Part shown: positions 1 to 32,141 of the stretch, in pieces
How positions within the stretch are numbered: position 1 is the first letter of the stretch
Layout: every line of letters starts with the position of its first letter
Assembly (NCBI GenBank): GCA_020056125.1
Contig: JAGVIJ010000066.1
Coordinates: forward strand, 1 to 32,141
Length of the DNA stretch: 32,141 nt
Reading direction: 5' to 3'
Source: a bacterium
GTDB taxonomy: Bacteria > Patescibacteriota > Patescibacteriia > 2-12-FULL-60-25
Translations under genes and position numbers: made by a program
The notes under the pieces: model-generated
Database searches by the model: none
The model's input: the letters and a program-made list of their open reading frames with translations, nothing else
Told to the model about the DNA's origin: nothing

Positions 1-17
1 CGACGCTCTTCCGATCT
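1..17. other. Illumina TruSeq-type adapter remnant (CGACGCTCTTCCGATCT) at contig end
   Basis: Bases 1-17 match the 3' tail of the common Illumina adapter ...ACACGACGCTCTTCCGATCT. This is not biological sequence. Confidence 0.85.
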
Positions 18-167
18 AAGAATAAATTTTTGTGCGGATTCGCCGATGGACAAAATCAAAATCACCGAGGCGATGCCGATCACAATGCCCAGCATGGTGA
101 GCGCCGAGCGGCCGCGCGTTCGGATCAAACTGCGCACGGAATTGGTAACTAAATCTTTGACGGTCAT
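18..167 (-). CDS. ABC transporter permease, MacB/FtsX-like; N-terminal fragment cut by the contig end
   Basis: The minus-strand ATG at 165-167 gives MTVKDLVTNSVRSLIRTRGRSALTMLGIVIGIASVILILSIGESAQKFI. This is the typical MacB/FtsX N-terminus with a first TM helix. It lies downstream of the adaptor and ATPase genes on the same strand. Confidence 0.6.
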
Positions 168-195
168 GTCTATCACCCTTCGCCAGGATTAATGG

Positions 196-262
196 CAGGG
201 TGATGCCCCGAAGTCCCCCTTCATATGAAGCTTCGGGGGACGAAGGGGAGGGTGGTAAAAGG
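196..262. repeat. GC-rich clamp-hairpin element, intercistronic in the ABC operon
   Basis: ccccgaag (206-213) pairs with cttcgggg (231-238). A nested ttcatatgaa palindrome lies inside. ggggagggtgg (245-255) is the reverse complement of ccaccctcccc at 31827-31837. Confidence 0.5.
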
Positions 263-319
263 CTACGGGTGATGAATCCTATTAAATGATGTTACTCTGT
301 AGTCTTGCCATAGGAAGAT

Positions 320-1078
320 TCATTTTTTCAAACCATCTTGGTTGACGGTGCGGCGATGCAACACCGGAGTGTCAGCCACGATCACGCCATCTCTCAATTG
401 TATGATGCGTTCGGTGTGTTCGGCTGTGTGGGTTTCGTGCGTCACCAAAACAATGGTATGGCCGTGTTTGCAATGCAGATCCTCCAAGAGCGCCATGACT
501 TGCGCGCCGGTTTTGGAATCCAAGTTGCCTGTGGGCTCGTCCGCAAAAATCACTTTTGGTTTGCGAATCAAGGCGCGCGCGATAGCCACGCGTTGGCGTT
601 CTCCGCCGGACAACTGATGCGTTAAACTGCCCATGCGTTCAGTCAGCCCGACCTCTTCGATAGCCTGGCGCGCCAGCGTATTGCGCTCGGCTACCGGAAC
701 ATCGGAATAGAGCAAGGGCACTTTGACGTTTTCCAGCACGCTCATTTTGGGCAAAAGATTGAAGAGTTGGAAAATAAAACCCACCTGCTCCCCGCGCATG
801 CGCGCCAACTCATCTTCATTCAAAGTTGAAACATCGCGGCCGTCAAAAAAATATTGGCCGCTGGTGGCCGTGTCTAAAAAACCCAGGATGTGCATCAAAG
901 TGGATTTGCCCGAACCGGATGGCCCCATGATGGCTACAAACTCCCCGGGCATGATTTCACAATTCACGCCGTGCAGAACCGAGGTCACCAAATCACCGGT
1001 CACGAATTCTTTGGTGAGCTCAACGGTTTTAATAATGGGCGTGCGTTGGCTTTTCATTTTATTAAGGAAGAGTTTCAC
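320..1078 (-). CDS. ABC transporter ATP-binding protein (MacB/LolD/FtsE-like)
   Basis: Walker A GPSGSGKST, ABC signature LSGGERQRVAIARAL, Walker B IFADEPTGNLD, and H-loop VTHE. Confidence 0.95.
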   Translation of the reverse strand: MKLFLNKMKSQRTPIIKTVELTKEFVTGDLVTSVLHGVNCEIMPGEFVAIMGPSGSGKSTLMHILGFLDTATSGQYFFDGRDVSTLNEDELARMRGEQVGFIFQLFNLLPKMSVLENVKVPLLYSDVPVAERNTLARQAIEEVGLTERMGSLTHQLSGGERQRVAIARALIRKPKVIFADEPTGNLDSKTGAQVMALLEDLHCKHGHTIVLVTHETHTAEHTERIIQLRDGVIVADTPVLHRRTVNQDGLKK

Positions 1079-2900
1079 CGGTGATCACCCATTCTCCAAC
1101 TTCTAAACCTTGTAAGACCTCAATGCGTCCTTCGTCACCGCGCAAACCCAATTGGATGGTGCGTTGCACCGCTTGATTGTTTGCCAACACGCGCACGGTT
1201 TTGGCGCCATCCGGTTGAGTGCGTACGGCGCGCAAAGGAATCACCAAGACATTTAAACTCTCACCGGTTTTGACCGTAACGTTGGCTGTCATGCCCGGCT
1301 TAATATCTTTGCCGTCAGTCGTGATTTGCACCCGGACAATATAATAGACCGCGTCTTGCACTAAAGTCTGGTCAGGATTTTCGCTGGTGACCGCACCTTT
1401 AAAAATCACATCATCGCCATACGCGTCCAAGGTGATATCAGCGGATTGCCCAACTTGAATTTTAGCAATGTCGGTTTCCGGCACCATGACTTCAATATCA
1501 TATCCATCGCTCCCCACCATGGTGACAATGGTTTGATTGGCGGTTACACGTTCGCCTGTGTCCGGCAAAATTTCAGCGATCACGCCATCCACCGGCGCAA
1601 TAATTTGCAGACCCTTTACATCGTTCAAAGCCTTCTCATAATTCGCCCGAGCTTGTTGAATTGAAGCGCGCAAACTCGCCACATCCACGGGTCGCGGATC
1701 ACTGCGCTTGAGTTTAAGCGACGCCTCGCTGGAATCCAGCGCCGCTTTTTTAATTTCCACTTGAGTTTGAGCGGCCAGCACCTCGGTGATGGCATCTGTT
1801 TTAGCCGTAGCTAAAGCCGTGATCGTAGCCTGATAAGCATCTTCTAATTTTTGAATAGCCTCGGTGCGCGTGAGTTCAGCGCTGGTGGTGGACTGCAACG
1901 CGGTTTGCACTGTGGTGTATTGGGTGGAAATGCTGGTGCGATCAGTATCAATCAGCGCTTTTTTGGTATCCAAAGTGGTCAGAGTTAAATTAACAGAAGT
2001 AATGGAGGCGGCTAGAACTTTTTGCACGTCAGTCAGATAAGTTTGCGTTTTATTGATAGCGTCCACGATTAAATCACCGGCCGCTTGAATGGCCGCGTTA
2101 TCGGAATTGGAAGTTAATTTGGAAGTGGCGGTTTCAGCCGTAGCCTTGGCCGCTTTGGCGATTTTATAAGAATCTTGCGCGCGCTCCATTGAACCGGATA
2201 ACAAAATACCCAAAACATTTTTGAAACTTTGATTGGCCGCCGTATCATCCACGCCGATAATTTGATCGCCGTCAGTCAAACCTGTTTGCAGCGGCCCCAG
2301 AGCCGTCAGCAACTTGGCGCGCGCGCTGTCATAAGTATTGCGTACGGTCTGCGCTTGAATGGCTTTTTGATTATCCAAATTATTTTTGGCCGACGTCACA
2401 TCCAATTCAGCTGAACTCAAATCATTCACCGTGGTCAACTTGGCGGATTCAAGATCAGCCAGCGCTTTGTTGTAAGCGGCTTGCGCTTGTTGCACATCGG
2501 TTTCCGCCACGCGAATAGCCTCCGGAGTTTCGCCAGCGAGTTTGGCTTGAAGATTAGCCACGGCCACAGCCAAAGCCGCCTCTGCGCTTTTGGCCGCATA
2601 CGTCACATCATCGCCTTTGAGCACTGCCAACACATCGCCCTGTTTTACCAGCTGGCCGACTTTGACGCGCAGTGCATCCACAGTGCCGCCATTTTTAAAA
2701 GATAAATCAATGCGCGCCGCGGGCTTAATTTCACCGGTCACCTCCACGGTTTGGATCAAATCGCGCCGCTCCACAGCCGAAGTTTCATAAACCGGCTGTT
2801 TGGTTCTGCTGCTCCACAGCCAAATTGCCGCGATGCCGACAACCAGCACGCCCAATATGAGATAGGCTTTTTTTCGGCGCAAAAAATTCAATAAAGGCAT
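1062..2900 (-). CDS. HlyD/MacA-family membrane-fusion (periplasmic adaptor) protein with a long coiled coil
   Basis: N-terminal TM helix, lipoyl-like hairpin (VKVGQLVKQGDVLAVL ... IIAPVDGVIAEI), a roughly 300-aa Ala/Thr/Gln-rich coiled coil, and a C-terminal beta-barrel. It overlaps the ATPase gene by 17 nt. Confidence 0.85.
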   Translation of the reverse strand: MPLLNFLRRKKAYLILGVLVVGIAAIWLWSSRTKQPVYETSAVERRDLIQTVEVTGEIKPAARIDLSFKNGGTVDALRVKVGQLVKQGDVLAVLKGDDVTYAAKSAEAALAVAVANLQAKLAGETPEAIRVAETDVQQAQAAYNKALADLESAKLTTVNDLSSAELDVTSAKNNLDNQKAIQAQTVRNTYDSARAKLLTALGPLQTGLTDGDQIIGVDDTAANQSFKNVLGILLSGSMERAQDSYKIAKAAKATAETATSKLTSNSDNAAIQAAGDLIVDAINKTQTYLTDVQKVLAASITSVNLTLTTLDTKKALIDTDRTSISTQYTTVQTALQSTTSAELTRTEAIQKLEDAYQATITALATAKTDAITEVLAAQTQVEIKKAALDSSEASLKLKRSDPRPVDVASLRASIQQARANYEKALNDVKGLQIIAPVDGVIAEILPDTGERVTANQTIVTMVGSDGYDIEVMVPETDIAKIQVGQSADITLDAYGDDVIFKGAVTSENPDQTLVQDAVYYIVRVQITTDGKDIKPGMTANVTVKTGESLNVLVIPLRAVRTQPDGAKTVRVLANNQAVQRTIQLGLRGDEGRIEVLQGLEVGEWVITGETLP

Positions 2901-2964
2901 AACTTATTGAGGAATATTAGCTTGTCTGTGGGATTTAGTCTAGACGCATTTATACGAATTAATA

Positions 2965-2991
2965 TTGACAGGTTGGTGAAATTTTTATAGT
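2965..2991 (+). promoter_or_regulatory. Possible sigma70-type promoter (TTGACA-15 nt-TATAGT)
   Basis: TTGACA at 2965-2970 and TATAGT at 2986-2991. The 15-nt spacer is short. It lies about 35 nt upstream of the AGGAGA RBS and ATG of the NlpC/P60 gene. Confidence 0.3.
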
Positions 2992-3027
2992 TTGGCACCA
3001 CACTCATTTACAACAGGAGAAAATTGC

Positions 3028-3699
3028 ATGTTGAACTACCGCGCGGTCGGCACTCGCTGTGCTGTGGACATGGGTGAGTTGGCTCAAGCTCTGGACCTCC
3101 CGGAGGAGCGAGTCGCGTGTCTACTCGCCCAAATCGGATTCGACATGTGTCGCGCTGATCCCGTGCACTGGGCCAAACAACTCGTGGGTCAGGCCAACTA
3201 CCACCGCGATGCGCCATTCGAACTGGCTCCGCAAGTCGTGGACTGTTCCAGCCTGACCAAGTGGGTCTACCACCAATGCGGCATCTGGTTGCCTCGACAG
3301 GCCGTTCAACAGAGGAGAAGGACCGCCGCTCATCCGGTCAAACTCCGTAACCTGAGAGCCGGCGATCTGGTGTTCCGTACCGGTTATGGCAACTCCTGGT
3401 ATCCGGATGAGGACATCAGCCAAGGCGTAGGGCACGTGGGTCTGGCCACAGGTCAGGACACTGTGATCCACGCCATCAAGTGGGACGGCATCAAAGAAAC
3501 GTCCCTCAAATCGTTCTTGGGCAAGTGGCCCCGTCACGGCGCCACCCGCGTCTTGCCAGCCGAGCGTTGCATCCTGACACTGGTCTGCAACATGGTGCAC
3601 GGCATCGAGTACTCGGAGGATGTGTTCTTTCTGCTCCAAGCAAACCTGTACGAGCAGCACAGCCGCGGCCGCAAGAACAAGCGCCGCGCCAAATCCTAA
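3028..3699 (+). CDS. NlpC/P60 (C40) family cysteine peptidase
   Basis: Catalytic Cys context VDCSSLTKWVY, then GDLVF, His in GHVGLATG, and a second His in VIHA. AGGAGA lies 7 nt upstream of the ATG at 3028. The ORF track starts at an upstream TTG (2992), which I consider less likely. No signal peptide is seen. Confidence 0.8.
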   Translation: MLNYRAVGTRCAVDMGELAQALDLPEERVACLLAQIGFDMCRADPVHWAKQLVGQANYHRDAPFELAPQVVDCSSLTKWVYHQCGIWLPRQAVQQRRRTAAHPVKLRNLRAGDLVFRTGYGNSWYPDEDISQGVGHVGLATGQDTVIHAIKWDGIKETSLKSFLGKWPRHGATRVLPAERCILTLVCNMVHGIEYSEDVFFLLQANLYEQHSRGRKNKRRAKS

Positions 3700-3739
3700 C
3701 CCGCCGGTCTTCTCTTTCCCCGCCCGGCGGGATTTTTTA
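3700..3739 (+). terminator. Rho-independent terminator
   Basis: Stem cccgccgg (3700-3707) pairs with ccggcggg (3724-3731), followed by a T-run (attttttat). Confidence 0.8.
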
Positions 3740-3774
3740 TTGCTATTTTTGAAAAAAATTGATAGTTTATCTGC

Positions 3775-6312
3775 ATGTCCAATGAATATCATGCGCGCGA
3801 AATCGAGCCCAAATGGCAAAAACAGTGGGAGCAAGATGGGATTTATCATGCGGCTCGAGAATTACCTACCGCGAAAAATGAAGCACCCCCCCGCCATAAG
3901 CGGGGTGGTATCGCGGAATCCGCCGAAGCCATCCGCTCTGCGAAGGCGGACAAAAAATTTTACGGCTTGATTGAATTCCCCTATCCCTCGGGCGAGGGTT
4001 TGCATGTGGGGCATCCGCGTTCATATACGGCCATTGATATTGTGACGCGCAAGCAACGCATGCAAGGGAAAAATGTGCTCTACCCCATGGGCTGGGACGC
4101 CTTTGGTTTGCCCACTGAAAATTTCGCCATCAAACACAAAATCAAACCGCAAGACGCCACGCGGAAAAATATTGCGAACTTCACGCGCCAACTCAAGTCG
4201 CTGGGCTTGGGCTTTGATTGGTCGCGCGAAATCAATACCACTGACCCGGCGTATTATAAATGGACGCAGTGGATGTTTTTACAATTTTTCAAACACGATC
4301 TGGCTTACAAGGCCAAGACTCTGATCAACTGGTGCCCATCGTGCAAAATCGGTCTGGCTAACGAAGAGGCACAAGGCGGAATTTGCGAACGTTGCGGCGG
4401 CACAGTGGAAAAACGCGAAAAGGAACAATGGATGATTGCCATCACCAAATATGCGGATCGCTTACTGTCCGATCTCGACACCGTGGACTATCTGGACAAG
4501 ATCAAAACTCAACAAATCAATTGGATCGGTAAATCCCAAGGTGCCACTATTGATTTCAAAATAAAACCTACTCACTACTCACTACCCACTACTCACTCCA
4601 ACCCGATCCGCGTCTTCACCACACGACCGGACACCTTATTCGGCGCCACGTTCCTGGTAGTATCGCCCGAGCTCGCTAAAACTTGGATGGACGCGGGATG
4701 GAAAGCGCCGCGAGCGGTCAGCGCTTATATCAAATCAGCCCTGAAGCGCACCGAAGAGGATCGCGCTACCACCGACAAAGAAAAAACCGGCGTGGCTTCA
4801 GGTATTGAGGCGGTGAATCCGGCGACCGGCAAACCCATTCCCATTTGGATCGCGGATTATGTGCTGGCGGGTTATGGCACCGGAGCCATCATGGCTGTAC
4901 CGGCGCACGATGAGCGCGATTTTGCATTCGCTAAAAAATTTAAATTGCCGATTGTGCAAGTGGTATCCTCGCCTGAAAATTCTTCAAAAATGACAGCGGC
5001 TTTTACCAGTGAGGGCGTAAATATAAATTCCGATTTTTTGGATGGGCTAGCTACTCCGGAGGCTAAAGAAAAAATGATCAGCTGGTTGCAAAAAGAAAAA
5101 CACGGCGAGCCGGCCGTGACCTACAAACTGCGCGACTGGGTATTTTCGCGCCAGCGTTATTGGGGCGAACCCATTCCGATTATCAACTGCGCCAAGTGCG
5201 GTTATGTGCCGGTGCCGGAAAAAGATTTGCCGGTCAAACTGCCCGAGGTCAAAGCCTACGAACCTACTGACACGGGTGAGTCGCCGCTCGCGGCCATCAA
5301 ATCCTGGGTGGAGGTTAAGTGCCCCAAATGCGGAGCCAAGGCCAAACGCGAAACCGACACCATGCCCAACTGGGCCGGTTCATCGTGGTATTTTTTGCGC
5401 TACTGCGATCCGCAAAATGATCAAACTTTTGCCGCGCCTGAAAAACTCAAATACTGGATGCCGGTTGATCTGTACAACGGCGGCATGGAGCACACCACTT
5501 TGCATCTTTTGTATTCGCGCTTTTGGTACAAATTTTTGTGGGACATCGGCGCCATCCCCAAAGAGTGCGGCGCTGAACCATACCGCATGCGGCGTTCGCA
5601 TGGTCTGATCTTAGGTGGCGGCGGAGTGAAGATGTCCAAGTCCAAAGGCAACGTGATCAATCCGGATGATGTGGTAGCCGAGTATGGCGCTGATGTGTTT
5701 CGCGTGTACGAAATGTTCATCGGGCCGTTTGACCAAGATGCGCCCTGGGACACGCATGGCATCGAAGGAGTAAAACGGTTTTTGGAAAAGGTTTGGCGTC
5801 TCTTCTCTAATTTCCATCTTCCATCTTCCACCTTCCATCTTCCCAATGCGACAGAAACTCTGCTCCATCAAACAATCAAGAAGGTCGGCGAGGATATTGA
5901 TTCATTAAATTTCAACACAGCTGTGTCAGCCCTGATGATCTTAGCCAATGCGTTAGCTGAGTCGGGCGCGGAAAAAATCTCTCGCGACACGGCGGAAATT
6001 TTCTTAAAATTATTGGCGCCTTTTGCTCCACATATCACCGAAGAATTGTGGCGCGGGCTGGGACATAAAGAGACCATCCATTTATCCGAGTGGCCCAAAT
6101 TCAATCCGAAAAAAATCACGGCCGCGACTTTTGAGTTGGTGATTCAAGTCAACGGCAAAGTGCGCGATCGCATTTCCGTCCCCTCCGGCATTTCAGCCAA
6201 AGAGGCGGAACGCCAAGCCTTGGCCTCGGAGAAAGTGCAAGGTTTTTTAGCCGGCAAAAAGCCGCAAAAGATCATCTATGTCCCGGGCAGATTGGTGAGC
6301 ATTTCGGTTTGA
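3775..6312 (+). CDS. leuS: Leucine--tRNA ligase
   Basis: HIGH-region PYPSGEGLHVGHPRSY, KMSKS loop VKMSKSKGN, FTTRPDTLFGATF, and the zinc-type motifs CPSC/CERC and CAKC/CPKC. Length is 845 aa. Confidence 0.97.
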   Translation: MSNEYHAREIEPKWQKQWEQDGIYHAARELPTAKNEAPPRHKRGGIAESAEAIRSAKADKKFYGLIEFPYPSGEGLHVGHPRSYTAIDIVTRKQRMQGKNVLYPMGWDAFGLPTENFAIKHKIKPQDATRKNIANFTRQLKSLGLGFDWSREINTTDPAYYKWTQWMFLQFFKHDLAYKAKTLINWCPSCKIGLANEEAQGGICERCGGTVEKREKEQWMIAITKYADRLLSDLDTVDYLDKIKTQQINWIGKSQGATIDFKIKPTHYSLPTTHSNPIRVFTTRPDTLFGATFLVVSPELAKTWMDAGWKAPRAVSAYIKSALKRTEEDRATTDKEKTGVASGIEAVNPATGKPIPIWIADYVLAGYGTGAIMAVPAHDERDFAFAKKFKLPIVQVVSSPENSSKMTAAFTSEGVNINSDFLDGLATPEAKEKMISWLQKEKHGEPAVTYKLRDWVFSRQRYWGEPIPIINCAKCGYVPVPEKDLPVKLPEVKAYEPTDTGESPLAAIKSWVEVKCPKCGAKAKRETDTMPNWAGSSWYFLRYCDPQNDQTFAAPEKLKYWMPVDLYNGGMEHTTLHLLYSRFWYKFLWDIGAIPKECGAEPYRMRRSHGLILGGGGVKMSKSKGNVINPDDVVAEYGADVFRVYEMFIGPFDQDAPWDTHGIEGVKRFLEKVWRLFSNFHLPSSTFHLPNATETLLHQTIKKVGEDIDSLNFNTAVSALMILANALAESGAEKISRDTAEIFLKLLAPFAPHITEELWRGLGHKETIHLSEWPKFNPKKITAATFELVIQVNGKVRDRISVPSGISAKEAERQALASEKVQGFLAGKKPQKIIYVPGRLVSISV
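3869..3950. repeat. GC-rich double hairpin embedded in frame in the leuS N-terminal region
   Basis: Outer stem ccgcga (3869-3874) pairs with tcgcgg (3911-3916). It encloses ccccgc (3889-3894) pairing with gcgggg (3900-3905). A second hairpin pairs tccgcc (3919-3924) with ggcgga (3945-3950). Confidence 0.55.
4568..4599. repeat. Heptamer array: ctactca ctactca ctaccca ctactca ctcc (in frame in leuS)
   Basis: Read directly from the sequence. There are 4.5 copies of a 7-nt unit, and the third unit carries a T-to-C change. It encodes PTHYSLPTTHS. Confidence 0.9.
5812..5843. repeat. Heptamer array: ttccatc ttccatc ttccacc ttccatc ttcc (in frame in leuS)
   Basis: Read directly from the sequence. 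The architecture matches 4568-4599 (4.5 units, third unit with T-to-C). It encodes FHLPSSTFHLP. Confidence 0.9.
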
Positions 6313-6348
6313 CTTTTCCCTGCAAATACCGCAAGCTTTAACCAGTTT

Positions 6349-7203
6349 ATGACTGGTACCTACGGCGTGCCTGTCGTGGACATGAAGACAGGCGGGCCAG
6401 AATTTGCACAGCGCTTTGGCACTGGATTGGAGAAGGTTGGATTTGTCGTGATTGTGAATCATGGCATCGAAGCGCGCCTCCTAAAGCGAGTCTATGAAAT
6501 TGCTCGCCAAGTCTTCGCTCTGCCCACTGAAATCAAAAAAAAATACGAAACGCCCGAAACCGGCCGGCAGGTTGGCTACACGCCGTTTCAGATGGAACAC
6601 GCCAAGGGCAGCGACCTGCCCGATCTCAAAGAATTTTGGCACCTGGTGCGGCCGGGCAATCGCAGTTATTTAAATGTTTTTCCGGACGAGATTCCGGAGT
6701 TTGAAATGATCATGCCCGAGCTGTTTCGCTCGCTGGATAAAATTTCTGTTCGTTTGATCCGCGCCTTGGAATATTATTTCCATTACAGTCCCAACCAATT
6801 GGAAGAATTGGTTCAAGAGGGAAATTCTGTTTTGCGCGTTCTGCACTACCCTGACATCGTACCGGGCATGGAGGGTGTGCGCTCGGCGGCGCACGAGGAT
6901 ATTAATTTTTTAACTTTGATGGTGGCGGCCACAGCAGCCGGATTGGAAATAAAAAATCGAGATGGCGTCTGGATTCCGGTTCATCATCCGCCCGGCTCAA
7001 TCGTGGTCAATGCCGGCGACATGCTCGAATTATTTACCTTTGGAAAATTTCCTTCCACCACACACCGCGTGATCAATCCTGCAAAACCTGACGGCGGCCG
7101 CTATTCCCTGCCGTTCTTTGTGCAGCCGCGACCCGAAGTTCCGCTGGTCACAGCCGGCGGCTTTCTCGCTCAAAGATTAAGAGAAAATAGAGTCATGACT
7201 TAA
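6349..7203 (+). CDS. 2OG-Fe(II) oxygenase family protein (isopenicillin-N-synthase-like)
   Basis: HxD facial-triad context AAHEDINFLTL, distal His in STTHRV, and the RYSLPFF motif typical of the family. Confidence 0.85.
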   Translation: MTGTYGVPVVDMKTGGPEFAQRFGTGLEKVGFVVIVNHGIEARLLKRVYEIARQVFALPTEIKKKYETPETGRQVGYTPFQMEHAKGSDLPDLKEFWHLVRPGNRSYLNVFPDEIPEFEMIMPELFRSLDKISVRLIRALEYYFHYSPNQLEELVQEGNSVLRVLHYPDIVPGMEGVRSAAHEDINFLTLMVAATAAGLEIKNRDGVWIPVHHPPGSIVVNAGDMLELFTFGKFPSTTHRVINPAKPDGGRYSLPFFVQPRPEVPLVTAGGFLAQRLRENRVMT

Positions 7204-7817
7204 ACCGGCCGGAACGCTCGAATCACGGCGCGGACTACTCCTTGAATTAATGGGTCGTGGCAATAGATGGGCTTCATGGATGAATTTGCCGGTTGCAGAC
7301 GGATGCGATCGCGCTCGCGATAGAAACGCTTGAGCGTGGCATAGGCATTATCTAACAGCGCCACCACCACATCGCCATTTTTAGGCGAAGGGTTGCGCTC
7401 CACCACCACATAATCGCCGTCTAAAATTCCATCCTCAACCATGGAATCGCCTTTAACGCGCAACACATAAGAGTTGGCTGAATCAGGCGCCAGCTCAACC
7501 GGCACAGCCATAGTCTCATGCTCGGCCACGGCCTCGATCGGCTGACCAGCCGCGATCAATCCGGCTAAAGGCAAGAGCACGCTCCGGCTCCAGCGCACAG
7601 CCTTATCCGTGGGCTCAAGATCGCGCGAAGTGGCTGAACCTGACTCGTGTAAAAATCCGCGCTCGCGCAAAGCTTGAATGTGCACATGCACTGTAGAAGG
7701 AGAAGCCAGTTCCAATCCGGACGCGATCTCGCGAAACGATGGCGGATAACCGCGGTCGTTGATGAAAGAAACGATGAAGTCTAGGACTTCTTTTTGTTTG
7801 GGCGTAAGTTTACTCAT
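7200..7817 (-). CDS. lexA: LexA repressor (S24 peptidase)
   Basis: N-terminal winged HTH (LTPKQKEVLDFI...GYPPSFREIA), Ala-Gly cleavage site in LIAAGQPIEA, catalytic Ser in VKGDSM, and Lys in ATLKRF. Confidence 0.93.
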   Translation of the reverse strand: MSKLTPKQKEVLDFIVSFINDRGYPPSFREIASGLELASPSTVHVHIQALRERGFLHESGSATSRDLEPTDKAVRWSRSVLLPLAGLIAAGQPIEAVAEHETMAVPVELAPDSANSYVLRVKGDSMVEDGILDGDYVVVERNPSPKNGDVVVALLDNAYATLKRFYRERDRIRLQPANSSMKPIYCHDPLIQGVVRAVIRAFRPV

Positions 7818-7850
7818 AATGCAAAATTAAAAATTCAAAATGCAAAATTA
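7818..7850. repeat. Left arm of an inverted heptamer-array pair: aat gcaaaat taaaaat tcaaaat gcaaaat ta
   Basis: It fills the whole gap between the lexA ATG (7817) and the stop of the four-helix-bundle ORF. It pairs with 8211-8243, with 26 of 33 positions complementary by hand alignment. Confidence 0.85.
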
Positions 7851-8204
7851 GGGTTGCTGATTTTTCACCGTTATCTGGATTTTGGCCATAATGCGTATCA
7901 ATTCCATGGAAAGATCCTCGAGACGGAGCGCAGTTGCCGCATCAAGATAATCCGAATCTTTCAAGAGACGAATCCAATAATTCGCCTCCCGCGCTTCCTT
8001 ATAAGCGATAGCGATTTTGCACACAAAATCTTTCGTTGTGTGGCCGCCAATCGCCTCCTCCACGTTTGCGCCTATGGATGTTCCCGCCCTTAGTAATTGT
8101 TTAGAAAGCACATACTCATTCTTGCGCTCATTCAAATTCTTATAGACCTGAATGACTTCAAGTGCGAATTGGTAGCTTTTGCTACGTAATACATTGTTTT
8201 CCAT
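7848..8204 (-). CDS. Four-helix-bundle protein (TIGR02436 / PF05635, 23S rRNA IVS protein / Avd-like family)
   Basis: MENNVLRSKSYQFALEV...LLRAGTSIGANVEEAIGGHTTKDFVCKIAIAYKEAREANYWIRLL matches the family signature. I place the start at the ATG at 8204. The ORF-track start (8261) would read through the promoter and the repeat arm. Confidence 0.8.
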   Translation of the reverse strand: MENNVLRSKSYQFALEVIQVYKNLNERKNEYVLSKQLLRAGTSIGANVEEAIGGHTTKDFVCKIAIAYKEAREANYWIRLLKDSDYLDAATALRLEDLSMELIRIMAKIQITVKNQQP

Positions 8205-8210
8205 ATCACG

Positions 8211-8244
8211 ATATTTTGCATTTTGCTCTTTGCATTTTGCATTG
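8211..8244. repeat. Right arm of the inverted heptamer-array pair: at attttgc attttgc tctttgc attttgc att
   Basis: Four units plus a partial unit, with the third unit variant. Its reverse complement matches the left arm at 7818-7850. Confidence 0.85.
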
Positions 8245-8249
8245 CCTAT

Positions 8250-8278
8250 ATTATAGAACAAAAGTAGAACACTTTCAA
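8250..8278 (-). promoter_or_regulatory. Sigma70-type promoter TTGAAA-17 nt-TATAAT, with GTTC-N7-GTTC in the spacer (candidate LexA operator)
   Basis: Minus-strand reading is ttgaaa gtGTTCtacttttGTTC tataat. The -35 is at 8273-8278 and the -10 at 8250-8255. The spacer holds a direct repeat, GTTC(7 nt)GTTC. Confidence 0.55.
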
Positions 8279-8366
8279 AATCCCCTGATGTGGATAACTT
8301 TAACGCTCCAAAAACTGGCCGTTGGCTGTTGTTGGCATGACATAAATCATGCTAGGATTTCAATAT

Positions 8367-8501
8367 ATGCCAGCACCGCAACGCATCCGAGAGCTTGTCG
8401 ACACCTTTCATAAAAATTATTGGTATTACCAATCTCTTGAGTACAATGAAGAACAATTGCGCCATGAGTTTTTAAACCCGTTATTTCGGTAACTCGGCTA
8501 G
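8367..8501 (+). pseudogene. N-terminal remnant of a type IIG / Eco57I-like (PglX-like) restriction-modification methyltransferase
   Basis: MPAPQRIRELVDTFHKNYWYYQSLEYNEEQLRHEFLNPLFR*LG*. The family consensus is ...YNE.q.R.eFi.PlF..LGW. TAA (8490) and TAG (8499, where the conserved Trp TGG is expected) interrupt the frame at the expected spacing. Confidence 0.6.
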
Positions 8502-8665
8502 TCTATTATGGTAGAGTCAGGTAAAATAAAATGGATAAGGAAGAAATAGGGTTTATCGCCAGAAAAGTTAGCCCGAAGGCAGGCAAACAGCAGAATTCCA
8601 TCATTGAGTCGCTCAAAGAATCATTAAAGTATTGAATGTGAAAATGGGATTTCAATCAAATAATT

Positions 8666-9676
8666 ATGCCAAATAAAAATGGTAAAAAATTTACTTTTAT
8701 AGATTTATTTGCGGGTATTGGCGGTATACGCATTGCCTTTGAGCGCGCGGGCGGCAAATGTGTTTTTACCTCTGAGTGGGATGCGCCATGCCAAGTCATG
8801 TATGAGGCAAATTTTGGGGATAAGCCGCATGGCGACATAACAAAATTGGTTGCCGAAGAAGTTCCGGATCACGATATTTTAACTGGCGGTTTTCCATGCC
8901 AGGCATTCAGTATTATTGGTAATAAATTAGGGTTTGCAGATACACGCGGGACTTTGTTTTTTGACGTCGAGCGTATTTTGAGGGTGAAACAACCGAAGGC
9001 GTTTTTGTTGGAGAATGTCAAGCAACTTACAACCCATGATAAAGGGAGAACCTTTAAAGCAATTTTGGAAAAATTAGAGAGTTTGGGATATTTTGTGCAT
9101 TATAAAGTGCTGAATGGTCTTGATTTTGGGGTGCCGCAAAGAAGAGAGCGGATCATGCTAGTAGGTTTCAAAAAAAATCATCCTTTTGAATTTCCAAAAC
9201 ATGGGGTGGCGACAAAAACACTTGCTGATATTTTAGAGCCAGATGATGAGGTTGATAAAAAACATTTTTTGAGCGACTATTTTCGTAAAAAGTTGAAAGC
9301 AAAACTTAGGGAACAAAACAAAAAAATTACTCTTCGTCCCGTTATTTTGCATGAGAATAAGGGCGGTAATCTTGGGATACATCAACATTCTTGCGCTCTG
9401 CGCGCCAATGGCTCATATAATTATCTGACTGTAAATGGAGAACGGCGACTTTCGCCACGAGAAATGTTGCGATTACAAGGCTTTCCCGATACATTCAGGA
9501 TTGTTGTGCCGGATACACAGGCAAGGAAACAGGCGGGTAATAGTGTTGTTGTGCCGCAAATTGCGGCCGTGGCATGCGCAATGATACAGGCGATGAACCA
9601 AACTCCGCAAAATAGATTGGCACAAGCGGATTTATTCACAAAGACAATAAAAATAGAAAAAGTATATGCGCACTAA
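8666..9676 (+). CDS. DNA (cytosine-5)-methyltransferase (type II)
   Basis: Motif I FIDLFAGIGG, motif IV GGFPCQAFS, motif VI LLENVKQL, motif VIII QRRERIMLVGF, and motif X GNSVVVP. The conserved blocks closely resemble those of M.HhaI. The target recognition domain differs, so specificity is not assigned. Confidence 0.95.
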   Translation: MPNKNGKKFTFIDLFAGIGGIRIAFERAGGKCVFTSEWDAPCQVMYEANFGDKPHGDITKLVAEEVPDHDILTGGFPCQAFSIIGNKLGFADTRGTLFFDVERILRVKQPKAFLLENVKQLTTHDKGRTFKAILEKLESLGYFVHYKVLNGLDFGVPQRRERIMLVGFKKNHPFEFPKHGVATKTLADILEPDDEVDKKHFLSDYFRKKLKAKLREQNKKITLRPVILHENKGGNLGIHQHSCALRANGSYNYLTVNGERRLSPREMLRLQGFPDTFRIVVPDTQARKQAGNSVVVPQIAAVACAMIQAMNQTPQNRLAQADLFTKTIKIEKVYAH

Positions 9677-10733
9677 ATGTTTTTCAAAATCAGCTTTGGA
9701 TCTGGTGATTCGCAAGTCCCGCGTTCATTTGTACAAACCAATTCAGATTGCTGAAATCCTCCATCGTCACAGGACTGAACGGGGTTGGGATTTAAACGAT
9801 TTGGAATCCTACCGCAATATTTCAAAACGATGGCGGGACGAAGTATCCTCGCTTTTGGTGGGGCGTAGAAGCACATCGAGCCAGAAATATCAGGACAATA
9901 TTTTCGAGGCGAACGCTATGCCACCGGCTCTGCTTGCAGAATTAGGAACGATGAATAAAAAAGGCCAAGGGTTTATTGAAGCGTATGTTTATAAAGCGCT
10001 GGAGGCGCGTCTTTCGTCGGTGAGAGGGGTCGAAGATTATATAAGAAATTCAACCGCAGATACATTCTTAATGAAAGAACTAGTCGCTCTTTTTCAAACC
10101 ACTCCTGGGCTTCGGCGAAGCATAGACAAGATGTATGAAATTTTGGTTTACGCTTTGTTCGATTCAATTGTTCGCGCTTTAAAAGCTCAGATAACTCTAG
10201 AGATTGGAAACAAAGACACGGAAATTTTGAAAGATTTTGAGCGATTTATCAAAATGGTTTTGGGTGTTGATTCAAAACAGACGAAGCTTGTTTTTCCTGC
10301 CGCATTATATCGCGTGGGCGTAACCAATGCCGCGGATAGGGGGTTGGATATGTGGACAAATTTTGGTCCTGCGGTGCAAGTTAAACATCTCACTCTCACA
10401 GCGGAATTGATGGAGGATATAGCAGATAATATCACTGCTGATAAAATTGTTATTGCCTGCATTGATACAGAAAAAGATGCAATCGAGTCATTGTTAAAAC
10501 AGGTTGGCTGGAGCGAAAGGATACAAGGAATTATTACTATCACTGACTTGGATGAGTGGTATAAACTTTGTTTGAGCAAAAAATACCGCGGCAATCTTGG
10601 CGAAAAATTACTCCAAAATATTGGACGAGAATTTGCCGCAGAATTTCCGTCAAGCAAAGAAATCGCGCCTTTTATGGCGAGGCGGGGGTACGATAAAATC
10701 ATTATGCCGCATGATTGGCAAATCCAAATTTGA
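9666..10733 (+). CDS. Putative type II restriction endonuclease, partner of the 5mC methyltransferase
   Basis: Its start overlaps the methyltransferase stop by 11 nt, and it is followed by vsr. A possible PD-(D/E)xK-like element is GLDMWTNFGPAVQVK. The family was not identified by eye. Confidence 0.5.
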   Translation: MRTKCFSKSALDLVIRKSRVHLYKPIQIAEILHRHRTERGWDLNDLESYRNISKRWRDEVSSLLVGRRSTSSQKYQDNIFEANAMPPALLAELGTMNKKGQGFIEAYVYKALEARLSSVRGVEDYIRNSTADTFLMKELVALFQTTPGLRRSIDKMYEILVYALFDSIVRALKAQITLEIGNKDTEILKDFERFIKMVLGVDSKQTKLVFPAALYRVGVTNAADRGLDMWTNFGPAVQVKHLTLTAELMEDIADNITADKIVIACIDTEKDAIESLLKQVGWSERIQGIITITDLDEWYKLCLSKKYRGNLGEKLLQNIGREFAAEFPSSKEIAPFMARRGYDKIIMPHDWQIQI

Positions 10734-10740
10734 TTTATGT

Positions 10741-11139
10741 ATGGACACTGTCTCGAAACAGAAACGGAGCGAAATAATGTCTCGGATAAAAAGCCGAGAC
10801 AGTAAAATTGAGACATTATTTCGTAAAGAACTTTGGAACCGCGGTTTTCGTTATCGCAAAAACTCCGGCAAATACTTCGGCAAGCCGGATATTGTTTTGA
10901 AACGGCATAAAGCAGTCATTTTTATTGATTCTTGTTTTTGGCACGGGTGCAAAAAACATTGTCGGATTCCGTCTCTTCACAAGAATTATTGGACACAAAA
11001 AATTGTTAGAAATATTGCGCGAGATAAAGAAGTTTCTATGCACTATAAAAAGCAAGGATGGAAAATTTTTAGAATATGGGAGCACGAAATTAAAAAGGAT
11101 GCAGCGGCGATTATTAAAAAAATTGGTCTCAGAGCCTAG
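10741..11139 (+). CDS. vsr: Very short patch repair endonuclease
   Basis: KRSEIMSRIKSRDSKIE...GKPDIVL...AVIFIDSCFWHGC...YWTQKI.RN..RD...GWKIFRIWEHE matches the Vsr signature. The start is taken at the ATG at 10741, not the upstream ORF-track start. Confidence 0.9.
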   Translation: MDTVSKQKRSEIMSRIKSRDSKIETLFRKELWNRGFRYRKNSGKYFGKPDIVLKRHKAVIFIDSCFWHGCKKHCRIPSLHKNYWTQKIVRNIARDKEVSMHYKKQGWKIFRIWEHEIKKDAAAIIKKIGLRA

Positions 11140-11192
11140 AAATTGGAATTTAATATTTGTGAATTTTTTTAAAATTTAATTCTTTATAGTAA

Positions 11193-11273
11193 GAGCGAAT
11201 AAATTACTTGGCCTATAAACTCTACGGCCTAACCGAGGACGAAATTAAAATTGTGGAGGAAGGGGTGAAATAA
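11193..11273 (+). pseudogene. C-terminal remnant of a type IIG/Eco57I-like or TaqI-like N6-methyltransferase
   Basis: The open frame ERINYLAYKLYGLTEDEIKIVEEGVK* is the characteristic C-terminal tail (..LYGLTeEEI.iiE) of this enzyme class. No upstream body is present. Confidence 0.5.
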
Positions 11274-11381
11274 ATTTTAAATTTTATGGATCGTTGTTCA
11301 TCTTTATTTTTCGCTTTTATGGGAGCTGGTATTAATCAGATACAACCGTTAAAGACAGGGGGTGGTTTTGAGGTGTGGCGC

Positions 11382-12392
11382 ATGCAAAAAAAATTGGATG
11401 ATTTTATTGAAGAAGTCCGAAAAAAAATTCCACCGGTAAATGACAATGCCCTTGGTAATTATCATATCGGCCATCCAGTAACAAAATTTGCCCAAAACGA
11501 AATTGATGAAGAATATTTTTCAAACGTCTCGTGGGGTCTGTTAATTCCGTGCTCAATGGAACTGGGCAAAAATGTAGTAATGTCTATTGTTGATTTATTT
11601 TCGACACGGTTTTTATATCCTTTGTTTGTCGTGGATGACATGAGTATTGAGAAGATGAAAACCAAGAGGGAGCTATGGATGTCTTTAGTAACACAAACCC
11701 AACAAGAAGTTTTTAAGAATGAATATTTTTCTCGATTCTATATTTTTTTAGAACCGATGGCTACATATGTGAATTTGGAAGAGTCAAAACGAAAATCTTG
11801 GGACAAGGAAGACTGGCGCCTGGTAGCGGCGTGGCACACATTTTGTGAATTACGGGACTACGATGACGGGAAAAATATTATTGGTTGGCAACGGGAAGCC
11901 TCGGAAATTACAGTGATTCTTGAATCATTATTGACTGCAGAAGACGCAACGCAGAATGAGGTCGGTTACCGTTTGAGAAAGCGGGCGGCTACATTAGTGG
12001 GTGACTTTTTTCCTGAAATAGAAAAAAATATAAAAAAACTTTACGATAAACGTTGCTCGTTCGTGCATGGTTCTTTTTTTGCCGAAGCTGCTAAACAGGC
12101 AAAGAAAAGTGAAGACGGTTTCCCCCTACCAGATATGGCGGAATTTGATTTTCTGGAATCACAAATTGAAGTCGCGAGGTTTGTTTTGGTAGCCTGTTTG
12201 ATTCTTTCAGAGGCTACTAGAGCAAACAAATTTGACGGATATACTAAATACATGGATGTCTTAGAAGACTCCATTATTAACGTCGACATGAGAAGACGAG
12301 TAAATGAATTAGTCAATCCGGTATTATCCTTGATGCCAAAAATCCAACCTATACAAGGGAGAACTATGGTGCGAGGAGAAGATAAAAAATAA
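11382..12392 (+). CDS. Hypothetical protein with a candidate C-terminal HEPN domain (Rx4H motif)
   Basis: GAGG lies 7 nt upstream of the ATG at 11382; the ORF track starts at 11286. The C-terminal region VILESLL...YRLRKRAATLV...KKLYDKRCSFVHGS carries R-x4-H (12051-12068), as in Apea-like and Abi-type HEPN domains. Confidence 0.45.
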   Translation: MQKKLDDFIEEVRKKIPPVNDNALGNYHIGHPVTKFAQNEIDEEYFSNVSWGLLIPCSMELGKNVVMSIVDLFSTRFLYPLFVVDDMSIEKMKTKRELWMSLVTQTQQEVFKNEYFSRFYIFLEPMATYVNLEESKRKSWDKEDWRLVAAWHTFCELRDYDDGKNIIGWQREASEITVILESLLTAEDATQNEVGYRLRKRAATLVGDFFPEIEKNIKKLYDKRCSFVHGSFFAEAAKQAKKSEDGFPLPDMAEFDFLESQIEVARFVLVACLILSEATRANKFDGYTKYMDVLEDSIINVDMRRRVNELVNPVLSLMPKIQPIQGRTMVRGEDKK

Positions 12393-12414
12393 TTCAATCA
12401 ATAAATTATTCAAT

Positions 12415-12654
12415 ATGCCCTCACAAAATACACCGATGGAATTACACGTTACTCCACACGGCATTTATGATGGGAGTGCTCGTCTGCCATATAGCTGGAA
12501 AAACATAGATCAGCTATTTAACCAGCTACTAGATCAAGGACATGAGATTAAACTCGAACCATTCGACAATTTCACGGAATCAAAGTGCCCAGATGAATTT
12601 GCGATATTGCAAAAAATAATTGATAATTCGGACGGTAAAATTAAGTGGGGTTAA
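12415..12654 (+). CDS. Hypothetical small protein (79 aa)
   Basis: ORF only. It lies 22 nt downstream of the HEPN-candidate gene on the same strand. No recognisable motif or SD sequence. Confidence 0.4.
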   Translation: MPSQNTPMELHVTPHGIYDGSARLPYSWKNIDQLFNQLLDQGHEIKLEPFDNFTESKCPDEFAILQKIIDNSDGKIKWG

Positions 12655-12663
12655 GGTATCGTA

Positions 12664-12993
12664 TTACTTATCATTAAATTCCTGGGGAGTTGCTGATTGT
12701 TTGCCCAGGTCGATCAACCTATCTGTCCACTCTTTATTTTCTGCTGTTCTGATATAGTGCTGCCCTGTTGGAGTCGCGGCACCAAAAATATAAATATTGT
12801 CACCCGTCGTTAGATCCTTAATATAAGCCTTCCCGTTTTTATTCTCAATCCAATCATACATACTTTCACGGGTGGCCTCCCCAGCCTGTTGAGTTTGCTC
12901 ATTAAGCCAAACAAAGCTTTGCATCGCCAAATGAGCCTCAAGCTTATTAACTGGAAGATTTTCTGGTTTCACCTTGGTGATTCTTATTGCCAT
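12664..12993 (-). CDS. DUF3892-like small protein
   Basis: The pattern IRITKV...H...W...AYIKD...GQHYIRTAENKEWTDRLIDL resembles the DUF3892 consensus (..YirT..D....dNLl.L). This was recognised by eye only. Confidence 0.45.
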   Translation of the reverse strand: MAIRITKVKPENLPVNKLEAHLAMQSFVWLNEQTQQAGEATRESMYDWIENKNGKAYIKDLTTGDNIYIFGAATPTGQHYIRTAENKEWTDRLIDLGKQSATPQEFNDK

Positions 12994-13024
12994 ATTGTTT
13001 CGTATCGTATATTAGCATGAAAAT

Positions 13025-13594
13025 CTAAAATAGATGATACCATTTTCTTTCGGCTATTTCCGTTAATTTAGTTGATGTAGGAGTTTTAAAAACGCTCTCA
13101 ATAACTCCGGAGATACTTTCAATAAGTTCCTTGGCTGGCCCAGGGATACTGCCTGTATCAATTTGGCTAGCGGTAGCTGGCTTATTCGGATCAGCTGGTT
13201 CAAGGACATCTCTGTTATGTCGATCGGAAATCGTTTTTAGTACATCATCCAAATACGCAGCGTTGGAATAGAATACACTAATCAGATCAAGTTCTGTTTC
13301 TTTTAAATCTTTAACAAAAAGTCCGATATTAGCGTTCCAGCTATTAGTCGGTAGTATTTTTTCAGTAAAGGTATAAGAATGATGAACTCGATAATTTCTT
13401 ATCTTAGCTTCTGCATAACGGATTTCTTGGAGCACGAGCTTGGCTGCATCGCTTTTCCGATCCTTTTTTTGAAAGCGATAAATAAAAAATACAAACACGC
13501 CCACAACCAGAGTCACCGTTCCCTGATGATTATCTATATTCCACAAAACCTTGCTCAGATAATCATCAAATCGAGTTATTAGCCACATGATCAT
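13025..13594 (-). CDS. Hypothetical single-pass membrane protein
   Basis: Start is taken at the ATG at 13594 (MIMWLITRF...). The TM helix is GTVTLVVGVFVFFIY, followed by RFQKKDRK. The ORF-track GTG start at 13669 would include the conserved upstream motif. The stop lies 31 nt from the DUF3892-like gene. Confidence 0.55.
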   Translation of the reverse strand: MIMWLITRFDDYLSKVLWNIDNHQGTVTLVVGVFVFFIYRFQKKDRKSDAAKLVLQEIRYAEAKIRNYRVHHSYTFTEKILPTNSWNANIGLFVKDLKETELDLISVFYSNAAYLDDVLKTISDRHNRDVLEPADPNKPATASQIDTGSIPGPAKELIESISGVIESVFKTPTSTKLTEIAERKWYHLF

Positions 13595-13644
13595 AACGAC
13601 GAACAGTCTATGTTCTTGGACGCTCCTAGTCAATGGCAGTGTCC

Positions 13645-13670
13645 CAATAAAAATAGGAAACCGGGACACA
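13645..13670 (-). promoter_or_regulatory. Conserved 26-nt upstream motif, copy A
   Basis: aggaaaccgggacacaacccgtttaa matches 14573-14598 at 21 of 26 positions. It ends 50 nt upstream of the ATG at 13594. Confidence 0.4.
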
Positions 13671-13824
13671 ACCCGTTTAAATCAAAGCGCATCATGATTT
13701 TTTTGACTCTGAACAGCCAATTTTATCCCCAAGCGTTGTTTTGATATTTAACTCTATTTAGAGCTTCTAGCAAGTTAGCGCTTGCTTGTTATTACTAACT
13801 TATGATATTGTCAGAGTGGAATTG

Positions 13825-13889
13825 TCCCCAATCTGAATTGTGGCGTTTATCGCCGCGTTTCCTTCGGGAATAGGATTGGGGATTTTTTT
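13825..13889 (+). terminator. Structured element with a T-run: multi-hairpin terminator or small RNA 3' end
   Basis: Outer stem tccccaatc (13825-13833) pairs with gattgggga (13874-13882). It encloses hairpins ggcg-tttat-cgcc and ttcc-ttcg-ggaa, and is followed by ttttttt. The orientation fits only plus-strand transcripts, yet both neighbouring genes are on the minus strand. Confidence 0.4.
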
Positions 13890-13891
13890 AA

Positions 13892-14524
13892 TTATTTGGG
13901 CCAGATTTGGACGAAAATCTCCCGATGAGCAATGATCCTCCGATAATCATCCGACCGTTTTTTCTGTTGTCGCACGGATCTATTTATAACTCCGGCAATA
14001 TAATCTGCCAGCTGTAAGAGGTTGTTGGCTGAAGAATTTTGTATCTTAACTTTTTTAATCAAACAATGGTCGGCATCGTTCATGTGTCGCTTTAAATATC
14101 TACTCAACTGATCGCGAAAGTCATTATTGCCGCTTCGATCTATGACGACCGTGGCATCATGCAATTTCTCTTTGGCATTCTCAAAGACCAGACGGCAAGC
14201 GTATTTATAAAATGATTCCTTATTCCGAAAGCCCTCCCCGTACAATCTTTCAGGATCTTTATTAATGACAATGCCATAATAAAAGAAATTGTACGGCGAA
14301 ACAGCTTTTAGGAATGTACTGCGTACAAGGTGTGAATTTCGACGAAAATGAAATTCACCGTTCAGTTCCCAGCCGATTTCTCGACGAAGAAGATTAATGC
14401 GCTGATCGCAGGCGACAGCATCATCGTTATCTTCAAAGACAACTAAAGAAACCGTAAAATATTGGCTTGATCCTCGATCAAGCCTTAAGCCGGGGTCACC
14501 GGATTCGTCAATGAAAACAAGCAT
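13892..14524 (-). CDS. DUF3800 domain-containing protein
   Basis: N-terminal MLVFIDESGD and C-terminal LLQLADYIAGVI are the two hallmark DUF3800 motifs. Confidence 0.8.
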   Translation of the reverse strand: MLVFIDESGDPGLRLDRGSSQYFTVSLVVFEDNDDAVACDQRINLLRREIGWELNGEFHFRRNSHLVRSTFLKAVSPYNFFYYGIVINKDPERLYGEGFRNKESFYKYACRLVFENAKEKLHDATVVIDRSGNNDFRDQLSRYLKRHMNDADHCLIKKVKIQNSSANNLLQLADYIAGVINRSVRQQKKRSDDYRRIIAHREIFVQIWPK

Positions 14525-14572
14525 GGATTAAATTTATCACATCACTTGATTTTAAGACAATCTTACGTGTAA

Positions 14573-14598
14573 AGAAAACCGGAACATGACCCGTTTAG
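14573..14598 (-). promoter_or_regulatory. Conserved 26-nt upstream motif, copy B
   Basis: agaaaaccggaacatgacccgtttag ends 48 nt upstream of the DUF3800 ATG (14524). It matches copy A at 21 of 26 positions with near-identical spacing to the start codon. Confidence 0.4.
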
Positions 14599-14732
14599 CG
14601 GATTTTTTCAGTTATCCCCATCTTGACAAGCCATAAAAAATTTGTAAGCGATATATACAGAGCATGCTTTTCAAATAAATCGGCGCCAAACCTAATAAGC
14701 TAAAAAGCTAAAGCCTAAGAAGCTAAACCTAT

Positions 14733-17486
14733 ATGAACTTTTCCCGTTTTATAAAACGGCTGGTTAATTGCGGACTTGTCTCCAGCACTTTAATCCTGTC
14801 GCCTCTGCCGACATTACCTTTTAACATACCTGAAGCGCGAGCCGCCTCGCCCATTGCCATCGGCGAAGTGGCCTGGGCCGGGTCTGCCTTATCCGACGCT
14901 GACGAATGGTTGGAGATTTGGAATCTCGGCGACCAAAATATATCTCTCGCCGGTTACGCTCTGACCGGAGCCAACAAACAACCCATTTATTTTCCTGATG
15001 ACGCCGCCCTCCCGGCGCAAGGAGCGTACCTGGTAGCCAACTATGCGAGCGACAATGAAAAAAGCACGCTAGCTGTGGAGCCTCAACTGGTTACCTCCAC
15101 TCTCTCCTTATCTAATACCGCGCTCCGCCTCGCACTCCTCGACCCCAATGGCGTTGAGATAGATGTGGCGGGCGATGGAGCTGCTCCGTTAGCCGGACAT
15201 TCAGGCGACATCAAAGCCAGCATGTTCCGCAACGGCGATGCTTGGGCTACTTCCACTGCATCTTTTAATTTTGATCCGGCTGCGTCTGAATCAGGGACTC
15301 CGGGTCTCGTGGACTACTTCTTGCCTGCACCGAAAAATTCAGAGCCACTACCCGTGGAGGTTGTGTTGCCCGTAGAAGAACCTCCGGTTGAATCAGCTAG
15401 CTCCACGGTTGAATCAGTCCCGAGCTCCGAACCTCAAGCGCCTTATAATCTGGTGAGATTAAACGAGCTCATGCCTGATCCGGATGGAGAGTCTGAATGG
15501 ATTGAGGTGGCCACCTTGGATCCGAGTATCGCTGTCTCATTAGACGGAATGCAGATCCATGATGCGGTAGGGAAAATTTATACTTTCACCACCGGCACGC
15601 TGGATGTAGCCACTCCTTTTGTCCGCGTGTCTCTTACCTCCGCACGCCTGAACAATGGCGGCGACACCGTGAGTCTACGCGATCCGGCTGGAAACTTAGT
15701 GGATGAATTCGTGTATGCCGATTCAGAAAAAAATCAAACCTGGTCGCGCTATCCGGACATAACCGGAGACTGGTCGCTGACCGAAGCCACGCCTGACGCA
15801 GCCAACTTGCCACCCGGCACTATAGTTGAAGTCACGCCCGAAGTTATAGTCGCTGAAGAGGTCGCGGTTAGTTCAACTGCCAACGTTTCAGAAGTTGCCG
15901 CGTCCACATCCACCGAACAAACATCTAATGAATCTCAACCGCGCTTTGATTTAGTTAAACTAAATGAAATCATGGCCAACCCGGATGGCGAGTCCGAGTG
16001 GATTGAAGTGGTCACCTTGGATTCAAACATCGCCGTCCCATTAGACGGACTGCAAATCCATGATGCTGTGGGAAAAATCTACACCTTCTCCACCGGCACA
16101 TTGGATGTGGCCACTCCTTTTGCTCGCGTGTTCCTCTCATCCGCGCGCCTGAATAATGGTGGCGACACCGTGAGCCTGCGTGATTCAAATGGAAACTTAC
16201 TCGACGAATTGATTTATGACGGATCAGAAAAAAATCAATCCTGGTCGCGCTACCCGGATAAAACCGGCAGTTGGTCACTGACCGAAGCCACGCCTGACGC
16301 GTCCAACTTGCCGGCGGGCACCGTGACCGAAGTTGTTCCAGAGGTTGCAGCTACATCAACTGCGATCGTCGCCGAGACAACAACCTCCACCGTGGTTGCG
16401 GAAACCGCCACGCCCGCACCGACTTCATCTTCTTCACCGGTCGTGCCGGCCTCGTCTTCTACGCCAACCGTACCGGCTGCATCCACCGCACCGGTTACAA
16501 CAACCGTGCCGTCTGCGCCATCCTCATCATCTGTACCGGTCGTGCCAGTCGCCCCGTCCACGGCCACGGTTGCCACACCCAAAGCCACTACCGTGAAAAC
16601 TCCAGCGGCTCCCAACACCACAACCGCAGAAACCAAAAAAATTGGCACCACAAGTACTGCTACAAAATCCACTACCACCAAAACCACTACCCCAAAAACC
16701 ACCACGGCCAAAACCACTACCGTTAAAACTTCCGCCGCTCAAAATCTACCTATTCCTATCACCATGGATATGACACATGTCGAAGATAACGCGGGCATCC
16801 GCGTCTCACTCACCGGCATCATCGGATCGCAACCCGGATTAATGACCGGCCACCGATTCATTCTGCTCTCACCTGAAGGCCGCGGACTTTTAATCAAAGT
16901 TCCGACCGCTCTCAAATTGCCTGATGCCGGACAAACCATCGAAGTCACGGGCAAACTCTCGTTCGACGATTTAGGCGCTCCCTCGCTCAGCTTCGGCAAA
17001 ACCGATGGCTGGCAAAAAACCGAGAATCAAAATTCAACCGTCGCACTGCGCAACGTCAACCTGGCCGCACCCTCGATGGAAGACGCTTGGAGCTTAGTCA
17101 GTACCCAGGGCACCGTAGTTTCGGTTCGCACCAGTACCTTTACCCTGGCGTTAAACTCCGGAGAGATTGATGTGGCCATCCGCAAAGTGGTGGACTATCG
17201 CACCTCGCGCATTTCCGTGGGCGACGTGATGCAAATCACCGGCCTCTTGGACATGTCCCAAGACGTTCCGCGGATCATTCCGCGCAGCGCCGATGAAATC
17301 ACGCTCATCAAACACGCTGAAATCGTCCAACCCGCCGCAACAAAACCCACGCTACCCGGCTGGACACCGTTTGGAGCCGCAGGCTTGGCCGTGGCCGGAA
17401 CCGAAGGAGTCAAACGATTCCGCTTGTTTCGCCGCCGCCGCAATTTGGAAAAAGTTCTGGAAACTGATATAAATGGTAAGGTATGA
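14733..17486 (+). CDS. Secreted lamin-tail-domain (LTD) repeat protein with a Pro/Thr/Ser linker, OB-fold-like C-terminal region and a basic tail
   Basis: Signal-peptide-like N-terminus. Three LTD-type modules are present (IGEVAWAGS..DEWLEIWNLG; twice LNE(L/I)M..PDGESEWIEV...NNGGDTVSLRD). A linker of about 130 aa is rich in T/P/S/A/V. The C-terminus is PGWTPFGAAGLAVAG followed by KRFRLFRRRRN. Confidence 0.8.
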   Translation: MNFSRFIKRLVNCGLVSSTLILSPLPTLPFNIPEARAASPIAIGEVAWAGSALSDADEWLEIWNLGDQNISLAGYALTGANKQPIYFPDDAALPAQGAYLVANYASDNEKSTLAVEPQLVTSTLSLSNTALRLALLDPNGVEIDVAGDGAAPLAGHSGDIKASMFRNGDAWATSTASFNFDPAASESGTPGLVDYFLPAPKNSEPLPVEVVLPVEEPPVESASSTVESVPSSEPQAPYNLVRLNELMPDPDGESEWIEVATLDPSIAVSLDGMQIHDAVGKIYTFTTGTLDVATPFVRVSLTSARLNNGGDTVSLRDPAGNLVDEFVYADSEKNQTWSRYPDITGDWSLTEATPDAANLPPGTIVEVTPEVIVAEEVAVSSTANVSEVAASTSTEQTSNESQPRFDLVKLNEIMANPDGESEWIEVVTLDSNIAVPLDGLQIHDAVGKIYTFSTGTLDVATPFARVFLSSARLNNGGDTVSLRDSNGNLLDELIYDGSEKNQSWSRYPDKTGSWSLTEATPDASNLPAGTVTEVVPEVAATSTAIVAETTTSTVVAETATPAPTSSSSPVVPASSSTPTVPAASTAPVTTTVPSAPSSSSVPVVPVAPSTATVATPKATTVKTPAAPNTTTAETKKIGTTSTATKSTTTKTTTPKTTTAKTTTVKTSAAQNLPIPITMDMTHVEDNAGIRVSLTGIIGSQPGLMTGHRFILLSPEGRGLLIKVPTALKLPDAGQTIEVTGKLSFDDLGAPSLSFGKTDGWQKTENQNSTVALRNVNLAAPSMEDAWSLVSTQGTVVSVRTSTFTLALNSGEIDVAIRKVVDYRTSRISVGDVMQITGLLDMSQDVPRIIPRSADEITLIKHAEIVQPAATKPTLPGWTPFGAAGLAVAGTEGVKRFRLFRRRRNLEKVLETDINGKV
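15438..16345. repeat. Tandem duplication (period 501 nt) of an LTD module inside the surface-protein gene
   Basis: ccggatggagagtctgaatggattgaggtgg at about 15481 recurs as ccggatggcgagtccgagtggattgaagtgg at about 15982. The protein copies look mostly identical by eye across the roughly 135-aa LTD module. Confidence 0.85.
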
Positions 17487-17932
17487 AAAAGATCATTCTA
17501 GCCTCAATAGCATGTGCACTCTTGGGTGCAGGATGCGGAGATAAAATCGTTTCACCTCTCTGCACTTCTGAACCGGAAACCAGCGACATCGGTTCGCTGA
17601 TGTATCCCACGGATTCCAAATACGAAAAACTTGGCTATCTGGGTCAGATCTTCACGGCCTTGGACTGCAAGGATTCAGAACGCGCAAAAAAAATCTTTGG
17701 GTTCCAAGGAGAAAGCTATGCGGCTGGAGTAACTCTCACCTGGAAAGCTGATGAGCCGTCAGCCAACGTGCAAGCCATCTTATCTACATTAGGCTTTGCT
17801 AAAACCACTGATGGCGTCTGGCAAACAAACAAGCCTCTGACGCTCGATGCGCTGGAAAAATTGCGCCAACTCTTCCAAGATCCCGCTGAACTAGACAGTC
17901 TGCAGTCCGCTGATTGCATCAACTGCGGATAA
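17483..17932 (+). CDS. Hypothetical lipoprotein
   Basis: Lipobox in MKKIILASIACALLGAGCGD. Its ATG overlaps the TGA of the LTD gene (ATGA). Confidence 0.7.
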   Translation: MKKIILASIACALLGAGCGDKIVSPLCTSEPETSDIGSLMYPTDSKYEKLGYLGQIFTALDCKDSERAKKIFGFQGESYAAGVTLTWKADEPSANVQAILSTLGFAKTTDGVWQTNKPLTLDALEKLRQLFQDPAELDSLQSADCINCG

Positions 17933-17972
17933 GAGTGTCGACGTAATGAAAATGTGCTAAAGTTAAAATGAT

Positions 17973-18533
17973 ATGCGAAAAGAACCCACGCTGTATGACG
18001 TAATAGATGTCATACAAACCACATCAGAAAAAATCGATACGCGATTCGACGAGACTAATTCCAAAATTAATGGTTTAGAAAAGTCACTCACCTCAAAAAT
18101 TGGATCGTTGGATTCAAAGATTGATGGGGTTGAGAAATCGCTTAACGTCAAAATTGACAGCGTCGCTAAAGACACCCATCAACGCATAGACGACGTTATT
18201 GAGATAATGAATGTTTTCGCCTCTAACGTGGATCAACGATTCGAAAAAGTAGATCAGCGATTCGATACGGTGGATCAACGATTCGAAAAAGTAGATCAGC
18301 GATTCGATACGGTGGATCAACGATTCGAAAAAGTAGATCAGCGATTCGACACGATGGTCACTAAAAATTACCTGGACAACACTATATCGGATCTGCGTGC
18401 AGATCTGGTGCTCTTAACCAGAAAGGGAAATTTTAAATTCTCGGTGCTGGTTGAGGATTTGGTTGAGACAGGTTCGCTCTCGCGCAAAGCCGCCAAACAA
18501 ATTCTGGCTCTCGAACCCTTTCCGCAAAAATAA
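17973..18533 (+). CDS. Coiled-coil repeat protein (DxRF-type heptad-like repeats)
   Basis: Repetitive KIDTRFDE..KINGLEKSL..KIGSLDSKIDGVEKSL.. followed by three copies of VDQRFEKVDQRFDT. No catalytic motif is seen. Confidence 0.65.
   Translation: MRKEPTLYDVIDVIQTTSEKIDTRFDETNSKINGLEKSLTSKIGSLDSKIDGVEKSLNVKIDSVAKDTHQRIDDVIEIMNVFASNVDQRFEKVDQRFDTVDQRFEKVDQRFDTVDQRFEKVDQRFDTMVTKNYLDNTISDLRADLVLLTRKGNFKFSVLVEDLVETGSLSRKAAKQILALEPFPQK
18228..18353. repeat. Tandem 42-nt repeat x3 (gtggatcaacgattcgaaaaagtagatcagcgattcgatacg)
   Basis: Units lie at 18228-18269, 18270-18311 and 18312-18353. The third unit has one substitution. Confidence 0.9.
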
Positions 18534-18557
18534 AATAGTCCAATTCCCCCCCATACA

Positions 18558-18592
18558 TAAAAATCCTCCTGACATTTGTCCGGAGGATTTTT
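18558..18592 (+). terminator. Rho-independent terminator
   Basis: aaatcctcc (18561-18569) pairs with ggaggattt (18582-18590), followed by a T-run. Confidence 0.7.
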
Positions 18593-18660
18593 CGGAATAG
18601 TGCGACCGAAATTCTTGATATTTATAATTCTTTCTGATAGTCTCTTGGGCAACGGTATCT

Positions 18661-18735
18661 GCGGGTATCGTATAGCGGTTATTATGCCACCTTGCCAAGG
18701 TGGAGAGGGGGGTTCAATTCCCCCTACCCGCTCCA
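18661..18735 (+). tRNA. tRNA-Gly(GCC)
   Basis: Acceptor gcgggta/tacccgc, anticodon arm ccacc-ttGCCaa-ggtgg, T-arm gggg-ttcaatt-cccc, and an encoded CCA. Confidence 0.9.
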
Positions 18736-18738
18736 TAG

Positions 18739-18767
18739 AAAACGTCCTCGTGAAACGAGGACGTTTT
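18739..18767 (+). terminator. Rho-independent terminator after tRNA-Gly
   Basis: A perfect 12-bp stem pairs aaaacgtcctcg with cgaggacgtttt across a 5-nt loop. Confidence 0.8.
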
Positions 18768-18800
18768 GGCATCTTGGTTTCGTGTTATCATATCCCAAGT

Positions 18801-20567
18801 ATGACCAAAATACGCAACGCGCAAGAGCTGGAAAAAATCTTTCTGGAATACGCTTATTACTACGCGGCTCAGGGCGTGCCTTTTAAGCCGCGCGCTTATG
18901 AACTGGCTTCAGAGGCCATGTCCGCTCTGGGCAATGAGGTCAAAGAAGTTTGGGTACAAGGCGGCATCAAAGAGCTCAAAAATCTCCCGGGCATCGGCCA
19001 ATCCACAGCCGAAAAAATTGACGAGTACTTCCGCACGGGCAAAGTCGCGGAATACGAAAAAATTAAAAAAGAATTTCCGGTTGATATTTGGGGACTCTCC
19101 CGCATCGAAGGTCTAGGTCCAAAACATATCGCTGAGCTCTATCAGCACTTGAAGGTAAAAAACATGGCTGATCTCAAAGCCGCGCTCAAGGCTCATAAAC
19201 TGCAAACCATTCCGCGCTGGGGCGAAAAAAGCGAAGAGAAAATTTTGCGCAGCCTGAGCATGTTGGAGCAATCCGCCGGACGCAAACTTTTAGGTTACGC
19301 TTTGCCCCTAGCTGAAGATATCGTGGAACGCATTTCGCAAGTCAAAGGCGTTAAGCGCTGCGTGTACGCCGGCTCTTTGCGCCGTCGCCAAGAAACCATC
19401 GGCGATGTGGATCTGTTTGCCACAACCAGCAACCCGCCAGCTGTCATGGATGCGTTTGTGAAAATGCCACAGGTGGCTAGCGTGCATGAGCAAGGCCGTA
19501 CCCGCGCTTCGGTGCGACTCACAAACGGCATGGACGCTGATTTGCGCGTGGTTCCGGACAAAGTTTTCGGCGCCACGCTCCAATATTTCACGGGCAACAA
19601 ACGTCACAATGTTTTGCTCCGGCAATATGCTCTATCCAAAGGCTACACCTTGAGTGAATACGGATTATTTCGGCTGGCTAAAAAAGGCAGTAAGAAAAAA
19701 GGAGAGCTTGTGGCCTGTGAAACTGAAGAGGAAATCTATGAGCGCCTGGGCATGGATACTCCGCCGCCTGAATTGCGCGTGGGTGAAGATGAAATTGAGG
19801 CCGCGCTCAAACATCAACTCCCCAATCTCATTCCGTATGGTTCAGTCAAAGGCGACCTGCAAGTGCAAAGCGATTGGACCGATGGTTCAGCGTCCATCGA
19901 AGACATGGCGCGCGCGACCCAAGCGCTCGGCCTCTCCTACATGGCCGTAACCGATCACACCAAAGCCCTGGCATTTTTAGGCGGACTCAATGATTCAAAG
20001 GTGATCAAGCAAGGCAAAGAGATTGACCGGCTGAATAAAAAATTGCACGGCTTTAAAATTTTAAAAGGTACTGAATGCGATATCAAAAAAGATGGCACAC
20101 TAGACCTAACGGATAAAACCTTGGCCAAGTTAGACTGGGTGGGCGTGTCAGTCCACTCCAGTTTTAAACTATCTCGTGCCGAACAGACCGCGCGCTTGCT
20201 CAAGGCGCTGGCTAATCCAAATGTGGATTGTTTATTCCACCCCACTTGCCGCATCATCGGTAAACGCGAACCCATTGATTTTGACCTGGACGAAATCCTA
20301 GCGGCCGCTAAAAAATATCAGGTCGCGCTGGAAATTGACGCTTTTCCGGATCGCTCGGATTTGCGCGATGTGCATGTGCGCGCCGCCATCCGCGCCGGAG
20401 TGAAAATCGTGATTGATACGGACGCGCACAGTCCGGAACACCTAAAATTTATTCCTCTGGGCGAGGCCATTGCGCGCCGCGGCTGGGCCACCAAAGCCGA
20501 TGTTCTAAACACCAAATCCGTGAGCGACCTACTCGCCTATCTTGCTAAAAAGAAAAAAATGCGCTAA
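18801..20567 (+). CDS. polX: DNA polymerase/3'-5' exonuclease PolX (family X polymerase with PHP domain)
   Basis: HhH motifs (LPGIGQSTAEKI, IEGLGPKHI), Pol-beta nucleotidyltransferase motif GSLRRRQETIGDVDL, and C-terminal PHP motifs (AVTDHT, SVHSSF, DTDAH). The start is at the ATG at 18801. The ORF-track ORF from 18576 reads through tRNA-Gly. Confidence 0.9.
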   Translation: MTKIRNAQELEKIFLEYAYYYAAQGVPFKPRAYELASEAMSALGNEVKEVWVQGGIKELKNLPGIGQSTAEKIDEYFRTGKVAEYEKIKKEFPVDIWGLSRIEGLGPKHIAELYQHLKVKNMADLKAALKAHKLQTIPRWGEKSEEKILRSLSMLEQSAGRKLLGYALPLAEDIVERISQVKGVKRCVYAGSLRRRQETIGDVDLFATTSNPPAVMDAFVKMPQVASVHEQGRTRASVRLTNGMDADLRVVPDKVFGATLQYFTGNKRHNVLLRQYALSKGYTLSEYGLFRLAKKGSKKKGELVACETEEEIYERLGMDTPPPELRVGEDEIEAALKHQLPNLIPYGSVKGDLQVQSDWTDGSASIEDMARATQALGLSYMAVTDHTKALAFLGGLNDSKVIKQGKEIDRLNKKLHGFKILKGTECDIKKDGTLDLTDKTLAKLDWVGVSVHSSFKLSRAEQTARLLKALANPNVDCLFHPTCRIIGKREPIDFDLDEILAAAKKYQVALEIDAFPDRSDLRDVHVRAAIRAGVKIVIDTDAHSPEHLKFIPLGEAIARRGWATKADVLNTKSVSDLLAYLAKKKKMR

Positions 20568-20602
20568 TTTACTGCTGCTGTTCCGATTAAAAGATCAAAC
20601 AT

Positions 20603-20687
20603 GCCCGGGTGGTGGAACTGGTATACACGCATGACTTAAAATCATGTGCCACACGGCATGCGGGTTCGATTCCCGCCCCGGGCACCA
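20603..20687 (+). tRNA. tRNA-Leu(UAA)
   Basis: Acceptor gcccggg/cccgggc, anticodon arm catga-ctTAAaa-tcatg, a long variable arm, T-arm gcggg-ttcgatt-cccgc, and an encoded CCA. Confidence 0.9.
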
Positions 20688-20691
20688 AATA

Positions 20692-20720
20692 AAAAGACTT
20701 GCTGTAAGCGAGTCTTTTTA
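20692..20720 (+). terminator. Rho-independent terminator after tRNA-Leu
   Basis: aaaagacttgc pairs with gcgagtctttt (one G-T pair), followed by a T-run. Confidence 0.7.
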
Positions 20721-20775
20721 TGTAGTATCCTGCTAGGTGGCGGCTCCTAAGAGATATCAAAATAACCAAAATTTT

Positions 20776-22299
20776 ATGGAAACACAGAATTTCTCATCTA
20801 ATCCCTTGGCCAAGGCTGGATTGATCGCCGGAGTATCCTTGGTTTTAGGCGCGCTGTTTGATTATTTCTTCTACGAAAAAATCCCGGGTCTGGCTCTTCC
20901 GCTTTATGTAATTTTGATCGTAGCCGGGCTTTTTGCTCTGGCCCACATCTTTAAAAAACGAATCAATAAAGAAGTTTTCTGGCTCTTGCTCCCGCTGTTT
21001 TTTTTCAGCGCCATGATCTTTGTTCGTTCGAGCGATCTGCTTAGCCTCCTTAATGCGGCCGCTTCTTTTTTGCTCCTGCTCGTCATCGCCGAAATATCCT
21101 TCGGTAAAAAGATAAAAAACTTTTGGCTGGCAGATTATGTAAAAATATTTTTCTTGCTCTTTAAATTTATCCGCCCCCTGTTTCAAACCTTGTCCGACTT
21201 CTTTGTGCCGCGTGAATTTAATAAGAACCGAAAAACTTTATCCCAAATAATAAAAGGCGCGATCCTGGCCATCCCCGTCTTATGCGTCTTCTTATTGCTG
21301 TTCTCCTCGGCGGATTTAATTTTCCAAAAATATCTATCGAGTTTCATCGCCTTTAATGTTGAAGAAACCGTGGTGCAAGCTATTCTGATTTTAATCATCA
21401 CGCTTCTTTTGATCGGCGCTTTTGCCTACATCTTCCGCAAAATCGAGGATCGGACAGTCGTGCCAAAAGATAAAATTTACAGCCTTGGACATATAGAAAA
21501 TTCCATTCTGCTCGGTTCAGTTAATACTCTGTTTCTAGTTTTTATTCTCGTCCAACTAACCTATCTTTTTGGCGGCGAAAGCAATATTTCCGCTCAAGGT
21601 TTTACCTATGCTGACTATGCTCGCCGCGGTTTCTTTGAGCTCATAGCCGTGGCTGTCACCGCTTTATTGTTACTGCTCGCGACTGAAAAATATATTGCCA
21701 AAAAAGAAGCGGGACACGCGCTTGGATTTAAAATCTTAAGCACCGCCTTAGTGGTCCAAACGGTTGTCATCATGGTCTCCGCCCTTACCCGCCTGGCGCT
21801 ATATGAAGAAGCTTATGGTTTTACCACGCAACGATTGTATAGCCACACCTTTATTTTTTTGCTGGCCGCCATTTTTGGTTTATTGCTCTTTAAAATCTAT
21901 CGGGACAAAAAAGAAAATGCCTTTGCCCTCCGAGCTTTTATTGCGATCATTTTATTTTTGGTGGGGATGAACCTCCTTAATCCCGATGCTTTTATCGCGC
22001 GCCAAAATATTGCACGCTTCGCCACCACGGGCCAGCTCGATGTCTATTATTTAAGCCATCTCTCTGACGACGCACTGCTTGATACCATAAAAATCTTGAA
22101 TATCGCCAATGATGATCTGCGTAAAAGTTTCGCCCAAAATCTATATCAACGCGCACAGCCCTCACCCGATGCCGCGCTCCTCTCGGGCTGGCAGCCTTTG
22201 AACCTCTCGCGCCTGCGAGCTAAAAAAATCCTTGATGCAAACATCAAAGGGCTAGAACCCTCCGAACCGCAGGGAGATTTTCAAGTAATAATTAATTAG
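20776..22299 (+). CDS. Multi-pass membrane protein, DUF4153/DUF4173-like
   Basis: About 12 predicted TM segments and a C-terminal soluble tail with ...DVYYLSHLSDDALLDTIKIL, reminiscent of DUF4153. The start is at the ATG at 20776 (METQNF). Confidence 0.55.
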   Translation: METQNFSSNPLAKAGLIAGVSLVLGALFDYFFYEKIPGLALPLYVILIVAGLFALAHIFKKRINKEVFWLLLPLFFFSAMIFVRSSDLLSLLNAAASFLLLLVIAEISFGKKIKNFWLADYVKIFFLLFKFIRPLFQTLSDFFVPREFNKNRKTLSQIIKGAILAIPVLCVFLLLFSSADLIFQKYLSSFIAFNVEETVVQAILILIITLLLIGAFAYIFRKIEDRTVVPKDKIYSLGHIENSILLGSVNTLFLVFILVQLTYLFGGESNISAQGFTYADYARRGFFELIAVAVTALLLLLATEKYIAKKEAGHALGFKILSTALVVQTVVIMVSALTRLALYEEAYGFTTQRLYSHTFIFLLAAIFGLLLFKIYRDKKENAFALRAFIAIILFLVGMNLLNPDAFIARQNIARFATTGQLDVYYLSHLSDDALLDTIKILNIANDDLRKSFAQNLYQRAQPSPDAALLSGWQPLNLSRLRAKKILDANIKGLEPSEPQGDFQVIIN

Positions 22300-22300
22300 A

Positions 22301-23551
22301 TCATCCTTTTCCCCAATACTTTTTCCCTTTCATCTCCGGCGGGAGGTAGTCTTGAGCCACGAGCTTTTCGTAATCCGGATTGTATTTATAATCTTTGCCA
22401 TAACCCCACTCCTTCATCAATTTGGTGGGCGCGTTTCTAAGATGCAACGGCACAGAATAAAGCGGCAGTGAATGAGTATCCTCGCGCGCTTGGCCATAAG
22501 CCACATACAGCGCGTTTGATTTGGGCGCTTTGGCGCAATACACCACAGCTTGCGCCAGCATCACATCGCATTCGGGCATGCCGATTTTTTCGCAAGCCTG
22601 CATGGCGGTCATGGTCTGAACCAGCGCTTGCGGATCAGCCAACCCAATATCTTCGGACGCAAACCGCACCACGCGCCGCGCCACATACTTGGGATCTTCC
22701 CCTGACTCCAGGATACGCGCCAGCCAATACAAACTCGCGTTCGGATCTGACCCGCGCATGGATTTGTGCAAAGCGGAAATTAAATTGTAATGCTCCTCGC
22801 CTTCCTTATCATAAAGAAGATGCGTGCGTTGCAGAGCGGCGGAAATATCCTCTTTGGTAATTTGAGTTGAGGTGATTCCTTTCACTGCCATGTCCAGCGC
22901 ATTCAAAGCCACGCGCGCATCCCCATTCGCCGCGTCAGCGAGAAAGATCAGCGCTTCAGAGGTCGCGCCAATTCCCTTTCCGCCCAATCCGCGTTCCGCA
23001 TCAGCCAGCGCGCGCTCCAAAATCCGCCGCACATCCTCGCTCGCCAGCGTCTTCAAAATAAAAACCTTGGCGCGCGACAGCAAAGCCGCGTTCACGGAGA
23101 ATGACGGGTTCTCGGTGGTGGCGCCGATGAGAATAATATTGCCGCGCTCCACATGCGGCAGGAGCGCATCTTGTTGCGCTTTGTTCCAACGATGAATTTC
23201 ATCCAAAAAAAGTATGGTGCGCTGATTTTGAAAATTCCGCCGCGCTTCCGCATCCACCAAAACCTTGCGCAATTCAACTAACCCGCCCGTGACTGCAGAG
23301 AATTGCACAAACCGCGCGCGCGTCTTTTGCGCCATGATGTGCGCCAGCGAAGTTTTGCCCGAACCCGGCGGGCCCCACAAGATCATGGACGGGATCTGAT
23401 CCGCCTCAATCAAGCGCTTTAACAAACTCTCCGCTCCTACTGATTCTTCCTGCCCCACGAAATCCTCAAACGACCGCGGCCGCATGCGATCAGCCAGCGG
23501 CGCTTGCTCTTGCTGTTGTTTATCCGCCAAGCCGGAAAATAAATTATCCAT
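22301..23551 (-). CDS. rarA: Replication-associated recombination protein A (AAA+ ATPase MgsA/RarA)
   Basis: LADRMRPRSFEDFVGQE, Walker A GPPGSGKTS, Walker B LFLDEIHRWNK, and the C-terminal MgsA domain HYNLISALHKSMRGSDPNASLYWLARIL. Confidence 0.93.
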   Translation of the reverse strand: MDNLFSGLADKQQQEQAPLADRMRPRSFEDFVGQEESVGAESLLKRLIEADQIPSMILWGPPGSGKTSLAHIMAQKTRARFVQFSAVTGGLVELRKVLVDAEARRNFQNQRTILFLDEIHRWNKAQQDALLPHVERGNIILIGATTENPSFSVNAALLSRAKVFILKTLASEDVRRILERALADAERGLGGKGIGATSEALIFLADAANGDARVALNALDMAVKGITSTQITKEDISAALQRTHLLYDKEGEEHYNLISALHKSMRGSDPNASLYWLARILESGEDPKYVARRVVRFASEDIGLADPQALVQTMTAMQACEKIGMPECDVMLAQAVVYCAKAPKSNALYVAYGQAREDTHSLPLYSVPLHLRNAPTKLMKEWGYGKDYKYNPDYEKLVAQDYLPPEMKGKKYWGKG

Positions 23552-23639
23552 GATTTCATCTTAACACCAAATCACCTCCGGCCAAAAAGGCCGAACGAAC
23601 AGATTCGACTTTCAAAATTCTTTGGGTTAATATCTAACC

Positions 23640-24665
23640 ATGTCTGACCATGACGAACGGCTGATTGATCCCAAAACCACAGAGGCTGAAGCGGTTTTTG
23701 AATTGTCGCTCCGACCCAAAAGCCTGGATGAATTCATTGGCCAGCCCAAAGTTAAAGAGAATTTAAAAATTTTTCTTGAAGCGGCCAAAGGCCGCAAAGA
23801 GCCTTGCGAACATGTGTTGCTCTATGGCCCGCCGGGCTTGGGCAAAACCACGCTGGCGCATGTGATCGGCAATGAGATGGGCGCGCACATCCGCGTGACC
23901 AGCGGCCCGGCTTTGGAGCGCGTGGGCGATCTGGCCGCGATCTTAACCAACTTGGAGGATGGCGATGTTTTGTTTATCGATGAGATCCACCGCATGAACC
24001 GTTCCATCGAAGAGGTGCTTTATCCGGCCATGGAGGATTACGCGCTGGACATCGTTATCGGCAAAGGTCCGACTGCGCGCACTCTGCGTTTGGATTTGCG
24101 GCGCTTCACCCTGATCGGCGCCACCACGCGCATGTCTTTACTTTCCGCTCCGCTACGCGACCGCTTTGGCGCGATTTATCATTTGGATTTTTACGGCGTG
24201 GATGAGATGACTGATATCGTACGGCGCAGCGCCGGACTCTTAAACATCCCGGTAGAAAATGAAACCGCGCGCATCATTGCCTCGCGCAGCCGCCGCACGC
24301 CGCGCGTAGCCAACCGTCTGCTTAGACGCAGCCGCGACTACGCTCAAGTGCGCGCCGATGGTACACTTAACCCCGAGGTGGTGAATCTGGCGCTCCAAGC
24401 TCTGGCCATTGACTCGCGCGGATTGGATGAGGCTGATCGCTGTATACTCCGCGCCATGATTGAAAAGTTCAGCGGCGGACCGGTCGGACTTTCCACGCTC
24501 GCAGCTTCCACGGCTGAAGATGAATCCACGTTGGAAGAAGTCATCGAACCTTTTCTCTTGCAAGAAGGCCTGATCGATCGCACGCCGCGCGGCCGCACAG
24601 CCACGGATCAGGCTTACCGGCACTTGGGTTTTGAACCGCCTCTCCGCCAAACCCCGCTCATTTAA
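23640..24665 (+). CDS. ruvB: Holliday junction branch migration DNA helicase RuvB
   Basis: [12 protein letters not shown], Walker [10 protein letters not shown], Walker [21 protein letters not shown], and a C-terminal winged helix. Confidence 0.96.
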
Positions 24666-24711
24666 TTCAATGCCAAATGGCATATTGCTAAAACCGAATT
24701 TCCAGGCGCGA

Positions 24712-24739
24712 AATTCGACATTCGATATTCGAAATTCGT
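24712..24739. repeat. Heptamer array: aattcga cattcga tattcga aattcgt
   Basis: Four 7-nt units. The array ends 8 nt upstream of the ATG at 24748. Confidence 0.85.
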
Positions 24740-24747
24740 AACTATTT

Positions 24748-25002
24748 ATGTTTTATCTTTATTACCTTCTCATCCTCTGGATTGTGCTGGTGGCAATTTT
24801 TGTCATCATGTCAGCCTTGAGCATTATGCAAATGTTACGCTTTGGACTATCCGGCGCCGGCACTTATTTCTCCACCTTGATTTTTGTGGCAGTGGGAGCC
24901 GTGATCATTGCCGGTTGCTCGTTCTATTTTGCCACCATTGATTGGAATGCCGCTCTAAACTTCGGCGGCTTAATTCAAGATTCAATTTCAGCACCCTTTT
25001 AA
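24748..25002 (+). CDS. Small hypothetical membrane protein (84 aa)
   Basis: Three hydrophobic helices. It lies directly upstream of the PH-domain protein gene, 2 nt away. Confidence 0.55.
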   Translation: MFYLYYLLILWIVLVAIFVIMSALSIMQMLRFGLSGAGTYFSTLIFVAVGAVIIAGCSFYFATIDWNAALNFGGLIQDSISAPF

Positions 25003-25004
25003 AT

Positions 25005-25544
25005 ATGCTCAATATTAAAAAACTGCCGGGCGCCACTCCGGATGAAAAAGTCGTTCTGGTTTTGCGCCGCCATTGGCTGGTATTGCTGTCACTGATTGTG
25101 ACCGTGGGCATACTTTTGATCTTGCCTATCGGCGCCGTGGTCTTTCTGCATTATTTTAGACCGGATTTTTTTCAAGAGCCTCTGCGCCTATTACTTTTTG
25201 TCATGGGAGCTTCCGTCTTCTTCCTCTACTCTTGGTTGTTTCTCTATCAAAACTTCATTGACTATCATTTGGACACCTGGATCGTGACCAACCGCCGCGT
25301 GATCAATATTGAGCAACACGGAATTTTTGCACGCACGGTTTCGGAGTTAAATTTACAGCGCGTGCAAGATGTAACCGCTGAAATCCGCGGCTTCTTTCAC
25401 ACCATGTTGGACTACGGTTATGTGTTCATTCAAACCGCGGGCGAACAACAAAGATTTGAATTTGAAGAAGTGCCTCATCCCAACGAGGTGGCAAAAATAA
25501 TCTCCGGCCTGGTCCAAGATCGCCGCGAGGTTGAAAACAAGTGA
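25005..25544 (+). CDS. Bacterial PH-domain (bPH_2 / YdbT-like) membrane protein
   Basis: The start is at the ATG at 25005 (MLNIKKLPGATPDEKVVLVLRRHW). Two TM helices are followed by TWIVTNRRVINIEQ...VQDV...GYVFIQTAGE, typical of bPH_2. Confidence 0.65.
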   Translation: MLNIKKLPGATPDEKVVLVLRRHWLVLLSLIVTVGILLILPIGAVVFLHYFRPDFFQEPLRLLLFVMGASVFFLYSWLFLYQNFIDYHLDTWIVTNRRVINIEQHGIFARTVSELNLQRVQDVTAEIRGFFHTMLDYGYVFIQTAGEQQRFEFEEVPHPNEVAKIISGLVQDRREVENK

Positions 25545-25553
25545 CAAATTTTT

Positions 25554-27809
25554 TTATTTATACGCTTGGCGCAATTCAATGCCGCGATAGAAATGTTTTA
25601 AAATTGTATCGTAAGTAGCGCCGTCTTTGGATGCCATATACAAAGCGCCGCGTGCGGATAATCCCACGCCATGTCCCCACAAGGTTTGGCCTTCATCCCA
25701 AGTTACGGGCACTGAAACCAACCACGGGAATCCACTACCGCCCCACACCTCGGTCCAATTGCGCGTGCGCCCATCGGAACGTGAAAAATACGGGGTGATG
25801 GCCAACTTGCCATCGTAAGTTACGATTTGCCCGAAGGTCTGTTTAACGCCCTGTACGATATTCGGACTGCGCGCCTCTTGGCCGTAGCCGCGATACACTT
25901 GATCGTATTTGGCATCCACATGAAAAAATTCATTCGCATGTTTGGTGCCGCGATTCACATGATACAAGGCATAAGTGCGCGCGGCTGCGAGCAAGGCTTT
26001 TTGATATTCCAGCGGACTCACATCTGAAGTCTCGGCAATGCCGTATAGATACTGTTCCAGCAGCAACTCATTGATCACCCAAACTTTGTCCGTGGCCGGA
26101 GTGAAACGCAACTCCAACTTGGCGCGGAATTTATTATCATTGGAACCGGGCAACCAATCAATCGGCCGATTAAAATCCGTAATTTCCAGCGGCGCTAAAC
26201 CATCTTCAGCCTCCAACACATACCAAGTGGTGGATTGGCTGGTGCAACTGGTACCGGAAACTTTATATACGGCGCTGGCACGGACATATCTAACCGTCAC
26301 CTCTTGGTTTTGCGGTATGTGGCAAACCACCTCTCCGTTATTCACCACCTTCATACCGCCTTGAATGCCGCGCACCAACATGGTGTCATCCGTGGTTTCA
26401 AATACGCCCACGCGCATAATCGGCTCTGCAGGCAAGGTGGCCAAATCTCCGGTCAAAGGCAAAGGGCCGGTTACCACCGGACCGTCTACCGGAATGGGTA
26501 CTGAACTTACATAGCCATCAGCCGTTACGGTCACCGGGATTTCCACTTCCCCTCCCTCGATACTTTGTTCGTCGGCGGTCAATTGAAATTTGATCACATA
26601 ATTTCCGCTCTTAGCCGGCGCTTTAAAAGTGTAATTCACAAAACCCAATTCACCGGGCGCGATCGGAGCCGCCACTCTGACCACTTCGGTGCGCGACGGC
26701 CATGATCCGTCATACACATCCGAGGCTGCGCCCAAAGATGGGGCCACGCTCAACAATTTTATGGAACGCACATTCCAAACTAGGGTGCCTGCATTTTTAA
26801 AACCTTGCGTGATGGCGATTCTCTCATTTCCTACGACTCTAAAACTCTCACGAAAAGAATTTAATAATAGAGTTGCCTGATAGGACGAGCCGGCCGCTGA
26901 CGGAGCCGGAACCACCACCGGGTTAGCCATAGTGCTGGTGGCAACCGGCGTCGCAGTTTGGGTTTTGGCTTCTACAGTGATGACAAAAGTCAGCTCCCCA
27001 TCGCGGATCCAAGCCATGTCTTCGGCCGCCAAAGCCAAGGCCTCTTCGTATCTTCCCAGCGCGGTTGCGGGCGCAGTGAATTTCACACGCACAGTTCCAA
27101 CTTGGCCGGATGGCACCTCCTTTTCCACCAAGGTTCCGGTTTGCGAACTGGATTTCCACGAGGCATCTTTAAAAACACTGGTGCGATATTTGGGATTCCA
27201 GGTATAAAAAGAAATAAAATTCGCGCCCGTGCTATACCAAGTTTTCTTGCCCGTGTTTTTTAATTTTACATCTACTGTGGTTTGCACGCCGGATTGCATC
27301 TTCACGGCCAACACGCTCTTATCTACGAGTTCAGCTTGATAATTATAAAGCGCGGGCTTGGTCACGGTAAAAGTTACGGGCACCACCGAACCCTTGATCC
27401 ATAAATTCGAACCGTAAGACAATAAAAATCTTTCTTGATATTCCCCGACCGTGGACGGCGCCTTAACATAAAATGAAGCGCTGGCCATTTGCCCGGGTGG
27501 GACGCTGGCTGGCTCGATCACGGCCGGCAAATCTTTTCTGAGCCAGGTAGTGTGGCTTAATACCGACGAACTGCCATACAAATAAACCGCTACCTTATCC
27601 TGACCCGCGATCCAGGTTTTGGTTCCAACATTTTTAAATTTCAAAGTAACTAATTTAATTTGATCCGTAGCCATGGTTACAGCCCCGCTCGTCACCTCGG
27701 CCGCATACGGCAAAGTCACAGCCGCCGCCGGCTTAATACAAAACAAACTGCTGACAAAAATGAGCACTAAAATTTTGAGACCTCGGCTCATACGCCTCAT
27801 AGAATACAA
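25554..27809 (-). CDS. SpoIID/LytB domain protein with N-terminal Ig-like (NBR1-like) repeats
   Basis: Signal peptide, then about four repeats of the pattern (V)xLKFKNxGxxxW...YxxxFxLxxE. The C-terminal SpoIID region is ALLAAARTYALYH...YFSRSDGRTRNWTEVWG...GHGVGLSARGA. Confidence 0.85.
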   Translation of the reverse strand: MYSMRRMSRGLKILVLIFVSSLFCIKPAAAVTLPYAAEVTSGAVTMATDQIKLVTLKFKNVGTKTWIAGQDKVAVYLYGSSSVLSHTTWLRKDLPAVIEPASVPPGQMASASFYVKAPSTVGEYQERFLLSYGSNLWIKGSVVPVTFTVTKPALYNYQAELVDKSVLAVKMQSGVQTTVDVKLKNTGKKTWYSTGANFISFYTWNPKYRTSVFKDASWKSSSQTGTLVEKEVPSGQVGTVRVKFTAPATALGRYEEALALAAEDMAWIRDGELTFVITVEAKTQTATPVATSTMANPVVVPAPSAAGSSYQATLLLNSFRESFRVVGNERIAITQGFKNAGTLVWNVRSIKLLSVAPSLGAASDVYDGSWPSRTEVVRVAAPIAPGELGFVNYTFKAPAKSGNYVIKFQLTADEQSIEGGEVEIPVTVTADGYVSSVPIPVDGPVVTGPLPLTGDLATLPAEPIMRVGVFETTDDTMLVRGIQGGMKVVNNGEVVCHIPQNQEVTVRYVRASAVYKVSGTSCTSQSTTWYVLEAEDGLAPLEITDFNRPIDWLPGSNDNKFRAKLELRFTPATDKVWVINELLLEQYLYGIAETSDVSPLEYQKALLAAARTYALYHVNRGTKHANEFFHVDAKYDQVYRGYGQEARSPNIVQGVKQTFGQIVTYDGKLAITPYFSRSDGRTRNWTEVWGGSGFPWLVSVPVTWDEGQTLWGHGVGLSARGALYMASKDGATYDTILKHFYRGIELRQAYK

Positions 27810-27857
27810 TCATTTCCCAAATCTGTGAATCGCCATGTTTTATGCTAAACTATCCGC

Positions 27858-29321
27858 ATGTCTTTAGCGCGCATTTTAGCGGTAAACACCGGCGTGCAGT
27901 TTGTCGGCAAAATCATCTCCACCATCCTGGGTATTTTTGTGGTGGCTATCATGACGCGCCATCTGGGCCAAGAGGGTTTTGGTATGTACTCCACAGCCAA
28001 TGCCTTTTTGCAATTCTTCGCCATCCTTTTAGATCTCGGCCTGAACGTCATGGTGGTGCAAATGTTGGGCGAACGCGCGGGCGATAAAAAATATGAAAAT
28101 CGCGTGGTGAGCGCCACCTTTACGCTCCGCGCCATCACGGCCTTCATTATCCTAAGCGCCGCGCCCATTATTGGTTTGGCTTTTCCTTATGCGCCCGAAC
28201 TTAAAATCGCACTCTTCGCTATTTGGGCATCATTCTTTACCACGGCCTTAAACCAAATCGTGATCGGCGTGCAACAGCGCCATCTCAAAATGCATGTGGT
28301 GGCTGTGAGCGAAGTGGTGGGCCGCTCAATTCTTTTGGGCGGCGTGATTTTAGCCAGCGTTTTAGGCTGGGGTCTGGTGCCCATAGTTTTGATTGTCTCC
28401 GTAGGCAGTACCATCAATTTTTTAATCAACTTTTTGATTGCGCGAGGCTACGCCGCATTTAAGTGGAACGTGGATTTCGCGTTTTGGAAAATTGTACTCA
28501 AGCGCAGTTGGCCCATTGGTTTGGCCATCGTGTTTAATCTGCTCTACTTCAAAGCCGATACCTTAATTTTGTCGTTGGTTCGCTCGCAATCTGAAGTTGG
28601 CATTTACGGCGCAGCTTATCGCGTGCTGGAAATTTTAGTCACTTTGCCTTTTATGTACGCGGGCGTGCTCTTACCCATCATTGCCAAATCTTGGGCCACC
28701 GGTGATCGCGAACGCTATTCTCGGCTCCTCTCCAATTCTCTGAACGCCATGATGCTTATGGCCGCTCCGCTCGTAGCCGGAACTTTGGTTTTAGCTCACC
28801 GCGGCATGGTGCTGGTGGCAGGTAATGAGTTCACGCTGTCCGGGGATGTATTGCGTATTTTGGTCTTGGCCGTAGGCGCGATTTTCTTTAGCACCATTTC
28901 TTCTTACGGCATCGTGGCTCTGGATGCACAGAAAAAAATGCTGCCCATCTATGTGGCAGTGGCTCTGATAACACTCGTGGGCTATATCATTTTCATTCCA
29001 ACTTACGGCATGTGGGCGGCCGCGTGGTTAACCGTGTTCTCTGAATCTTGCGTGGCGCTTGGAGCCACAATTATGTGCCTCAAACTCTCCGGCGCGCGCT
29101 GGCATCCGCTCCCCTCTTTTAAGGCCCTCTTGTCAGCTGTGGCCATGGGCTTTATACTTTGGCCGCTCAAAGATTTACCTTTGATCTTCTCCTTCCTCAT
29201 CGGCGCACTGGTTTATTTTTTACTGGTCGTGGCCACGCGCGCGGTTTCCAAAGAGACTTTGCGCGAAATAATTTCCGTTCGCCATGCCGTCCCGCCTAAA
29301 TTAGACAATCCACTTCAATAA
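27858..29321 (+). CDS. Oligosaccharide flippase family protein (MOP superfamily, Wzx/MurJ-like)
   Basis: About 14 TM helices and an N-terminus ...NTGVQFVGKIISTILGIFVVAIMTRHLGQEGFGMYS, typical of polysaccharide biosynthesis flippases. Confidence 0.8.
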   Translation: MSLARILAVNTGVQFVGKIISTILGIFVVAIMTRHLGQEGFGMYSTANAFLQFFAILLDLGLNVMVVQMLGERAGDKKYENRVVSATFTLRAITAFIILSAAPIIGLAFPYAPELKIALFAIWASFFTTALNQIVIGVQQRHLKMHVVAVSEVVGRSILLGGVILASVLGWGLVPIVLIVSVGSTINFLINFLIARGYAAFKWNVDFAFWKIVLKRSWPIGLAIVFNLLYFKADTLILSLVRSQSEVGIYGAAYRVLEILVTLPFMYAGVLLPIIAKSWATGDRERYSRLLSNSLNAMMLMAAPLVAGTLVLAHRGMVLVAGNEFTLSGDVLRILVLAVGAIFFSTISSYGIVALDAQKKMLPIYVAVALITLVGYIIFIPTYGMWAAAWLTVFSESCVALGATIMCLKLSGARWHPLPSFKALLSAVAMGFILWPLKDLPLIFSFLIGALVYFLLVVATRAVSKETLREIISVRHAVPPKLDNPLQ

Positions 29322-29326
29322 TCCTT

Positions 29327-29354
29327 AACTCGAAATTCGATATTCGATATTCGT
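29327..29354. repeat. Heptamer array: aactcga aattcga tattcga tattcgt
   Basis: Four 7-nt units. It is a near copy of 24712-24739 in the same orientation, and ends 5 nt upstream of the pdaD ATG. Confidence 0.85.
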
Positions 29355-29359
29355 AAAAT

Positions 29360-29902
29360 ATGGTTCCAACAAAAATCTTCTTTACCAAAGGCGTGGGTCG
29401 GCATAAAGATCAGCTGACCGCCTTTGAGCTCGCTTTGCGCGACGCCGGTGTGTCGGCATGTAATTTGGTAAATGTCTCTTCAATCTTTCCGGCGGGCTGC
29501 AGGCGCGTCACTAAAGAGGAAGGTTTAAAACTTTTAACCCCGGGTCAAATTACTTTTGCGGTCATGGCTCGGCAAACCACCAATGAACCCAACCGGCTGA
29601 TCGCTTCATCCATCGGCGTAGCTCTGCCGGCTGATCCCGGACATCACGGTTATCTATCTGAACATCATCCGTTTGGAGAGACAGATGAAAAAGCCGGAGA
29701 CTATGCTGAAGATTTGGCCGCCACCATGTTAGCCACACTCTTGGGCTTGGATTTTAATTCCGACACCTCATGGGATGAACGCGAACAGCAATACAAAGCC
29801 TCGGGTAAAATCATCAAAACTTTTAACATCACGCAATCCGCTCAAGGCGATAAAAACGGACTTTGGACCACAGTCGTAGCGTTGGCCATTTTGTTGCCAT
29901 AA
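29360..29902 (+). CDS. pdaD: Pyruvoyl-dependent arginine decarboxylase
   Basis: [41 protein letters not shown], with the Ser-Ser self-cleavage site typical of PvlArgDC. Confidence 0.85.
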
Positions 29903-29935
29903 CCCAGGTGGTAGATTTTTAAATCCGGCTAAACT

Positions 29936-31168
29936 GTGTTGCGCTTAATTTTGATTCTTTTACCGCTCGTTCTGCCGACTTATGTCGTGCGTTTTAAAGT
30001 CGGTTCTCTGCCCACCACGCTGTTGGAAATTTTTGTATTTCTTTTCCTCGCAGTCTGGACATACCAACGCGGCATTAAAGGATGGAAAAACGGATGTGCG
30101 CAACTCTGCTCGCAAAAATGGCTTTGGCCGCTGGCCGCGTGGCTGGTTGTTGGCGCCCTGGGAATTTTCATTGCGCCTGATCACTTGGCTGCGCTCGGCT
30201 TGTGGCGCGCTTATTTTTTAGAACCGATTTTGATCTTTGTCCTGTTGGCTGACCTGATTAAAACAGATGGCGACAAACGTTTACTCATCCGCTCTTTAAT
30301 CTTCATCAATATTTTTGTGGCGCTCTGGGCCGCATTCCAATTTTTCACCGGATTGGGAATCCCCTCGCCTTGGAACGCGCTACCGGCCGGTATCCGCGCC
30401 ACCGGGCCATTCCCTTATCCCAATGCTCTGGCTCTGTTTGCGGTTCCCATCTCCGCCCTCTGCTTCTACCTTGCAATGCAATGTCAAACCATTCGATATT
30501 CGAAATTCGCCTGCCTTGCCGGCAGGCAGGATATTCGAAATTCGATATTGTGGCTTGGATTCCTAAGCGGCCTGGCCGCGACCCTGCTAGCCAAAAGCGA
30601 TGGCGGCTTAATCGCGCTCATAGCCGCAGTCTTGATCACTCTGATCCTCAAACGCCGCACCAGACTCCCGGCTATCATCATAGCCATACTCATCGGAATT
30701 TTACTTTGCTCTATTCCAGTTGTGCGCAACACCGTCTCACAAAAAATATTTTTTAAAGATTGGTCAGGTCAAGTGCGTCTGGTCATGTGGCAGGAGACAG
30801 CCGCCATGTTAAAAAACCGACCCATTTTCGGCGCCGGACTGGGTGCGTATCCTGATGTCATCCAACCCTATCACCAAGCAACGTGGATGGAGATCTTTCA
30901 ATATCCGCACAACATTCTTTTGAATCTTTGGTCAGAGGTTGGCTTGCTCGGCATACTGGCTTTCACCTGGTTGCTCGTCCTCTGGATTAAACGCGGCGGA
31001 CTGATCGCATTGCCCATCCTGGCCGCGCTCTTGATTCAGGGTTTAGTGGATGTGCCTTATTTCAAAAACGACCTGGCCATTTTATTTTGGATTTTAATGG
31101 CCGTGACTCTTTCAGCGCACAAAATTACGGCTGGAGAATATCCTCGGTGCGACCATCAATCGAAATAA
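29936..31168 (+). CDS. O-antigen ligase family (Wzy_C) membrane protein
   Basis: Multi-TM protein. The Wzy_C-like core is LLAKSDGGLIALIAAV...GAGLGAY...YPHNILLNLWSEVGLLG. The GTG/TTG start is approximate. Confidence 0.75.
   Translation: MLRLILILLPLVLPTYVVRFKVGSLPTTLLEIFVFLFLAVWTYQRGIKGWKNGCAQLCSQKWLWPLAAWLVVGALGIFIAPDHLAALGLWRAYFLEPILIFVLLADLIKTDGDKRLLIRSLIFINIFVALWAAFQFFTGLGIPSPWNALPAGIRATGPFPYPNALALFAVPISALCFYLAMQCQTIRYSKFACLAGRQDIRNSILWLGFLSGLAATLLAKSDGGLIALIAAVLITLILKRRTRLPAIIIAILIGILLCSIPVVRNTVSQKIFFKDWSGQVRLVMWQETAAMLKNRPIFGAGLGAYPDVIQPYHQATWMEIFQYPHNILLNLWSEVGLLGILAFTWLLVLWIKRGGLIALPILAALLIQGLVDVPYFKNDLAILFWILMAVTLSAHKITAGEYPRCDHQSK
30490..30552. repeat. Composite insert: 3 heptamers (cattcga tattcga aattcgc), a hairpin (ctgcc..ggcag), then 3 heptamers (tattcga aattcga tattgtg), in frame in the ligase gene
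   Basis: Read directly from the sequence. It is 63 nt (21 codons) and translates as IRYSKFACLAGRQDIRNSILW. The central cctgcct/aggcagg stem has 7 bp. Confidence 0.85.
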
Positions 31169-31322
31169 TCACGTTGTCCACGCTGGAGAATTGTTTGAGT
31201 GTTTCTATAATTTGCGCGCGGATGGCTGACACGCGGCACGAACCGCCCACTGCCCGCTCCAACTCCGTATCAAATGCCGCATACGCCGTGCGGTTTTCAA
31301 TTTTTAACGACTCTACTTTCAC
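31125..31322 (-). CDS. GerMN-like domain fragment or small protein
   Basis: The pattern IENRTAYAAFDTEL...GGS.....RAQIIETLKQFSSVDNVIISIDG resembles the GerMN consensus. Its GTG start overlaps the upstream TGA (GTGA). It overlaps the 3' end of the ligase ORF convergently by 44 nt. Confidence 0.45.
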   Translation of the reverse strand: MKVESLKIENRTAYAAFDTELERAVGGSCRVSAIRAQIIETLKQFSSVDNVIISIDGRTEDILQP

Positions 31323-31696
31323 ACCAGGATTGATGGATTATCTTTTATCAAAATCAACTCTGCTTCCTGTTCTTTGTCCGAAGCAAAAATGAGCGAGGCG
31401 GTAAAAGGCACAAAATCCTCGGTCATCCAATCGCTTTGCGCCGTGGCTATACCCGCCGCGATTTCTACACCGGCCTTATCAACTAGACGCACCGGAAAAG
31501 AAGCTTCAAAAAACCAAGTGCCGCGCGCCTGGCCAGTGATCATGAGCGGACTTTGCACGCTCTGACCCGAGGTCGGACTCTGCACCCGAATCATGGAATC
31601 TAACTCCTCTGCGGGCTTAAGTAATCTAACTGCAAAAATTCCAACACAGACTAAAACAATCACCGTCAAAATACTCCATAATATTTTTTTGTTCAT
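31319..31696 (-). CDS. Gmad2 Ig-like domain protein with an N-terminal TM anchor
   Basis: The start is at the ATG at 31696 (MNKKILWSILTVIVLV). IRVQSPTSGQSVQSPLMITGQARGTWFFEASFPVRLVD..G matches the Gmad2 pattern. Confidence 0.6.
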   Translation of the reverse strand: MNKKILWSILTVIVLVCVGIFAVRLLKPAEELDSMIRVQSPTSGQSVQSPLMITGQARGTWFFEASFPVRLVDKAGVEIAAGIATAQSDWMTEDFVPFTASLIFASDKEQEAELILIKDNPSILV

Positions 31697-31754
31697 ATAA
31701 AGCCATCTTAATCCAACTCGCTTGGAAAGTGAAGCGCTCCCGCATAAAAACAAT

Positions 31755-31890
31755 CTCCCCCTTAGGTTAAGGGGGAGCACGAGGGGGTTAGCCTAAATGA
31801 TTGTAAGGTGTGGGTTCTAACCCCTCCACCCTCCCCCGTAGAGGGGCGTGGCCCCACGGGGCTTTACGCCCTTAATCTAAGGGGAGGAAT
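31755..31890. repeat. GC-rich multi-hairpin region (C-run/G-run clamp hairpins)
   Basis: Hairpins are ctccccctta-ggt-taagggggag, gagggggttag...ctaacccctc, ggcgt-ggccccacggggcttt-acgcc, and ccctta-atc-taaggg. ccaccctcccc is shared, inverted, with 245-255. Confidence 0.55.
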
Positions 31891-31994
31891 GGATAGCATG
31901 TTAATGTTAAAATGTGGGTTAGATGCCTGAACTTGATTTTTTCTTAAAAATCAGCTACTTTGCTCTCACTCAATCGCTTATTCCGCAATATCGT

Positions 31995-32084
31995 GGAGGG
32001 GTGTCAGAGTGGTCGAATGAGCCGGACTCGAAATCCGGTGTACTCGAAAGAGTACCGTGAGTTCGAATCTCACCCCCTCCGCCA
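31995..32084 (+). tRNA. tRNA-Ser(CGA)
   Basis: Acceptor ggagggg/cccctcc, anticodon arm ccgga-ctCGAaa-tccgg, long variable arm gtactc-gaaa-gagtac, T-arm gtgag-ttcgaat-ctcac, and an encoded CCA. Confidence 0.9.
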
Positions 32085-32141
32085 TGTTGCAGAATCTATT
32101 CCATAAGGATGCCGTGAGTTCGCCCCGTCATTCGACGGGGC

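Follow-up and report, generated by a model that had tools for sequence, protein, structure and literature searches.

Why should the leader of lexA, the gene of the SOS repressor, hold a gene for a small four-helix-bundle (4HB) protein whose family is known from intervening sequences (IVSs) of rRNA? The question arises at positions 7818-8278 of the window, by which we mean the whole stretch of 32,141 nt of bacterial DNA that was analyzed, where the order of features on the minus strand is an SOS-type promoter, a heptamer arm, a 118-aa ORF, a complementary arm and the ATG of lexA (7817). An initial annotation of this DNA took the ORF and its arms for a discrete insertion cassette with the geometry of an rRNA IVS. 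Our analysis supports that interpretation, as neither the HMM searches with the ORF, nor the comparison of the arms with shuffled sequences, nor the search for empty sites in relatives produced a result that refutes it.

A 4HB Gene between an SOS-Type Promoter and lexA

A promoter scan identified the -35 hexamer TTGAAA (8273-8278, minus strand) and the -10 hexamer TATAAT (8250-8255, minus strand, also read directly from the sequence) of a lexA/SOS promoter, which are spaced by 17 nt and together have 11 of 12 matches, in agreement with the promoter originally proposed. Inside the 17-nt spacer is a putative LexA box, GTTC-N7-GTTC (gttctacttttgttc, 8256-8270, minus strand), and the box motif GTTCTATTTTTGTTC was found upstream of lexA in most of 80 orthologous loci. 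We take GTTC-N7-GTTC to be a direct-repeat SOS box, by its likeness to the GTTC-N7-GTTC boxes of alphaproteobacteria. The 5′ arm (8213-8243, minus strand), recognized as a period-7 tandem array, as an inverted repeat and by its duplex energy, is made up of about four heptamers (sense strand: aatgcaa aatgcaa agagcaa aatgcaa aat). It begins 6 nt past the -10 hexamer, as had been noted, and the predicted transcription start at approximately 8243-8244 coincides with the start of the arm. Eight bases lie between this arm and the ATG (8204) of the 4HB gene (7848-8204, minus strand), which was identified by HMM and belongs to subfamily A of the proteins described below. The 3′ arm (7818-7850, minus strand; sense strand taattttgcattttgaatttttaattttgcatt) runs from the ORF stop codon to the lexA ATG, and the 30 nt between the stop codon (7848-7850) and the ATG (7815-7817) are wholly arm, so the earlier statement that one arm forms the entire spacer holds. 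The host gene of the cassette, lexA (7200-7817, minus strand, 205 aa), was identified by matches to TIGR00498 (E 8.8e-51), PF01726 and PF00717, and LexA homologues place the host in the Patescibacteria, near Uhrbacteria. A search of positions 7000-9000 against Rfam at a permissive threshold returned chance-level matches only.

The arms at 7818-7848 and 8213-8243 are each 31 nt long, 84% complementary and both period-7 arrays, confirming that inverted heptamer arrays flank the ORF. The predicted RNA duplex of the two arms has an energy of -26.1 kcal/mol, relative to -8.2±2.5 kcal/mol for shuffled arms (0/1000 as good), and the best pairing of the 5′ arm with any other heptamer array in the window was not below -6.4 kcal/mol. 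When the 451-nt transcript was folded, the arms formed its closing stem (z = -3.8, 0/100 shuffles), in which a central 9-nt stretch holds five mismatches. Based on the HMM scores given below, the comparison of the duplex with shuffles and the fold with its closing stem, we consider the arm/ORF arrangement to be real rather than a product of chance. A chance low-complexity origin of the arms is excluded by the shuffles and by the pairing of cognate relative to non-cognate arms, and a terminator or attenuator is excluded by the lack of a T-run after the stem, directly behind which lexA begins. A sense-strand wobble test on arm mismatches gave no excess of G:U (28) over A:C (47), so that the mismatches give no sign of selection for an RNA stem, as against inverted repeats at the DNA level.

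The 118-aa ORF is a member of the family to which it was initially assigned, with scores well above the curated cut-offs for both PF05635 (E 2.5e-24, 86 bits, cut-off 33.8) and TIGR02436 (E 4.8e-27, 94.3 bits, cut-off 24). The protein also matched PDB 2RLD (E 1e-22), and its AlphaFold model (pLDDT 95) has four helices, with TM-scores of 0.87-0.95 to 2RLD, 0.71-0.74 to Xcc0516 (2GSC) and 0.76-0.82 to the phage protein Avd (4DWL), with which it has a sequence identity of ~12%. Across 34 homologues 18 residues are invariant, and no catalytic motif was recognizable in the protein. The 2RLD crystal contains five chains, a homopentamer, and a pentameric toroid is reported for Xcc0516 (PMC4990558). 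Also among the structure matches was 8UBE, the Avd-containing ribonucleoprotein of a diversity-generating retroelement (DGR), in which Avd binds nucleic acid. An exact-sequence look-up of the protein gave no match, nor did PADLOC or PHROGs, leaving a defence or phage origin unsupported, and a scan of 2.9 million viral contigs recovered merely two relatives. The family itself is large, as a protein search (E ≤ 1e-3) retrieved 8163 representatives of 50%-identity clusters.

Gain and Loss of the Cassette at Orthologous lexA Loci

The 80 orthologous loci used for comparison were found through LexA homologues. A 4HB gene lies between the promoter and lexA in six of them (L032, L046, L047, L059, L060 and, as a frameshifted copy, L051), and in all six the ORF is flanked by inverted heptamer arrays whose units are specific to the locus and mirrored in both arms. 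These filled loci are dispersed over the LexA tree, the nearest relatives of each being empty, and the closest relatives of the window, L001 and L002 (LexA 90% and 88% identical), likewise have empty sites. In at least 59 of the 80 loci the LexA box GTTCTATTTTTGTTC is ≤60 nt from the lexA ATG, often just 6 nt, which suggests that lexA is leaderless in many of these relatives. Judged against most orthologous loci, the cassette is thus shown to be an insertion, as the initial annotation had supposed. In L042 the same lexA leader holds another IVS-type cargo, a GxxExxY pseudogene.

Comparisons between close relatives show that gain, loss and exchange of cassettes have been recent. L032 and L045 are ~94% identical in DNA sequence, and the lexA leader of the former holds a cassette of ~470 nt, whereas that of the latter is an empty leader of 28 nt. 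Two more cassettes of L032 are absent from L045, one directly past the lexA stop codon and one ~700 nt beyond, and all three L032 cassette ORFs are TIGR02436 members. At the filled and empty junctions of this pair, where the sequences have diverged, no target-site duplication or clean excision footprint was visible. The cassettes that follow lexA in L059 and L063 share 97.2% identity (12 nucleotide differences, with two amino acid differences in the ORF), as against 83.7% for the neighboring lexA genes. The step in identity falls exactly at the lexA stop codon, and at its other end the high-identity tract extends ~150 nt beyond the 3′ arm, an overrun that fits recombination better than precise transposition.

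The flanks of lexA are preferred cassette sites: the 80 loci hold 20 4HB genes, 15 of which directly adjoin lexA, with subfamily A upstream in six loci and subfamily B directly downstream in eight. The 4HB proteins around lexA comprise three subfamilies that are <30% identical to one another and each of which has its own heptamer class, namely AATGCAA, AATGCCA or AATTACG for subfamily A, CGTACAA-like units for subfamily B and CATGTAA for subfamily C.

Inverted Heptamer Arrays throughout the Protein Family

Our sample beyond lexA consisted of 80 metagenomic loci with homologues 47-60% identical to the window protein. In ~63 of 72 of these loci, no shuffle yielded an inverted repeat as good as the best one joining the 130-nt flanks on either side of the ORF. 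Of 71 ORFs, 58 had phased AAT-N4 arrays upstream and 53 had them downstream, relative to a background of ~2.5% per 130 nt elsewhere within the same loci; AATT is palindromic, and an orientation control therefore cannot discriminate for this pattern. The consensus of the metagenomic heptamer unit is AATTAnG, in which the AATTA core is conserved and positions 6-7 vary, and there are four to five phased units per arm. Of 53 homologous cassettes, 30 resemble that of the window in having a 3′ arm that begins at the ORF stop codon. The best partner of a 5′ arm among 75 candidates was its own 3′ arm in 19 of the 75 cases, where approximately one was expected, demonstrating that the arms co-vary within elements beyond what a shared consensus would give. 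These data show that the inverted heptamer-array design is a property of the family as a whole, across bacterial phyla, and together with the L032/L045 difference they bear out the initial view of a discrete cassette, as a unit that is both gained and lost and family-wide.

Neighboring genes were co-directional with the cassette in 52 of 58 cases upstream and in 49 of 58 downstream, and the gaps of ~30-40 nt to these neighbors indicate that the arms fill operon spacers. The cassettes are thus shown to sit in the sense orientation within operons and transcribed spacers. None of the 71 metagenomic cassettes checked for an rRNA setting had non-coding flanks on both sides.

Arrays are also found apart from 4HB genes. 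In 716 kb of related loci we identified 207 heptamer arrays, including 74 inverted pairs and 99 solo arrays; 57 of the pairs enclose a 4HB ORF and ~10 form hairpins whose loops span 9-51 nt. Derivatives that keep both ends but have no ORF were identified in L053, L022, L036 and L015, and that in the lexA leader of L053 retains both ends of an L032-type cassette, which form a 30-bp stem (z = -5.9). Other period-7 arrays in the window are at 4565-4600, 5806-5845, 24708-24743, 29324-29357 and 30483-30550, of which those at 24708-24743 and 29324-29357 are solo ATT-phase heptamers that end just before start codons. The initial annotation had placed the termini of the cassette in the same repeat class as six other sites in the window; the period of 7 and the ATT phase are indeed shared, but the unit sequences differ (ATTCGAN in the solo arrays, ATTTTGC in the arms). 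Outside cassettes, array density did not differ clearly between lexA loci that have a 4HB gene (1.12 per 10 kb) and those that do not (0.79 per 10 kb).

Comparison with rRNA Intervening Sequences and Other Repeats

The cassette has in common with the ORF-bearing IVSs of 23S rRNA (Coxiella burnetii, Leptospira, Brucella, Xanthomonas) and of CPR 16S and 23S rRNA a sense-oriented PF05635/S23p 4HB ORF, terminal inverted repeats of ~28-31 nt that serve as a closing stem, and a patchy distribution for which horizontal transfer is suggested (PMC4990558, PMC11270868). The IVS geometry initially remarked upon has a counterpart in the Coxiella 23S IVS, which is 428 nt long and has a 28-bp terminal stem, an S23p ORF and, before that ORF, three to four tandem GACAGAT heptamers whose number varies by strain; in vitro, RNase III cuts it at the start of the first repeat, with the ends mapped by RACE (PMC4990558). 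In both cases tandem heptamers of variable unit number lie in the stem next to the ORF. In the CPR, 23S_rRNA_IVP ORFs have been reported in 16S and 23S insertions (PMC11270868). The host RNA, however, is an mRNA leader here, as opposed to helix 25 or 45 of 23S rRNA, or 16S rRNA, and with a sigma-70-type promoter on one side and the lexA start codon on the other, the element falls outside a definition of IVSs as elements inside rRNA genes. The ORF is well conserved in the window element and decaying in the Coxiella IVS, and RNase III cleavage has been shown for the rRNA elements while processing of the window cassette is proposed by analogy. The origin and mobility of rRNA IVSs and the role of their ORF have been stated to be open, questions that date from the early 1990s (PMC4990558).

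Intergenic arrays of 2-6 forward heptamers, namely the STRR of cyanobacteria and the TAACTGA repeats, end just before start codons, as do the 3′ arm of the cassette and the window arrays at 24708 and 29324. The TAACTGA direct repeats, reported from Beggiatoaceae, Cyanobacteria and Bacteroidetes, stop 1 nt short of start codons and are unexplained; in contrast to the window cassette, the reports are of direct repeats only, with no link to PF05635, and the unit sequences differ (PMC4679880). The cassette also resembles REP/REPIN sequences and their RAYT genes, in that a small gene lies between inverted short repeats and there are ORF-less hairpins and solo copies in spacers, but the REP repeats are palindromes of 20-40 nt rather than tandem 7-mers. 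RAYT, moreover, is an HUH nuclease of known activity. In the open-access literature we found no description of PF05635 genes outside rRNA that linked them to inverted heptamer arrays. The known kind to which the cassette corresponds is the IVS, and its family-wide design outside rRNA appears to be undescribed.

A Proposed Explanation and Its Alternatives

We think it probable that the segment at 7818-8243 is a horizontally acquired cassette of the IVS kind that would be transcribed from the SOS promoter, closed by its arm stem and processed by RNase III, and, as part of the same explanation, that it is the same kind of element as the ORF-bearing IVSs of 23S and 16S rRNA. The cassette would have entered where transcription of lexA begins, lexA otherwise having a short leader or none. 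It would need no promoter of its own, being read from the LexA-controlled promoter of the host, and the 4HB gene would as a result be SOS-inducible and join the SOS regulon. Transcription would begin near the first 5′-arm base, and pairing of the arms in the transcript would create a stem of ~31 bp between its 5′ end and the bases immediately preceding the lexA AUG. If RNase III acts here as it does on the rRNA elements, it would cleave the stem and free the 4HB message, and the lexA leader that is left would be short and AU-rich, not far from the leaderless condition of its relatives; such a 5′ end may be the reason the insertion is tolerated. The spread of cassettes fits recombination, recognition by the encoded pentameric protein of its own heptamer arrays, or both.

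That recognition is the core of the main rival of the IVS-type explanation, with which it is compatible and to which it may equally be a complement: the pentameric 4HB protein would bind the heptamers of RNA or single-stranded DNA, each protomer taking one unit, such that the arms are putative operators or handles and the long stem is secondary. We regard this as possible but less likely. RNase III substrates can lack a 7-nt periodicity, so a stem alone fails to explain the anatomy of the cassette, whereas the strict periodicity with its conserved AATTA core and variable positions 6-7, the four to five phased units per arm set beside the homopentamers in crystals (2RLD, Xcc0516) and the heptamer class specific to each protein subfamily suggest that the protein reads the repeats. 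Consistent with such reading are the binding of nucleic acid by its structural relative Avd in the DGR ribonucleoprotein (8UBE), the ORF-less hairpins and the 99 solo arrays in the related loci, the two ATT-phase arrays of the window that end just before start codons and the similar placement of TAACTGA repeats in other phyla (PMC4679880). Recognition might serve post-transcriptional control of the 4HB gene itself and of the gene downstream, with the solo arrays as a regulon, or the propagation of arrays and cassette, in the manner of RAYT for REP sequences. The solo arrays of the window are, however, unlike its arms, array density is similar whether or not a lexA locus has a 4HB gene, and the correlation of subfamily and heptamer is equally expected if arms and ORF merely travel together.

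It is also feasible, although we are doubtful of it, that the cassette is transposon-like at the DNA level, with arms that are terminal inverted repeats or hairpin ends for an enzyme encoded elsewhere (the models being MITEs, IS200/IS605 ends and attC sites) and an RNA stem that is incidental. The presence/absence polymorphism of L032 and L045, the lack of an RNA wobble signature in the arm mismatches and the same-direction difference of one unit in each arm between two Caldithrix-type contigs are in keeping with such an element, as are the ORF-less derivatives, which like MITEs retain both ends. Unlike MITEs, no transposase-encoding parent was seen, and the window contains no transposase, HUH enzyme, integrase or reverse transcriptase, the 4HB gene being the sole ORF between the arms; target-site duplications were not seen at the diverged L032/L045 junctions, just two relatives were found in the viral contigs, and the strong bias to the sense orientation and the spacer-filling geometry point to dependence on host transcription. 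The adjacency of 4HB genes to lexA, with subfamilies A and B on their respective sides, might alternatively indicate a domesticated partner of lexA that is inherited vertically as a conserved gene of an SOS operon and was never inserted. We consider this very improbable and largely refuted, as the gene is absent from most orthologous loci and from the nearest relatives of every filled one, its homologues elsewhere are in unrelated operons (NRPS, trp, men), and the pseudogene of L042 occupies the same leader. Least credible is a remnant of a DGR with the 4HB gene as its Avd. The fold resembles that of Avd and pentameric assembly is found in the family, and PF05635 genes are common beside DGR reverse transcriptases (PMC10053308), but no reverse transcriptase domain was found in any larger ORF scanned in the 32-kb window, as the initial annotation had stated, there is no template/variable repeat pair and no long direct repeat near the 4HB gene, the NCBIfam Avd equivalog did not match the window protein, and PADLOC and PHROGs were likewise without a match. 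The missing reverse transcriptase and repeat pair refute a DGR for this window. Flanking inverted heptamer arrays are, to our knowledge, not a feature of DGRs.

Wider Implications and Cultured Carriers

The abundance of the design in mRNA leaders and operon spacers suggests that rRNA houses only the minority of a far larger cassette population. Such cassettes put a foreign gene under host promoters, here an SOS promoter, and enclose the beginning of the following gene within a stem. During annotation, repeat and CRISPR detectors may also be confused by the heptamer repeats. A more speculative proposal, to which we give a rather low likelihood, is that PF05635 4HB proteins and heptamer arrays constitute one self-propagating system across phyla. 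In that system the pentameric protein would read its cognate heptamers, one unit per protomer, and would drive or stabilize hairpin cassettes that colonize operon spacers, mRNA leaders and rRNA helices. The rRNA IVSs would then be products of the same protein-heptamer system, as would the intergenic heptamer repeats of Cyanobacteria, Beggiatoaceae, Bacteroidetes and CPR and perhaps also in-frame heptamer arrays inside genes.

Binding, RNase III processing and movement are directly testable in cultured carriers from the genera Flavobacterium, Tenacibaculum and Caldithrix. The same cassette design is present inside the men operon of Flavobacterium ponti, between trpD and trpC of Tenacibaculum jejuense and between two NRPS genes of Caldithrix abyssi DSM 13497, and a contig close to the Caldithrix locus has one extra unit in both arms.

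Heptamer arrays within coding sequences and ahead of start codons

Several of the heptamer arrays of the window lie inside genes. Two are in frame within leuS, (CTACTCA)x4.3 at 4565-4600, which encodes ..THYSLPTTHSNP.., and (TTCCATC)x4.6 at 5806-5845, which encodes ..SNFHLPSSTFHLPN... With the LeuS of Thermus thermophilus as reference, an insertion of ~8 residues in the leuS product of the window coincides with the array at 4565-4600. At 30483-30550, two direct ATTCGAN arrays are separated by a GC-rich hairpin (cctgccttgccggcaggcagg), and the entire length of arrays and hairpin is translated in frame (QTIRYSKFACLAGRQDIRNSILW) in an O-antigen-ligase-like ORF, directly N-terminal to its Wzy_C domain.

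Arrays of the same ATTCGAN unit also occur solo, i.e., without an inverted partner, in intergenic positions. One (24708-24743) follows ruvB and precedes an ATG at 24748; the other (29324-29357) lies between genes for polysaccharide synthesis and for a pyruvoyl arginine decarboxylase, where it takes up the whole of the 38-nt spacer. These two solo arrays share 90% identity across 30 nt. The 3' arms, (CGTAATT)n, of cassettes that carry a four-helix-bundle (4HB) gene of subfamily A, the group to which the window protein belongs, are closer in likeness to the solo ATTCGAN arrays than to the arms of the window's own cassette.

Cassettes and other insertions at lexA loci

Among the orthologous lexA loci fetched for comparison, two further 4HB subfamilies were identified, each with its own class of heptamer. 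Eight loci (L032, L012, L037, L044, L047, L052, L059, and L063) have a subfamily B gene with CGTACAA-like arms directly 3' of the lexA stop codon, and in three (L032, L042, and L025) a subfamily C gene with CATGTAA arms is near lexA. All three subfamilies are present in L032, which has further 4HB cassettes beyond the lexA leader at 3600-4030 and 4290-4710; L045, its relative at 94% identity, has none of the three.

Inverted heptamer arrays also form hairpins that contain no ORF, with loops of 9-51 nt (L015, L022, L036, L091, L098, L136, and L157). Several of these adjoin a 4HB cassette or occupy the leader of lexA. The sequence of the hairpins' heptamer unit varies between loci. A change in unit number was evident between the nearly identical cassette copies of Caldithrix abyssi (L161) and a related contig (L162), with 4 vs. 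5 units of AATTACG in the 5' arm and 3 vs. 4 units of CGTAATT in the 3' arm, a change in the same direction in both arms.

In L042 the lexA leader (1420-1940) contains small cargo of another type, a gene for a GxxExxY protein (TIGR04256, E 3.7e-21) with an interrupting stop codon. Two ATTACGA units and an inverted repeat of 12 bp (tgaaccttgatt / aatcaaggttca) flank this gene. In L037 and L044, ends resembling these (aatcaaggttcag) were found on the upstream side of the lexA promoter.

In the window a direct-repeat box, GTTCTATTTTTGTTC (GTTC-N7-GTTC, 8256-8270), overlaps the lexA promoter; we take such a box upstream of lexA in CPR genomes to be a putative SOS box of the alphaproteobacterial type. 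The box is common to most of the Uhrbacteria-like genomes (L001-L080), where it likewise overlaps the promoter, ~20-60 nt upstream of lexA. In many of them the ATG lies 6 nt past the box, implying that the lexA mRNA would be leaderless there. In L008 and L012 the lexA leader contains an insertion, between the box and lexA, of repeated GC-rich palindromic units (ggggagggcgggacaagcccgcccctac and its variants), with an ACTACCA-type heptamer array after them.

The entry "23S rRNA IVP" appears among the CRISPR-array-linked protein families in a figure legend of a large CRISPR survey (PMC10910872); the arrays on either side of such genes may have been counted there as CRISPR-like.

Other features of the window

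Divergent from the cassette is a restriction-modification island (8666-11139) comprising a C5 cytosine methylase, a HaeII-type endonuclease and a Vsr mismatch endonuclease. The 47-aa ORF ahead of it (8349-8492) had no Pfam match and resembles an N-terminal stub derived from a different gene. Longer repeats were found within two genes: a 300-nt direct repeat of 78% identity (15429-16229) in a lamin-tail-domain protein gene (14733-17486), and a 21/42-nt tandem repeat of 5.7 copies (18228-18357) in a coiled-coil ORF (17973-18533).

Follow-up and report, generated by a model that had tools for sequence, protein, structure and literature searches.

Why does a gene for an O-antigen-ligase-like membrane protein carry, within its reading frame, 63 nt of short repeats and a hairpin? 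The gene lies in a 32,141-nt stretch of DNA (the window), a Patescibacteria (Uhrbacteria-like) contig, and an initial annotation, made from the sequence alone, had read these 63 nt as one small element translated along with the gene.

The 63-nt segment is an insertion in a variable loop

Using a Pfam search we found that the host ORF matches Wzy_C (PF04932, E 1.3e-22). It has about 2,000 homologues, for the most part from Patescibacteria, and retains the invariant residues. A 30-sequence alignment placed the segment in a length-variable loop directly ahead of the conserved AKSDGGLIAL core, which is where the initial annotation had put it. The alignment also bore out the proposal that extra sequence has been inserted here in comparison with Wzy_C orthologues: the motif-to-motif spacing across the loop is 50 aa in the window, compared with 41 aa in the closest relative and 26–34 aa in the shortest orthologues. 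A metagenome scan for Wzy relatives returned none above 60% identity, and the one cluster mate of the contig proved to be the same sequence deposited a second time.

The AlphaFold2 model of the protein (mean pLDDT 82.6, pTM 0.86) predicts residues 186–201 to be non-helical and flanked by helices 162–185 and 202–218, with pLDDT below 50 at residues 189–198 of the insert loop. The loop would be short and probably cytoplasmic. Both kinds of repeat in it would be translated as a tolerated extra loop, and their effect on the protein may be neutral or slightly deleterious. The practical message for this gene is modest, that of a tolerated loop with no evidence of gene regulation.

The segment combines two kinds of repeat

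The segment occupies positions 30491–30553 and consists of 21 in-frame codons, IRYSKFACLAGRQDIRNSILW, which encode residues 186–206 of an intact ORF. The count of 21 codons and the read-through in frame agree with what had been claimed, but the register had been set one base off, at 30490–30552. Likewise, the sequence was as written except for the hairpin, which is 21 nt long and not 20, one C of the loop having been dropped. Its parts are CCTGCCT, TGCCGGC and AGGCAGG. When this 21-mer was deleted in silico, the two flanking parts closed into a perfect in-phase alternating heptamer array, (ATTCGAT ATTCGAA)x3, of 42 nt or six units. The arms repeat in direct and not in inverted orientation; their partial pairing is due solely to the palindromic nature of TTCGAA and ATCGAT. 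The coordinates of the parts and of related features are given in Table 1.

Table 1. Repeat features and host gene in the window
Feature	Position	Strand	Basis or remark
ATTCGAW array, 4.3 units, no hairpin; intergenic, after ruvB, 10 nt upstream of the ATG at 24749	24709–24738	+	
ATTCGAW array, 3.4 units, no hairpin; 6 nt upstream of the PvlArgDC start codon (29360)	29330–29353	+	
Near-empty counterpart of a site filled in L001: CCCAGGTGGTA, ~1.4 units of TAGGTGG	29903–29913	+	Alignment
Wzy_C / O-antigen-ligase-like polytopic membrane protein gene, intact, 410 aa	29936–31168	+	Pfam, homologues, AlphaFold2
Left part of split heptamer array: ATTCGAT ATTCGAA ATTCG	30491–30509	+	In phase with right part once 30510–30530 is deleted
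21-nt palindromic mini-element CCTGCCTTGCCGGCAGGCAGG; 7-bp stem, 7-nt loop TGCCGGC; translated (A)CLAGRQ(D)	30510–30530	+	
Right part of array: AT ATTCGAA ATTCGAT ATTGTGG, final unit degenerate	30531–30553	+	

Tandem Repeats Finder (TRF) reported period 7 at 24709, 29330 and 30491. With up to two mismatches, the 14-mer ATATTCGAAATTCG matches the window at seven places (0.68 expected), each of them on the + strand and located at 24711–24738, at 29333–29353 or in one of the arms; the unit family of the arms is shared by the arrays at 24709 and 29330, in agreement with the initial annotation. The 21-mer occurs once, against 0.01 expected. In folding predictions, the 83-nt region reached −18 kcal/mol when treated as DNA (z −3.7), and the RNA value was −32.6 kcal/mol (z −4.5). 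Two distinct kinds of repeat make up the 63 nt, which do not form one element of arm, cargo and arm.

A 7-nt repeat in a surface-polysaccharide gene raises the idea of a phase-variation switch, in which slippage would toggle the gene between on and off states. The number of nucleotides per unit is not divisible by three, O-antigen ligase/polymerase-like genes are a class typical of contingency loci, and there is a precedent in Haemophilus, where heptanucleotide repeats drive phase variation (PMC8262952). However, each arm holds only about 2.7 units, which alternate (an effective period of 14), and the hairpin breaks up the tract. Comparable heptamer arrays also lie within the window's essential LeuRS gene, and no frame shift was found in the Wzy loop among the aligned orthologues. 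A switch seems highly improbable.

As rejected candidates, a programmed −1 frameshift signal was sought by eye, with no X XXY YYZ site before the hairpin, and an intrinsic terminator does not fit a hairpin that lies in mid-ORF and is followed by ATATTCG; TT follows the element in only 19 of 133 copies of the 21-mer.

Heptamer arrays differ between relatives

We compared the window with its closest relative, L001, to which it is 83.6% identical over 6.8 kb. Except for differences in or beside a Gmad2-like gene, the indels of at least 6 nt between the two are heptamer arrays with or without the hairpin. In the Wzy loop, L001 has a CTACYCA heptamer array and no hairpin. At the site upstream of PvlArgDC it has CTACTCA CTACTAA CTACTCA, and at the counterpart of 29903–29913 it has five TAGGTGG units together with the same 21-nt hairpin in opposite orientation, 47 nt longer in all. 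The pattern is reciprocal: the hairpin is in the Wzy loop of the window only and in the PvlArgDC–Wzy spacer of L001 only. Presence or absence of the hairpin that differs between close relatives at two sites is a marker of recent change. Arrays of differing units occupy the same Wzy loop in several orthologues (L001, L121, L127, L131 and L137).

Several heptamer unit families exist side by side in this genome, and some of their arrays are in frame inside genes. Others lie directly upstream of starts in the window (7821, 8213, 11271, 14688, 24709 and 29330), and three consecutive ATTCGAW units are present in at least 120 stretches of other genomes. The first layer of the Wzy insert is one such heptanucleotide array, one of many that lie in intergenic leaders before starts and in permissive loops of genes. 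Arrays turn over fast: related genomes carry other units, or none, at corresponding sites.

These comparisons bear on the suggestion of the initial annotation that arm, hairpin and arm form one unit, which would be either a miniature or non-autonomous version of the element class represented by an array-flanked four-helix-bundle cassette or the footprint left by excision of such an element. Besides the shared unit family of the arms and the two nearby arrays, several observations agree with this suggestion. Same-unit arrays cluster locally (three ATTCGAW sites within 6 kb in the window, and CTACTCA-type arrays at several sites within ~5 kb in L001), which suggests local array spread. The cassette itself, a 23S_rRNA_IVP gene at ~7848–8204, is flanked by arrays, and inverted ATTCGAA arrays bracket short sequences in other genomes (L222, L218, L320 and L324). 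However, the arms of the insert are direct and in phase, that is, a single direct-repeat array that has been split and not a pair of terminal repeats, whereas the arrays of the cassette are inverted and built from another unit, GCAAAAT/ATTTTGC, in a different geometry. Furthermore, the two sister arrays in the window lack the hairpin, as does the array of L001 at the same Wzy site, and inspection of 130 ATTCGAW arrays from other genomes found the hairpin beside none. Over 100 other genomes carry this hairpin, either between unrelated flanks or beside heptamer arrays of other units. Most of its copies are not adjacent to a heptamer array, and where they are, the unit varies by genome. A single unit is very unlikely on this evidence.

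Array and hairpin occur independently, which indicates that mobility resides in the hairpin and that the array serves as its target; the involvement of a small mobile element, as originally suggested, is supported. We consider it probable that a tiny mobile palindrome inserted into a heptamer repeat that was already there, giving rise to 63 nt that are translated and tolerated. The 21-nt element CCTGCCTTGCCGGCAGGCAGG would have inserted near the centre of an ATTCGAT/ATTCGAA array. That the array came first and the hairpin second we can only infer, because the closest relative is 78% identical in protein and carries a different array. Since 21 is three times seven, addition of the hairpin to the array and replacement of three units by it cannot be told apart.

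The 21-nt palindrome occurs in about ten phyla

Next, we examined the dispersal of the hairpin. The exact 21-mer was found in at least 119 genome stretches from about ten phyla, compared with ~0.3 expected by chance in the 596 Gb scanned (all totals for the 21-mer and its family from collection scans are lower bounds). A chance origin is excluded by these counts. The carriers are Patescibacteria, Bacteroidota, Omnitrophota, Gammaproteobacteria, Planctomycetota, Nitrospirota and others, and the matches include seven cultured Bacteroidota isolates and long-read assemblies. Complete genomes with copies include the Berkelbacteria chromosome OY969116.1, Arenicellales OY730442.1 and WWE3 MEWB01000001.1, and Winogradskyella, Aequorivita and Arenibacter are among the cultured carriers. 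The flanks of the copies are unrelated to one another. Exact copies are also on at least seven viral contigs, and in a check for phage vectors the wider family was found in at least 55 stretches, with up to 9 copies per 29 kb in some. These data are suggestive, although not decisive, for phage as a vector of the element.

The window is a metagenome-assembled contig, and repeats and palindromes are hard to assemble, which could point to an assembly or sequencing artefact, or to a loop evolved in place by slippage with a hairpin arising by chance. However, the insert keeps the reading frame, an identical contig is present in two sources, and the same 21-mer is found in isolates and in long- and short-read assemblies from many laboratories; a chance hairpin is in conflict with the copy number given above. 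We regard this explanation as hardly credible.

The family has the consensus CCTGCCT-NNCCGGY-AGGCAGG, whose core is a 20-nt perfect palindrome, CCTGCCTGCCGGCAGGCAGG, plus one extra base. The loop NNCCGGY is present in 79 of ~129 matches to the stem pattern, and one copy (L114) shows a compensatory stem change, C5>T with G17>A. We found no relevant paper on the 21-mer, the 20-mer, their variants or the six encoded peptides. Identity across phyla could instead reflect a conserved function rather than mobility. If the element does move, the constancy of its stem between phyla suggests that it would rely on an enzyme that is widely shared or co-transferred and recognises the sequence itself.

Copies insert cleanly and reside in protein genes

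The LeuRS gene of another genome (L073) revealed how a copy sits in its target. Its residues LPCRQAG fill an exact 7-residue gap relative to the LeuRS of the window, a clean 7-codon insertion with no duplication. A MITE, with terminal inverted repeats, a target-site duplication and a length of ~50–500 bp, was rejected on the basis of this gap and of the 21-nt size; in the corresponding duplication test, no more than 51 of 133 copies had identical bases at positions −1 and +1.

A pyrimidine (C or T) occupies position +1 in 123 of 133 copies, and in 24% the element is directly preceded by TC. A heptamer array of at least three units abuts 9 of 133 copies, compared with 0.16% of background positions (about 40-fold, p 1.7e-12), and in all nine the C-rich strand of the array is also the one on which the 21-mer reads as given here. 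The element also nests in itself, since 9 of 398 family copies sit in the centre of another copy. Larger inverted repeats surround 12 of 132 hairpins against 5.3% (p 0.048), which is marginal. The idea that hairpin loops are targets therefore rests mainly on self-nesting, and we retained it for that case and rejected it for the loops of larger palindromes in general.

More than half of the copies (67 of 124) lie inside ORFs of at least 150 aa. All six frames of the 21-mer, which is stop-free in each of them, are used across these copies, and their use is skewed: LPAGKAG is encoded 35 times, PALPAGR 11 times and CLAGRQ 8 times (chi-square p 1e-12). Only 15% of the perfect 20-mers lie within long ORFs. 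The 21-mer family explains these odd 7-residue inserts and others like them, as well as repeat-derived loops. Both occur in proteins of Patescibacteria, Bacteroidota and other phyla, and the inserts can lead alignments, annotations and structure predictions astray.

The hairpin or the whole insert might instead act at the RNA level, excised like a mini-intron or serving as a signal for pausing, stability or processing, and not be selfish DNA. The RNA fold is strong and significant, and the stem sequence is invariant across phyla. In addition, the 20-nt palindrome was found in two tRNA-like 5' halves, after GGTTAGA and GGTAGA (L450 and L472), from which it would need to be removed if those genes are functional, and the small dispersed repeat (SDR) elements of cyanobacteria were reportedly proposed to move via RNA. 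However, the two tRNA-like sequences were not called by ARAGORN and appear truncated, and at the insert site no Rfam family matched at gathering or lax thresholds. Both orientations of the hairpin reside inside genes, even within one gene (LeuRS of L073). The frame use resembles filtering at the protein level, which implies translation, and the frame-breaking 20-mer is depleted in ORFs, which is unexpected if copies were spliced out. An RNA-level role is unlikely in the light of these results.

For the preferred reading, insertion of a small DNA element, the following mechanism may be proposed. The element inserts as exactly 21 nt without target duplication, and it prefers heptamer arrays, a pyrimidine on its 3' side and loops of its own copies. 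Movement would take place at the DNA level, probably via single-stranded or hairpin-extruding DNA. A putative mobilising enzyme would be supplied in trans and none would be encoded in the window, where a Pfam scan of 29 ORFs found no match to a transposase, RAYT or reverse transcriptase. Selection on the protein may filter the insertions that persist; we propose that the element survives in genes because it is seven codons long and stop-free in six frames.

An element with this dispersal, clean 21-nt insertion, array preference, nesting and reciprocal presence/absence between two relatives may belong to an undescribed pan-bacterial family of 20–22-nt palindromes with the core CCTGCCTGCCGGCAGGCAGG. 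As a whole, the reading is tentative, with chances slightly short of even: the palindromes would be the smallest known mobile elements, would cross phyla and also be present on phage contigs, would make clean insertions in DNA that is single-stranded or prone to hairpins, such as heptamer arrays or the loops of their own copies, and would leave 7-residue peptides such as LPAGKAG in essential proteins, for example LeuRS. If the family is mobile, 21 nt suffice to spread and to cross phyla, which raises the question of which enzyme recognises them.

Relation to known repeats

The closest analogues are cyanobacterial SDR elements and the Rickettsia palindromic elements (RPEs). Elhai et al. reportedly described, in 2008, small dispersed repeats SDR1–8 of 21–27 nt in Nostoc punctiforme and its relatives, with hairpins said to be supported by compensatory changes and with no coding capacity of their own. 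These repeats reportedly often lie within tandem heptameric repeats, are nested in their own copies and are essentially confined to one cyanobacterial subgroup; they are said to have been proposed as the smallest mobile elements. By this description, the 21-mer resembles SDRs in its length, its 7-bp-stem hairpin, its many exact copies, the compensatory change in L114, its contact with heptamer arrays and its self-nesting. It differs in that the family spans about ten phyla, with no cyanobacterial record among the matches listed, and in that residence in frame in conserved genes is prominent. An RNA intermediate was reportedly proposed for SDRs, whereas the presence of both 21-mer orientations inside one gene argues for DNA.

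RPEs are palindromic selfish DNA of ~100–150 bp in one genus, inserted in frame in unrelated genes including housekeeping genes and translated as additional peptide segments at tolerated sites (PMC10969869). The 21-mer is likewise a palindromic element in frame in protein genes, but RPEs have a conserved peptide and a Rickettsia host, whereas the element here is 21 nt long, uses all six frames and has hosts of other phyla. REP/REPIN sequences are GC-rich imperfect palindromes of 20–40 nt, present in many copies, mobilised by RAYT, extragenic and lineage-specific, with a GTAG or CGTC tag (PMC3116915, PMC3733652). As a short GC-rich palindrome, the 21-mer is a similar candidate for mobilisation as single-stranded DNA by an HUH enzyme in trans. 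Unlike REPs, it lacks the GTAG/CGTC tag, lies inside genes in about half of the cases and does not change in sequence from phylum to phylum, and the scan of 29 window ORFs revealed neither a RAYT nor a Y1 transposase.

The arrays have parallels of their own. They consist of at least three head-to-tail 7-nt units, and the unit is dispersed, with many loci intergenic near starts, as in the STRR and long SSR classes. Like cyanobacterial STRRs and long SSRs and the TAACTGA heptanucleotide repeats of Beggiatoaceae (MacGregor 2015, PMC4679880), they have few copies of the unit at each of many dispersed loci, are concentrated directly upstream of starts and are patchy across phyla. Unlike those repeats, they come in several unit families per genome, some are in frame in genes, and orthologous sites carry differing units in two relatives. 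Through the 21-mer, these heptanucleotide repeats, long noted but unexplained, become linked outside cyanobacteria to another class of repeat, and this link can be tested in cultured Flavobacteriia carrying copies.

Structure and position of the insert

The contig is part of an Uhrbacteria-like Patescibacteria genome; a homologue search with its proteins gave Candidatus Uhrbacteria and Patescibacteria MAGs as the best named relatives. By Pfam, the neighbours of the host Wzy gene are a polysaccharide flippase-like gene, a pyruvoyl-dependent arginine decarboxylase (PvlArgDC), a SpoIID-domain protein and ruvB. In a 30-sequence alignment of Wzy orthologues, the insert was found in a very length-variable loop directly before the conserved AKSDGGLIAL core, where the initial annotation had placed it. 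The two motifs flanking this loop are 50 aa apart in the window. The closest relative has 41 aa between them and the shortest orthologues 26-34 aa. These distances are consistent with ~21 extra residues and confirm an insertion relative to orthologues. In an AlphaFold2 model of the protein (pLDDT 82.6, pTM 0.86), residues 186-201 form a non-helical link joining helices 162-185 and 202-218, with pLDDT <50 at residues 189-198. K and R are abundant in the native loops of the orthologues, suggesting by the positive-inside rule that the insert-bearing loop may be cytoplasmic.

The sequence at 30490-30552 was as first described, with two corrections. The hairpin is 21 nt long, one C of its loop having been missed, and the 21 codons occupy 30491-30553. 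When the 21-mer was excised in silico, a perfect alternating heptamer array in a single phase remained, indicating that a single direct-repeat array has been split into the two arms, which are not terminal repeats. The insertion, its kinship with nearby arrays and the involvement of a tiny mobile element stood, whereas the idea of a single arm-cargo-arm element was rejected, since the hairpin splits one array in phase.

Allowing ≤2 mismatches, the 14-mer ATATTCGAAATTCG has seven matches in the window, where 0.68 would be expected; all lie on the + strand (24711-24738, 29333-29353 and both arms), so the arms share the ATTCGAW unit of the arrays at 24709 and 29330, as had been proposed. The 21-mer occurs once in the window (0.01 expected). 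Folding of the 83-nt region gave -18 kcal/mol as DNA (z -3.7 against shuffled sequence) and -32.6 kcal/mol as RNA (z -4.5), with extra pairing due partly to the palindromic hexamers TTCGAA and ATCGAT within the array units. The array, the hairpin and the entire 63 nt are free of stop codons in all six frames. Together, these analyses showed that the segment is a two-layered, translated insertion within a permissive Wzy loop. For the gene it is a tolerated loop insertion, and we found no evidence that it regulates the gene.

Other orthologues in the alignment (P0010, P0022, P0024, P0027) carry peptide stretches such as IPAFAGMT, VIPAQAGIQ and SSLRRQGSSLDRLGW in variable loops or tails. Such stretches resemble translated copies of further palindromic repeat families, suggesting that insertion of repeats in frame is common among these proteins.

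Features of the insert and of heptamer arrays in the window, with the corresponding sites in the syntenic relative L001
Feature	Position in window	Strand	Content in window	Content in L001	Basis
Wzy_C / O-antigen-ligase-family membrane protein	ORF 29936-31168	+			Pfam, E 1.3e-22
In-frame codons, I186 to W206	30491-30553	+	21 codons, IRYSKFACLAGRQDIRNSILW		translation
Left arm	30491-30509	+	ATTCGAT ATTCGAA ATTCG		sequence
21-nt hairpin	30510-30530	+	CCTGCCT TGCCGGC AGGCAGG		sequence read directly
Right arm	30531-30553	+	AT ATTCGAA ATTCGAT ATTGTGG		sequence
Array in frame within LeuRS (3775-6312)	4568-4597		CTACTCA x4.3		TRF
Array in frame within LeuRS (3775-6312)	5812-5843		TTCCATC x4.6		TRF
Arrays immediately 5' of start codons	~7821, 8213, 11271, 14688, 24709, 29330				TRF
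Wzy loop			ATTCGAW array and hairpin	CTACTCA CTACCCA CTACCAC CTACCCA, without hairpin	
5' of PvlArgDC start			TCGAAAT TCGATAT TCGATAT	CTACTCA CTACTAA CTACTCA	
PvlArgDC-Wzy spacer	29903-29913		only CCCAGGTGGTA	TAGGTTG TAGGTGG (hairpin, other orientation) TAGCGAG TAGGTGG TAGTTCG	
Between two convergent genes	25545-25553		nothing	517-577: inverted CTACTCA-type arrays bracketing 20 nt	

Dispersal of the 21-nt hairpin

In a 596-Gb collection of species-representative genomes, the exact 21-mer was detected in at least 119 stretches, against a chance expectation that we estimate at ~0.3 (2 x 596e9 / 4^21). Hosts among the matches listed are many Patescibacteria classes and Bacteroidota, including cultured Arenibacter, Hyunsoonleella, Marinoscillum, Aequorivita, Croceitalea, Winogradskyella and Flagellimonas, as well as Ignavibacteria, Omnitrophota, Gammaproteobacteria, Planctomycetota, Nitrospirota, Spirochaetia, Margulisiibacteriota and Bdellovibrionales. 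The assemblies came from many laboratories, long-read ones among them. Flanks were unrelated between hosts save for a bias at adjoining positions: among the 133 copies listed, 123 had a pyrimidine at position +1 and 24% had TC immediately before the 21-mer.

Among the matches listed, 67 of 124 copies lay within ORFs ≥150 aa, and their use of reading frames was strongly skewed (LPAGKAG 35, PALPAGR 11, CLAGRQ 8, CLPARQ 6, LPCRQAG 4, PACRQGR 3; chi-square p 1e-12). Dominance of the two cysteine-free frames is expected if selection at the protein level filters insertions; the window's insert uses the CLAGRQ frame. A Komeilibacteria LeuRS (L073) holds two copies in opposite orientations within one gene. 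Compared with the window LeuRS at 50% identity, its C-terminal copy corresponds to a gap of exactly 7 residues (HQESIF[LPCRQAG]KQSWP against HKETIH-------LSEWP), indicating a clean 21-nt insertion without duplication or deletion.

Nine of the 133 copies listed adjoin a heptamer array of ≥3 units, compared with 0.16% of background positions (p 1.7e-12). These arrays differ in unit (CAATTTC, CGAAATC, TCAAATC, CAAAGTC, CACTTTC, TAATTTC and others), and in all nine cases the C-rich array strand is also the strand on which the 21-mer reads as written. The array-hairpin-array form therefore recurs across phyla, with different arrays and a constant hairpin.

We also scanned with fixed stems and a free loop (CCTGCCT-N7-AGGCAGG). 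NNCCGGY loops made up 79 of the ~129 matches listed, among which GTCCGGT (23), GTCCGGC (16), the window's TGCCGGC (10) and CGCCGGC (8) were counted besides others. The family consists of the 20-nt perfect palindrome CCTGCCTGCCGGCAGGCAGG with one base added, and the window 21-mer is one variant. The same taxa yielded at least 120 stretches with the perfect 20-mer, which is frequently part of a 22-nt palindrome with A...T flanks. Among the matches listed, 15% of copies of the 20-mer lay within long ORFs compared with about half of 21-mer copies, which is what one would expect of insertion at any site followed by loss of frame-breaking lengths from genes. Nine of the 398 family copies listed were nested within another copy, splitting the outer copy at positions 8-15, its loop or centre. 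Neighbouring head-to-head and tandem copies were seen, and degenerate copies were found close to exact ones; in one of them (L114), C5>T in the stem is compensated by G17>A. Collectively, these data showed that the hairpin layer belongs to a family that is dispersed, nests within its own copies and adds exactly 21 nt on insertion.

In viral contigs the family was found in at least 55 stretches. Some contigs are densely colonised, for example IMGVR_UViG_3300038551_000082 (L561, L564, L572, L594; nine copies in 28.8 kb) and IMGVR_UViG_3300025106_000007 (L204, L599; six in 30.8 kb), with nested and tandem copies mostly within ORFs. The 20-nt palindrome also lies within two tRNA-like 5' halves, in L450 (4042-4061, after ...GCTCAGTCGGTTAGA) and L472 (2127-2146, after ...GCTCAGTGGTAGA), where it is followed by GC, which forms the 3' side of the D stem. 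Neither sequence was called as a tRNA by ARAGORN, and both appear truncated. Possible readings are pseudogenes, tRNAs with an intron, or a hint of RNA-level excision.

At the N-terminus of the window LeuRS (3856-3950, ~residues 28-59) there are ~20 extra residues, NEAPPRHKRGGIAESAEAIRSAKADK, whose DNA has other small palindromes (CCCCGCCATAAGCGGGG; TCCGCC...GGCGGA). The L073 LeuRS has the 21-nt hairpin (LPAGKAG) at the matching spot, which looks like a hot spot common to different palindromic inserts.

Heptamer arrays in the window and its relatives

Several period-7 arrays were found across the window by TRF. Heptanucleotide repeats are the commonest long simple repeats in most surveyed bacterial genomes, and TAACTGA repeats lie immediately 5' of start codons in Beggiatoaceae, some cyanobacteria and some Bacteroidetes (PMC4679880, PMC4692102). 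The window's start-proximal arrays resemble those of Beggiatoaceae (PMC4679880), and its heptamer arrays belong to this known, unexplained repeat class. Many intergenic leaders of the window have short period-7 (or period-8) arrays that stop ~0-10 nt before the start codon, the expected position of the ribosome-binding site. ATTCGAW arrays of ≥3 units were present in at least 120 genome stretches from many phyla, and arrays of other units occupy the same Wzy loop in four orthologues (L121, L127, L131, L137) and possibly a fifth (L161). The insert arms are ordinary, fast-changing heptamer arrays. The two LeuRS arrays, translated in frame within this essential enzyme (leucyl-tRNA synthetase), take the place of segments of near-equal length in the L073 LeuRS instead of lengthening the protein.

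The closest relative among the matches listed, the syntenic contig L001, shares 78% Wzy protein identity and 83.6% DNA identity across 6.8 kb with the window. Except for differences in or beside a Gmad2-like gene, all indels ≥6 nt were heptamer arrays with or without the hairpin, and array or hairpin content differed at four sites. Between its convergent genes, the L001 arrays (TGAGTAG GTGGTAG TGGGTAG ... CTACTCA CTACTAA CTACCAA CTACTCA) could form a long hairpin resembling a bidirectional terminator. A 190-nt stretch of the window (31736-31925), absent from L001, carries other palindromic repeats, such as CTCCCCCTTAGGTTAAGGGGGAG at ~31756-31778 and CCCCGTAGAGGGGCGTGGCCCCACGGGGC. In ORF 17973-18533, a 42-nt unit (x3.1, 97% identity, 18228-18357) encodes VDQRFEKVDQRFDT heptads; its DNA includes CGATTCGAAA and CGATTCGATA, both similar to the ATTCGAW unit.

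Proposed mechanism and comparison with known elements

We infer that the heptamer array came first and that the hairpin then landed near its centre, where the array, being partly palindromic, could itself extrude a hairpin. Movement would be at the DNA level, given both orientations in single genes, no target duplication, and a preference for slippage- or hairpin-prone DNA and for the family's own loop. The most plausible agent is a putative single-strand HUH-type, or otherwise sequence-specific, enzyme acting in trans; a Pfam scan of 29 window ORFs gave no candidate mobilising enzyme.

The closest system by behaviour, compared by description, is the small dispersed repeats of Nostoc (Elhai 2008). 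These are reportedly 21-27 nt, hairpin-forming, situated within heptameric repeats and nested in themselves, and were reportedly proposed as the smallest mobile elements. Their reported hosts are one cyanobacterial subgroup, in sharp contrast to the spread of the 21-mer across phyla. Rickettsia palindromic elements likewise reside in frame in genes, but are ~100-150 bp and confined to one genus. REP/REPIN are also short GC-rich palindromes; unlike them, the 21-mer has no tag, is intragenic in about half of its copies and keeps the same sequence across phyla. A MITE was rejected, as the 21-mer has neither the terminal inverted repeats, the target duplication nor the size of one. No occurrence of the 21-mer, the 20-mer, the main variants or the encoded peptides was found in the literature searched. 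The interest of the finding lies in a family of 21-nt palindromes, invariant in sequence, that spans phyla, resides in frame in essential genes and is drawn to heptamer arrays.

Other features of the window

A 23S_rRNA_IVP (S23p-family) gene on the - strand (~7848-8204) is bracketed by inverted arrays, GCAAAAT-type x4 at ~7821-7848 and ATTTTGC x4 at 8213-8240; this region (7821-8240) is probably what the initial annotation called a four-helix-bundle cassette. The 428-nt 23S intervening sequence of Coxiella likewise has heptamers beside its S23p ORF, as tandem GACAGAT just upstream (PMC4990558). A low-GC island at 8000-14000 (GC 0.39-0.41 against ~0.50), probably acquired horizontally, contains genes for a C5-methylase, a HaeII-type restriction enzyme, a Vsr mismatch endonuclease and a DUF3800 protein, the last alongside a DUF3800-IX RNA (13824-13887). 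An Rfam tRNA at 18661-18732 falls inside the mechanically listed ORF 18576-20567, a PolX-like gene whose true start probably lies downstream of the tRNA.
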